A stretch of 64,000 nucleotides of DNA, from NCBI GenBank assembly GCA_950097015.1, contig CATNEN010000024.1, forward strand, positions 1,426,001 through 1,490,000. The letters are read 5' to 3'. Under the pieces are notes generated by a model. That model was not told where the DNA came from, searched no databases, and worked only from the letters and a program-made list of their open reading frames with translations. Source of the DNA: Macrostomum hystrix. Its lineage: Eukaryota; Animalia; Platyhelminthes. Position 1 is the stretch's first letter, and each line of letters opens with the position of its first letter. The translations under genes were made by a program, and so were the position numbers. Shown piece after piece: positions 1-64,000 of this stretch.

Positions 1-261
1 TCGAGCTGCTGCGGCTGCGGGCATGGCGGCTGCAAACATAATGGGCAGGCTTTAGTGGGGAATGCTGTGATTGGTTGATAGGGGGCCAATCTATTGGGTT
101 GATTTATTAATTATCCAGTGACGAGTTCTGACAAATTGATGTGACGATGCTCTAGTGTGTTATTTATTTATTTGTTAATCTGGCCCATATGATAATGAAT
201 GAAATTATCGATTACACCTGACACCTGGGCAAGATGTGCAGCCGACCATTCAGTCATGGAC

Positions 262-410
262 ATCCACCCTAAATTACCTCAGCTAATGCTGGATGAGCTT
301 AAGCAATGCAGAGTTAAGTTTCTTTCTACAGGACACACATTGTTCCAGTAGAGTCGGGATTCGAACTCCTGACCTTTAAGTCGTGAGTCTGACGCCCTAA
401 CCCCCAGCCT
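262..410 (-). mobile_element. tRNA-headed SINE fragment (family also at 20655, 27240, 54545)
   Basis: The minus strand reads GGGGGTTAGGGCGTCAGACTCACGACTTAAAGGTCAGGAGTTCGAATCCCG, with a B-box GTTCGAATCC. It is followed by a body (gtgtcc...acttaactctgcattgctt...ccagc) shared with other copies in the window. Confidence 0.6.
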
Positions 411-806
411 ATATAAAAATAAGCTAATACTCGTGATTTGAAAAGCGTGTTTATGATAAAAAAAATAATAAAAAGTCCGGGACGAGAATAGTTGAAAAGC
501 AATTCGTAAAATCAAAAGAGTATCATTTTCTTACATAAAATTGTCTAGCAGTTGTTCTGCGCGTTTTTATTTCGTTTCAACAAAATTTGCGATCTAGCAA
601 GCGTCACACAGGTTCTATTAGACAAAGGGGTAAAATTAAAGCACAATTAAAATGCACGTTAACTGCAAATTAACTCGACGCGTACTGCCGCACTACTGTT
701 AGTAGGAAAGTAAAGGATTGCGGCACTATAATAATTAAATGAAATGCAGAGTTAAAAGCCAAAACTTAAAGCCACTTTACAAGTCGCTAAAAAGCCGGTA
801 AATATT

Positions 807-1952
807 TTATCTATTTGAAGCAGGCGGGGGCCGCAGCAGGAGCTCGCAAACCTGCCTCAGAAATGGTCGACGAATCCTGCCAGCCAGGCCGGCAGAAGCG
901 GCGGCAAGCGCCGATGATTCGCCGACAACACGCGCCCCCAAAGCGACATCCAGCCAGACGAGATCGCGCAGCAGGTCGCGGATTTCTTCATCGTTATTGC
1001 CAGCCGAAGCAGACTCCGTGTCGAACGGACAGGCCACACCATTAGCTGACGGGTCCAGCTGGTTATAGGCCGGTGAGCCATTGCGTTGATAACTAGCTAC
1101 ACCAACTAATCTGACAAGCTGGGCGGCGTCGATACCCCTCTGGGCCAGCTCGCCGTCTAGGCAGTGCCGCGGCAATGTCAGAGCCATCAAGCACAGCATG
1201 TACTGGTGGCAGCTCATGAGTGAAGATGTCGGAGTCCAATCATTGATAAAAGGCAACTTCAATGGCGTCAGCGTGACCTCTTTCAATCGGGCAAACATAG
1301 TCAGGTCATCGGCGGCTATATTTGTAGAGTTCGATGCTGATATAAAATCTTCAATAAATTTAGCAGCCGCATGAATTCTAACAGACACGCCGGGTACGAC
1401 AGTTTTCAGTAGGCAAGAGTCAGTAAACTGCAACAGCGAGGGACAGGCCGGCCTGCTGAGCTGGTAGTGCGCCGCCTGGCAGCACATGTCCAGCCTATCC
1501 AGCTCCTTGGCTAGGCGAGCCTCCAGGGTTGCCTGGCTATTGTACTCGTCGAATAAGCCGACTAGACAGGCGCCAGATGACGCGTCGAGATTGGCCGCCA
1601 TGCCAGCCAGAGCTGCCTGCTCCCGGCGTAGCTTTTCGGCTGGCGGCACACCGCAGTGAGGCGTCAAATCGCCGACGACAGCTTCGGCCAGATCGTGGGC
1701 CAGGCATAGAGCGGCTAGACGGTCGGCATTGGCGCCGGAGCAGCCGGGCCAGGCTGGCAGGCGGAGCACAGCCTCAGCGGCCATGGCCCACATATGGCAG
1801 GCCACGGTCTCCACCCTGTCTAGGCCGCATAGCAACCAACCAGTGCGCGGAGTTTGCTTGATGGCATTGGCTGTGATTAGAAACTTGACATAGGCTGCTG
1901 CAGCAGCATCAGCCTCGGGCTCCGATGATGTGGATGGTTGCAGATTGGACGA
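807..1952 (-). CDS. HDDC2: HD-domain 5'-deoxynucleotidase, HDDC2/YfbR-like, with a C-terminal extension. The initiator codon is not in this exon.
   Basis: The frame of ORF 807..1835 stays open upstream (SSNLQPSTSSEPEADAAAAAYVKFLITANAIKQTPRTGWLLCGLDRVETVACHMW). It contains HDDC2-type motifs KxxPRTGW, ETVAxHMW, LAHDLAEAVVGDLTP and AKELDRLDM. A 3' splice acceptor (tgctttaatctgcag) precedes 1952 in phase 0. Confidence 0.85.
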   Translation of the reverse strand, partial: SSNLQPSTSSEPEADAAAAAYVKFLITANAIKQTPRTGWLLCGLDRVETVACHMWAMAAEAVLRLPAWPGCSGANADRLAALCLAHDLAEAVVGDLTPHCGVPPAEKLRREQAALAGMAANLDASSGACLVGLFDEYNSQATLEARLAKELDRLDMCCQAAHYQLSRPACPSLLQFTDSCLLKTVVPGVSVRIHAAAKFIEDFISASNSTNIAADDLTMFARLKEVTLTPLKLPFINDWTPTSSLMSCHQYMLCLMALTLPRHCLDGELAQRGIDAAQLVRLVGVASYQRNGSPAYNQLDPSANGVACPFDTESASAGNNDEEIRDLLRDLVWLDVALGARVVGESSALAAASAGLAGRIRRPFLRQVCELLLRPPPASNR

Positions 1953-2142
1953 CTGCAGATTAAAGCATTGATGATCATATTTTCTGCTTCTATTGGTGAG
2001 TAGCTAGCTTAAGCTAGGTCTATGAGCAAGATAAATAATTTGCTAGTGCTTCTTTTCATCTATCTATATATTAATAATCTAGTACTAGCATTGGCTAGGG
2101 TAGAGATTTGGGCATATTTTGTTGCTTCAACATATCAGCAGC

Positions 2143-2421
2143 CATACATGCGCAACACCCGGCCGACCCGGCCGAACCGGCCGGGTGAAACGAGGGCCAA
2201 GCAAGGTAAGTCGCAAAAACCAATTGACCAAGCGCAAAAAAATCAAAGGGGGGACCAAGGGACAAAAAAGGAAGGCGTGAAGAAAAGGAAAAAGGGGAGA
2301 AAAAGAGAGCAAATGAGAGCAAACTAAGTCGTAAATAGAGCAATGAAATGAACTAAGTCGCAAATGAGAGCAAAAACTAAGTCGCACGGCCGGCTAAGAT
2401 TTGGGAGGTTGCGCATGTATG
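2143..2421. mobile_element. Non-autonomous DNA transposon (MITE), 279 bp
   Basis: Perfect 14-bp terminal inverted repeats CATACATGCGCAAC (2143-2156 and 2408-2421). An 8-bp target-site duplication TCAGCAGC flanks it (2135-2142 and 2422-2429). An 8-bp TSD is typical of hAT, P and Merlin superfamilies. Confidence 0.85.
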
Positions 2422-2745
2422 TCAGCAGCTATATATTTCAGGATAGTGGTTAGTTAAAATAACTGACAGACAAACTGACAGCTATCAGTGTTCAATTATA
2501 CAACTCTAGTTCATTCAAGTCTAAGTAAGATTATAAGTCATATTCTTCCTTATCAGTAAACACTAGATTTATTAACAGCATGTAATGACAGATAATGGCA
2601 GATTCTAAGAAATCCAAAATGTTATGATTCTTGAATTTGTTTTTATAATCATTCAACCCCAAATTCCTAACCATGGTACCAAGCCTACTAAGCATTGGGC
2701 TTGTTAAGTTGACTCAACTTGTTAAGATGATAGATTTAAAGTAAC

Positions 2746-3129
2746 TGTAGTAGGGATGCTTTTATTATTTCTTTAAAGTCAAATTCGTGCCTATGCTTTT
2801 TGTTTGAATGCGCTAAATATTTTTTATATGTAAAATATTTTAAATATTTTGTCAAATTCGTTTACTTTAACAAACATTTTCTTATGTGTATATAAACGAG
2901 TGTAATTCAGTTGAGACAAATCAACGTGCCAGTGTGGCGAAAAGCAAATAAGCTATTACTGAAGAAGAAAAGTGTTGAGTTGGTTATTTGAGGCTGTGAC
3001 CCTCTGATCCACAGAAAACGCCCAGCAAAGACTGGAGAATAGTAAGCCAGTGCCTTAGAAGGTTAAACCGCTCGTGCCGAGTGATACGCTACCATTAGAG
3101 AGAAAAGTAGAGAGACAAGCCCTGTTACA
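2746..3129 (+). repeat. 5' LTR
   Basis: TGTAGTAGGG...CCTGTTACA, 384 bp. No mismatch to the 3' LTR was found by eye. Confidence 0.95.
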
Positions 3130-3133
3130 ACTT

Positions 3134-3145
3134 TGGTGGCAGCGG
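3134..3145 (+). promoter_or_regulatory. Primer-binding site (tRNA-Leu type)
   Basis: TGGTGGCAGCGG lies 4 nt after the 5' LTR. It is complementary to the 3' end (...CCGCTGCCA-CCA) of metazoan tRNA-Leu(AAG/TAG). Confidence 0.8.
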
Positions 3146-3189
3146 AAAGGATCAGAGAAACAGCGAAATAACCCCATTGAGGAGTAACA

Positions 3190-4098
3190 ATGGATCAAGC
3201 TCAAGCACAAGATTTGATGGCTGTACTCGCGGAAGAGCTGAGAAATCGGTTGGAGATTGCTCTAACACGCCATGTGAAGATCCAAAAGTTCACACCTAAT
3301 CAGGATATTCAGGTGTGGCTCACCGCATTTGATCAAAGATGCGAGACAGAAGGAATTGATGTGGACCATCGAAAGCAGGAATTGCTTGCCAACTTGGACT
3401 TGTCCACAGCATTTGCCTCTGTACAGAGAATGAACCTCCCAGAAAACCTTGACTACGAAGAATTCAAGGAGCGGATAGCAGAAAGATTCGGACGAACTGG
3501 AAGCCCAGCAGAATTCAGAGAAGAGTTTCGAGGAAGAATGCAAGGCAAGAATGAATCGGTAGAAGCCTATTCAGATAGTCTGATTGAACTGGCTGCCAGA
3601 GCCTTCCCAAACATGACAATGGAGCAACGAGAAGATGAACTGGTTGAGCAATACATCAAGGGAGCCAAGATATCCGCTAACATGAGGGAGAAACTAATCT
3701 TTGCTCAGCCTGCCAATCTACAGGAACTAAAGAGAATGCTTAGAAGGTTGGAAGCCGCCTGGAGCATGACACACAAAGGTGCCGGAGTAAGGATTACCAG
3801 AAATGGTGAAGAGGAAGAGGAGTCTCTAAGGGCAACAATTGTGAAGCAGAAGGAAGAAATTGAAAGACAGCAGAAACTCTTGCAGGAGCTCACCAGCAAA
3901 ATGGCTGAGAAACAGTACGTACCAAGGAAGCCATATGTACCTAAGTTCCTGCAACAGCAGAATACGCAGTACAATGGGCCGCAATTCTTGAACCAGAACC
4001 GAACCTGCTTCAACTGCGGAAAACTCGGCCATATTGCCAGATTCTGTCCTATGAGGATGGGCAACGGTCAGCAGAACTTCCAGAACCAGGGAAACTAA
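3190..4098 (+). CDS. gag: Gag (retrotransposon capsid domain plus CCHC zinc knuckle)
   Basis: 302-aa ORF with a capsid-like FREEFRGRMQGKNESVEAYSDSLIELAARAFP segment and the knuckle CFNCGKLGHIARFC. Confidence 0.95.
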   Translation: MDQAQAQDLMAVLAEELRNRLEIALTRHVKIQKFTPNQDIQVWLTAFDQRCETEGIDVDHRKQELLANLDLSTAFASVQRMNLPENLDYEEFKERIAERFGRTGSPAEFREEFRGRMQGKNESVEAYSDSLIELAARAFPNMTMEQREDELVEQYIKGAKISANMREKLIFAQPANLQELKRMLRRLEAAWSMTHKGAGVRITRNGEEEEESLRATIVKQKEEIERQQKLLQELTSKMAEKQYVPRKPYVPKFLQQQNTQYNGPQFLNQNRTCFNCGKLGHIARFCPMRMGNGQQNFQNQGN

Positions 4099-4162
4099 AA
4101 TACGAGGGACGTAAGTCGAGGCCCCGTTCCTCCGGAAAATCCTTTAACAAATTCCAGGCCTC
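4089..4162 (+). promoter_or_regulatory. Programmed -1 ribosomal frameshift signal (slippery heptamer plus predicted H-type pseudoknot)
   Basis: G GGA AAC (4089-4095) sits directly before the gag stop. The -1 frame is open from 4089 into pol. After an 8-nt spacer, stem 1 is GAGGGACG (4104-4111) / CGTTCCTC (4125-4132) and stem 2 is GAGGCC (4118-4123) / GGCCTC (4157-4162). Confidence 0.8.
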
Positions 4163-7100
4163 AGAGTTTGTAAATAGTGCGTATAAAATTGATAACCAAC
4201 GTTTTGCTTACAAGAAAAATAATTATTATTTCAACAAGTTTAATCAGCCGCGAGAAATGAGACAGCAACATGCGTATGCACCCAGCACTGCAAAAATGCA
4301 AGCACATGCGAAAGCACCAGTTACACCATGTGAAACAAGTCAGAAAGCCGCTAGCAAAGAAATTAAAAGTGAGTCACCCATTGAGACGATCAGAATCCCA
4401 GAGCCGGTCAAGAAAGGTCAGGAAGCAATTGTGAATGGAAAGATACGAAAGCGAGATATTATGTTTTTGATAGACACAGGAGCCGGAAACAACTTCTTAA
4501 GTAGGAGTTCATGGAAGAGAGTGGTTTGTGACGACGAGATAGAACCATGCAATTTGAGAGTCACCACGTTTGACGGATCAGTTGTGTCACTTAGAGGTGA
4601 AGCAATGCTTAAAGTGAAGTTCGGAGAAATTGAGATTGAGACAAGATTTCTTCTGTGTGACCACGACTGTGACGACATCCTTGGAATGGACTTTCTCAAA
4701 GACTACTGTGATGGTATCAATTTCAGTAAAGGAGTCTTGGTACTGAAAGATGGGATCTGCATCCCAATTCAGTTCACAAGACTACCTGTTCGAATTCGAC
4801 GAGTCTATTGCCAGAATCAGATCACGATACCAGCGAATAGTGCTTTGAAAGTGCCAATCCGATTGGGAGAAAATGCCGAAGCTAATTACGGTACTCCCAT
4901 GGTGATTGAGACTAATGACGGCTATATTGCAGCCAAAGGTTATGATCTGGAGCTAGTACCAGCATTAGTAACCTTGAACGAAGGAGTTGGAGTCATAGAA
5001 CTAGTCAATAAACAGAACAGAGAAGTCAAAGTGAAAGGAGCAGCTCTTATTGGCTATGCCAAGCCATTAACAGCGAAGAACTTGAATTATTTTGTTAATT
5101 CAATCAATTCGAGTCAAAATACCGGACAAGTCAATGCTGTAAAGAGAGAGGAAGCCTCAAAGGACATTGATGAATGGATCAAGGAGGTTAACATCGGAGA
5201 GATGAATTCGGAACAAAAGGAACAAGTTATACAATTGCTGAAAGAGAACAGAGCAGCGTTCTCTCAGACCGAGCAAGATATGGGTCTGACACATTTGGTG
5301 ACGCATGAAATTGCTCTTAAAGATACTACGCCAGTCAGAATACCGACTCGCAGAATTCCGCCTCATTTGCAAAAACAGGTGGATGATTTGCTTGATGACA
5401 TGCTGGCCAAAAACCTGATTAGGCCATGTTATAGCACCTATTCGACACCCTTGGTCATAGTACCAAAGAAGGATGGTACAATAAGGATCGTGAGTGACTT
5501 TCGAGTACTGAATTCTCGTGTGGAGTACTATCCGTATCCGTTACCTAATATTCAGGAGACATTCTCTCACCTTACTGGAAGTCAGTATTTCAGCAGTTTA
5601 GACCTTAACTCTGGATACTGGCAAGTCCCAATTAAAGAAGAGCACAAACATATGACGGCATTCTCGACATTAACTAGGGGCCAGTTTGAGTACCAAGTAA
5701 TGGCTCAAGGCTTGTCAAATGCACCTGGAACCTTCCAGAGGTTGATGAACCTTGTGTTGATCGGCATTCAACACAAGTTCGCGATGTCGTACATCGACGA
5801 TATCGTTACTTACTCGAAGGAATTCGATGAACATCTGTGTCACCTACGAGAAGTGTTCCGGAGATTATCCGAAGCTGGACTGAAATTGAGACCAAGAAAA
5901 TGTAATCTGTTTCAAGAAGAACTGAAATATCTAGGCCACATAGTAGGCCGAAATGGAATTCGAACAGATCCGGCCAAAATCGAAGCCATCCGATCATGGC
6001 CTACTCCGCAAGACGTCAAGGAATTAAGAAGTTTCTTGGGCCTATGCAACTACTATTGTAGATTCGTTAAGGACTATGCCGAAGCAGCGCATCCGCTGTT
6101 TCAGTTAACCAAAAAGGGTATAACGAACTTTAAGGAGAAATGGAACTCGAAACATGACGAGGCGTTTGCACTTCTAAAACAGAAAATGATGTCCACCGAT
6201 GTGTTGGCTTATCCCGAATTCTCAGAATATGAAAATGTCAAAATGGTGTTAGACACTGATGCATCCGAAGGAAGGATAGGAGCCTGTCTTGGACAAATCC
6301 AGGCAGATGGAGTAGAAAGACCAATCGCCTATTTCAGCAGGGCAATGACGGAATCTGAAAAACGATATCCGATAACACGAAAGGAATTGCTCGCCTTGGT
6401 GGATGGTATGAAACACTTCCGATTCTATTTGATCGGGAAGAAGTTCTTGGCACGTACCGACCACAAAGCGATCCTGTGGCTACTACGTCAAACAGAAGCC
6501 CAGGGTATTTTAGGAAGGTGGATCGAACGGTTGAGTGAGTTTCAGTATGAGATCCAGCATAGAAGCGGAGCTAAGCATAGCAATGCAGACAGCTTGTCTA
6601 GAAGACCATCGGAAATTAAAGAGGCTTCTGAAGCAAAGATTAACCAAAGTCAAATCACTGGACGAGCCATGATGAGTCAGAGCTGTCAGACAGACAGTGG
6701 CATCGATACAGATGATGATGATGCGAATGAAATTTTCGTGGACGCAAGAGACTATTTCGAAGATGAGGAATTGGAAGAGACAACGGCATGCCGAAAATTA
6801 TTAACAGATTTCCTGTCAGTACCACTGACGAAGGAACAGCTGGTTATTGCACAGAGAGAGGATCAGGACGTTAAAATCCTGATTGAGTGGAAGGAACAAG
6901 GAATACTGAGGCCAGAATTACCCACAGGGGCTAGTCACGAGCTGAAAAAGATGATCAAATCATACGAGCAGATGAAGATTGAGGATGGAATGTTAACCAT
7001 CGTGACTGACGGTACCCGGAAAGTAGTACTTCCGAGTGGAATAGAAAAAGAGGTCCTCCGAGAATTGCATGACAGTCCTTTAGCAGGACATCTTGGACGA

Positions 7101-8324
7101 GATAAAACCGTACAAAAGGTACGAGAGCGATTCTGGAAACCTGGCCTAGTTACTACTGTAGAGAATTATGTGGCCGAGTGCATCCCATGCCTCGAGAGTA
7201 AAGCAGGTAATAAGGTGAAGGCACCGGTGCAAACATTTCCTGTGTGCGAGGCATTCCATCGCCTACACATTGATCTGATTGGGCCGATTTCTAAAGAAAG
7301 CCGACGAGGACACAAGTACGTGCTAACAGTCATCGACAGCACTACTAAGTTCCCGTTTGCATTTCCAATCAGGAATCAAAAGTCGGACACAGTTATTAAA
7401 CTCCTACAAGAAAGAATTTTTAGTGAGTATGGTCAGTGTCGTTGGATCCACACTGACAACGGGAAAACTTTTGTGAGCCGTCAGTTCCAGGCGTTTTGTA
7501 CATTGTATGGTATCAAGCATACCTGCACGACGCCATATCATGCGCAAAGCAACGGCCTTGTAGAAAGATTTAACCGTCAGATAAAGTCCATCATCACCTG
7601 TCTAGTTGAGAAAGACCACTCCGACTGGGACCTGTTGATTCCAGCAGCTTTAGTGGCTGTTCGAACGAGTGTAAATCAGACAACAGGATTCACTCCACAT
7701 TATCTATTGTTCGGACGTGAGGCGGAGTTGCCAATAGACAGTGTTGTCAAAAGGCCCAGATTGTACTACGACTATCCTAGCTATGTAGCTGATCATGCTA
7801 AAAGAATTGAGGAGATGCAGAAGGTGGTTCAGAAGAAATTAGAAAAGGTGCGAGACCGTCGGGAGCAGGCTGCTGAGACAGTGATCACCAAGGCCGTGCC
7901 AATCGGCGGTCTCGTATTGATAAACAATCCACAGTTGCATGGTGACGAGAGCAATAAATTTCACCGAAGGAAGAGAGCCTCTTACAGAGTGTTGGCTAAG
8001 CTTTCGGACACAGTTTTCAGAGTCCAGAAAGAGGAGAATGGAAAACTAATCGGTGCCATGATGCTGGTACACCGGAATAATCTGACTCCTGTACCGAACT
8101 CGGTCAAAGCCACGGGCATGCCCGAAAGTTCTGACATGGAGAAGAGAGAACCAACAGATAAGGGAAGGCAGGAGACTGCCCAGAAGATCCAGAAAAGAAA
8201 GGAAGTGCAACCTAAGATTGTGAAAAAGGCAGTTCAAGAAATCGAGCAAGAAGAAAGCTCTGACTCAGAAGAGGAAAGAATTCAATGGAGAGCTTGCAAA
8301 GAGACCAGACATAAGTGGAAGTGA
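4089..8324 (+). CDS. pol: Pol polyprotein (protease, RT, RNase H, integrase), expressed as Gag-Pol
   Basis: Motifs FLIDTGA (protease), YIDDIV (RT), LDTDAS (RNase H), HDSPLAGH...CIPC (integrase zinc finger) and HIDLIGP / HTDNG / SNGLVER (DDE). The track ORF is 4257..8324 and the frame is open back to the slippery site. Confidence 0.95.
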   Translation, partial: GKLKYEGRKSRPRSSGKSFNKFQASEFVNSAYKIDNQRFAYKKNNYYFNKFNQPREMRQQHAYAPSTAKMQAHAKAPVTPCETSQKAASKEIKSESPIETIRIPEPVKKGQEAIVNGKIRKRDIMFLIDTGAGNNFLSRSSWKRVVCDDEIEPCNLRVTTFDGSVVSLRGEAMLKVKFGEIEIETRFLLCDHDCDDILGMDFLKDYCDGINFSKGVLVLKDGICIPIQFTRLPVRIRRVYCQNQITIPANSALKVPIRLGENAEANYGTPMVIETNDGYIAAKGYDLELVPALVTLNEGVGVIELVNKQNREVKVKGAALIGYAKPLTAKNLNYFVNSINSSQNTGQVNAVKREEASKDIDEWIKEVNIGEMNSEQKEQVIQLLKENRAAFSQTEQDMGLTHLVTHEIALKDTTPVRIPTRRIPPHLQKQVDDLLDDMLAKNLIRPCYSTYSTPLVIVPKKDGTIRIVSDFRVLNSRVEYYPYPLPNIQETFSHLTGSQYFSSLDLNSGYWQVPIKEEHKHMTAFSTLTRGQFEYQVMAQGLSNAPGTFQRLMNLVLIGIQHKFAMSYIDDIVTYSKEFDEHLCHLREVFRRLSEAGLKLRPRKCNLFQEELKYLGHIVGRNGIRTDPAKIEAIRSWPTPQDVKELRSFLGLCNYYCRFVKDYAEAAHPLFQLTKKGITNFKEKWNSKHDEAFALLKQKMMSTDVLAYPEFSEYENVKMVLDTDASEGRIGACLGQIQADGVERPIAYFSRAMTESEKRYPITRKELLALVDGMKHFRFYLIGKKFLARTDHKAILWLLRQTEAQGILGRWIERLSEFQYEIQHRSGAKHSNADSLSRRPSEIKEASEAKINQSQITGRAMMSQSCQTDSGIDTDDDDANEIFVDARDYFEDEELEETTACRKLLTDFLSVPLTKEQLVIAQREDQDVKILIEWKEQGILRPELPTGASHELKKMIKSYEQMKIEDGMLTIVTDGTRKVVLPSGIEKEVLRELHDSPLAGHLGRDKTVQKVRERFWKPGLVTTVENYVAECIPCLESKAGNKVKAPVQTFPVCEAFHRLHIDLIGPISKESRRGHKYVLTVIDSTTKFPFAFPIRNQKSDTVIKLLQERIFSEYGQCRWIHTDNGKTFVSRQFQAFCTLYGIKHTCTTPYHAQSNGLVERFNRQIKSIITCLVEKDHSDWDLLIPAALVAVRTSVNQTTGFTPHYLLFGREAELPIDSVVKRPRLYYDYPSYVADHAKRIEEMQKVVQKKLEKVRDRREQAAETVITKAVPIGGLVLINNPQLHGDESNKFHRRKRASYRVLAKLSDTVFRVQKEENGKLIGAMMLVHRNNLTPVPNSVKATGMPESSDMEKREPTDKGRQETAQKIQKRKEVQPKIVKKAVQEIEQEESSDSEEERIQWRACKETRHKWK

Positions 8325-8706
8325 GATTGAAGAAACTGATGAAGACTCTGACACAGATTCCGGAAGTTCGGCAGAAGAACTTATCGAAGATTCTGAAACG
8401 GAAACGGAGGAAGAGTTTGAAGAGTCGGAAGAAGATAACGAAGAAGAACCTGAAGCTGAACCACCAGACCATGATGTTGTGGAGGCACCAGCCTGTGAGG
8501 AGGAGGCTGAGGACCGAGCAGATGCAGCCAGTGGAACGGCAGCACCACTTCAGTGGCGAGAGGTGCGGTACAACCTGCGGCCAAGAAAGCCTACAGTCAT
8601 CAATGAGCCAGCAGGTCCGACACCTGTCGCGAATCGCAGGGAGGCACCGCATAAGCCTAACAAGTATGGCTTTGTGCCAAGGAAGCGGTACTCCCACTAC
8701 CAGTGA
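8281..8706 (+). CDS. Out-of-frame acidic C-terminal tail of integrase
   Basis: The +1 frame reads FNGELAKRPDISGSEIEETDEDSD...EVRYNLRPRK...YSHYQ*. It continues the acidic run of Pol if one A is removed from gaggaaagaa (8271-8280). RYNLRPR is a motif commonly seen at the end of Gypsy Pol proteins. Confidence 0.6.
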   Translation, partial: FNGELAKRPDISGSEIEETDEDSDTDSGSSAEELIEDSETETEEEFEESEEDNEEEPEAEPPDHDVVEAPACEEEAEDRADAASGTAAPLQWREVRYNLRPRKPTVINEPAGPTPVANRREAPHKPNKYGFVPRKRYSHYQ

Positions 8707-8895
8707 CGGCAGCAGCAGCAGCGGCGGCAGTGACAGCGGCGGCAGCAGCAGCGGCGGCAGCAGCATCGGCGAAGAAGCAGAGGCGACGGGACTGAGGACG
8801 GTGACCTGATGCTACATAAAGTAAAATTTACTCATGCGGCTTAAATAACATTATTACTAAAAAATATCACTCATGCTTTATTCAATTTTTATTTT

Positions 8896-8907
8896 AGGGA
8901 AGGCAAG
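8896..8907 (+). promoter_or_regulatory. Polypurine tract
   Basis: AGGGAAGGCAAG lies immediately upstream of the 3' LTR. Confidence 0.7.
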
Positions 8908-8908
8908 T

Positions 8909-9292
8909 TGTAGTAGGGATGCTTTTATTATTTCTTTAAAGTCAAATTCGTGCCTATGCTTTTTGTTTGAATGCGCTAAATATTTTTTATATGTAAAATA
9001 TTTTAAATATTTTGTCAAATTCGTTTACTTTAACAAACATTTTCTTATGTGTATATAAACGAGTGTAATTCAGTTGAGACAAATCAACGTGCCAGTGTGG
9101 CGAAAAGCAAATAAGCTATTACTGAAGAAGAAAAGTGTTGAGTTGGTTATTTGAGGCTGTGACCCTCTGATCCACAGAAAACGCCCAGCAAAGACTGGAG
9201 AATAGTAAGCCAGTGCCTTAGAAGGTTAAACCGCTCGTGCCGAGTGATACGCTACCATTAGAGAGAAAAGTAGAGAGACAAGCCCTGTTACA
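8909..9292 (+). repeat. 3' LTR
   Basis: 384 bp, matching 2746-3129. Confidence 0.95.
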
Positions 9293-9308
9293 TAACTTTA
9301 GATCTATC

Positions 9309-9605
9309 CCATAGTCAGGAAGGTGGCCTCTGAGGGGGAAATTCCCATGCACACAAAGGGTCTTGGCACACATTGGCGCACACAAAGGGTCTTGGAGCAT
9401 ATTGCTGCACAAGCGTGGCACACAGAAAGGGTCTCGGGTAAACATAGGGTGCTTTTCTGTGTAGAGTCAGGGTTAGGGGACAGAAACATTGCATAGATGG
9501 CGCACAGATGGCACATAGACGGTGCACAGACAGTGCACAGACGGCGCACAGATTGTCCCTCTAAAATTTATTTTGGTGCATGCTGTGCCATCTTCCTGAC
9601 TATGG
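9309..9605. mobile_element. Second MITE, about 297 bp
   Basis: TIR CCATAGTCAGGAAG(G/A)TGGC at both ends. The flanking direct repeat is GATCTATC (9301-9308 and 9606-9613), or alternatively CCC...GGG ends with a 6-bp ATCTAT TSD. Internal short repeats (gcacacaaagggtcttgg; gcacaga) are present. Confidence 0.8.
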
Positions 9606-11312
9606 GATCTATCCAGATTTGGATTTCAGCTATTAACTCATAGTTAATGCCGATAGCATTATTAAGGATAAAAAAATGGATGACACACTGGTTGTGGTAA
9701 GATTACTACATGTCTGGGAACCTTTCAGGTTGCAGCTCATGCATGCAAGAATGCATCACTCCAGGTACTAAATAAAATAAAACCCAAAATCTACAAAATT
9801 ATGAGTAAGAGTGTCAGCTTAGTCTAGGCCTACCAAAAGCTTTTTGACCTGAAATCAAAACTAGAAAGAAATTTCAAAAAAACCACAGAAATCTGGGTAC
9901 TTGGAATGACATAAATATCTTATACCTTTAACAGTTAAATTTTTTAAGTCAAACAGAAAGGACAATTTACTAATGAATTTGCTTCAATAATATTTTGCTT
10001 AAAAAGTTCATAACTGATTACACAACTCCATTCTCAATAGGCAGCAAAGAGCTATTGTAATGTATTTTTTATGTTTTCATTAATATAGTTGCATTATCTA
10101 TCAAATGTATTTACAGACCCAAATTCAATGAATTCAACGACCGTGGTACATGACACATAACACGTGTGAAAATTCCTAGAATGACAGGCTCATACTGTAG
10201 ACAGATAATTTAATTTTAGGTAATTGGCTTTAGTGTTGTTTAAAACAAAATATTTATTTAATAAAATATCAAGCGCAAAAACATTGGGCAACTTAAATTA
10301 TTATTATAAAAATTTATACATATATCATTTTCTATGTTTTCAAATACTTTTCACAATATCTTAAAATTTGTTTGTGATTACTTTTAATGAGGAAGTGGCT
10401 CTTCCTTAAAAAAAATTTGGCCTCATTTTCTAATTTAATTGCGATTTTTTTCTAGTGCTAGTATAGCTCTCACTTGCTTTTAGTTGGCCGCGTTTTCTAA
10501 AAGCAGAAATTAGTCATTTCTTTTCCTTCCATTCTTGTTTACGAAACGAACTTCAGAGCTGCTCTAGTGAGGCGTGAGCGAACGTGCTATTAATATTAAG
10601 ATTCGTTCACACTGCTTTTAAATAAGTAGTTATTCTTGTGAACTTCTTTTATTTTAATCGAATTTACATTTAAATAAATATGCCTTGTAGCTTATTCCAG
10701 CTTTGTTTGGTGGCTAAATAAAAACTTTATGTAGACATATCTCGAGTATATGGATTTAGAGATCCAAAATAGTATATAAAGCAATATCTAATCTCCTACT
10801 CTCTACTCTCTATGCAATAATTTTATCTCGAGAAAGCCATTATAAAGCATTTTAGCTAAAGATTCATTTATTGTTTATTCATATGTATGTACGTTCAACT
10901 TTTATGTCCTTATTTTAATATTAAGAACAAAGCATGTTAAGATTTATGCCTATCATTTGTTTTCATCAGAAGTAGCTATATTACAAGCAATTACAATGTA
11001 CTTTTTCCTTTTTTTATCCTAAATATTTCATGATCCATCTTCATTTTCATATTTTTTATGTGTTGATAGTACTGTGTACAATATTACACAAGCAAAAATT
11101 TTTTTAATTATGCAAGCAGAACCTCATGCTGAGTAAAGTGCCCCAATCTACCTACCTATCGAATTTGCTGCATAAGGAGTTACAATAACAATAACTGCTT
11201 ATTATAATTAGGAGTTACAATAATAATAATTGCTAATTATAATTAGGAGTTACAATAACTCAAATAATGCAATTTAAACTTAATTGCAGCCCAGACCTGC
11301 TTGACTGGTCAG

Positions 11313-12119
11313 ATGCAGGGCTACCAAGGTTATGAACAGCAGCCAGTCCAATATGGCTATCTGCCCCGCGACCTGCCATTTAGGTGCAGCCTACTATGCT
11401 CAGTGGTTGGCTCACTGCTCTACCTGATTGCATTTGTCACACCCAACTGGATCGAGTCTGACCCGGCTATGCACAGCACATTCACCAGGCTAGGCCTGTG
11501 GGTCTCCTGCTTCAATGGCTACATCCATCCTGAGGACTATGTGTCCAAAGCCTACTACGGCTGCTGGTATGTGTACTATCCCGAGTACTATTATATTCGG
11601 GCCTGGCTGAACCCGCCATGGTTCTACGCCATGCAGATGCTGGGCATTGTGGCCCTAATTTGCATGCTGCTGGCCACTATCATCATTAGCCGCCTGGCCT
11701 GCCGTCGCTTCATTGACAAGGAAGCTCTGCGCGAGCAGGCCGACTGGAAAATGTTGCGCATCTGCGCCATCTGCCAATCATTGGCCACTATCTGCGTCCT
11801 GCTGCAGCTGATCTTCATTGGCGTTGAAAGCCTGGACCGCAAGTGGATGCCCAAACCCGATCACAACCGCTTGGGCTATTCCTACGGCTTGGCCTGCGTG
11901 GCCGACTTTGCCAGCCTGTTCTGCGCCGCCTTCATTGTCATCCGCTACCTGGACAGGGACGAGTTGGACTACACCCTGGCCGATCAGGATGACAGCGGCC
12001 TGCCCGGCCCATCAACTGTGGCCAAGGGTCCGGGCAGTTACTTCGATCCGATAGTTGGCGGCGACATCAAAGCCAGTATGGCCCGCTCCGGCGGACCGTT
12101 TGGTGATTCCACAGTTTGA
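11313..12119 (+). CDS. Invertebrate claudin-like (PMP22/claudin superfamily, sinuous/megatrachea-like) 4-TM protein, 268 aa, single coding exon
   Basis: Contains the W-x-GLW-x-x-C loop (PNWIESD...RLGLWVSCF...GCW...EYYYIRAWLNPPWFYAMQ) and four hydrophobic segments. The C-terminal STV is a class I PDZ-binding motif. The ATG is at 11313, an upstream acceptor ttgcag ends at 11289, and AATAAA is at 12203. Confidence 0.85.
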   Translation: MQGYQGYEQQPVQYGYLPRDLPFRCSLLCSVVGSLLYLIAFVTPNWIESDPAMHSTFTRLGLWVSCFNGYIHPEDYVSKAYYGCWYVYYPEYYYIRAWLNPPWFYAMQMLGIVALICMLLATIIISRLACRRFIDKEALREQADWKMLRICAICQSLATICVLLQLIFIGVESLDRKWMPKPDHNRLGYSYGLACVADFASLFCAAFIVIRYLDRDELDYTLADQDDSGLPGPSTVAKGPGSYFDPIVGGDIKASMARSGGPFGDSTV

Positions 12120-12911
12120 AGACTTGCTAGTAATTTGAACTGGCGCAATCATTTGACACGTGCAACTACACACAAAAGACAAAATTATTTATCAAACAAT
12201 TCAATAAAAGCTTTATTACTGGATTATGTCGTGAAAAAAAAGTGTTTCATTATTATCATAGCTTGTATTGTGCAATCCGATTTTTTAATGATAACCGCCT
12301 AGTCGTTTGAACACTTGTTCTAGTTAAATAGGCGAGTTCAAAGTGCAATAAAGCCTTTTTAATAAAAGTGCAACTTGCTCTTTTTTACCAGTTGTTTTTT
12401 GTTTTTCTTTGTTTGCGCACACAAAACTATTTATTTAAACAAAAACTGTACATAACGATATTTGAAAGCAACCCCGCTGTTATTTACCTGTCAGTGTTAT
12501 TACTCACCCGATTTAAAAGCCATTTTAAACATTCCGAAATTCAATTTTAAACAAACAAGATTTTTCCATACACACTTATCCGTCTCGTGCGTGTACGACG
12601 TACGTCGTATTCTACCATCAGTCTAATAATATTCAACTACTTTAATTAGTATAAAGCAAATTTTGCGCTGTTTTTAACTCTATTGGTTGGTGTTATTTCG
12701 AACGCTATAAAAAATATACATTCCATTCCAACTTACATTCCCAAGAGGAATTTTATTAGTTCGCGCAGACTATTGGCACATTTCTATAATGAGAAATCGT
12801 TTGAAAAGCCAAAGATATCAAAGGCAAATATGCTAGCTTATTTTCTTGCTTTTAGACTGATTGCGGATTCTCGCTTGTTTTACTTCCTTTAGCCCTAGAT
12901 CTGGCCTCGTT

Positions 12912-12968
12912 CTGATTGGCAGAAAATCAGCCAGCCAATCGGCGAGCTCCTAGTTTATATCTATAAGG
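12912..12968 (+). promoter_or_regulatory. Putative promoter of the CUB gene (CCAAT and TATA-like)
   Basis: ATTGG, CCAAT and TATAAG lie about 160-210 nt upstream of the ATG at 13125. Confidence 0.3.
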
Positions 12969-13124
12969 CTTTTAGTTTCAGTTTAACACTTGCGCAGTAT
13001 GCAGGGAAGCATTCCATACACTGTGATATTAAGGCGAAAATTTGTTTCCTAAGCTAAATCAACAGAAAAGCAACAGGTGGATTTCCCAAGTTCGAGTCCC
13101 AGATTGGCTTGGCCGTAAGCCTAG

Positions 13125-16100
13125 ATGAGTCAGCGTCTGTTCGTAACATTCAGCCTAGCTGTGCTACTGTGTCTGTGCTTTCGCCTGCTCACGGCTTTCA
13201 GGTGCAACAGTAAGTACCGGGCCGACTCTAAACTGAGACTTGCCTAGCAGCTGCATGGCTGTTGCACTTTTGTCTATTAAAATTAAATAACTATGGCCGT
13301 ACAGGGAGCTTATTTCTAATTGCTTGCAGACTGGACCATTAGTGGCTTTTAGAAGACATGCAGAGTCTAATGTTAATGAAAATGATGAAATTTAGCAACG
13401 GCATTTATGGGTTAATATGAATCCAGAATCGCTGGCAGTCAGGGTGTTACATCCAGTGGTCCATGTGTTGTCTAGTAAAAATCTATTTATCAAGTTGTGC
13501 GTGCAACAGATGCTCAATCAGAAGCAAAGATCTAAAAGTACAAATTATACCTAGCCTATTGTAGAGTCCGTGGACTGTAGGCCGCAATAACTACTCGAAT
13601 TTCTTCCCCAACTACCCCACAAATTAGGGGGGCTGAGATTCGAACTCCCGACATCTCGATCAGGAGTGTAAAAGTGCAAAAAAATTGCGTCGGCACAACG
13701 CGGGGGCTGTGTTGCTGTGGCCCCCTGCTGGCACATTGGGGCACCGAGGGTTAAACGAACATTTGCCGGCTCGACACGTTTCCAGCGCGCGGTGCAAAGC
13801 TTCTAATGCTTTTCTAAAGTCTAAACGTTAAAATGGGAATTTCCGAGGCCAGCTGGCAAAGCATTGATCGGCGGCGCCCATCGCTGAATCTGTCAATACG
13901 CTGTGTTTTTAGCCCCGAGGGGAGAGGGGAGAATTTTCCCCACACGCCCCTGCGCGGGAGACACAAAGGTGCTGCGGCGCCTCTCCGGGGCCACTTAAAA
14001 GCCAGCAGAAAACCACGCAGCCCGGCGCCTTACTCGCTCTCTCTCTCGGAGGAGACTTCGGTTGAATCGATTCTCTCCAGTGAGAAGTTTTCAAGGTCGG
14101 GTGTCAATTCAAGGTTGCGGGCAATATAGCCCTGCACAATGGATGCTGAATGGTCTATAGTCCAATAACTTAGTCAGTTTGTAGTTTATTAATCCGGCAC
14201 TTACGGTCTGGGGGGCGGTGCAAATAAGGGATTTATTTTATCCCCAAGCTCTGTAAATCCTCTCGGTATTGACAAGGCTCTGAAGCCACATCTGCTTGCG
14301 TACTTCGTGTTTTATAGGGCCTATTGAGTCGATGATGACATTGAATGCATGACGACTTTGCCTAAATTGATTTAAACCACGCAGAAAATAGTTCTCATGC
14401 GTGTTTTGCTTTCTGTATGATTCATCAACAAACTCCCTGAGTATATTATTGACTCATATTAGCTAGTGGCCTATTAGCAGTTCAGAGCCCCAAAAGCCGT
14501 CCTACTGTCTACCAAACCCATCATGACAGCCAGGGCTGACACAATCATCAGCAATGTCAGCCGGACTGGCGTGCTGAAGTCGCCAAACTTTGGCCAGCAG
14601 GCGGGCTATCCAAGAGGCGCCTGTTTTGTCTACAGCCTGCTGGCCGGCCAAGACCAACTAGTTCTGCTGCGGCTGCGGCACTTCCATGTGGGATCACCGC
14701 CTTCCGCTGCCAACAAGGGGTGCGAACTGGTGTACTGGACATACACTCTCTCCCACTGCCCTTCACACTAGCCTGCACTCTCCTCCACTGCCCTTCACAC
14801 TAGCCTGCACTCTCCTCCACTGCCCTTCACACTAGCCTGCACTCTCCCCCACTGCCCTTCACTCTACCCTGCACTCTCCTCCACTGCCCTTCACACTAGC
14901 CTGCACTCTCCTCCACTGCCTTTCACACTAGCCTGCACTCTCCTCCACTGCCCTTCACTCTACCCTGCAGTCTCCCCCACTGCCCTTAAACCTAACCTGT
15001 CCTCCCCCCTACTGCCGCCATTCACCCAATGTACTTTTAGGGTGACATTTTGTCTCAATTGAAATCCGCTCAGTCTCAACCTCACCCCAGCGCAGGTGTG
15101 ACTCAGATTTTGTCGACTTCTACGTGGAGTCTTTCTATCTTCGCCGACTGTGCGGCAATCTCAGCGGCGGCCAGCTGCGCGGCATTTCGAATGTCACATT
15201 CGTGCTGTACTCGGCGCGCGGCGACAGTCCAGGAGCCAGTCATCGGCAAGGATTCCGGATCGCCTACGAGTTCCAGTACAGAGGTGGGTGGCCTGATGAA
15301 ATTGGGTTGACTCTGTTCTAGGAAGGATTTAAGAACTTGTCTTCTTGAAAAAATGTCTTTTGATTTTCTTTCAGCAAGTACCAGGTTTCAGATTCAGCTT
15401 GATTTCACTTTAGTATCGATCAGGGGCATAAATCAAGACTCAAGAGTCAAGACTGAGAATGATCTTTTAAAAGTCGCTAGTTATTTCTGTACTTTTACAG
15501 ATTTCTATCGTCACATTGATCGTGCCCCATATAGGATTTCGCAGAGATTTCAAAGTGAGCGTTGAGGACACGGGAATATTATTCTATATTTTTTGCCCAG
15601 GTCCCACATTTGCCCAGGTGCCAGAATGAATAGTGTCAGACTGAATAGTGTCAGACTGAATAGTGTCAGACTGAATAGTGTCAGACTGAATAGTGTCAGA
15701 CTGAATAGTATTAGACTGAATAATGTCAGACTGAATAGTGTCAGACTGAATAGTGTCAGACTGAATAGTGTCAGACTGAATAGTGTCAGACTGAATAGTG
15801 TCAGACTGAATAGTGTCAGACTGAATAGTGTCAGACTGAATAGTGTCAGACTGAATAGTGTCAGACTGAATAGTGTCAGACTGAATAGTGTCAGACTGAA
15901 TAGTGTCAGACTGAATAGTGTCAGACTGAATAGTGTCAGACTGAATAGTGTCAGACTGAATAGTGTCAGACTGAATAGTGTCAGACTGAATAGTGTCAGA
16001 CTGAATAGTGTCAGACTGAATAGTGTCAGACTGAATAGTCTCAGACTGAAGAGTGTCAGATTAAACTGAGGGATTAGAAATTACTGATTCGCCTTTCTGC

Positions 16101-19100
16101 ACTCCGAACCCCTTTCCACAGTCGGCTGTGGGGTGACAAAGTTCCGAAGCTCTGACCAGTTGTCGGGCTGGTTGAGCTCGCCTGGCTACAGCAGCGGCGA
16201 CGGCTACTCGCCTCTGACCGACTGCGTCTACGAGCTGATTGGCACCGATGACCAGCGGGTCGTCATCGACTTCTCCGACTTGCACCTGGCGCCGTCAACC
16301 CTGTGAGTGATGGGCGCAATTGCCGGGGTGAGACTGGGGTGAGACTGGGGTGAGACTGGGGTGAAACTTGAGTGAGACTTAAGTGAGACTGGATTGAGAC
16401 TTAGGTGAGACTTGAGTGAGACTGGATTGAGACTTAGGTGAGACTTGAGTGAGACTGGATTGAGACTTAGGTGAGACTTGAGTGAGACTGGATTGAGACT
16501 TAGGTGAGACTTGAGTGAGACTGGATTGAGACTTAGGTGAGACTTAAGTGAGACTGGATTGAGACTTAGGTGAGACTTGAGTGAGACTGGATTGAGACTT
16601 AGGTGAGACTTGAGTGAGACTGGATTGAGACTTAGGTGAGACTTAAGTGAGCCTGGGTAAATTAGTAGACAAAAGCAATGTTTGCAATCTTTCTACTAAA
16701 GATAAAATCTTGGCTAGCTGCAATAGCTGCTGTATAGTTGTCGCATGCCTGGTAGAGACATTTAGTTTTCATGTCAACCTTACAACCCAGGCCTCAGCCC
16801 TTGAAGTCCAGTTCAAAGGCCAAGATCAGAGCGGGTGAAGTTTGTCCAGGGGGAGAAAGTTTTCAGTCCTGCCTGGCCAGTCGGGGCAAAAGTTAATTTG
16901 TTGAGCAATCCCGTGAACTGCTCACAAGGGGATTAGCCTGGAGGGATTCGGCACCGCAATGAGGATGCAGGCAATTGGGGATTACAGCCAAGAGGAACAA
17001 GAGAGAGAGAGAGAGATGACGAACACGGCCGCTCTGCCACGAACTGGGCGCCCGCCAGACAGCAACAGTAATGGGAGGCTCCCGTTCGCTTCGATATTTC
17101 TCCCAGGAGGAGAAAAAAATCTCGACCCTCACACTCCAAGCCTCCTTATCTTGGCAGTCACTGCGCTCGCATCAACCAGGTCTCCCGTATCTCTGGGCTT
17201 TTCCCAAAGACTTTCTCTCTCTCTCATATCTGTTGCTAGCCGGCAACAGGGTCTCAGGTTCACCTGAGGCTTGTTTGTAGCAAACAAATCATGCCGCCAT
17301 TGGCTTCCATTGAGATTCTGCTCCGCCCCATCCTTTGCCTCAGCTGCGTCAGTAGCCCGGTGAATTCTGAGTTGATGTCTGGCAGATACAATGCTCACAG
17401 GTAGCAGTTTTCGTCTCGTAAGCCTCTTCAAATTCTAAGGCGATAGGTCTTAGGCCGAGTCTGTGTGATTTTTTTATCCATCGTTGCTATAGGCGCCGTG
17501 ACAGATCGATATGACTTCAGACAGCCAGTTTTTATCCTCGCTAAACTGCTTTACGATTTGATACAGAAATTCTGCATTTATTACTATTATTAATATTATT
17601 CTTTATTTAAAACCTTTCGATAATGACTTTTGATACAATGAGCTAAACTGTTGTTTCATGTGGCCGCTTCCGCCTGCCTGACCTTCTTACTCTCACTTTC
17701 TCGATATTTCTGCCGCACGTCCTTCTTGTCGATCTCTCGTTTCAGCTCTGATAAATCTCTCCCCCTCTCTACCCCTCTCCCTCTTAAAGTGATTATTTTA
17801 AGGCTGTAAGCCAAAAACATGTTCAGGTAGACTTTATAATGTTTATAGTAGATTTGACACATTGTGGTGGTAAAATGCAGCTATATTTGTGGCAAGATGT
17901 TTTCTGCAAAACGACAACTTTTACCATTGATTTTGAAGCAGTGAGATTTTGAAGCAGTGAGATTTTGAAGCAGTGAGATTTTGAAGCAGTGAGATTTTGA
18001 AGCAGTGAGATTTTGAAGCAATGAGATTTTGAAGCAATGAGATTTTGAAGCAGTGAGATTTTGAAGCAATGAAATTTTTTAAAGCAGTGAGATTTTGAAG
18101 CAATGAGATTTTGAAGCAATGAGATTTTTAAGCAATGAGATTTTTAAGCAGTGAGATTTTAAAGCAGTGAGATTTTGAAGCAATGAGATTTTAAAGCAGT
18201 GAGATTTTGAAGCAATGAGATTTTGAAGCAATGAGATTTTGAAGCAATGAGATTTTGAAGCAATGAGATTTTAAAGCAGTGAGATTTTAAAGCAGTGAGA
18301 TTTTGAAGCAATGAGATTTAAAAGCAGTGAGATTTGGAAGCAGTGAGATTTTGAAGCAGTTAGATTTGGAAGCAGTGAGATTTTGAAGCAGTGAAATTTT
18401 TAAGCAGTGAGATTTGGAAGCAGTGAGATTTTGAAGCAGTGAGATTTTTAAGCAGTGAGATTTGGAAGCAGTGAGATTTTGAAGCAATGAGATTTTGAAG
18501 CAGTGAGATTTTGAAGCATTGAAATTTTGAAGCAGTGAGATTTGGAAGCAGTTAGATTTTGAAGCAGTGAGATTTGGAAGCAGTGAGATTTTTAAGCAGT
18601 GAGATTTTGAAGCAGTTAGATTTTGAAGCAGTGAGATTTGGAAGCAGTGAGATTTTTAAGCAATGAGATTTTGAAGCAGTTAGATTTTGAAGCAGTGAGA
18701 TTTGGAAGCAGTGAGATTTTTAAGCAATGAGATTTTGAAGCAGTTAGATTTTGAAGCAGTGAGATTTGGAAGCAGTGAGATTTGGAAGCAGTGAGATTTT
18801 AAAGCAGTGAGATTTGGAAGCAGTGAGATTTTTAAGCAGTGAGATTTGGAAGCAGTTAGATTTTGAAGCAGTGAGATTTGGAAGCAGTGAGATTTTTAAG
18901 CAGTGAGATTTTGAAACAGTTAGATTTTGAAGCAGTGAGATTTGGAAGCAGTGAGATTTTTAAGCAATGAGATTTTGAAGCAGTTAGATTTTGAAGCAGT
19001 GAGATTTGGAAGCAGTGAGATTTTTAAGCAATGAGATTTTGAAGCAGTTAGATTTGGAAGCAGTTAGATTTGGAAGCAGTTAGATTTGGAAGCAGTGAGA

Positions 19101-22100
19101 TTTGGAAGCAGTGAGATTTTGAAGCAGTTAGATTTGGAAGCAGTGAGATTTTGAAGCAGTGAAATTTTTAAGCAGTGAGATTTGGAAGCAGTGAGATTTT
19201 GAAGCAATGAGATTTTAATGCGGTGAGATTTTGAAGGAGGGAGTTTGTAAGATCGTTAAAAATTGACTACTCTATAGCTCGTATTGAGGTCATAGTATTT
19301 TACAGTGCATGTAAGACGTCGCATGACCAAACAATTGGATGGACTCAAGCAACAAGCTAGAGTGCAGAATAATAATTAGCTTTTTGATACGAGTTTTCAT
19401 TAGAGATCGCAAAGCGCACGTCAATGGACATCGCCCTGGAAATTGTGACCTAATAACTTATCGAATAAGAAAAATCCGCAAGACAATGAACTGATGGATT
19501 GAAGCGAAAGATGTGAGTTAATAAACTCAACTCACTTCTATTAGAGCACGAAATCCATCATGACTCATTGAATATGAAGTTTTATGCTATTGTGTGTCAA
19601 TGAGGATGTAATGGCAGCTCCTAAAGTATCATCATCAAGAAAGGGTCTTTAGAGCCTCGGAATACTGACCGAGACGTCGGGAGTTCGAATCTCAGCCTGA
19701 AGTAAGCGGGCGCCACTACCACAGGGGCGCCACTAACACAGGACGCCACTACAACAGGGGCGCCGCTAACACAGGGGCGCCACTACAACAGGGTCGCTAC
19801 TACCAAGGGGTAACACTACCAGGGGGCGCCACAACCACGGGGGCGCCACTACCACAGGGGTGCCACTACCACAGGGGTGCCACTACCACAGGGGTGCCAC
19901 TACCACAGGGGTGCCACTACCACAGGGGTGCCACTACCACAGGGGCGCCACTACCACAGGGGTGCCACTACCACAGGGGTGCCACTACCACAGGGGTGCC
20001 ACTACCACAGGGGCGCCACTACCACAGGGGCGCCACTACCACAGGGGCGCCACTACCACAGGGGTGCCACTACCAGGGGGCGCCACTACCACAGGGGTGC
20101 CACTACCAGGGGGCGCCACTACCACAGGGGTGCCACTACCACAGGGGCGCCACTACCACAGGGGTGCCACTACCAGGGGGCGCCACTACCACAGGGGTGC
20201 CACTACCAGGGGGCGCCACTACAATGATGCGGATGATCGCAACTTACTTCAATCGGACGTCAATTTTCAGTTGCCATGCGGACTACCTGGCCATCATCAA
20301 CGTGTTCCAGCAGCGCTGGACCCTGGCCTTGGAGCACCTGTGCGGCGAAGTCCGGCCTGGTCGGGTCATCTCGGATAGCGGCCGGGTTCGAATCCGATTT
20401 CACAGCTCGGCCATTCGCTGGGAGACATTCCGCGGCTTCCGATTGAGCTACCGGTTCATCTACGCCAGTCAGTGCTTAGCAGTAGACCACAGCGGGTATT
20501 TCAAATACCCAGTTTTCCTTTTTTTGTATCTCTTAAAACATTCAACCAATTGCCATGAAAATCCAGTACATGGGCTAAAATTTTCCGGTCTATCCGATTA
20601 AACAACTTATAGAATCACAAAACAACTTATAGAAAACTTATACACTTTTGAACCGGTCCAGCTAATTGTGGTATCCATTTAACAGCTGGGTGAACTGAAG
20701 CAATGCAGAGTTAAGTGTCTTTCTAAAAGACACAATTGTTCCAGTGGAGTCGGGAATCGAACCCTGACCTTCAAGTAGTGAGCCAGACTCTCTAACAACT
20801 AGGCAACCTAGCTTATATGAATGAGTTCAATTACAGAGACAACATCAATATACGCTGTGAAGATAAGCTTGCTTATCAGCTGACTTTACCCCAGTGTAAA
20901 ACTCAACAGACACAGCTGTTCTCATTCACGGTTCGCTTCGCCTTGAGCAGTTCGGCAAATTCTTAGTAAATTGGTTAGACCGGATTGTAAGCACGTTTCT
21001 GCTTGTGGTAGGCTGTCGCTGGCGAGAAGGGAAGCAGTGCTGCCTTAGGAAAGTCCGTTTAAAATTAATTTGGACTTTTACTTTCCGTGGTGTTTTCTTT
21101 GCGCAGCGAGATGAAGAATTACTAGCACGTGCACACTCACTGTGCCTATCAAAACTATTTACTCGTATCTGTGCACTCAGCACTGTGGTCCCAAACTTCG
21201 CAGGCGAACTCGCCAAGGCTGAGAACGAGGCGGCTGGCGACAATGCCGACTGCGGGCAGGACAGCTTCACCGGCTGGCACGGCGTCATTCGATCTCCGAG
21301 GATACCGCAAGCTGGATTGTTCAGCCCGGTGGCTGGCATCGGTGGCCGCGGCGATATCCGCTGCGCCTGGCTAATACTGGTGCCTCACGGCTGGCAGGTG
21401 GCGCTGTCCGTGTCCCGGATGTGGCTGGGCGAGGAGTGTGAGTGCCTCACCTGTGTGTGTACCTCACCTGCGTGTGTAAGTGCCTCACCTGTGTGTGTGA
21501 GTGCCTCACCTGTGTTTGTGAGTGCCTCACCTGTGTTTGTGTACCTCACCTGCGTGTGTAAGTGCCTCACCTGTGTGTGTGAGTGCCTCACCTGTGTGTG
21601 TGAGTGCCTCACCTGTGTGTGTGAGTGCCTCACCTGTGTGTGTGAGTGCCTCACCTGTGTGAGTGAGTGCCTCATCTGTGTGTGTGAGTGCCTCACCTGT
21701 GTGAGTGAGTGCCTCATCTGTGTGAGTGTTTCGCTTGTGTGAGCGCCAGACCTGTTTGTCGTGATGTATTTAACAATTTCATCGGATCAGCTCTTCTCAT
21801 ATTCCCGCTGTGCAGCGGCAGGCTCCAACGCTGCCCACCTGTCAATCTACGACGGATTTCCCCAGGCGCTGCAGCCGCCATTGGAGCGAATCTGCGGCGA
21901 ACAGCGAGCCGACAGGGAGCTGGAGGCCCGGGAGCGGCTGGTCATGAGCTCAGGATCCGTGCTCTTCATCCGGTGAGCTCAGAATCCATTGACCGCGTAC
22001 GCAGCCATGTTTTTAAAGGCTCGAAAAGCTCCGAATGTTTTTGTTTATGGCTTAACCCAATTGAGACCACATGTATTCTTTTCTTCATCGAAGATTTTTT

Positions 22101-23164
22101 GCAAGACGCGAAACACTTGACAGTCGGATGAAGTTCACACTGAAGTACACGGCCGCACTGAAGGCCTTCACTGGCTCAGGTGACTCTCTCTCATCTCTGT
22201 TAGTTTATCGATTAAGCCGATTTAAAAGCATAATTAAGCTGGCCTTTCGTCACCGTGCACGCGAACAGACAAGTGCCCAGGATTTCTCTGCAAGGGCGCC
22301 GCTCAGTGTCGAGACTCCAGCCAGCTCAGCTGCGTCAGCATGCCCAGCTACTGCCTGCACAACAGTGCCAGGTGCAACGGAGTCCGCAGCTGCTCTGAGG
22401 CTGAGCTCACTGATGAGCAGGGCTGTGAGTGCCCGCCCCACCTTTCTTCCCTTCTCCCTTCTCTTCTTCCCTTCTCCCATCTCTTTCTTCCCTTCTCTCC
22501 TCTCTTTCTTCCCTTCTCCCCTCTCTTTCTTCCCTTCTCCCCTCTCTTTCTTCCCTTCTCCCCTCTCTTTCTTCCCTTCGCCCCTCTCTTTCTTCTCTGT
22601 CTCCCTTCTCTATCTCCCCCTTATCCGCTCTCTTCCTCTTCCTTCAGTCCTCATGGATCGCACCTTCAAGTGCTGCCTCCCACTGCAGGCATATCCAGTC
22701 AGACCGTGGCGGGCCTGACCGCAGGCCTGCTGTTCAGCGCAGTGGTGGTGGCAGTCACGGCCGCCCTCTCCTACGCCACCTATCGCAGTCGGCTGCAAGT
22801 GGCGGCAGTGGCTTCGGCATCAACGTCAGCAACGCCAGCTTCGGGATCTAGACGTCGTCAGACGGTTCGCATAGCCTCCTCCGACGTGACCTCGAATGGG
22901 ACGGGCGTTGGCAGTTCGAGCGCTGGCTCTGTGCCAATGCTAGCCGCGCCAGTCGGCAACGGCTGCGGCAACGGCAGAAGCGGCGTCGTTGGTTCGAATA
23001 TTCGGCCAATTCTGAAGCTGTCGAAGAGCCGCAGCCGGCCGGCCAGCCACCTGGACTATGTCCCGCTGTCCGTCCTGGGCAGTCGACGCACCGACAGGCT
23101 GAGTCCGGTACACTCCAAACTGCCCAGCCTACCCTCTGAGAGTGAGTTCGGCACGCAGCTCTGA
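13125..23164 (+). CDS. Type I membrane protein: signal peptide, 3 CUB, LDLa, TM and cytoplasmic tail with PDZ motif (Neto/SOL-2/LEV-10-like architecture)
   Basis: Exons: 13125-13209 (signal peptide; junction to exon 2 unresolved), ~14481-14719, 15096-15283, 16122-16302, 20271-20467, 21204-21437, 21822-21972, 22094-22179, 22269-22424 (LDLa: CPGFLC...[15 protein letters not shown]...DEQGC) and 22689-23164 ([26 protein letters not shown]; ends GTQL*). Splice phases match from exon 2 onward. CUB motifs LKSPNF, LSSPGY, DYLAI, RICG and GFRxxY are present. Confidence 0.85.
14751..14990. repeat. Minisatellite, 32-bp unit ccactgcccttcacactagcctgcactctcct, about 7 copies (CUB intron 2)
   Basis: Direct tandem repeats visible. 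Confidence 0.9.
15625..16065. repeat. Minisatellite, 15-bp unit ctgaatagtgtcaga, about 29 copies (CUB intron 3)
   Basis: Near-perfect tandem array. Confidence 0.95.
16325..16650. repeat. Minisatellite, 33-bp unit built from three 11-bp subunits (gtgagactgga / ttgagacttag / gtgagacttga)
   Basis: Higher-order tandem repeat starting just after the exon 4 donor. Confidence 0.9.
17931..19235. repeat. Minisatellite, 16-bp unit gcagtgagattttgaa, about 80 variant copies
   Basis: Tandem array with variant units. Confidence 0.95.
19710..20222. repeat. Minisatellite, 17-18-bp unit caggggYgccactacca, about 29 copies
   Basis: Tandem array ending about 50 nt before the exon 5 acceptor. Confidence 0.9.
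20655..20808 (-). mobile_element. tRNA-headed SINE
   Basis: The minus strand has an A-box-like GGTTGCCTAGTTGTTAG, a B-box GGTTCGATTCC and a body ending cacccagctgttaaatggatacc. This body resembles the conserved central domain of widespread invertebrate SINEs. Confidence 0.65.
21438..21725. repeat. Minisatellite, about 21-bp unit gtgagtgcctcacctgtgtgt, starting exactly at the exon 6 donor
   Basis: The first unit begins with the GTGAGT donor at 21438. Confidence 0.9.
22440..22620. repeat. CT-rich 21-bp tandem repeat (CUB intron 9)
   Basis: ttcccttctcccctctctttc units. Confidence 0.8.
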
Positions 23165-23176
23165 GCACTCGACGAG

Positions 23177-23646
23177 TGGAGAGTGACGCGGAGAGTGACG
23201 CGGAGAGTGACGCGGAGAGTGACGCGGAGAGTGACGCGGAGAGTGACGCGGAGAGTGACGCGGAGAGTGACGCGGAGAGTGACGCGGAGAGTGACGCGGA
23301 GAGTGACGCGGAGAGTGACGCGGAGAGTGACGCGGAGAGTGACGCGGAGAGTGACGCGGAGAGTGACGCGGAGAGTGACGCGGAGAGTGACGCGGAGAGT
23401 GACGCGGAGAGTGACGCGGAGAGTGACGCGGAGAGTGACGCGGAGAGTGACGCGGAGAGTGACGCGGAGAGTGACGCGGAGAGTGACGCGGAGAGTGACG
23501 CGGAGAGTGACGCGGAGAGTGACGCGGAGAGTGACGCGGAGAGTGACGCGGAGAGTGACGCGGAGAGTGACGCGGAGAGTGACGCGGAGAGTGACGCGGA
23601 GAGTGACGCGGAGAGTGACGCGGAGAGTGACGCGGAGAGTGACAGA
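23177..23646. repeat. Minisatellite, 12-bp unit ggagagtgacgc, about 39 perfect copies, directly after the CUB stop codon
   Basis: Perfect tandem array. Confidence 0.95.
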
Positions 23647-24077
23647 GATGCCAAAGTGCCTTTTGCACCAGTCCTGTAAGTTCTCAATAGACTCAAAAGG
23701 CGACTTTTGAGTCGCACAAAGCAACACAACCACAGAAGGTAAGCGTTGATATAATTAAACTGTGATTTGTGTACCTGTTCTGTTTCTACCAGTTCCATAT
23801 TTTCATCTTTCGTGACACCCCATTAAACATTAACAGTGCGCCTGATATGCAAAGTTCGAACTAATTCGAAATATATATTTCCCAAATATGCTAATTTTCT
23901 ATGCTATTCCAGCCCTGTTTTGCTGTTCAATAATTTATTGAATATATTATCCAGCGAACGCGCAGCTTATCTTAATGGCTATGACCAAAATATCTTTTAA
24001 TACAAATTTTATCTTTTGGTGTGTCTATAGTGTTTTATAATGACGGATGAGTGACTGTAGCTTGAGTGTGTGATTTA

Positions 24078-24990
24078 TATGTGATGTATGAGTGAGTGAT
24101 GTATGAGTGAGTGATGGATGAGTGAGTGATGGATGAGTGAGTGATGTATGAGTGAGTGATGGATGAGTGAGTGATGGATGAGTGAGTGATGGATGAGTGA
24201 GTGATGGATGAGTGAGTGATGTATGAGTGAGTGATGGATGAGTGAGTGATGTATGAGTGAGTGATGTATGAGTGAGTGATGTATGAGTGAGTGATGGATG
24301 AGTGAGTGATGTATGAGTGAGTGATGTATGAGTGAGTGATGTATGAGTGAGTGATGTATGAGTGAGTGATGTATGAGTGAGTGATGGATGAGTGAGTGAT
24401 GTATGAGTGAGTGATGGATGAGTGAGTGATGTATGAGTGAGTGATGGATGAGTGAGTGATGTATGAGTGAGTGATGTATGAGTGAGTGATGTATGAGTGA
24501 GTGATGGATGAGTGAGTGATGTATGAGTGAGTGATGGATGAGTGAGTGATGTATGAGTGAGTGATGGATGAGTGAGTGATGTATGAGTGAGTGATGTATG
24601 AGTGAGTGATGGATGAGTGAGTGATGGATGAGTGAGTGATGTATGAGTGAGTGATGGATGAGTGAGTGATGTGTGAGTGAGTGATGTATGAGTGAGTGAT
24701 GGTCATGGATGAGTGATTGATGGTCATGGATGAGTGAGTGATGGTCATGGATGAGTGAGTGATGGTCATGGATGAGTGAGTGATGGTCATGGATGAGTGA
24801 TTGATGGTCATGGATGAGTGATTGATGGTCATGGATGAGTGATTGATGGTCATGGATGAGTGAGTGATGGTCATGGATGAGTGATTGATGGTCATGGATG
24901 AGTGAGTGATGGTCATGGATGAGTGATTGATGGTCATGGATGAGTGAGTGATGGTCATGGATGAGTGATTGATGGTCATGGATGAGTTAG
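24078..24990. repeat. Compound minisatellite: 15-bp agtgagtgatg(g/t)atg array merging into a 21-bp gatggtcatggatgagtga(g/t)t array
   Basis: The 21-bp unit is the 15-bp unit plus a 6-bp insert. Confidence 0.95.
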
Positions 24991-25373
24991 TGAATATGCA
25001 TTTTAGCGCCAAGGAAAAACTAAGCTTCTAACAGGCTTGTAAAGAATTTGGTAAAAGATAAAGGTTTTTTTATGAAATGCATTTAGTGTGAATAAGGTAG
25101 CGTGAATATTTAATTAATCACATGTGAAGTATAATTACTGTGACCACTAATGAATCATGTATTAAAATTAGCTCTTTAGTTTCACCTGTCTAGGATGGTT
25201 TAATAATTTATTGCGTCCAAATAGTTTATATCAATAAATGAGTGTGCTTGATGAGTGCCCAATCAGTCCACTGAATTATTCATCATTGAAACTGTACAAT
25301 AATCCTGCCAAGACTACTGCACACTGGAGCGATTCTCCGGTGCTGTTTCTAGTTGAATGAGCAACTCGATTAG

Positions 25374-25646
25374 TCCATGATCTGCAATCTTTGCATTACC
25401 AATCAGTCCATGATCTGCAATCTTTGCATTATCAATCAGTCCATGATCTGCAATCTTTGCATTATCAATCAGTCCATGATCTGCAATATTTGCATTATCA
25501 ATCAGTCCATGATCTGCAATATTTGCATTATCAATCAGTCCATGATCTGCAATCTTTGCATTATCAATCAGTCCATGATCTGCAATCTTTGCATTATCAA
25601 TCAGTCCATGATATGCAATCTTTGCATTATCAATCAGTCCATGATC
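25374..25646. repeat. Minisatellite, 33-bp unit tccatgatctgcaatctttgcattatcaatcag, about 8 copies
   Basis: Tandem array. Confidence 0.9.
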
Positions 25647-26046
25647 TAGAATATTTGAATTTAATTTACCAATCTCTTCAGCCTATACATATTAATAAAG
25701 CTCATAAAAACTGGAAATGAGTTTTTAAAGTGAAGTTCCTATTCTTGATCGTTTTAGGTAATAAAACAAAGTCAAATAGATATAAACTCGACGCATGCTA
25801 CTTCTAGTATAATGGAACGAGTAGCATTCTTGTAAAATGTACCATTTGAATTATAAATAAAATTTTATCACTAAAAATAGTTCATAAACTAAAAAAATGT
25901 TGATTTATGCATCTGTGCAGGCTTTCTCCTGTACATTTAACCGCAGATGACTTGCTAGTTAACAGGTGAAGCGACACGTAGGCAAGGTAGCATTGTAACA
26001 AACCCGACCAACAGGACAGAGCTCCAGAGTCTACTCAAACTTGTTC

Positions 26047-28337
26047 TCAGTTCTGCGGCTTGGCCTCAGTCCTCGCGGGCAGGGGTGAGCACAGCTGCTC
26101 AGCCAGGCAGTTTCTGTAGTGCAGGTCGAACTGCGCCAGCCCGGCAGAAGCCAGCGACTCAACTGACGGTGTTCGCGACAGCTCCGGCTGCTCAGGCGCA
26201 ATGGTCGGCTGGTCCCGCCGCTGACGACGCTGCTGCTGACGCTGTCGGAGTCTTCGGCGACGGGCCAGCAGGACTAGGAGGGTGACGGCCACTGCGGCCA
26301 CAAGCAGGCCCAGCGAGACGGTGGTGACTCCGGTCACCAGAATGACCGCGTCGCTGGAGAAACTCGACCGGCTGATCGGGAGCCGGGCAGCCGGGCGACG
26401 CTGGTGATGAAGCAGCAGCTGAGAAAGCGCTGCAGTAACGGCTGCCTGTCCACCGTGTGGCAGAGTGACCGCTGCGGAGCTGGCCCGATCTGCGGCTGCA
26501 GTAGTCGGTGCGGCGGAGGCTTTCAGTGGGTTTGACAAGTCTGTCGCTGACGTTGGCGATGTTATAGCACCGGTGGCAACTGCAGGGATTGGCAGTCTCG
26601 TAGGCGCCCGGCCGCCTGCAGGTGGGCATCGGAAATCCAGAGGAGTGACGCATGAAATAAGAAAAACTTATGTTAACCAAGATCATGATGATCGTGACGA
26701 ATGTTTTTAATAGTCAATATGATGGGCGTGGGGTTACAGGTGTGATTACCCTGGGGTTACAGGTGTGATGACCCTGGGGTTACAGGTGTGATGACCCTGG
26801 GGTTACAGGTGTGATGACCCTGGGGTTACAGGTGTGATGACCCTGGGGTTACAGGTGTGCTAGTGGCTCACCAGCAGCAGGCGGCAGGGTGGGCAGCCTC
26901 TCTGCCAAATTGCTGTTGCACCAGGAGCCGGAGCAGCACAGCAGGAAGGCTCCGTCAGAGTCAGTCGCCGGCCAAGTCCGCAATCGGCATGCGACTTCCT
27001 CGACAGCGTCCATGACACAGCCCTTCTCCAACGGCTCAAGCGAGCCGCCATTGAACAGCTTCAACCGGCTGTAGCAGAGCCGGGGAGATCGGCAGATGTC
27101 TGCGCCGGCGGCGATGCAGTCGGCGGTTGTGCAGGCGCAGGTCACGGGTTCGAGTCCTGGTGATGCAATAAGAAAAATGGAGTAAATACCTTTGTTAGAT
27201 AGCATACGAGCGTAGAGAGAAGATGGGCAGGTTGCACCCAAGTGCTTAAAGCTTCGTGCTTCTGACTGAACGGTCGGGAGTTCGAATCACAGCAGCCTTA
27301 AAGAAATAATGTGTCCTTGAGCAAAAAACTAATTTTCCAATTGATTCAGTTTATCCAGCTGTATTTATCACTGTATCAATGTATCAATGCCTCAATCTAT
27401 GGAACTAAACATGGAAATACCCTGAGAAGTATAGATTAGAAAGGAGAGTTGAAGAGAAAGAGAGAGAAATAAATATCGGCATCGCGAAAGAAGCGAGAGA
27501 AACTCAAGAAGAAACTACGCCGACTTCTCATTCCCTACTCTCACAGGGCCGCGAGAGTCAGCCCACCCGCCCGCGCTTCTTCTGGCCTTCCGCTCAGCGG
27601 ATGAGGCCGCGGCCTCCGCCGCCGCTTTCTGGCCGAGCCCCTTCAGCGTCCTGCTTGTGCCTTCTTCCCTTTCTTTAGTTGGGAGGCCTAAATGCCGCAG
27701 AAGTCTCTTGGCTATAATGCAACTCAATTCAAAGCAGCAGAGTCTCAACTCTCAGAAAGGAGAGAGGCGAGAGAGAGGACCGATGCAGTTCAGTTCACTC
27801 CAGGCCCTTTATACCCAGTCCGCAGGTGTAAGCCACGGATTCCAGCCTCTGTCACTCAGCCCGGATTAATTCGGCAGTCAAAACCTAAAAATTGTCCGCT
27901 TGATTATAATCACGGAGCATAGTCAGCAGAGCATGCATAGAAGGAGCAGGAACCAGACGATATGCTCTCTTGACACCCCGTCTACACAGTTCCGTGTTAT
28001 GCAGTTTTGTCACTGGCCCAGGAAACTGTTTTCTGGCCGGTTGCACCTGGGCCAGGTAGCTGGGGGAGGGGGTAAGGAAATCTCCACGCGGTCCATCTGC
28101 TAGCTGACGGAAACTGAGGCGCTGCTGTTCAGTTCACACTCAAACTAAACTCTGACAGCTGACTTTCGTGACTTCAAAGTCTTGAAGTATTAAACACTTA
28201 CCGAGCCCTGCAGATGAGCTGCTGTCAATGCAAACTGCCGCACAGATTATGCCAACGATGATTAGCAGGTGTAGCGAGTTGGTGGAATAGTAGTTTGAGA
28301 CTGGCAGAACTGACTTCATGCTGGATACTGCCGCCAT
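26047..28337 (-). CDS. BAMBI: BAMBI-like TGF-beta type I pseudoreceptor (no kinase domain)
   Basis: Exons 28337-28202 (signal peptide), 27156-26872 and 26615-26047, joined by phase-1 introns. The ectodomain VTCACTTADCIAAG-DICRS-RLCYSRL...PLEKGC...LLCCSGSWCN follows the BAMBI Cys pattern (CxCxxxxC[VI]AxG, CxS, C[FY]SRL, PLxxGC, CCxxxxCN). It is followed by one TM, a basic stop-transfer run and a short tail. Confidence 0.8.
26729..26858. repeat. Minisatellite, 23-bp unit ggggttacaggtgtgatgaccct, about 5.5 copies (BAMBI intron 2)
   Basis: Begins about 12 nt after the donor on the minus strand. Confidence 0.9.
27240..27365 (+). mobile_element. tRNA-headed SINE fragment
   Basis: B-box GGGAGTTCGAATC, then gtgtccttgagcaa...ttcagtttatccagctgta, which is related to the other SINE copies. 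Confidence 0.55.
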
Positions 28338-28871
28338 GCTGGATGATGAAGCTGAGAATGCAGGCCTTTCTTATTAACCCGCTCTCCAGCTCTTTTCTTC
28401 TCTGATCTGTTCCGCCGGGACACACAATCGTTATCAACCTGTCTCAGGCGGCTACGCAATAAATCTTGTTAATTGCTAATTGTGCCTGGTCTGACATTGG
28501 CCTTTGACTTTCCCTACGTATAGCTCTCTTTTCGTCTGAAAAGATGAATCAAATAATGCCACAATTGGCCAGATCTGATCTGCCATTGCTTCCAGGCATT
28601 TTCTAATTTTAAATGCAAGAACCTTTCAGTGACAGGGTCTGAGAGCCCATTGGCTGGTCACATAATCTCAGTCAGCGCACTTGAAAGCCATGCAGAAAAA
28701 GCAATGCAATGCAGCGCAGCAAATCAATGCTGCATGCAGCTAGCCAATTAAAGAGATTCATCTAAAGTTGAGCACACTAATTATACTGAGTAAGCTCTAT
28801 AAATCATGAAGTTTGAAAAACACTTAATCAATCATAGGCTTGCTAAAAAATTACATTTTGTATCCATATTG

Positions 28872-29317
28872 GATGACCATCTGTTGGGGTGGTAGACTCA
28901 CTGAATTACTATCTGTTGGGGTGGTAGACTCACTGAATTACCATCTGTTGGGGTGGTAGACATACTCAATGACCATCTGTTGGGGTGGTAGACTCACTGA
29001 ATGACCATCTGTTGGGGTGGTAGACTCACTGAATGACCATCTGTTGGGGTGGTAGACTCACTGAATGACCATCTGTTGGGGTGGTAGACTCACTGAATGA
29101 CCATCTGTTGGGGTGGTAGACTCACTGAATGACCATCTGTTGGGGTGGTAGACATACTCAATGACCATCTGTTGGGGTGGTAGACATACTCAATGACCAT
29201 ATGTTGGGGTGGTAGACTCACTGAACGACCATCTGTTGGGGTGGTAGACTCACTGAATGACCATCTGTTGGGGTGGTAGACTCACTGAATGACCATCTGT
29301 TGGGGTGGTAGACTCAC
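28872..29317. repeat. Minisatellite, 32-bp unit gaatgaccatctgttggggtggtagactcact, about 14 copies
   Basis: Tandem array. Confidence 0.9.
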
Positions 29318-30820
29318 AGAAATAGATTTGGCCTTTGGCATTTGTCACAGAATTGTCAAGAGATTTCGATTTACTTTACACTTTGAACAGGAAGACTTGT
29401 TTTCAGCAGAAATACCTTGTCACTCAAGCGAGTTGTATTTTTGTGAGTGGCCTTCGTTGGCCATAGACAAGTCAGGTAAACTCTAGTTCAGATGTACTTT
29501 TCGTGAAAATTTGCATGTCCCTTATTGCATCAAGCATCTAACCAATCCTATTCTCTTTCTACAGTCTACACCCCGGCCCCCTGTCGTCTGCCTGCTCCGT
29601 CCACGTTTTCTATTATCGATTTTCCGCGTCGCGCTAACCCCTTAGTCTGGCCCAGCCCTCTCCATTCTCTATCCCCTTTACAAATCGATAGCTGTTAACC
29701 CTCCTCAGGGTTTTCACACCCTCCTTTTCTCTCCGCTGTCCCTTTATCTCATGCTTGCGTTATAGAATAAACAAAGGCTCCTGTCTAGGCTTATGTTGTT
29801 TTAGGAGCCGTACGTACTGTACGGAGGCGTTTCACACAGCCGAAATTTCAAGTCGAACCACACTATCTTTCTTAGCATCGAAATTTCACAACGCCGAAAT
29901 ATCAAAATATCAACGCCTGAACGTCGAATTGCTATATAGTGATAGCAGAAAAATCACAAATTCTGAAACTCTTGATCTGCAATCTTTCCGTACGATTCGA
30001 CGTAGTGAATTAGTCGTACAGCTTTCGTAAAATAATTTGAGCTCCTATCTCGCCAGTGTAAATAACAGCACATTAGTTTAAACTTAACATTCTGTTTAGT
30101 TAACATAAACGTAAGCTTTATAGAACGGGTAATTAGTAATTTTCGTGTTGTCCTCTTTGATTTACATTCAATTCGTCCAGTCATTTATATTACAATACCT
30201 TAAAGGATACTAGCGCTAACTTGCTCAACGAGAACCTCAAGTACCCCGCCAGTCGGTTATATCAGAGCCGTGGATTTCAGCCACGTCCTGTCACGCTCCG
30301 TCATTTGATTGAACATTTTATCGACGCCGACTTTTAGAAACTTTGCGTAGCTAGGCGAGACTAAAAAACCGGACATTGTAAAATGAGTACCATCAGTGGG
30401 ACACTTAACTGGGACACTTTAGCGGTACTTTGTGAATTAAGTAAAATACTGCCGGACTTTTTAGTGCATTTCATACTCTTGTTAAGTGTAAAATTACATC
30501 CATTTTTTGCTTTTCTTCTACGTCTTGGCTAAAAATAGATTTGTCTAGATACTACGGATGCAACATGACAGTACCGCCTAGATTAGTAATACAACTGACA
30601 GTCTAGATTTGTATTACTGCATACACGGATAGTAAGTAGTACATTTTTCGGATCAGTCTTGGCATTCTTATAAAAAGAATTTCAGAGACTAATAACTAGA
30701 ATATCTACTGCAAGTAGCGAGGTGCGCCAGAAAAACTAGTTTCTTAATTTTCATTTGCAACTGTTGTAACAGTCGTCAGTCGTCATTGAGCTCTGAGCTC
30801 CTCGGCAGTCAGTAGGAGAG

Positions 30821-33800
30821 CTAGAACAGAACAAAGTCCAGCGGCTCCCTGTTCAGGTAGGAGGTCCAGAAAAACTCTAACAGCAGGATGAGCAGGCCAA
30901 TCAGGTACAGAACTGCCGGCACCAGGCAGGACCCGCCGATGCCCTCCAGGCTGATTGGATCGGCCTCGGCTGTGAGCTTGGCGCTTGAGCACTCGGAGCT
31001 GCTGGTTGGGAAGTACTTCAGGCGCAGCATGTCCACCAGGCCATTCTCCTTGGCGCGGCGGATGCTACAGTGTTTTTTAGGGGCGGGAATTAGCTCGATC
31101 CACCCGGTTTGAAGTTTATGCCTCAGCTGATTTTATAGCTAAGCTGATCAACTGGGCTATTGTGAGTAAGTAGATCTGAGTCAACTTAACTTCCGAGTGT
31201 TAATATACGAGTAGATCACGCTATTTTCCCCTGGGGAAAGACCTCGGAGTATTTCAAAATACCCACTTCCTACTTCACGATAGCTCCCAAACAGAATGAC
31301 TGAGTTTCGTGAAAGCCCACTGCGCTTTCACTTTTCACTTTTATAGTGAAACAATGTTAGTTGAAAAAAGAAAAAGTAAAAATTTAATTAATCCATAATA
31401 GTTTAAAATAGTCGCTGACATGGCTACATGATGACATTTTGTGAGCAGAAAAAATATGCCTATATTTGTGATTCTTGCCACCAGACACCCGATAAGAATC
31501 GGTGAATATCTCGACGATGCCAATGTTTTGTGATTCTGGAACTTATTTCGTAGAATAAAAGCACCAAATTTTATACCGCTTAGAAAATTAGAAAATTTTA
31601 TTAGTTCTGGATTTTTTGGCGATTGGTTAAATATTAGGGGAGTTATAGAAAATAAATATGTAATATGCAATATGCACATCGTAATTTGTAAAAGACTGTA
31701 AAAAACTCACACAAATTTCATTGGATCAGCATAGAATGCGTCCTTGGGAATAGTCCAGGCCAGATAGTAGAAGTTGAAATACTCTTTAGCCACGTATACT
31801 TGATTGCAGTACTGGGCAGCAAAGTATAAATTGGACATCTGGTCAGCGATGCAAACTGTGTACGGATTCGATGCCGCCAGGAGCTGAGGATGAGTCAAAG
31901 TTTTTCAGATAGGAAGAGAACGATCTATGATAGGGCGTCAAGGTCAGTGAGGGAGATTCAAGATCGGTCAGGGAGTGTCAAAGCCAGTGCGAGAGGGTCA
32001 AGGTCAGTGAGAGATCATCAAGGTCAGTGAGAGACCATCAAGGTCAGTCAAGGTCAGTGAGACATCAAGGTCAGTGAGAGACCATCAAGGTCAGTCAAGG
32101 TCAGTGAGACATCAAGGTCAGTGAGAGACCATCAAGGTCAGTCAAGGTCAGTGAGAGACCATCAAGGTCAGTCAAGGTCAGTGAGAGACCATCAAGGTCA
32201 GTCAAGGTCAGTGAGAGACCATCAAGGTCAGTCAAGGTCAGTGAGAGACCATCAAGGTCAGTCAAGGTCAGTGAGAGACCATCAAGGTCAGTCAAGGTCA
32301 GTGAGAGACCAAGGTCAATAAAGAGGCGTCAAAGTCCGAGCGACAAGGCCGGTGAGGGAGCGTTAATATTAGTGCGGGAGTGTCAAGGTCAGTGAGGTTC
32401 TCGCAAACGAGGTCACGAGAAATATCATTGCCAACAAGTCTAACCTTCCTGGCGCAGTCCTCATGCGACTGCACCAACACGGACATGGACTTCAGCTGGA
32501 ACATTGGTCCTGAGGTGGCCAGGTCGATGGCAGTCTGAATGTTGGTGCCCCTCGGTACCAGAGCTGTGTACTGTGGCACGGCGACCAGGTCGTCCAGTGT
32601 CTGTATGGGCAGCTTGGTGAAAGAAATGGTCAGGTGAGCGACCAGATCGCCGGTGTAGGCGCCGAAGATGATCACGGTGAACATCCACCAGAATGCAAGC
32701 ACAGTTCTGGGCGACATTGCGAATGGGTAAAAATCCTGTCCTTGCTGCAGAAAGCTGCCAACGGTCGACCAAAGATACTCCTTGTACCAGACCTCGTCAG
32801 CGAATGCGAAGCTCATGCTGAGGTTATAGGCGGAGAATGGACTGAACACGGCTAGCAGGTAGATGATGAGGGGCACGACGAACAGGAAGGCTGCCAACAG
32901 CAGCCAAACCTCTGGTGTCATCGGAGTGAACACATTCCAGATCTTGCTGGCGGGCGGCGGTATTCTGACCAGGATGTTGTTGGATGAGTACAGGTAGTCG
33001 TCCAGGTAGTCCACGACAGCGTAGCGGACGTTCGTTATCGCAAATAGCATCGCCAGATCTGCTTTCTTTCTTGTGGTCGAGTTGAAGCAGCGTTTATTAG
33101 TGTTTTGTCAAACCACTTGACCGAGTTTTAACTATTTGATTATCATGATAACTAAGCTGGACTTAACTTTGGTATTGAAACGAGGTGGTGAGTGTCAGAG
33201 CGGTCTCGCGTCCGACTTTCGCACAAAGGTCTCTGAGCTCGAATCCAAAGCCAGGCCACATGAACTTATGGAGAAGGCTTAGGTGCTTGCCCTGAACCTT
33301 ACGCCTATGAGGGCCTATGCCCATCTTGCCACAGTGAGAGTGTACAGGATGAGATGACGATGTTGACAATAAGGAAGTCAGGGCAGATGAACGCACCCTG
33401 TGTGATTTTGTGCCTGTGTGTCCTCAGGGACTAGCTGAAGGGCAGAATTGCCTCCTCACCAAAATCATGCGTATCAGTGCAAACAGACCACCTACAAATG
33501 CTATTAGGCTCGTAAATAAAATTATTTTTCGAGTAATTTTGCGACCTAGCTCTAGACCTAGCAATCGCTTTACGAGAGCTCTTAGTAAGAAAAATGATCG
33601 ATACTTTGAACTGATAAGAAGTAAGTAGGGTGTGACGGCTAATGACAAAGACCGGCAGTGTGTATTTCGAACAAAACAAGGACAGATTATCGGCGTTAAA
33701 AAAGGTGACAGGAAAATATTATTCCGAGAAAAAAACGAAAAGGCTCAAGCATAAAAAATAATCTCACCCCCTTCTGCAGCTCGCCAATGCAGCCAGAGAA

Positions 33801-36591
33801 CTGCTGGGTCCCGTTGATTGGCGTGCCGAACACTCCGTCAGGTGGCTTCGTGACAATGGTCCTGTGGGAGACAGTGCGGTAAGCCTGATAATTAGGGCTC
33901 ACTACCGAGCTGACACGACCAGACGCTTACGAGAAGTTCAAGTCCGTGCGAAGAATGTGCAACAGGTCCTCTGAATGCCCATCGATCTGGCCGTAAGATT
34001 TGTTCTCAAAGATAGTGTAGGGCCGGAACTGTAATGGGAAATTCGAGTTTCAAGTCGATCAAAGTTTCCGAAACAAATACCGCGGACTCAGTCCAGCAGA
34101 GCTCACGTCAGGTGCGCACACTCGCAGGGTGCGGTTCTTGAAGTCCACGAAGGTGTTGGGAAACGCCAGAGGCTGCTTCTTGTACACAAAGGAGACGCTC
34201 AGTGAGACATTGTCCGGGTGGAACCTGGCGCTCTCGATGCAGCTCAGGGGGTTCGTGTAGAAGTCGTGATGCGTGGCCACGGTCTCAATGTAGGCAGCCA
34301 AGTGCCGAGTGGAGCCGTTGTAGGAGATCAGCGAGTCGAGGGCGTGGAAGCCTGAGGTCTGGAATTGGGATGTCAAGTTGATGAAAGCTGGCAAAAGCAC
34401 ACAGAAATGCCAAGGCTGAGCGTGAGGCTCACATTGGCCAATACTTGAGCAGCCAGCGCCCCGCCAGACCAAGGGCGAGTCGCGCCTCCGTTGCAGCTTG
34501 CGTTGCTGCTGCTGCTGCTGCTAAAGTTGGCGGCATCATGCAGAGCCCTCGCCATGGCCAGGACAGCGTCGATGGTGCGTAGCTCGACCACCTGCGGTTG
34601 TGAGTGAGGCAACTTTCAAGTGATTTAATTTGGGTCTCCCCTAGCGCTTCACAATGCTTTCGGCTCCTGAACTGAGTTCGAATCTTGGCAGGCCCTCACA
34701 CTGACATCCGCCGGCTGGCAGCCCCCGATGACTCTCTGCAGCGCCGCGGGGCAGCCGCCGTTCAGTCGCAGCCGCGAGGGGTCCAACAGGCCGTGACTCG
34801 AACTCCGGACCAGCATGACGTTGGCGGACACATTGGGTGGCAGCAGCGACAGCAGCCGACTGGGTCGGAGGCCCTCGTCCAGAGCCAGCCAGTAATAGTG
34901 GGCCTGGATTGCGTCGGCCAGAACTGCCTGAAAACCAATGAGAAGGATCTCATTTTAGATATTGCCGTAGACTTGAGCGACATGCATGCTGAGCGTGCTT
35001 CAAGGTCACCGGCTCTGATTGGCTGAAAATGGTCTGCGCAGGCGGCTACGAGCGTACAACCGCGCTATAAAGAGCAATGACTATGAGTCGCGAGCAGGAA
35101 ATGAGTCACCGATTAAGACAACCAGGTAATAATAGCACAAAGTGAAAAAGTGTGGAGTTTCAAAGGAAAAAAACGACAGACCAACGTCTATAATGAGACT
35201 CACTGACCTCTTTGATCAGGTCGTACACAGCCTCGGGTGCGGCCATAACTACATTGAACCGGATTTGCTTCTTGATGGAGCCAGTGAGAATCCTGGACAG
35301 GTTGGCGGTTGGAGAGTCCATCTGGAAGCTGACGACAGCGATGCCCGCAGACGACAGGCGGTTCTGCAGCGACTGCACGAGGCTCTGGTCTGCAAGTCCA
35401 GGAGACGGTTTACGGTTGTCAAAGAGGCAATCAAGCAGCAGACGATTGTAGATCAGAAACAAAAAGCAACAAAGTTTTAAATACTAGCATTCGCACCCTG
35501 CTTCGCGTCGAAGAACAGAGACACGAGGCCGGCTGAGTAAGACTGCAGCACGGACACGACGGCTTGTTGGTGAGCGACGGGTTGCACATCGCCAATGAAT
35601 GTGAACTCTGCGGGACAGGACAGAGCTAGTTGATGAGCTGCTTGAGTCCATCAGGCACTCTACTCACGCCAGTCACGGTGGGGTCCATCTGGCACACACA
35701 CAGTGCTCACACACACTGCTTGGATGGGTCCGTCAGGCACACACACACTGCTCACACACCAGTCTCCGAGGCGTCCATCAGGCACACACAAACCAGTCTC
35801 GGAGGCATCCATCAGGCACACACACTGCTTGGATGGGTCCGTCAGGCACACAGACACTGCTCACACACCAGTCTCGGAGGCGTCCATCAGGCACAAACAA
35901 GCCAGTCTCGGAGGCATCCATCAGGCACACACACTGCTCACACACCAGTCTCCGAGGCGTCCATCAGGCACACACAAACCAGTCTCGGAGGTGTCCATCA
36001 GGCACACACACTGCTCACACACCAGTCTCGGAGGTGTCCATCAGGCACACACACACAGCCCACACACCAGTCTCGGAGGCGTCCATCAGGCACACACACA
36101 CAGCCCACACACCAGTCTCGGAGGCGTCCATCTGGCACAGCTGTCCAGCAGGTACAAAGATGGCCGGCAACCGCAGCGACTTTGCTAGGCGGAGCACCTG
36201 GGTGCCGAGGGCGCAGCTGCCGACGCCCAGCAGGCCGTGGAAGCCTCCGGAATTGCAGACTGGAATCAGTTTTGAGATTAAATATGGTCTGAGAGTCCCG
36301 TGAAATATGGGATGTGGGATTATTTTGGGAGAATAGGATCCCAAACTCACATAGGCTGGTTACGGACACACAGTCTGGCACCGGCAGCACCTGGCAGGTG
36401 AGCGGGTCGGTCTTGCTCAATCCGGGGAACACCAGCGGGTCCTGGTTCACAAGTCGGTCGACGACCCGCTGAACAAGTCCAGGCGTCAGCAGCCCGGGCT
36501 CTGCCAGGAGGGCGACTCGCAGAGCATTGACATCTCCCGGCAGCAGCAGCAGCAGGAGCAGCAATACAGGTAAAAGCAGAGGTGCCTGCAT
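30821..36591 (-). CDS. Ionotropic glutamate receptor-like subunit, copy A (ATD-S1-M1-P-M3-S2-M4), about 847 aa, 12 exons
   Basis: Exons 36591-36351, 36259-36113, 35607-35497, 35389-35208, 34927-34706, 34591-34433, 34358-34107, 34028-33931, 33861-33768, 33065-32445, 31883-31711 and 31064-30821. All are GT-AG with matching phases. Motifs: VTSLFCN (ATD, cf. AMPA-type VTNAFC), DGVFG...FSGCIGEL, ITNVRYAVVDY, GSFLQQG, WWMFTVIIFGAYTGDLVAHL and M4 ISLEGIGG. Confidence 0.92.
31940..32330. repeat. Minisatellite, 30-bp unit ggtcagtgagagaccatcaaggtcagtcaa (iGluR-A intron 10)
   Basis: Tandem array, absent from the corresponding intron of copy B. Confidence 0.9.
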
Positions 36592-37010
36592 ATCAAGGAT
36601 TGATCGACAGGTTGTGAAGTTTTCGGGTACAGCATCTGGCAGCGCAGAAGCCCACTTTGAATGCGAGAGCTTTTATAAGCAAATCGGCACCCATGTGGGT
36701 CTCGCTAGAGATGATTGGCCCAGCTGAGCAGTATGGCCTTTTTTCTGCACGCCTAAAGCGGTGAAAAATGGAAATCTGATCCAACAGGCTGACCAAATGT
36801 CTGGCCTCACAACAATCGACTTATCGAACTATTGAGGACTCGAATCGAAGCTAGAAATGCTCAATTAGTCTGAGCAATGAGCTGATCAATGCGCGATCAG
36901 TTACACTGGTCCAGGCACAATATCACAAGCTTGATTACTGCTAATTAGTACTAGTTCAGGTAAACCTAGAATTTACTGCTCATCTCTACGCTATTGTTGC
37001 TGATTAATCA
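34078..37010. repeat. Near-identical segmental duplicate of 41339-44253 (promoter through exon 7 of the iGluR, including introns)
   Basis: Offset is 7261 with apparently identical sequence over 34078-35700. Differences elsewhere are a few SNPs, a 3-bp indel, a ~35-bp indel and minisatellite copy number. Confidence 0.95.
35690..36135. repeat. Minisatellite (40-45-bp units) spanning the exon 2/intron 2 junction of iGluR-A
   Basis: The minus-strand unit ...gatggacgcctccgagactg|gtgtgt contains the exon end plus the donor. Confidence 0.9.
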
Positions 37011-37260
37011 AATATTTAAATGCTCGACTTATTTTCATTCAGCTGGCGGCTGGTAATTAAAGAATTATTTGTCAATAAACACTAATTGACGCGTTGACAA
37101 CCAGCGAGATCTATTGTAACTTGAACTCTGTACAAATGTATTTCGATTTCAGCTCTCACCCTTTTTTTCCATCAAAACAGGTCAAGCAATGCTATTGTTC
37201 AGGTTTTAAGAGTATGTGTATAGTGCCAAAGTAAGTGAAAAAAAAACATAGGAACTTGTG

Positions 37261-38400
37261 AGCTAAAAGCTTCCATTCTTTCAGCTGATTAGCTAAAAGC
37301 TTCCATTCCTTCAGTTGATTAGCTAAAAGCTTCCATTCCTTCAGTTGATTAGCTAAAAGCTTCCATTCCTTCAGTTGATTAGCTAAAAGCTTCCATTCCT
37401 TCAGTTGATTAGCTAAAAGCTTCCATTCCTTCAGTTGATTAGCTAAAAGCTTCCATTCCTTCAGTTGATTAGCTAAAAGCTTCCATTCCTTCAGTTGATT
37501 AGCTAAAAGCTTCCATTCCTTCAGTTGATTAGCTAAAAGCTTCCATTCCTTCAGTTGATTAGCTAAAAGCTTCCATTCTTTCAGTTCATTAGCTAAAAGC
37601 TTCCATTCCTTCAGTTGATTAGCTAAAAGCTTCCATTCCTTCAGTTGATTAGCTAAAAGCTTCCATTCCTTCAGTTGATTAGCTAAAAGCTTCCATTCCT
37701 TCAGTTGATTAGCTAAAAGCTTCCATTCCTTCAGTTGATTAGCTAAAAGCTTCCATTCCTTCAGTTGATTAGCTAAAAGCTTCCATTCCTTCAGTTGATT
37801 AGCTAAAAGCTTCCATTCCTTCAGTTGATTAGCTAAAAGCTTCCATTCCTTCAGTTGATTAGCTAAAAGCTTCCATTCCTTCAGTTGATTAGCTAAAAGC
37901 TTCCATTCCTTCAGTTGATTAGCTAAAAGCTTCCATTCCTTCAGTTGATTAGCTAAAAGCTTCCATTCCTTCAGTTGATTAGCTAAAAGCTTCCATTCTT
38001 TCAGCTGATTAGCTAAAAGCTTCCATTCCTTCAGTTGATTAGCTAAAAGCTTCCATTCCTTCAGTTGATTAGCTAAAAGCTTCCATTCCTTCAGTTGATT
38101 AGCTAAAAGCTTCCATTCCTTCAGTTGATTAGCTAAAAGCTTCCATTCCTTCAGTTGATTAGCTAAAAGCTTCTATTCCTTCAGTTGATTAGCTAAAAGC
38201 TTCCATTCCTTCAGTTGATTAGCTAAAAGCTTCCATTCTTTCAGCTGATTAGCTAAAAGCTTCCATTCCTTCAGTTGATTAGCTAAAAGCTTCCATTCCT
38301 TCAGTTGATTAGCTAAAAGCTTCCATTCTTTCAGCTGATTAGCTAAAAGCTTCCATTCCTTCAGTTGATTAGCTAAAAGCTTCCATTCCTTCAGTTGGTT
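37261..38400. repeat. Minisatellite, 30-bp unit agctaaaagcttccattccttcagttgatt, about 38 copies
   Basis: Near-perfect tandem array between the two iGluR copies. Confidence 0.95.
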
Positions 38401-38606
38401 AGCAAATGTGAACTTCTACCGCGTTGCTAGGTGCGTTGCTAGGTGTGTTTGGAGCCTGAATTAGCTGTTTCATATTGGATAGAAAAGTTGTAATCCACGG
38501 AGATTCTATTCTACCTGGACCGTTGCAAGTGCAAATATATAAGTTTATAATAATTCACAACTAAGACCTGGGTCCGATATTCTGGGCCCTTACAATAATA
38601 CCTCCA

Positions 38607-38960
38607 GATATTCAGGTGTCTCAGACTCTCGCCACCTTCGGATATTCAGGTGTCTCAGACTCTCGCCACCTTCGGATATTCAGGTGTCTCAGACTCTCGC
38701 CACCTTCGGATATTCAGGTGTCTCAGACTCTCGCCACCTTCGGATATTCAGGTGTCTCAGACTCTCGCCACCTTCGGATATTCAGGTGTCTCAGACTCTC
38801 GCCACCTTCGGATATTCAGGTGTCTCAGACTCTCGCCACCTTCGGATATTCAGGTGTCTCAGACTCTCGCCACCTTCGGATATTCAGGTGTCTCAGACTC
38901 TCGCCACCTTCGGATATTCAGGTGTCTCAGACTCTCAACACATTCGGATGTTCAGGTGTT
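38607..38960. repeat. Minisatellite, 34-bp unit cttcggatattcaggtgtctcagactctcgccac, about 10 copies
   Basis: Near-perfect tandem array. Confidence 0.95.
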
Positions 38961-39092
38961 TTTACCTCCACCTCTAACTCCACATCCGGATGCTCAGGGA
39001 CCTAATGCTCGCTTGTGATCTATCCCCAGTCCTTCAGTCTTTAGTCGTCAGTCATCATTGAGCTCTGAGCTCCTCGGCAGTCAGTAGGAGAG

Positions 39093-42000
39093 CTAGAACA
39101 GAACAAAGTCCAGCGGCTCCCTGTTCAGGCAGAAGGTCCAGAAAAACTCTAACAGCAGGATGAGCAGGCCAATCAGGTACAGAACTGCCGGCACCAGGCA
39201 GGACCCGCCGATGCCCTCCAGGCTGATTGGATCGGCCTCGGCTGTGAGCTTGGCGCTTGAGCACTCGGAGCTGCTGGTTGGGAAGTACTTCAGGCGCAGC
39301 ATGTCCACCAGGCCATTCTCCTTGGCGCGGCGGATGCTGCGGTGAAGTTTGGAGTTTGCGCTGAATCGAAATTTTTTAGAAGGCAAGAATGAGAAGAGAG
39401 TAGGGAATTCGATAGATTTGTAGGAATAAAAATAGGAAACGAATTGGGATAACAGGTACGGAAGTTATAGAGTTGGGGTAGAGACAGTAGACTGTGAAGA
39501 ATAAGGATATCGGAAAGGTAGATAGGAAGCAGAAAGTTCTCAGGGAGCAGTGTTCTCAGGCCATGAGTGCTGCGTGTCACCAAAGAAAACAAGAAATTCA
39601 TTTAAAATCGTAAATTATATTCTTTTAAAAGTGATTTGCCTTTTAACAGGTAAGCAATCGATTTGTTTGAGATAGTGAAACAATCATGGGGAAGACCTGA
39701 CAGAGGAAAACGTGGGATCAATGAGCCAGCCTAGGCGAGTCCACACCAGTTTTGCAGCCAATCAGGCAGTGGGGGCTCACACAAGGTTCATGGCGTCAGC
39801 AAAGAAGGCGTCCCTTGGCACAGTCCAGGCCAGGAAGTAGAAGTTGAAGTACTCTTCGGCCAGATAAACTTTGTCGCAGAACTGGGCGGCGAAGTACTGA
39901 TTAGACATCTGGTCCGCGATGCACACCGTGTACGGGTTAGTCGAGGCGATCAGCTGAAAATCATGCAGAAGCCTGAAGTAATCCCAAATCTGGGCGCCAA
40001 ATCCCACCCATATTTCTACTACAGCTGATGCTGCGACTCATGTTACAACTGGGTGAACAAGGGCGAACTGAAGCAATGGAGAAAAGTAGTGTTGCTTTAA
40101 GTTCAGCAAACGGGAAGTCTCAAAGGACCTTGAAGGTCGAAGCCGCCCACCTTCAGAGCGCAGTCCTCATGCGACTGCACCAACACGGACATGGACTTCA
40201 GCTGGAACATTGGTCCTGAGGTGGCCAGGTCGATGGCAGTCTGAATGTTGGTGCCCCTCGGTACCAGAGCTGTGTACTGTGGCACGGCGACCAGGTCATC
40301 CAGTGTCTGTATGGGCAGCTTGGTGATCGAAGTGGCCAAGTGAGCCGTCAGGTCGCCGGTGTAGGCGCCGAAGATGATCACGGTGAACATCCACCAGAAC
40401 ACCAGGACAGTTCTTGGTGACATTGCGAACGGATAAAAATCCTGTCCCTGCTGCAGGAAGCTGCCCATTGTTGACCAGACGTACTCCTTGTACCAGACCT
40501 CATCGGAAAATGCGAAGCTGAGCTTCAGGTTCCAGGCGGAGAATGGACTGAACACGGCTAGCAGGTAGATGATGAGGGGCACGATGAACAGGAAGGCTGC
40601 CAACAGCAGCCAAACCTCTGGTGTCATCGGAGTGAACACATTCCAGATCTTGCTGGCGGGCGGCGGTATTCTGACCAGGATGTTGTTGGATGAGTACAGG
40701 TAGTCGTCCAGGTAGTCCACGACAGCGTAGCGGACGTTCGTGACAGCGAAAACCATGCCGAGGTCAGAGCGCTGAACGGGAGCGGAAATCGGAGCAATTC
40801 ACAGAATGATGGATGCCACTGGGACTCTGAGTTCGGGCTTGCACTTTTGTCTTAGTTGTGAAGTGACGTTCATGGGATGATGTGGCCATCAGATGAAAGG
40901 CGAACTGGACTGGACTGGACTGACCAAACTGGACTGTACTGTACTGTACAGGAGTGGACAGGACCGTGGATAATTAAAGTTCACAGCTTCTAACTCACTC
41001 CTTTCTGCAGCTCGCCGATGCAGCCGGAGAACTCCATGGTCCCGTTGATAGGGGTGCCGAACACCCCATCGGGTGGTTTGAGAACAATGGTACTGCAAGG
41101 GCCAATAGCTTCTTCGTATGACCAGTGTTCAAAAGTTTATTTCAGGTAAAAAGCAATAATAATACTTCAGTAAGAACTGACGAGAAATTGAGCGCCTTTC
41201 GCACCACACTGAGCAGCTCCTCAGCGTGCCCAGTCACCTTTCCGTAGGCATTGTTGTCATAGATCACGTACGGCCGAACCTGTATGTAAAGTGTTCTTTG
41301 GTTGTAACATGATCGAGCTTCAGGTGAAGAGTCCCGAATACCGCGGACTCAGTCCAGCAGAGCTCACGTCAGGTGCGCACACTCGCAGGGTGCGGTTCTT
41401 GAAGTCCACGAAGGTGTTGGGAAACGCCAGAGGCTGCTTCTTGTACACAAAGGAGACGCTCAGTGAGACATTGTCCGGGTGGAACCTGGCGCTCTCGATG
41501 CAGCTCAGGGGGTTCGTGTAGAAGTCGTGATGCGTGGCCACGGTCTCAATGTAGGCAGCCAAGTGCCGAGTGGAGCCGTTGTAGGAGATCAGCGAGTCGA
41601 GGGCGTGGAAGCCTGAGGTCTGGAATTGGGATGTCAAGTTGATGAAAGCTGGCAAAAGCACACAGAAATGCCAAGGCTGAGCGTGAGGCTCACATTGGCC
41701 AATACTTGAGCAGCCAGCGCCCCGCCAGACCAAGGGCGAGTCGCGCCTCCGTTGCAGCTTGCGTTGCTGCTGCTGCTGCTGCTAAAGTTGGCGGCATCAT
41801 GCAGAGCCCTCGCCATGGCCAGGACAGCGTCGATGGTGCGTAGCTCGACCACCTGCGGTTGTGAGTGAGGCAACTTTCAAGTGATTTAATTTGGGTCTCC
41901 CCTAGCGCTTCACAATGCTTTCGGCTCCTGAACTGAGTTCGAATCTTGGCAGGCCCTCACACTGACATCCGCCGGCTGGCAGCCCCCGATGACTCTCTGC

Positions 42001-43808
42001 AGCGCCGCGGGGCAGCCGCCGTTCAGTCGCAGCCGCGAGGGGTCCAACAGGCCGTGACTCGAACTCCGGACCAGCATGACGTTGGCGGACACATTGGGTG
42101 GCAGCAGCGACAGCAGCCGACTGGGTCGGAGGCCCTCGTCCAGAGCCAGCCAGTAATAGTGGGCCTGGATTGCGTCGGCCAGAACTGCCTGAAAACCAAT
42201 GAGAAGGATCTCATTTTAGATATTGCCGTAGACTTGAGCGACATGCATGCTGAGCGTGCTTCAAGGTCACCGGCTCTGATTGGCTGAAAATGGTCTGCGC
42301 AGGCGGCTACGAGCGTACAACCGCGCTATAAAGAGCAATGACTATGAGTCGCGAGCAGGAAATGAGTCACCGATTAAGACAACCAGGTAATAATAGCACA
42401 AAGTGAAAAAGTGTGGAGTTTCAAAGGAAAAAAACGACAGACCAACGTCTATAATGAGACTCACTGACCTCTTTGATCAGGTCGTACACAGCCTCGGGTG
42501 CGGCCATAACTACATTGAACCGGATTTGCTTCTTGATGGAGCCAGTGAGAATCCTGGACAGGTTGGCGGTTGGAGAGTCCATCTGGAAGCTGACGACAGC
42601 GATGCCCGCAGACGACAGGCGGTTCTGCAGCGACTGCACGAGGCTCTGGTCTGCAAGTCCAGGAGACGGTTTACGGTTGTCAAAGAGGCAATCAAGCAGC
42701 AGACGATTGTAGATCAGAAACAAAAAGCAACAAAGTTTTAAATACTAGCATTCGCACCCTGCTTCGCGTCGAAGAACAGAGACACGAGGCCGGCTGAGTA
42801 AGACTGCAGCACGGACACGACGGCTTGTTGGTGAGCGACGGGTTGCACATCGCCAATGAATGTGAACTCTGCGGGACAGGACAGAGCTAGTTGATGAGCT
42901 GCTTGAGTCCATCAGGCACTCTACTCACGCCAGTCACGGTGGGGTCCATCTGGCACACACACAGTGCTCACACACACTGCTTGGATGGGTCCGTCAGGCA
43001 CACAGACACTGCTCACACACCAGTCTCGGAGGCGTCCATCTGGCACACACAAACCAGTCTCGGAGGCATCCATCAGGCACACACACTGCTTGGATGGGTC
43101 CGTCAGGCACACAGACACTGCTCACACACCAGTCTCGGAGGCGTCCATCAGGCACACACAAGCCAGTCTCGGAGGCATCCATCAGGCACACACACTGCTT
43201 GGATGGGTCCGTCAGGCACACAGACACTGCTCACACACCAGTCTCGGAGGCGTCCATCTGGCACACACACTGCTCACACACCAGTCTCGGAGGCGTCCAT
43301 CAGGCACACACACACAGCCCACACACCAGTCTCGGAGGCGTCCATCTGGCACAGCTGTCCAGCAGGTACAAAGATGGCCGGCAACCGCAGCGACTTTGCT
43401 AGGCGGAGCACCTGGGTGCCGAGGGCGCAGCTGCCGACGCCCAGCAGGCCGTGGAAGCCTCCGGAATTGCAGACTGGAATCAGTTTTGAGATTAAATATG
43501 GTCTGAGAGTCCCGTGAAATATGGGATGTGGGATTATTTTGGGAGAATAGGATCCCTAACTCACATAGGCTGGTTACGGACACACAGTCTGGCACCGGCA
43601 GCACCTGGCAGGTGAGCGGGTCGGTCTTGCTCAATCCGGGGAACACCAGCGGGTCCTGGTTCACAAGTCGGTCGACGACCCGCTGAACAAGTCCAGGCGT
43701 CAGCAGCCCGGGCTCTGCCAGGAGGGCGATTCGCAGAGCATTGACATCTCCCGATGGCAGCAGCAGCAGCAGGAGCAGCAATACAGGTAAAAGCAGAGGT
43801 GCCTGCAT
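39093..43808 (-). CDS. Ionotropic glutamate receptor-like subunit, copy B, about 848 aa, 12 exons
   Basis: Exons 43808-43565, 43473-43327, 42868-42758, 42650-42469, 42188-41967, 41852-41694, 41619-41368, 41279-41182, 41092-40999, 40771-40151, 39953-39781 and 39336-39093, totalling 2547 nt with no internal stop. The M3 motif reads AYTGDLTAHL. Confidence 0.92.
42950..43350. repeat. Junction-derived minisatellite in iGluR-B intron 2
   Basis: Same family as 35690-36135, with a different unit order and number. Confidence 0.9.
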
Positions 43809-44258
43809 ATCAAGGATTGATTGACAGGTTGTGAAGTTTTCGGGTACAGCATCTGGCAGCGCAGAAGCCCACTTTGAATGCGAGAGCTTTTATAAGCAAA
43901 TTGGCACCCATGTGGGTCTCGCTAGAGATGATTGGCCCAGCTGAGCAGTATGGCCTTTTTTCTGCACGCCTAAAGCGGTGAAAAATAGAAATCTGATCCA
44001 ACAGGCTGACCAAATGTCTGGCCTCACAACAATCGACTTATCGAACTATTGAGGACTTGAACAATAGTGATATCTAGTGATATCTAGGATACGAAATCGA
44101 AACTAGAAATGCTCAATTAGTCTCAGCAATGAGCTGATCAATGCGCGATCAGTTACACTGGTCCAGGCACAATATCACAAGCTTGATTACTGCCAATTAG
44201 TACTAGTTCAGGTAAACCTAGAATTTACTGCTCATATCTACGCTATTGTTGCTCTCAC

Positions 44259-44514
44259 GGTCACGTGTGGCTGACAGACAGTCCTAGGCGCTCAAAATGC
44301 GGCAGGTGAGCGGGTCCGCCACACCTAGGCCTGGGAACACCAGCGGATCCTGGTTCACTCGCTGATCGATGCCAGTTCGCTCAATGAGGCCAGCTTGAGT
44401 CGGCGAAGCTCCTGGCTCGGTCAGCACAGCTAGGCGCAGGGCCCGCACGGCTGCTACTAGCAGCATCAGCTGCAGCAGCCGCAAAGGCAACAGAATTCGC
44501 GGATGCAAAGCCAT
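44259..44514 (-). pseudogene. Orphan exon 1 of a third, more divergent iGluR paralog (in-frame TAG)
   Basis: MALHPRILL...ALRLAVLTEPG...RVNQDPLVFPGLGVADPLTCRILSA*DCLSATRD followed by C|GTGAGA aligns codon-for-codon with the end of exon 1 of copies A and B (TCQVLPVPDCVSVTSL-T|GTGAGT). No downstream exons of its own are visible. Confidence 0.8.
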
Positions 44515-44944
44515 CAGGAGGCAGGGATGAATGAAAAAATTAGCAAGTTTGGACAAATTTCAGCATGCAGGCATTCTATAAGCCTGGCTGATTGACAAGA
44601 ATCAATGCTACCCGGAGACCCGATGTAATTTGCGCAATCTTAATGCGAAACATTATCTGGCCAAAAGTGCCAGGCCCCATATCGATGCCAGCGGGTGCGA
44701 AGGTCACCAGCAGAATCGATTTTCCTCGGTTTCCGAAAGTGCCAAGGGAAGGCAACATTGGCAATTAGACGTAATCCATAGAGCATTTATTGAACTTTCT
44801 CACATTCATTTGCTGCCCCCTAAGGGCATCGTGTAAGCCCGCAATGAACAACTCAATGTTAAGCTTCCCTTTAGCTCAATGGGTGACAGAAAGGATTTGC
44901 GACTTGAGGGATCAGCTGAATGCTATGCGCTCTCTTGCAAGTCA

Positions 44945-45740
44945 TGACCTGAGGATTTGATGGCGGATTTCTGCACGTCATGACCTGAGGACTAGATGGC
45001 TGACTTTGTAGCTCAGGACCTGAGGACTTGATGGCTGACTTTGTAGCTCAGGACCTGAGGACTTGATGGCTGACTTTGTAGCTCAGGACCTGAAGATTTG
45101 ATGGCTGACTTTGTAGCTCAGGACCTGAAGATATGATGGCTGACTTTGTAGCTCAGGACCTGAGGACTTGATGGCTGACTTTGTAGCTCAGGACCTGAGG
45201 ACTTAATGGCTGACTTTGTACATGTAGCGCAGGACCTGAAGATTTGATGGCTGACTTTGTAGCTCAGGACCTGAAGATTTGATGGCTGACTTTGTAGCTC
45301 AGGACCTGAGGACTTGATGGCTGACTTTGTAGCTCAGGACCTGAGGACTTGATGGCTGACTTTGTAGCTCAGGACCTGAAGATTTGATGGCTGACTTTGT
45401 AGCTCAGGACCTGAGGACTTGATGGCTGACTTTGTAGCTCAGGACCTGAGGACTTGATGGCTGACTTTGTAGCTCAGGACCTGAGGACTTGATGGCTGAC
45501 TTTGTAGCTCAGGACCAGAGGACTTGATGGCTGACTTTGTAGCTCAGGACCTGAGGACTTGATGGCTGACTTTGTAGCTCAGGACCTGAAGATTTGATGG
45601 CTGACTTTGTAGCTCAGGACCTGAGGACTTGATGGCTGACTTTGTAGCTCAGGACCTGAAGATTTGATGGCAGACTTTGTAGCTCAGGACCTGAGGACTT
45701 GATGGCTGACTTTGTAGCTCAGGACCAGAGGACTTGATGG
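44945..45740. repeat. Minisatellite, 35-bp unit aggacctgaggacttgatggctgactttgtagctc, about 22 copies
   Basis: Tandem array. Confidence 0.95.
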
Positions 45741-46611
45741 CAGATATCTGTTGCTGACTTATGTACCCCAGGGCCTGAGGCTTTGGAAGCTGGCTTACAG
45801 ACTTGAAGATCGCAAAACTCGTAGAAAGTACTTCAGGAACTAGCTTTGTTTCGATGTGAGATAACGATTCTTAATCGGTTGATGATACAAGGCAATTAAA
45901 TCAGACGAACTTATCATGAGCACATCATCTATTCAGCGTTAAATATCTCCCAGCTAAGCCAGCTGCTTGCGTGAGAGAGACCTTATGATTGTATTTGGTT
46001 GACGCGTTGATAAATAAACAAACAGCGCACAATGAGCAGTGTACACGCGGAGTCCAGAGTAGTCACTAAGTGAGCCTCAAAGTCAGGATTAAATTAAACT
46101 GATAAATAAGTCTTGGAAGCAAGTCTGCTCAAATTGCGAAAAAGAACAACAAAGCAAGCAAAACAAACAAGTAAAAAACTGATAAGAGGGCATGCTAAAA
46201 GTGCATTCCAATACGCACAACACGGAGCAACAAAAGTCAGGTGCAGTAGGTTGCAAAATTGTGACGCATTCACATAAAGCAAGTATGTGATGGTATTGGG
46301 GGCAACACTATTAATACTGCACTGGTCGGTCACATGGGTTTACATTTTTTAATCGATTCGAAATCTTGTGTTGATGTCATATACGGCAACAACTGTATGT
46401 AAAATTCTAAACCAATCGACAAAACATAAATTCACTTCAACTGGTCCGCGCGCGCGCGAAAAAAATACAACGGGCAAGCAGCGGACCTCAATAAAATCAA
46501 ATCTGACCGATAAAAACAGTGCCGACTGTACTTTTGTGCAGGTCAGTCGAAGGAACAGCGAAAGGCGGAAGGCATCCTACCGAAATCAAATCCACTTATT
46601 TAACTTATCCT

Positions 46612-47295
46612 ACTCTGGGAGAGTAGGATCTGAATCTGAGGATCTGGGAGAGTAGGACCTGAATCTGAGGATCTGGGAGAGTAGGATCTGAATCTGAGGA
46701 TCTGGGAGAGTAGGATCTGAATCTGAGGATCTGGGAGAGTAGGACCTGAATCTGAGGATCTGGGAATCTAGGATCTGAATCTGAGGATCTGGGAGAGTAG
46801 GACCTGAATCTGAGGATCTGGGAGAGTAGGACCTGAATCTGAGGATCTGGGAGAGTAGGATCTGAATCTGAGGATCTGGGAGAGTTAGGACCTGAATCTG
46901 AGGATCTGGGAGAGTAGGATCTGAATCTGAGGATCTGGGAGAGTAGGATTTGAATCTGAGGATCTGGGAGAGTAGGATTTGAATCTGAGGATCTGGGAGA
47001 GTAGGATCTGAATCTGCGGATCTGGGAGAGTAGGATCTGAATCTGAGGATCTGGGAATCTAGGACCTGAATCTGAGGATCTGGGAGAGTAGGATCTGAAT
47101 CTGAGGATCTGGGAGAGTAGGATCTGAATCTGAGGATCTGGGAGAGTAGGATCTGAATCTGAGGATCTGGGAGAGTAGGATCTGAATCTGAGGATCTGGG
47201 AGAGTAGGATCTGAATCTGAGGATCTGGGAATCTAGGACCTGAATCTGAGGATCCGGGAGAGTAGGATCTGAATCTGTGGATCTGGGAGAGCATG
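46612..47295. repeat. Minisatellite, 29-bp unit gagagtaggatctgaatctgaggatctgg, about 23 copies
   Basis: Tandem array. Confidence 0.95.
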
Positions 47296-47971
47296 AGCCG
47301 TTAAATCTGAGAATGGAGAGGTAGTAGTATAAAAGGCTCTGTAAATATCTGCAACAACTTCTTAAGCAGCTGCGGTTAAACAAAAAGTGGAGACGCTGAT
47401 CTTGAAGTAACAATATATTTTGTGATAATAAAACTGCGAAGAAAAAAAACATCCAAGCTAAAGAAACTGCCAGAAAAAAAATGGCTTACGAACCTGATTT
47501 ACTGTCGATAATATAATACTAAAAAGGCACAATATACTACTGTTGAGCCAGCGTGGAGCAAGTAAACAGCAGAGGGAAGACTATGCACTATAAGATTACT
47601 AATCTGAGCTAGTACAGCTAGCTAGACAAGGGAAGCGCAGATAAGGAGGTTCAAGTCATGATTTGCGAGCGCATCGAGATGTGAGGCAATTAAATAAATA
47701 TAAAGTACAAAAAGTATACTTTAAACAAAGCCTTGTATTTTATCAATCCGTCAATTATAAACTGCCGGAAGAGATTGTTTGGGTCGATGATTGGTTCTGG
47801 TCAGCTCTGCCTGCTTACGGTAGAATGAGGCTGCTGCTGCTGCTGATGCTGCGGCAGGCTGGAAGTCCTCAGCTGCTCTTTTAACTGAAATTGAAATTTA
47901 AATTAAAATGAAATGGTAGGAAATTTTGAAGACTACAAAAATACACAGAAACACGGGGCCTAAGCACTCAC

Positions 47972-49264
47972 AGCCAGGTTCTCAGCCTCTAATCGTAACA
48001 GGGCTTCCTGACAGCCAGCCAGTGCCGATGCGTTGGTGACGGCCGCTGTCTGCTGATGATGCTGCATCTCAGAAGTGCAGCAGAGCAGGCGCTCCCTCAG
48101 CTGGGCATTCTCCTGGCGCAGCAGGGCGCACTCGCGCTCCAATCGGCGGCGCACGGCAGTCTCTAGGCGGGCGCTGCGCTCGGCGGACCGGACCAGAGCC
48201 TCGTGAGCGTCGGCCAGTCTGGACAGCTCGCGCTCGAGCAGGTCGACTCGGCCGGCGCGCGACTGAGCAGCCTCCAATTGGAGCCGGAGATTGTGCACTG
48301 CGGCGTCCTGACTCTGCTGATGCTGCTGCTGTTGATGGTGATGGTGATGGTGATGATGCGGATGCAGGGGCAGAGGCGGACCATGTCCGGACTGGTTCTG
48401 GTGCGGTAGGGGCGGCTTGTCCGGCGAGGCGTCTACCACGTTGACATAGTCGTTCAGCAGATTGGGATGAGAGCGGGTGCGACTACCCAGCTGCTGCTGT
48501 TGCTGCAGGTTTTGCTGTTGTTGCAGCTGCTGCTGTTGCTGCAGGTTTTGCTGTTGTTGCAGCAGCTGCTGTTGCTGCAGTTGACCAGCGTAGGGCACAG
48601 CATATGTGTGCTGCTGTTGTTGATATTGATGCTGCTGCTGCTGCATCAGGTGCTGTAGTCCGCTAGTTGGGCTAGCCGGAGGACCAAGCAGTTGATGCTG
48701 CTGCTGCTGATGCTGCGGCGAGGCCAGAGGAGAAGTCACTGAAGGCTGATAGGGAGCGGCGGGGTTTGCCGCGCCTTTCGGCGGTCGAGGACTGCGCGGA
48801 CTCTTTGGACTCTTCGGCGGCAGGGTCTGCTGGGAGCCGCGCCGGCCGCCGCCGCCGCCCTGCACTGGCATGGACTCAGACAGGAACACGTGTGTTGCCG
48901 ATGCTACCACTTTATCTTCAGCCGGCGTCAATGGCGGAAATGCACCTGGCAACAGTTTAGAGAGCAGTGGAGGCTGCGGCCGCGGCTCAGCCGGTGGACT
49001 AAGCGAAGCCATCGTGAGCTGCTGCTGCTGGAAGCAGCTCTCCTCGCCTAGGGGCGCCACCCGCGTCGGACTGCTGGCGGAGAGGCCGCTGCGAAATGTG
49101 GCGCCGGCAGTGCCGGCTTGCCGACCCGCGCCGCCAGGCAGGTGATGCCGATGAGGCGGTGGTGGCGCTGCATTAGTCAATAAAGCAGCCGATGCCACAA
49201 TTGAAGGCGGGGAAGAAGCTGATACAGGCGAGGCAACTGCGCTCATGCCAATTGGTCGCTGCAT
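47972..49264 (-). CDS. AMOT: Angiomotin-family protein, large first coding exon (low-complexity Pro/Gln/His N-terminus plus start of the coiled coil)
   Basis: RVDLLERELSRLADAHEALVRSAERSARLETAVRRRLERECALLRQENAQLRERL resembles the angiomotin coiled-coil start (LQKVExEIQRVSEAYENLVKSSxKRExLEKAMRNKLExEIRR...NRDLRERL). A GTGAGT donor follows 47972. A possible 54-nt exon lies at 47872-47819. Remaining exons were not identified. Confidence 0.7.
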
Positions 49265-52200
49265 GACAGCCCGCAGCTTGCTGCTCTCAGTTGGTTGGGC
49301 TGCTGGCTAAGTTTGGTATTATTTATCTGGAAAATGTGTAGATCAAATTGTGCAAATAAATATTCTGCACTGTTTAGAGTAACTAAATTCTAAGATAGCT
49401 AAAAGACAAGAAAAATGTTGTGAAGCAGACTTTTATGTACATATAAAAGAATATGATAGAACTCTGATTGAATGAATCTCATGAATAAAATCCAAAAGAT
49501 AATGAGAAAGTTATGAACTTTGAGTTAGCACACAACAAAGGCAACTTAAAGAGATGAATGCCCCAGCTGAATCAACTGAATTTTTTTGATTATTTAGAAT
49601 GTTACATTTTCAAGCTATCAAGCTAAATCCATATTAAACTCTTAAATTTGTATTATGTCTTGCACGCGATTATGTATTAATATATCTATATTGCAAAATT
49701 TGACTAACCATAGCCATAGGAGACAAAAAATGTTGCTAATTATACGGATACCAAAAAGTTACATTGTATTGTGTAAAAAAATAATATTATGAATTTGTAA
49801 AGTAAATATGCCAAGCATTTAAGCTTTACTTTTCCTTAATAAAGTTGCATAGCCAATATATATAGTTAGAATATAATTGTAATAAGAAGAAATTAAGATT
49901 TTGGTCAAAACAAGATTTGAGACAAGACAAGAATTTAACTCAATAAATTTTGAGAAGAGATAAGAGAATGAAAGATTTGCAAAATATAGGCCCTAATAGA
50001 ACAAAAGGTTTTTAATATCCTGTAAAATTAAAAAAAATAATAACTCATTACTTTTTTATTAACATTTTCTCTATTAAGTTTTTAAATTGTGTGACAATGG
50101 TTTGTTTTTCATATTGCTAATCTTGTCTAAAAAACTGAGAAACTCAAAATTTGTCTTGTCAAAGGCCTACAAAGATACAAAACTATCTAGACCTAGCAGT
50201 CCTTTAAAATGATAGAAGTAGGCCATAGACCCACAAGAAACCATTTTTTAAGTTAAACTGACATTTAAAAAATACCATAAAACAATATTTGCTTCAATAA
50301 AAAAATTCTGAATAAAAGTGAATAAGCAGACATGCAGCATATTATAAGAACAGATTCCAATGAGTTTTGTTAGGCCTAGTATTAGCTTTTATTATTATGG
50401 AACCAAATGAAACTTCCAGTTTGATAAGATATCATGCTTTGATGTGATTTTTTTATAACTTATTGCAAAATCTAAAAAATAATGGTCAGTCAGTTAGGAT
50501 ATTTTGTTAAGATATATTAAGAATCTAGCTAAAAACATCTCTGCAGAGACAGGCACTGCAAGCATTACTAGGATATGTATGATACAAGGATTAAAAATGC
50601 AAATAAAACTAACACATTCTTCTACTGATAACTGATGGGCCAATATGTAGAATGGTAGTGTACTGTCATTAAAATAAGTGTTTTATAAAAAAATTTACCG
50701 AATACTGAATATATTGTACAGCAGTATTGAGCATCAGAGAATTATAAAAGTAGCCATACCTACATTTAGCCATACCTACATAAACCATACCATACAGCTA
50801 TACTCTATAGTGCTAAGCTATACAGTATAATAGAAATATGAAGTCTCGTAGTATATTGTATAAACCTTAAAAAATTGCGATAATGTTTACTGCTTCTGAT
50901 TCCAATAATTATATGAACAAATGAATTATATATAATGCTGAACTATGAAAGTAGCAATATTCACTACGAGCAGTGCGAAGGACAGAACTTTTTATAAGAA
51001 ATAAAAGATGTTCTAACCAACTTGGTTCTAACACGACTAACAGGAAAACTATGAAATTGTAAGCATTAAAAATCAAACAAAGTGTAAGCTCATATCGCAT
51101 AACTAAACTATTAAAATGTGTATCAAAGCTAGGCCTATCATGCAAAATATTCAGTAAAAACAAGAAGTCAGCAGGCAGAAATGTCTCAAGCCAATTGCAG
51201 TTTTGCCGAATATCACTATTTTTACTGAACGCTTCGGAGCACAAGGCCGGATGATTTATACTAGCGGGCCTTTGTTAAAGCTTTACTGAAAATTCGGGAC
51301 ATGATAGTATTATTATATCGCCAATAATTAATTTTTATCTGATTACTATACTACTATACCCGCTACAAGTAGTCCTGTTTTATATATAACATGAAATTCG
51401 GACTCACAACTGAGAGACATGGGTGATTCAGTTATTCCAGCTGTATAATTAGATACCAGCATCTGCTGGTACAGTTTTAAAGCGTAAGTGTACAGTTTTG
51501 ATGCGTTTTGATTTTTATAGCTACATTAGTAGCAGCTGTAATCATGCCCAATCGCGTGGGTTGGCTGTTCATCTTTCCATTTTTACTTTTCAAGCACTAT
51601 TTGCTGCTGTGTAGTGTCGGCATGTTTATTTTATAAATGCGTATATTTCTACTTGAAGTAACATATTCGCGCACTCAATATTAATGAATTATTATAATGT
51701 ATGTTATAGGGTTGTTTTTTGTACATGCGCGCCCAGCCAGGCCTACGCACGCGATCGGCCGGTCACCCTTGCTCTACAGCCAAGGCATCGGACTAACCCC
51801 GGTCTGGTGGGCCCAGCCAATAGGAGGACGGCTAATCAATTTGATGCGACCCGACTTAAGCGCGATACCCCGGGCCGGGCCAATCAGCAGCCAGTTCGTT
51901 AACCGGCAGGGTCGACCTGGCAGAAGAACAAGCGGCGCGGCCGGCACCCAGGCTTTGATGAGGGTTGGGGCGGGCGCTTGACTATATAACTGACTATTGC
52001 GTTGCCATTTTGTTTCTATCGTCGTGTGTCTTTTCGTGTGTATTATCGTGTGTTTTTCGTCGTGTCTTTCGTTGCAATCGTTGTTACGCATCCTAGTAAT
52101 ACCGGGACAGGTAAACCGGCCCAACTAGCTAGTCGAAGAAAACCCCACACTCAATCCCACGTCAGTAAGTAGCTCGGCACGTCTGGCCAACTGCTGCCGG

Positions 52201-53156
52201 AGTGTTAGATAGGGATTGGCAAGCACGGAAGTACTCTCCATATCGCCGACAATCATCGGTGGGACGCCGTCGAATTGACATTAGGTGTGGCACGATAGAA
52301 CTATCGTTGTGCCATAGTGCGGAAGTGCTTGCTGGTCGCCTCGGTTTCAGACTAGGGACTTTGGGTTAGGTTTTGTGTTATATGTCTTGTTTTGTCATAT
52401 AGGGACTATCTGTTTGGTCTAGGAGTTATTTGTGTCAATTGACATGTTATTTACGTGAGTTCTTGTTGATGTCCAGAGCATTTTCGAGTAGAGTTCGCGT
52501 GTTCTTGTGTTGAGGTTACCGAGATTTTGTTAGTAATTTACCAGTGCGAATTGTGAGTTTAATATTTAATCAAGTACAGTACCTGGCAGGGAACGGGAAG
52601 AGCGCTGCCAGGGGAATTCATAGCTTTCTCTTGTTAACTAATTAACACTTAAATATCAGCTGTTTAGCTTGGAATCCTGAATCGTCTTGTCTTCGTTATT
52701 TTCGAGTTACGGCAATAGAGTCTCTCGCAAAGAGTAGGACACCCGACCTCATTTAGGGATCTCATTGGATTTCTCACTGCACCCAGTGAACAACGAATAA
52801 TGAGTTCGACACGAAATTACCGCGAGTATGACTTGACCAAGCGCTATAAAATTAAGTTTCGGCCTAGCTCCTAGTCATCTTATCGCTAGTCCGCAAATCT
52901 TATTGCACGGATAATAAATACATGTATAATAAATACATCGTGTTCGCTGTTTGCACAAAATCTGATTGTAAAACACTTCGTAGCCGCATGGGGCTACATT
53001 TGATTGGGAAACTGGTCCAAATTTAAGCTTGTTTACTTACGAGTACATAAAGGCGTAGATGTAAAAGCAGGCCAACTACCGTATATTTCCTGACACAAAA
53101 AGTCGCCTAACGAGACTGAGTTGAAGCTGAAACTCGAAGCAAACTGTTTCCCCAAG

Positions 53157-54163
53157 ATGCAGGTTGGCGAGACCAGCATTCTGGCAGTTCTCTTTGTAGT
53201 CTCCGTAACCGTCAACTCCGCGCTCATTCTAACTATTGTGAAATCTCCCTGCCTTCACGCACCGCCGAACGGCTTATTATTGAACTTTTGCGCCATAGAC
53301 CTGCTGCTGAGTGTGGACATTGGCTTGTCCATTCTGCGTGTTAGCCTGGAGCGTCGGCCATGCCAGACAGTGATGCCAGTGCTGCTGAAGACCTTCAGCT
53401 GCTTTATAATAATCTGCTGCGTGTTGCACTACCTAGTCTGTTTCGGCTGTATTGCCTACTTCCGCGGCCGAGTGCTGGGCCAGTTCCAAGTGACTCTGAG
53501 CAGGAAGAAGGCCCTGGTGCGGAAGCTGCTGATGCTAGATTGGGTGTTGTCGCTGCTGCTATCCTCGCTGCTTGTACTGCTGCAGTACAGGCCGCTGTCA
53601 GAGTGCCGGCAGAACATCTACCTGCCATTGACTGTGCCCGCCTTCTCAGGGTAAAGAACATGACTAGACTGCGGATTTATGCTGCGATTAGGAAGCAAAG
53701 ACTTATCGAATGAGACGGAGTAGGGCTAGCAGTATATGGAAGCTTTAGGAATCTCTTTCCATTCATTTGCAGGTTGGAGCATGAGAGTCAGGTGGTGACT
53801 GAGACCAACGCGGGCTCTATGGCCTCCTATTTTCTTCTAGTCCTACTGGTACTAGGCCTGGTAGCGTACATCTGCCGCGGCTATTACACGATATTGCACT
53901 CCTTAGCCAGGACCTCGCCTTCCATCACTCCCTATTGCCAACCGGCCCGCGTCGGCTACGAGACCGGACTGGAGTCGGTGTCCATCCTGGTTGACAGGGA
54001 GGCCAGCATCCTGACCAGAGGGCAGGGCGCAGCTGCGTGCACTTCGTCAGCAGCGGCAGTCTCCTCGGTGATGCAGGTGCATAGTTTCCTGCAGCTGCCA
54101 GCCGAGCCAAGTCTGGCATCGCTCGATTCGCGCCGGCTCAGCGTGGCGTCGCCGACTGGCTGT

Positions 54164-54206
<43 letters not shown>

Positions 54207-55212
54207 CTCAGTTTACCGACATAAGCCGCAGTCATCGGCTAAGTCATCAAGAGGTGCAAAAATGTCGCCGAGATCAGGCAAGTGACGCAGTTTTTCTTCC
54301 AATAAACAAAACCAGCGGTTTTACATCGCAGAAATTCGATGGAAAGCAAAGCTCGCATATTAGTCGAATAGTGCGTTTTAAGGCTTGCGTTAGAACGATG
54401 TCCGCCCAATTGACGGTAAAAAATGATTTATTACACCTGCCCCAAATGGGCCAGGTGTGCAGCTGACAGCACGGCGGCAGCTATTGCGCGGCGCATCTGA
54501 AGACTGCGTACAGCTGTTCAGTACATGGACTGGGGGGACGCCACACCCACCCTCAATTAGCCCAGCTATTGCCGGTACCCATTTAACAGCTTGTTGAACT
54601 GGATCAATGCAGAGTTAAGTGACCCAAATTGTCTCAGTGGAGTCGGGAATCGAACCCCCGACCTTCAAGTCGTGAGTCCGACACAAGGCCAGGACGTCTT
54701 ATAATTATTATAATATTGACGGTAGGTACAGCCTATACGGATATGCCCCACATGGGTGATAGCTCTCAAGCCAAAAAGTTCTATCACAAGTCAAGTAACG
54801 TGGCATACTACTGATAGTAGCACAATACAATCTCTACTATATTGTCCAGGAAAATTGTCCGTTGCTCCTTTCCTAGTAGCTAACAACCTGTAGCCGAACA
54901 AGATGCATCTGCATCGTATGACATACTCTCAGTATACCGCCATTTTGGATTGAGCAGGCAAGCCTAACACAGGCGGTCCGCCGCAGCCTAGTATCCTTCT
55001 TGCTGCTGATGCTGCCCACCTTGCCCTACCTGGTGACCTGCGCGCCTGGCCTCCTAGCCGCAGTGGCCGAGGCCGAAGCCAAGCGACTGCTGACGGTGCA
55101 CAAGTCTGTCACGACGCTATTCTACTGCAATACAGTGCTGGTGCCGCTCTGGTATCTGCTGTTTAGTAGGCGGCTTCGTCGCTGCTTCGTCGACATGGTG
55201 ACTGGTGTTTAG
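53157..55212 (+). CDS. Orphan rhodopsin-like 7TM receptor, 3 exons, long Ser/Gln-rich third intracellular loop
   Basis: Exon 1 is 53157-53650 (TM1-4: SVTVNSALILTIVKSPCLH...NGLLLNFCAIDLL). Exon 2 runs from 53773 to about 54454 (TM5 plus loop with a CAG run). Exon 3 runs from about 54958 to 55212 (TM6 LLLMLPTLPYLV; TM7 FYCNTVLVPLWYLLFSRRLRRCF). The exon 2/3 boundaries are approximate. Confidence 0.75.
54545..54685 (-). mobile_element. tRNA-headed SINE in GPCR intron 2
   Basis: Closely similar to 20655-20808 (ggtacccatttaacagc...gcagagttaagt...gtggagtcgggaatcgaacc). Confidence 0.65.
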
Positions 55213-55594
55213 ATTGACTAACAAATCGAAGCTGTTTATTAGCATGCAATCAATAGCTTTCAGCCAAGGGCTCTGCGGACAAGACATCTGTTTGCTCCGA
55301 TTCTAATAAAACCAATGAACAGGTCGAACAGAATAAAAACTGTACATTTCTGTTTTGATAAAAATCTAAATACAACAATGTGGAAAGGCTTCTGATAAAG
55401 CGAAGCAATTAAAAAAATATACTTAGAATTAAATTAAAAATACGAGAATACAAATCGGACTGAGGAGTAACATACTCCTAAACTAATTAATTTACAACAG
55501 CCTAATCGATTAGGACCAGAATTGACGATCATGATTATGGGGGCTCCACTCTCGCCACGCATGCTATTCCAGTCACTCTTAAAAACCCCGCAGC

Positions 55595-56165
55595 GGATCT
55601 GGGATGATGGGAGCTTAATCTGCTGATCTGGGATGATGGGAGCTAATTCTGCTGATCTGGGATGATGGGAGCTTAATCTGCTGATCTGGGATGATGGGAG
55701 CTTAATCTGCTGATCTGGGATGGTGGGAGCTTAATCTGCTGATCTGGGATGGTGGGAGCTTAATCTGCTGATCTGGGATGGTGGGAGCTTAATCTGCTGA
55801 TCTGGGATGGTGGAAGCTTAATCTGCTGATCTGGGATGATGGGAGCTTAATCTGCTGATCTGGGATGATGGGGGGCTTAATCTGCTGATCTGGGATGGTG
55901 GAAGCTTAATCTGCTGATCTGGGATGATGGGAGCTTAATCTGCTGATCTGGGATGATGGGAGCTTAACCTGCGGATCTGGGATGATGGGAGCTTAACCTG
56001 CGGATCTGGGATGATGGGAGCTTAATCTGCTGATCTGGGATGGTGGGAGCTTAATCTGCTGATCTGGGATGGTGGGAGCTTAATCTGCTGATCTGGGATG
56101 ATGGGAGCTAATTCTGCTGATCTGGGATGATGGGAGCTTAATCTGCTGATCTGGGATAGTGGGAA
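55595..56165. repeat. Minisatellite, 29-bp unit ctgctgatctgggatgatgggagcttaat, about 19 copies
   Basis: Tandem array. Confidence 0.95.
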
Positions 56166-56699
56166 CCAATTTGTGGTTGCAGATGCCGATGTGGGGTCAT
56201 TGTCAGTAATAGCCGCCAAACAAGCCAGTTATGACTATTGTTCAAGACTTGCAATAAGCTTCCAGTGTCGGATTAGAGCGAGTCACATAATTATCAATAG
56301 CCTAACGTATTGGCGCTGAAAAAATTAGCAAAATACGAGCGTAAAACTTCACTTCTGCATCCCGTGTCACAATTGCGGCATAGACAATTGTAATGGAGAA
56401 TTATTTTTAAAGGAAAAATAATATAAGTGCCATTAGCAATATACTAGCCAATCCTTTATATAACTGCTAAAGAACAAATTTATACTAAATGTAAAGGTTC
56501 CTCTTATGAAAAGTATATATAAAAAATCAATCAGGCAAATAAAAAGGAGAGAAATTGGACGTAAGTCCAATACTCTGACAATACTCTGAAAGGCTTAATT
56601 AAGGGACTTTAGCTACAGAACTCGTTTTAAATTTTCTGAGTTTTAAACCTCTTAAACATAGAATGCTCTATATTATCAAACCTTAACGAGATCCCTAGC

Positions 56700-58425
56700 A
56701 CAGAATTTTAAATCCTCAAAACCTTGAATCAAATCCCAAATATACAGAATCTTCAATCCACAAAACCTTAAATCAAATCCCAAATATACAGAATCTTCAA
56801 TCCTCAAAACCTTAAATCAAATCCCAAATATACAGAATCTTCAATCCTCAAAACCTTAAATCAAATCCCAAATATACAGAGTCTTCAATCCTCAAAACCT
56901 TAAATCAAATCCCAAATATACAGAATCTTCAATCCACAAAACCTTAAATCAAATCCCAAATATACAGAGTCTTCAATCCTCAAAACCTTAAATCAAATCC
57001 CAAATATACAGAATCTTCAATCCACAAAACCTTAAATCAAATCCCAAATATACAGAGTCTTCAATCCTCAAAACCTTATATCAAATCCCAAATATACAGA
57101 GTCTTCAATCCTCAAAACCTTATATCAAATCCCAAATATACAGAGTCTTCAATCCTCAAAACCTTATATCAAATCCCAAATATACAGAGTCTTCAATCCT
57201 CAAAACCTTATATCAAATCCCAAATATACAGAGTCTTCAATCATCAAAACCCTAAATCAAATCCCAAATATACAGAGTCTTCAATCCTCAAAACCTTAAA
57301 TCAAATCCCCAAATACAGAGTCTTCAATCCTCAAAACCTTATATCAAATCCCAAATATACAGAGTCTGAAATCCTCAAAACCTTAAATCAAATCCCAAAT
57401 ATACAGAATCTTCAATCCTCAAAACATTAAATCAAATCCCAAATATACAGAGTCTGAAATCCTCAAAACCTTAAATCAAATCCCAAATATACAGAATCTT
57501 CAATCCTCAAAACCTTATATCAAATCCCAAATATACAGAGTCTTCAATCCTCAAAACCTTATATCAAATCCCAAATATACAGAGTCTTCAATCATCAAAA
57601 CCCTAAATCAAATCCCAAATATACAGAGTCTTCAATCCTCAAAACCTTAAATCAAATCCCCAAATACAGAGTCTTCAATCCTCAAAACCTTATATCAAAT
57701 CCCAAATATACAGAGTCTTCAATCCTCAAAACCTTAAATCAAATCCCAAATATACAGAATCTTCAATCCTCAAAACCTTAAATCAAATCCCAAATATACA
57801 GAGTCTTCAATCCTCAAAACATTAAATCAAATCCCAAATATACAGAATCTTCAATCCTCAAAACCTTAAATCAAATCCCAAATATACAGAGTCTGAAATC
57901 CTCAAAACCTTAAATCAAATCCCAAATATACAGAATCTTCAATCCTCAAAACATTAAATCAAATCCCAAATATACAGAGTCTTCAATCCTCAAAACCTTA
58001 AATCAAATCCCAAATATACAGAATCTTCAATCCTCAAAACCTTAAATCAAATCCCAAATATACAGAGTCTTCAATCCTCAAAACATTAAATCAAATCCCA
58101 AATATACAGAGTCTTCAATCCTCAAAACATTAAATCAAATCCCAAATATACAGAATCTTCAATCCTCAAAAGCTTAAATCAAATCCCAAATATACAGAAA
58201 CTTCAATCCTCAAAACCTTAAATCAAATCCCAAATATACAGAGTCTTCAATCCTCAAAACCTTAAATCAAATCCCCAAATATACAGAGTCTTCAATCCTC
58301 AAAACCTTAAATCAAATCCCAAATATACAGAAACTACAATCCTCAAAACCTAAAACCAAATCCCAAATATACAGAATCTTAAATCCTCAAAACCTTAAAT
58401 CAAATCCCAAATATAGAGTCCCTAA
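56700..58425. repeat. Minisatellite, 44-bp AT-rich unit aatcaaatcccaaatatacagaatcttcaatcctcaaaacctta, about 39 copies
   Basis: Tandem array downstream of the STAT stop. Confidence 0.95.
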
Positions 58426-58563
58426 TTTTCAAATCAAATAACCAATCCCTCAATATAATCCCAGTTGCCTAACCTTGCATAATGCCCAAATTACGGATTG
58501 CTTATTGGAGTTTAATTTACAAAAAAATGCCCTTATAAACCACTAAAACACAGCAGCGCGAAA

Positions 58564-61500
58564 CTATACAGAGCAGTCCTCATCGGAGTCTTGCCCCATC
58601 AATTCATTGAGAGTGACATCGTTACCAATCTGACAATGGACACCGTCGATCATTGGTGTCAAAGGTCCGTTGAGCGTCAAGCGCAGCAGAGGCGGATTAT
58701 TATCCAGTACAGTGCGGGACACGTAGCCAGTGATGACGCTGCGGGCCCTGTGTCTGGCGTTAGACTGCAGCAGAGAAGGCAGGGCCGCGTCCTTCGACGT
58801 CGCCCCACCGTCGGCCTTGACCAGGTAGCGCAGGCTAATCTTATCGTTTAACAATTTCACCAGGCGATTGGATTTCAGCTCCTCCGGGCTGAATGGCTCC
58901 AGGGCTTCAACGACACCGCTTGGATTCTTCCAGGTGACCGACAGGTAGCAGGTGGTCTCGGAGAAGCGCAACAGAAATGAGCCGCTATGATAATTGGACT
59001 GGCTGAGCAGTGCTTTGGCGGCAGATTTGCTAGCGAAGCCATAGACGAGTCCATTGTACCACAGCTCGGGACAATTATCTCGCACGTATTTGATGCAGGA
59101 GAATACAAACTCGCACATGCTTCGATTCAGACTGGGCAGCTTGTTCTTGTTCAAGCTAGTCAGGGTTATCGCTGACGCGGAGCCTGAGGGTTCGGGGGGG
59201 CATGACGCTCAATGGAGTCTCATCATGGGTGTCAGCGGAACCCGAGGATCTGGGTGGTGTCAGCGGAACCGAGGAATTGGGTGGGTGTCAGCGGAACCGA
59301 GGAATTGGGCGGGTGTCAGCGGAACCCCAGGATCTGGTGGGTGTCAGTGGAACCCCAGGATCTGGTGGGTGTCAGCGGGACCCCAGGATCTGGTGGGTGT
59401 CAGCGGAACCCGAAGATCTGGTGGGTGTCAGCAGAACCTGAGGATCTGGTGGGGTAGCGGAACCCGAGGATCAAGTGGGTGTCAGCGGAACCCCAGGATC
59501 TGGTGGGAACCGTAAATTTTGGGATTCTGGTACTCTAGCGGAACCTGAGAATTTGGGTGGAACCTGACGATCTGGGTGGGACCGTCAGCGGAACCTGACG
59601 ATCTGGGTGGGACCGTCAGCGGAACCTGACGATCTAGGTGGGACCGTCAGCGGAACCTGACGATCTGGGTGGGACCGTCAGCGGAACCTGACGATCTGGG
59701 TGGGACCGTCAGCGGAACCTGACGATCTGGGTGGGACCGTCAGCGGAACCTGACGATCTGGGTGGGACCGTCAGCGGAACCTGACGATCTGGGTGGGACC
59801 GTCAGCTGAACCTGACGATCTGTGTGGGACCGTCAGCCGAACCCGAGAATCTGGGTGGAACCGTCAGCGGAACTTGAGGGTCTGGGCAGGGGTCAGCGGA
59901 GCCTGAGGGTCTGGGTAGGGGTCACGGAGCCTGAGGATGTGGTGGGTGTCAGCGGAGCCTGAGGGTCTGGGTGGGTGTCAGCGGAGCCTGAGGGTCTGGG
60001 TGGGTGTCAGCGGAGCCTGAGGGTCTGGGTGGGTGTCACGGAGCCTGAGGGTCTGGGTGGGTGTCAGCGGAGCCTGAGGGTCTGGGTGGGTGTCAGCGGA
60101 GCCTGAGGATGTGGTGGGTGTCAGCAGAACCTGACGATCTGGCTGGGACCGTCAGCGGAACCTGACGATCTGGGTGGGACCGTCAGCGGAACCTGACGAT
60201 CTGGGTGGGACCGTCAGCGGAACCTGACGATCTGTGTGGGACCGTCAGCCGAACCTGAGAATCTGGGTGGAACCGTCAGCGGAGCCTGAGGGTCTGGGTA
60301 GGGGTCACGGAGCCTGAGGATGTGGTGGGTGTCAGCGGAGCCTGAGGGTCTGGGTGGGTGTCAGCGGAACTTGAGGGTCTGGGTAGGGGTCACGGAGCCT
60401 GAGGATCTGGGTGGGTGTCAGCGGAGCCTGAGGATGTGGTGGGTGTCAGCGGAACTTGAGGGTCTGGGTGGGTGTCACGGAGCCTGAGGGTCTGGGTGGG
60501 TGTCAGCGGAGCCTGAGGATGTGGTGGGTGTCAGCGGAACCTGAGGATCTGGTGGGTGTCAGCGGAACTTGAGGATCTGGTGGGTGTCAGCGGAACCTGA
60601 GGATCTGGTGGGTGTCAGCGGAACTTGAGGATCTGGTGGGTGTCAGCGGAACCTGAGGATCTGGTGGGTGTCAGCGGAACTTGAGGGTCTGGGTGGGTGT
60701 CACGGAGCCTGAGGGTCTGGGTGGGTGTCAGCGGAGCCTGAGGATGTGGTGGGTGTCAGCGGAACTTGAGGATCTGGTGGGTGTCAGCGGAACCTGAGGA
60801 TCTGGTGGGTGTCAGCGGAACTTGAGGATCTGGTGGGTGTCAGCGGAACCTGAGGATCTGGTGGGTGTCAGCGGAACTTGAGGATCTGGTGGGTGTCAGC
60901 GGAACCTGAGGATCTGGTGGGTGTCAGCGGAGCCTGAGGGTCTGGGTAGGGGTCACGGAGCCTGAGGGTCTGGGTAGGGGTCACGGAGCCTGAGGGTCTG
61001 GGTAGGGGTCACGGAGCCTGAGGATCTGGGTAGGGGTCAGCGGAGCCTGAGGGTCTGGGTAGGGGTCACGGAGCCTGAGGATCTGGGTAGGGGGTCAGCG
61101 GAGCCTGAGGGTCTGGGTGGGTGTCAGCGGAGCCTGAGGGTCTGGGTAGGGGTCACGGAGCCTGAGGATCTGGTGGGTGTCAGCGGAACCTGAGGATCTG
61201 GTGGGTGTCAGCGGAACCTGAGGATCTGGTGGGTGTCAGCGGAGCCTGAGGGTCTGGGTAGGCGTCAGCGGAGCCTGAGGATCTGGTGGGTGTCAGCGGA
61301 ACCTGAGGATCTGGTGGGTGTCAGCGGAACCCGAGGATCTGGTGGGAACCGTAAATTTTGGGATTCTGGTATTCTGGCGGAACCTGAGAATTTGGGTGGA
61401 ACCTGACGATCTGGGTGGGACCGTCAGCGGAACCTGACGATCTCGGTGGGACCGTCAGCGGAACCTGACGATCTGTGTGGGACCGACAGCCGAACCTGAG

Positions 61501-63849
61501 AATCTGGTGGGTGTCAGCGGAACCTGAGGATCTGGTGGGTGTTAGTCGTGTTCACTGAACCTCACCGGTAGGTCCAGCATCTAGCAGCAAGCCGAGGTAG
61601 TCTCGCTGGGCCGCAGTCAGCCCGAAGCCCAGCTCTAGCATGGCAAGCCTGTCAAAGATGCGCACAGCATCTGTTGTGCTGAGTGTCGGCTGAGTTTCAA
61701 AGCCGCGCCGGTCAACTAGCGCAGCCACCGAGTCGTGCAGCACAGTGAGTGTGGCAGCTGGCTTCTGGCTGTCGTGTGTGATGAATACCACTGGCAGAGA
61801 GCAGCAGATGGCCAAGGTAGCTGTGCTGCTGAGCTGCGGTTCGGTTAATTGCGGATGCTACTTTAATCACTTTGAACACTTTCCTGAAGCATGAGAACCT
61901 GGCTTGACAAGCATCATCTAAGGTCACGTCGATTTCTCAGGTCTGATAGAATCCCCTCAGACTCGGATCTCCAGGTCTGATAGAATCACCTCAGCCTCGG
62001 ATCTTCAGGTCTGATAGAATCCCTCAGCCTCGGATCTTTAGGTCTGATAGAATCCCTCAGCCTCGGATCTTCAGGTCTGATAGAATCCCCTCAGACTCGG
62101 ATCTCCAGGTCTGATAGAATCCCCTCAGACTCGGATCTTCAGGTCTGATAGAATCCCTCAGCCTCGGATCTTTAGGTCTGATAGAATCCCTCAGCCTCGG
62201 ATCTTCAGGTCTGATGGAATTCCTCAGACTCGGATCTTCAGGTCTGATGGAATCCCCTCAGACTCGGATCTTCAGGTCTGATAGAATCCCTCAGACTCGG
62301 ATCTTCAGGTCTGATAGAATCCCCTCAGCCTCGGATCTTCAGGTCTGATAGAATCCCCTCAGACTCGGATCTCCAGGTCTGATAGAATCCCCTCAGCCTC
62401 GGATCTTCAGGTCTGATAGAATCCCTCAGACTCGGATCTTCAGGTCTGATAGAATCCCCTCAGCCTCGGATCTTCAGGTCTGATAGAATCCCTCAGACTC
62501 GGATCTTCAGGTCTGATAGAATCCCTCAGACTCGGATCTTCAGGTCTGATAGAATCCCTCAGACTCGGATCTTCAGGTCTGATAAAATCCCTCAGGGAGT
62601 TGCCTTTAAGTCACTTCATTACCTTCTTGAACTCGTCGGACTGAAACTCTGCGAACACAACTAAAGCGAATTTTTTGTGGCACACGCCCCCGCCTCCGCC
62701 ACCACCGGTGCTGCTGCCGCTGCCACTGCTGCTGCCACCGCTGCCTGCCATCTCCCTTGGCAACGAGGTGAATTTCATCTTCAGAACCGGTCCGTCCCGG
62801 CTCTCGTTCGGACTAGTCGCGGATCCGCAAGGACTCCAGGTGCACCTACCGCTTTGGTTCTCCAGTCCGGATTCGCTGTGCAGCTTCTCCAGCTGGTTCA
62901 AATCGATGGACTCCAGTTCCTTAGCCTGATCCTCGGTGAGCACGGCAACGCGCAAATTGAGCAGTCGTTGAGTCAGGTAGCGAGGGCACAGGTGACGCAG
63001 GCGCAACTCGTACTTGGCCTTGCCTTTTTTAATTACACGATCCGACTGAGAAGTTATGACTAGGCAGCTGCGGGAATAGACATGAGCCATGGGATCTGCT
63101 GGAGATCACAGCTGCGGAGATAGACATGAGCCATGGGATCTGCTGGAGATAACAGCTGTGGGGATAGACATGAGCCATGGGATCTGCTGGAGATCACAGC
63201 TGCGGGGATAGACATGAGCCATGGGATCTGCTGGAGATCACAGCTGCGGGGATAGACATGAGCCATGGGATCTGCTGGAGATCACAGCTGTGGGGATAGA
63301 CATGAGCCATGGGATCTGCTGGAGATCACAGCTGTGGGGATAGACATGAGCCATGGGATCTGCTGGAGATCACAGCTGCGGGGATAGACATGAGTCATGG
63401 GATCTGCTGAAGATCACAGCTGCGGGGATAGACATGAGCCATGGGATCTGCTGGAGATCACAGCTGCGGGGATAGACATGAGCCATGGGATCTGATGGAG
63501 ATCACAGCTGCGGGAATAGACATGAGCCATGGGATCTGCTGGAGATCACAGCAATGGGAAAATGGCCAATGAATTGAATCTGAAGCTGAATTTAAGCTAA
63601 GCAAACGAATAAAACGTACCTAGCTAACAAAGACAAGCCGAAAGTACCCGCCTCATCAGCGCTGAGCAGTTTGCAGTTTTGGAGCCTCTCCAGACTCTCT
63701 AGCGTGTCCACGGTGTCACTGGCCAGCTGGGACAGCTCACTCTCGCACACTTCATTTACAAAGGCCAGCTTGGCGCGCACTGACAGTTTGGTTAGCAGCT
63801 TGGCATGCGTGGCCTGGATGCTTGTCGATAACTGCTGAAGCTCGAAAGC
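58564..63849 (-). CDS. STAT: STAT-family transcription factor, 3' part (end of coiled coil, DNA-binding, linker, SH2, pTyr tail); 5' exons lie beyond the window
   Basis: Exons 63849-63620, 63067-62623, 61833-61566 and about 59183-58564, with matching phases 2, 0 and 1. Motifs: CLVITSQ..RV, KKFALV, SLPVVFITHDSQ..AATLTVLHD, LWYNGLVYGFASK, GSFLLRFSE (SH2 Arg) and TGYV (phospho-Tyr site). Confidence 0.88.
59185..61545. repeat. Composite minisatellite (about 27-30-bp units, ggaacctgaggatctggtgggtgtcagc family) filling almost the whole last STAT intron
   Basis: About 2.4 kb of variant units. Many contain ggagcctgaggg, identical to the real acceptor region. Confidence 0.95.
61935..62596. repeat. 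Minisatellite, 33-34-bp unit ctcggatcttcaggtctgatagaatcccctcaga (STAT intron)
   Basis: Tandem array. Confidence 0.95.
63065..63555. repeat. Minisatellite, 44-bp unit gggatagacatgagccatgggatctgctggagatcacagctgcg, ending at a STAT acceptor
   Basis: About 11 copies. The terminal copy supplies the acceptor at 63068. Confidence 0.95.
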
Positions 63850-63889
63850 CTGATTTACGGCGTAAAATTTGCTTAAGGAGAGTATCGAA

Positions 63890-64000
63890 GCAAGGTGTCA
63901 GGAGAGGGAGCGAGGTGTCAAGAGAGGGAGAGAGGTGTTAGGAGTGGAAGCGAGGTGTCAAGAGAGGGAGTGAGGTGTCAAGAGAGGGAGTGAGGTGTCA
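63890..64000. repeat. Minisatellite, 20-bp unit gaggtgtcaagagagggagt (STAT intron, runs off the window)
   Basis: Tandem array. Confidence 0.85.

What the first reader, a model, noticed from the sequence alone, without database searches (positions are those of the whole stretch)
30773..44514. iGluR copy B looks like a chimera: A-derived promoter and ATD exons placed into an older paralog whose first exon was orphaned
Seen: B exons 1-7, their introns and upstream DNA (41339-44253) are near-identical to A (34078-37010). In contrast, B exons 8, 9 and 11 are divergent (exon 8 VRPYVIYDNNAYGKVTGHAEELL versus FRPYTIFENKSYGQIDGHSEDLL) and introns 8-11 share no visible similarity. At the distal breakpoint (about 44253) sits a complete exon 1 of a third, divergent paralog with its GTGAGA donor and a premature TAG. 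Inference: an old tandem paralog C (44514 to 39093) had its intron 1 to intron 7 interval replaced by A's 5' region. This created an intact receptor with A's promoter, signal peptide and ATD but C's ligand-binding and pore exons, a domain swap that could give co-expressed, co-assembling subunits with different ligand properties.
Basis: partly seen in the sequence, partly recalled or inferred. Interest (0 to 1): 0.75.

Follow-up and report, generated by a model that had tools for sequence, protein, structure and literature searches.

The report
Flatworm glutamate-receptor gene with swapped front half
One of two neighbouring glutamate-receptor channel genes in the flatworm Macrostomum hystrix recently had its promoter and front (assembly) domain overwritten by a copy from its neighbour, which left its old first exon stranded upstream; this is a clear but ordinary kind of gene-family recombination that recurs across the family.

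Summary
Two intact iGluR genes lie in tandem on the minus strand: A (ATG 36591, stop 30821) and B (ATG 43808, stop 39093). A 2.9-kb block is near-identical in both (A 34076-37001, B 41337-44253). It holds 410 bp of upstream DNA with a TATA box, all amino-terminal-domain (ATD) exons and their introns.

Downstream exons are old (dS about 0.9-1.7) and their introns cannot be aligned. A complete, divergent exon 1 (44514-44259) sits directly upstream of B's block, with one in-frame TAG and a GTGAGA donor. The A-like block starts 5-6 nt after that donor.

This orphan exon differs from A's exon 1 as much as B's old exons differ from A's (dS 1.45-1.7, dN/dS 0.2-0.25). It is therefore the relic of B's former 5' end.

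It needs three corrections:
- B's 3' half is not purely "C". Three more A/B-identical patches exist: two inside the big exon, and the whole last exon.
- The 5' block has a 1668-bp stretch with no differences, so exchange has recurred.
- At least five other iGluR clusters in this genome show the same near-identical 5' block, in four of them ending at the last ATD exon. The scan had already noted this pattern on another piece of this genome.

Different ligand properties remain untested.

The parts
30821..36591 (-). Gene A, iGluR. My model has 11 exons and 806 aa. Exons: 36591-36351, 35625-35497, 35389-35208, 34927-34700, 34591-34433, 34358-34107, 34028-33931, 33861-33768, 33065-32445, 31883-31711, 31064-30821.
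   Evidence: All introns are GT-AG and the reading frame is open. The big exon matches PF00060 at 5.5e-22. The best solved relative is GluK2, 5.7e-24.
39093..43808 (-). Gene B, iGluR. My model has 11 exons and 807 aa. Exons: 43808-43565, 42886-42758, 42650-42469, 42188-41961, 41852-41694, 41619-41368, 41279-41182, 41092-40999, 40771-40151, 39953-39781, 39336-39093.
   Evidence: All introns are GT-AG and the reading frame is open. Exon lengths equal A's except for +3 nt in exon 1. B is 93% identical to A in amino acids overall.
34076..37001 (-). A's copy of the shared 5' block: 410 bp upstream of the ATG, TATAAAA at 36677-36671, the six ATD exons with their introns, and the first 31 nt of the next intron.
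41337..44253 (-). B's copy of the shared 5' block, with TATAAAA at 43894-43888. 41337-43004 is 100% identical to A 34076-35743.
   Evidence: Only these two copies exist in the 220-Mb genome.
44259..44514 (-). Orphan exon 1 of the old paralog 'C'. It has an ATG, a signal-peptide-like start and one in-frame TAG at 44286-44284. It is in the same phase (1) as exon 1 of A and B.
   Evidence: Sequence. Alignment to A's exon 1 is 68% nt, with dS 1.45-1.72 and dN/dS 0.19-0.25. Its only relatives in the genome are exon 1 of A and of B.
44253..44258 (-). Orphan donor GTGAGA and the distal junction. A-like sequence starts at 44253 (= A 37001), with 1 nt of microhomology.
44574..44580 (-). TATAGAA, within GCTTATAGAA, 66 nt upstream of the orphan ATG. 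It may be a relic of C's TATA box; A and B have GCTTATAAAA at -86.
   Evidence: The upstream regions are otherwise no more alike than shuffles, so this is only a hint.
32828..33035 (-). Conversion patch P1 in A's big exon (= B 40534-40741). It has 1 mismatch in 208 nt and is flanked by 18-50% divergence.
   Evidence: The identical runs of 156 and 51 nt were reached in 0 of 20,000 permutations.
32452..32620 (-). Conversion patch P2 in A's big exon (= B 40158-40326), with 1 mismatch in 169 nt.
30771..31066 (-). Conversion patch P3: A's last exon plus about 50 nt of 3' UTR (= B 39043-39338). It has 3 differences in 296 nt, none of them synonymous changes in the coding part. It starts at the acceptor site.
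41182..41279 (-).
39781..39953 (-).
37261..38959 (.). Unrelated minisatellites (30-bp and 34-bp units) that fill the spacer between A's upstream end and B's 3' end.

Best explanation
A and the ancestor of B ("C") are old tandem paralogs of a Macrostomum iGluR. Recently, a 2.9-kb copy of A's 5' end replaced C's DNA from intron 1 (+6) to just past the last ATD exon. The copy runs from 410 bp upstream of A's ATG to 31 nt into the intron after the last ATD exon.

The proximal end was resolved by homology in or next to the last ATD exon. The distal end was joined illegitimately, with 1 nt of microhomology. This stranded C's promoter and exon 1 upstream, where the exon has since picked up one stop codon.

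B is now an intact gene. It has A's core promoter, A's signal peptide and A's ATD (one extra Ser and one V-to-I change), and a partly old ligand-binding and channel half.

Short, homology-limited gene conversions between A and B continued or came earlier. These are two patches in the big exon, the whole last exon, and a re-homogenised 1.67-kb part of the 5' block.

What is shown: the structure, the ages, the mosaic and the intact frames. What is inferred: the direction (A to B), the one-step mechanism, and any effect on co-expression or co-assembly.
For: - Identity map and exact junctions.
- Per-exon dS: 0 in the five ATD exons after exon 1 (0.014 in exon 1), 1.69, 0.88, 0.26 (a mosaic exon), 1.68, then 0.
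- Orphan exon against A's exon 1: dS 1.45-1.72, dN/dS 0.19-0.25, frame kept apart from one TAG.
- Identical runs of 207, 156 and 140 nt were never reached in 20,000 permutations; the same holds for third codon positions alone.
- Introns of the old part are unalignable.
- Only two copies of the block and three exon-1 relatives exist in the genome, and the next paralogs are only 50-65% identical in the big exon.
- Both genes have open GT-AG models.
- The two blocks differ by indels and about 1% substitutions in their distal third, so they were assembled as separate copies.
- Other iGluR clusters show the same kind of 5'-block exchange.
Against: - There is no cDNA, read-level or sister-species evidence here, so the splice sites, B's expression and the assembly of this 13-kb stretch are unverified.
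- The assembly is canu PacBio with Arrow and Pilon polishing (PMC10468722). Polishing could have erased small differences, which might account for the 0-difference sub-block.
- The A-to-B direction rests on parsimony alone: the relic lies upstream of B.
- A two-step route (unequal crossover, then deletion) gives the same end product.
- dS near 1.5-1.7 is close to saturation and rests on 23-70 synonymous sites per exon, so "same age" is approximate.
Confidence: 0.65

Rival explanations
1. Two-step origin. An unequal crossover between A and C, at the end of the ATD exons, made a three-gene array: C, then the A/C chimera, then A. A later deletion of about 7 kb removed C from its intron 1 to 410 bp upstream of the chimera.
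For: Unequal crossing-over is the usual way such arrays grow (Croset et al. 2010, PMC2924276). The proximal boundary lies in homologous sequence. The end product is identical to what is seen.
Against: It needs two events, one of them an illegitimate deletion that happens to end 5 nt after a splice donor. No trace of the duplicated intergenic spacer is left upstream of 44253.
Confidence: 0.15
2. The orphan exon is an older, unrelated partial duplication or a former alternative first exon. The 5' block is simply kept alike by ordinary gene conversion between A and B.
For: 5' blocks are near-identical in other clusters where I saw no diverged relic. One cluster has a young partial 5' copy 2 kb upstream of a gene (L041 1795-2313). 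The orphan donor is in the same phase as exon 1.
Against: Homologous conversion cannot place a second promoter and exon 1 downstream of an existing exon 1. The block starts 5-6 nt after the orphan donor. The orphan's dS equals that of B's old exons and its dN/dS is 0.2. No such exon lies upstream of A.
Confidence: 0.1
3. A and B are a young whole-gene duplication of the unit 30771-37001. In one copy the middle (ligand-binding and channel exons) was later replaced from a diverged donor.
For: Both ends of the unit are 99-100% identical, and identity stops at both unit ends.
Against: No donor exists: the next paralogs are only 50-65% identical in the big exon. The middle itself holds A/B-identical patches. 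The orphan exon of matching age would be a coincidence. A 2-kb spacer separates the units.
Confidence: 0.05
4. Assembly or polishing artefact: a false tandem duplication of haplotypes, or a chimeric consensus.
For: The authors report separately assembled haplotypes, haplotig purging, and Arrow and Pilon polishing (PMC10468722). There is a stretch of 1668 bp with no difference.
Against: The old parts have dS about 1.7 and introns of different length that cannot be aligned, which is not allelic. The two blocks differ by a 35-bp indel, a 3-bp indel, repeat copy number and about 1% substitutions. The same mosaic is seen in several other clusters on other contigs.
Confidence: 0.05

Closest known systems
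Domain-restricted concerted evolution under selection (protocadherin variable exons, Noonan et al. 2004; RHD/RHCE, Innan 2003), as reviewed by Ohta 2010 (PMC3966226)
   Same: Tandem paralogs in which one part is homogenised by gene conversion while another part stays diverse. The breaks in identity are sharp and include synonymous sites.
   Different: Here the homogenised module is a promoter plus a whole multi-exon domain with its introns. One junction is illegitimate and leaves a relic exon. The family is iGluR, for which I found no such report.
Expansion of insect variant iGluRs (IRs) by non-allelic homologous recombination (Croset et al. 2010, PMC2924276)
   Same: Tandem arrays of divergent iGluR-type receptor genes shaped by ectopic recombination.
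   Different: That work infers whole-gene duplication and retroposition. It does not use the word "chimeric" (0 occurrences) and, in the passages I read, describes no ATD-module exchange. These flatworm genes keep an ATD and their introns.
Vertebrate kainate and AMPA iGluR subunits (GluK2, GluA2)
   Same: The channel exon matches PF00060 and GluK2. The domain order is ATD, then S1, M1-M3, S2, M4. The Arg of S1 aligns with GluK2's ligand-binding Arg.
   Different: The gate motif is AYTGDL(V/T)AHL where vertebrate subunits have SYTANLAAF. Identity is low, and the ATD and S1/S2 Pfam models were not reached exon by exon. The ligand is unknown.

Membership tests
Ionotropic glutamate receptor superfamily | Ligand-gated ion channel transmembrane core (Pfam PF00060) | tested here: met
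   A's big exon scores 78.6 bits, E 5.5e-22, against a cutoff of 30.8. phmmer to GluK2 chains gives 5.7e-24.
Ionotropic glutamate receptor superfamily | Amino-terminal domain of the ANF_receptor / LIVBP type (PF01094) | tested here: inconclusive
   Searched exon by exon only. One exon gives 15.6 bits, E 0.0087, below the 25.4 cutoff, and the others give nothing. The joined model was not sent to any search tool.
Ionotropic glutamate receptor superfamily | S1/S2 ligand-binding domain with the conserved Arg that binds the ligand's carboxylate | tested here: met
   The Arg in ..AITNVRYAVVDY.. aligns with the Arg of GluK2 ..LAITYVREKVIDF.. and is present in both A and B. The short S1 and S2 exons alone gave no hit to solved iGluR structures.
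Ionotropic glutamate receptor superfamily | Canonical SYTANLAAF gate motif in M3 | tested here: not met
A has AYTGDLVAHL and B has AYTGDLTAHL.
Non-allelic (ectopic) gene conversion between tandem paralogs | Sharp switches between near-identity and high divergence that include synonymous sites, beyond what chance gives | tested here: met
   Identical runs of 207, 156 and 140 nt were reached in 0 of 20,000 permutations; third codon positions give the same result. pS is 0 in patches against 0.33-0.67 beside them.
Non-allelic (ectopic) gene conversion between tandem paralogs | Both ends of a tract lie at homologous positions in donor and recipient | tested here: not met
   This is met for the three exon patches. 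For the 5' block, the proximal end is homologous, but the distal end joins A position -410 to C intron 1 position +6. The 5' block is therefore not a simple conversion tract.
Chimeric gene by unequal crossing-over (NAHR) | The chimera shares its whole upstream spacer with the 5' donor, and a parental copy persists | tested here: not met
   Identity stops 410 bp upstream of the ATG. The spacers do not resemble each other. Only exon 1 of the parental copy is left. A further deletion would be needed.
Retrocopy or cDNA-templated conversion | Loss of introns in the copied stretch | tested here: not met
   All five introns inside the 5' block are present and near-identical in both copies.
Alternative first exons (variable-exon cluster) | The upstream exon is spliced to the common exon 2 in transcripts | not testable with these tools
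   The donor is present and in the same phase as exon 1, but there is an in-frame TAG 9 codons before it. No cDNA could be reached.

The most novel reading that the evidence does not exclude
Exchange of the promoter-plus-ATD module between neighbouring iGluR genes is a recurrent, selectively maintained process in Macrostomum. It gives sets of receptors the same regulation and the same assembly domain while part of the ligand-binding domain stays diverse. Gene B is the one case where the replaced 5' end left a datable fossil.
Probability: 0.3. Interest if true: 0.7.

Novelty: new member of a known kind. Interest (0 to 1): 0.45.

Why it matters
The locus gives a dated, base-pair-resolved example of a whole regulatory-plus-domain module being moved between paralogs by one-sided homologous repair. 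The replaced exon survives as an internal clock.

In iGluRs, dimerisation of the ATD is a key step in choosing assembly partners (Zhao et al. 2017, PMC5665649). Genes that share one ATD but differ in part of the ligand-binding domain are therefore natural candidates for co-assembling subunits.

The same 5'-block pattern appears in at least five other clusters. This makes a selective explanation testable in a tractable flatworm that has a good genome and Iso-Seq data.

Tried and rejected
- A third paralog as donor, or as owner of the orphan exon: none in the window or in the genome.
- Sister-species or cDNA evidence: the word-based protein search with B's big exon found only four Macrostomum lignano fragments at 45-66% identity. 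The best of these has no contig on record.
- The short S1 and S2 exons against solved structures: no iGluR hits. My mapping of ligand-contact residues outside the big exon therefore rests on my own reading of motifs.
- Promoter homology between the orphan's upstream DNA and A's: not above shuffles.
- The minisatellites flanking the genes: unrelated to each other, so not part of the duplication.
- The large HMMER search, structure prediction and the protein atlas were not used. The family is not in doubt. The spliced models could only be built inside scripts and were not sent to any search tool.
- Nothing here looked human.
Full report
ORGANISM AND SETTING. The window is contig 24, 1,426,001-1,490,000, of a 220,453,370-bp genome in 42 contigs. 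That is exactly the size and contig number of the Macrostomum hystrix assembly of Wiberg et al. 2023 (PMC10468722). The assembly is canu on PacBio reads, with haplotigs purged and Arrow and Pilon polishing. Nothing here looks human.

THE OBSERVATION. Repeat finding and blastn show two units in tandem on the same strand: A 30771-37001 and B 39043-44253. They share a 2.9-kb block (A 34076-37001 = B 41337-44253). A global alignment of the two copies divides the block into three parts:
- 34076-35743 has no difference over 1668 bp.
- The CA-rich repeat in intron 1 (35744-36060) differs in copy number.
- 36061-37001 has 10 substitutions plus a 3-bp and a 35-bp indel, about 1.1% divergence.

Downstream of the block, only exons align: 83%, 93%, 80% and 99% in blastn. 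The four introns there are no more alike than shuffled sequence (z below 1). The intron that follows the shared block matches only in its first 31 nt.

A tblastn of all exon translations against the window finds only A, B and one extra exon-1-like stretch at 44302-44448.

GENE MODELS. Reading all three frames on the minus strand and choosing GT-AG sites that keep the frame gives 11 exons for each gene. A has 806 aa and B has 807 aa. Both are open, and exon lengths are identical except for +3 nt in B's exon 1. I find six exons in the shared block.

The strong donor GTGAGT at 36350 (phase 1) is the only exon-1 donor that joins exon 2 in frame. The orphan exon has its donor at the homologous place. 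I built the joined models only inside scripts, to check frames and compute substitution rates. I sent them to no search tool; exons were searched one by one, by reference.

The big exon matches Pfam Lig_chan (5.5e-22) and GluK2 structures (5.7e-24). The ATD model was reached only weakly by one exon. The gate motif is AYTGDL(V/T)AHL where SYTANLAAF is usual. These are variant iGluRs with an ATD.

AGES OF THE PARTS. Nei-Gojobori estimates per exon for A against B:

| Exon | dS | Note |
|---|---|---|
| E1-E6 | 0 (0.014 in E1) | shared block |
| E7 | 1.69 | dN 0.38 |
| E8 | 0.88 | |
| E9 | 0.26 | mosaic exon |
| E10 | 1.68 | |
| E11 | 0 | |

E9 (621 nt) is itself a mosaic:
- nt 0-29: 15 mismatches.
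- nt 30-237: 1 mismatch.
- nt 238-444: 37 mismatches.
- nt 445-613: 1 mismatch.
- The last 7 nt: 3 mismatches.

I permuted the 155 mismatch positions over the 1230 nt of E7-E11. This never gave identical runs as long as the observed 207, 156 and 140 nt (0 of 20,000). The same holds for third codon positions alone. So the identity is not protein-level constraint. These are short gene-conversion tracts.

The last-exon tract starts at the acceptor site and ends about 50 nt after the stop. That is what one expects when heteroduplex cannot extend into unalignable intron.

THE ORPHAN EXON. On the minus strand, 44514-44259 reads ATG, a hydrophobic signal-like start, then sequence that aligns with A's exon 1 to its very end (68% nt). 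The frame is kept throughout except for one TAG at 44286-44284. A GTGAGA donor sits at the homologous position, in the same phase.

Against A's exon 1 it has dS 1.45 (all codons) to 1.72 (mature part), dN 0.33-0.36 and dN/dS 0.19-0.25. These values match E7 and E10. The exon is therefore as old as B's old exons and was under purifying selection for most of that time.

The A-like block begins at 44253, five to six nucleotides after the donor's GT, with one shared A as microhomology. In the whole genome this exon has no relatives except exon 1 of A and of B. The 5' block exists only twice. The next iGluR paralogs are 50-65% identical in the big exon.

The shared block carries GCTTATAAAAG 86 nt before the ATG in both genes. 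The orphan has GCTTATAGAA 66 nt before its ATG. Its upstream DNA is otherwise not alignable with A's.

MECHANISM. Ordinary conversion between homologous positions cannot put a second promoter and exon 1 downstream of an existing exon 1. The simplest route is repair of a gap or break in C. One end invaded A at the last ATD exon and copied 2.9 kb towards and past A's promoter. The new strand was then joined to C's intron 1 without homology.

The rest of the intron beyond the proximal junction keeps a faint old similarity (11 of 13 nt, z 2.3), which fits a homologous resolution there. An unequal crossover followed by a deletion gives the same product and cannot be excluded.

Direction A to B is inferred only from the relic lying upstream of B. 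The stretch with no differences, against about 1.1% divergence in the distal third, means either a second, later conversion or polishing that removed small differences.

B's 3' half is not simply "C". The last exon (M4 and tail) is A/B-identical. So is the segment from the end of S1 through M1, and the segment from the end of M3 into the first part of S2.

The stretches that stay old are E7, E8, the start and middle of E9, and E10. By my own reading of iGluR topology (not tested here), E7, E8 and E10 build mostly the upper lobe of the ligand-binding clamshell. The middle of E9 holds the M2 pore loop and most of M3.

The Arg that aligns with GluK2's ligand-binding Arg is the same in both genes. 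So is the Asp at the place of GluA2 E705, which I placed by motif only. Different ligand specificity is possible but has no support yet.

Shared regulation is plausible, because the core promoter is the same. Shared assembly is plausible too: the mature ATD is identical apart from V27I, and ATD dimerisation is a key step controlling iGluR assembly (PMC5665649). Both points are inference.

A FAMILY-WIDE PATTERN. I compared the loci that the genome search had fetched around other iGluR genes. At least five further clusters hold pairs or groups of genes with a near-identical 5' block that includes introns, followed by much older exons.

| Cluster | Genes sharing a 5' block | 5' block identity | Big exon identity |
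|---|---|---|---|
| Contig 34 | 3 | 95.7-99.4% | 88-97% |
| Contig 15 | copies 3 and 4 | 99.9% | 83-92% |
| Contig 15 | copies 1 and 2 | 98.5% | 77-83% |
| Contig 3, 5.83-5.87 Mb | 4 | 96-98% | 72-80% |
| Contig 3, 6.26-6.28 Mb | 2 | 97.7% | 78% |
| Contig 1, inverted pair | 2 | 98% | no blastn match of 80 nt or more |

In all but one pair, the block ends within about 30 nt of the end of the exon homologous to my E6, the last ATD exon. The exception is contig 15 copies 1 and 2, where the boundary lies nearer E5.

Trees make the same point. In the last ATD exon, six genes of the two contig-3 clusters are nearly identical, with terminal branches of at most 0.014. In the big exon, the same genes sit on branches of 0.18-0.39 and do not group. 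Some neighbouring pairs (contig 24 at 5.62 Mb, contig 7) lack the pattern.

One contig-34 gene has a young partial copy of its own 5' end 2 kb upstream.

After I had seen this, a look-up showed that an earlier follow-up in this scan described three neighbouring iGluR genes elsewhere in this genome. Their front domain and last exon had been overwritten by gene conversion. So the scan has found this before on other DNA.

The boundary of B's patch is therefore not a chance breakpoint. It is the place where exchange stops throughout the family. Two causes are possible: the DNA beyond it is too diverged to pair, or selection removes conversions that erase ligand-binding diversity. The second cause is the accepted reading for RHD/RHCE and protocadherin clusters (PMC3966226).

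COMPARISON AND NOVELTY. Ectopic conversion, unequal crossing-over and chimeric paralogs are textbook processes. Domain-restricted homogenisation under selection is known in other families. For iGluR/IR arrays, the literature I could search describes expansion by non-allelic recombination and retroposition (PMC2924276), but no exchange of an ATD module.

I file this as a new member of a known kind. It is a well-resolved recombinant gene with a datable relic, within a family that does this repeatedly.

LIMITS. I had no reads, no cDNA and no sister genome. The protein word search returned only M. lignano fragments, and their contigs are not on record. dS values near 1.5-1.7 are close to saturation and come from few sites.

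Noticed in passing
L041, L042, L011 (contig 34, 2.358-2.382 Mb); L007, L008, L039, L040 (contig 15, 0.10-0.13 Mb); L012, L018, L020, L016 (contig 3, 5.83-5.87 Mb); L015, L023 (contig 3, 6.26-6.28 Mb); L030, L026 (contig 1, 5.66-5.67 Mb): Other iGluR clusters of this genome show the same mosaic. A 5' (ATD) block, introns included, is 96-99.9% identical, while the ligand-binding and channel exons are much older. In all but one pair the block ends within about 30 nt of the last ATD exon. The last exon is also about 96% identical in the contig-34 genes.
   Followed up: partly
L041:1795-2313: A 519-bp partial copy (99%) of the start of a contig-34 iGluR gene lies 2 kb upstream of that gene (L041 3826-4344). 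It holds most of exon 1 and the following DNA but lacks the ATG. This is a second kind of stranded 5' fragment.
   Followed up: partly
window 35708-36139 and 42969-43353: Intron 1 of both genes holds a CA-rich array with nested 45-, 77- and 109-bp periods. Its copy number differs between A and B, and most substitutions inside the shared block lie here.
   Followed up: partly
window 26729-26859, 28873-29321, 32018-32311, 37261-38403, 38600-38959, 44942-45741, 46614-47291: There are many unrelated minisatellites with 23-35-bp units, at 82-99% unit identity, in and around the two genes. One lies inside an intron of A (32018-32311). Strong GC-skew peaks elsewhere in the window (18-20 kb, 24-26 kb, 56-58 kb, 60-62 kb) may be more of the same.
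   Followed up: no
window 32590-32620 (A) and 40296-40326 (B): The M3 gate motif reads AYTGDLVAHL in A and AYTGDLTAHL in B, where iGluRs usually have SYTANLAAF.
   Followed up: partly
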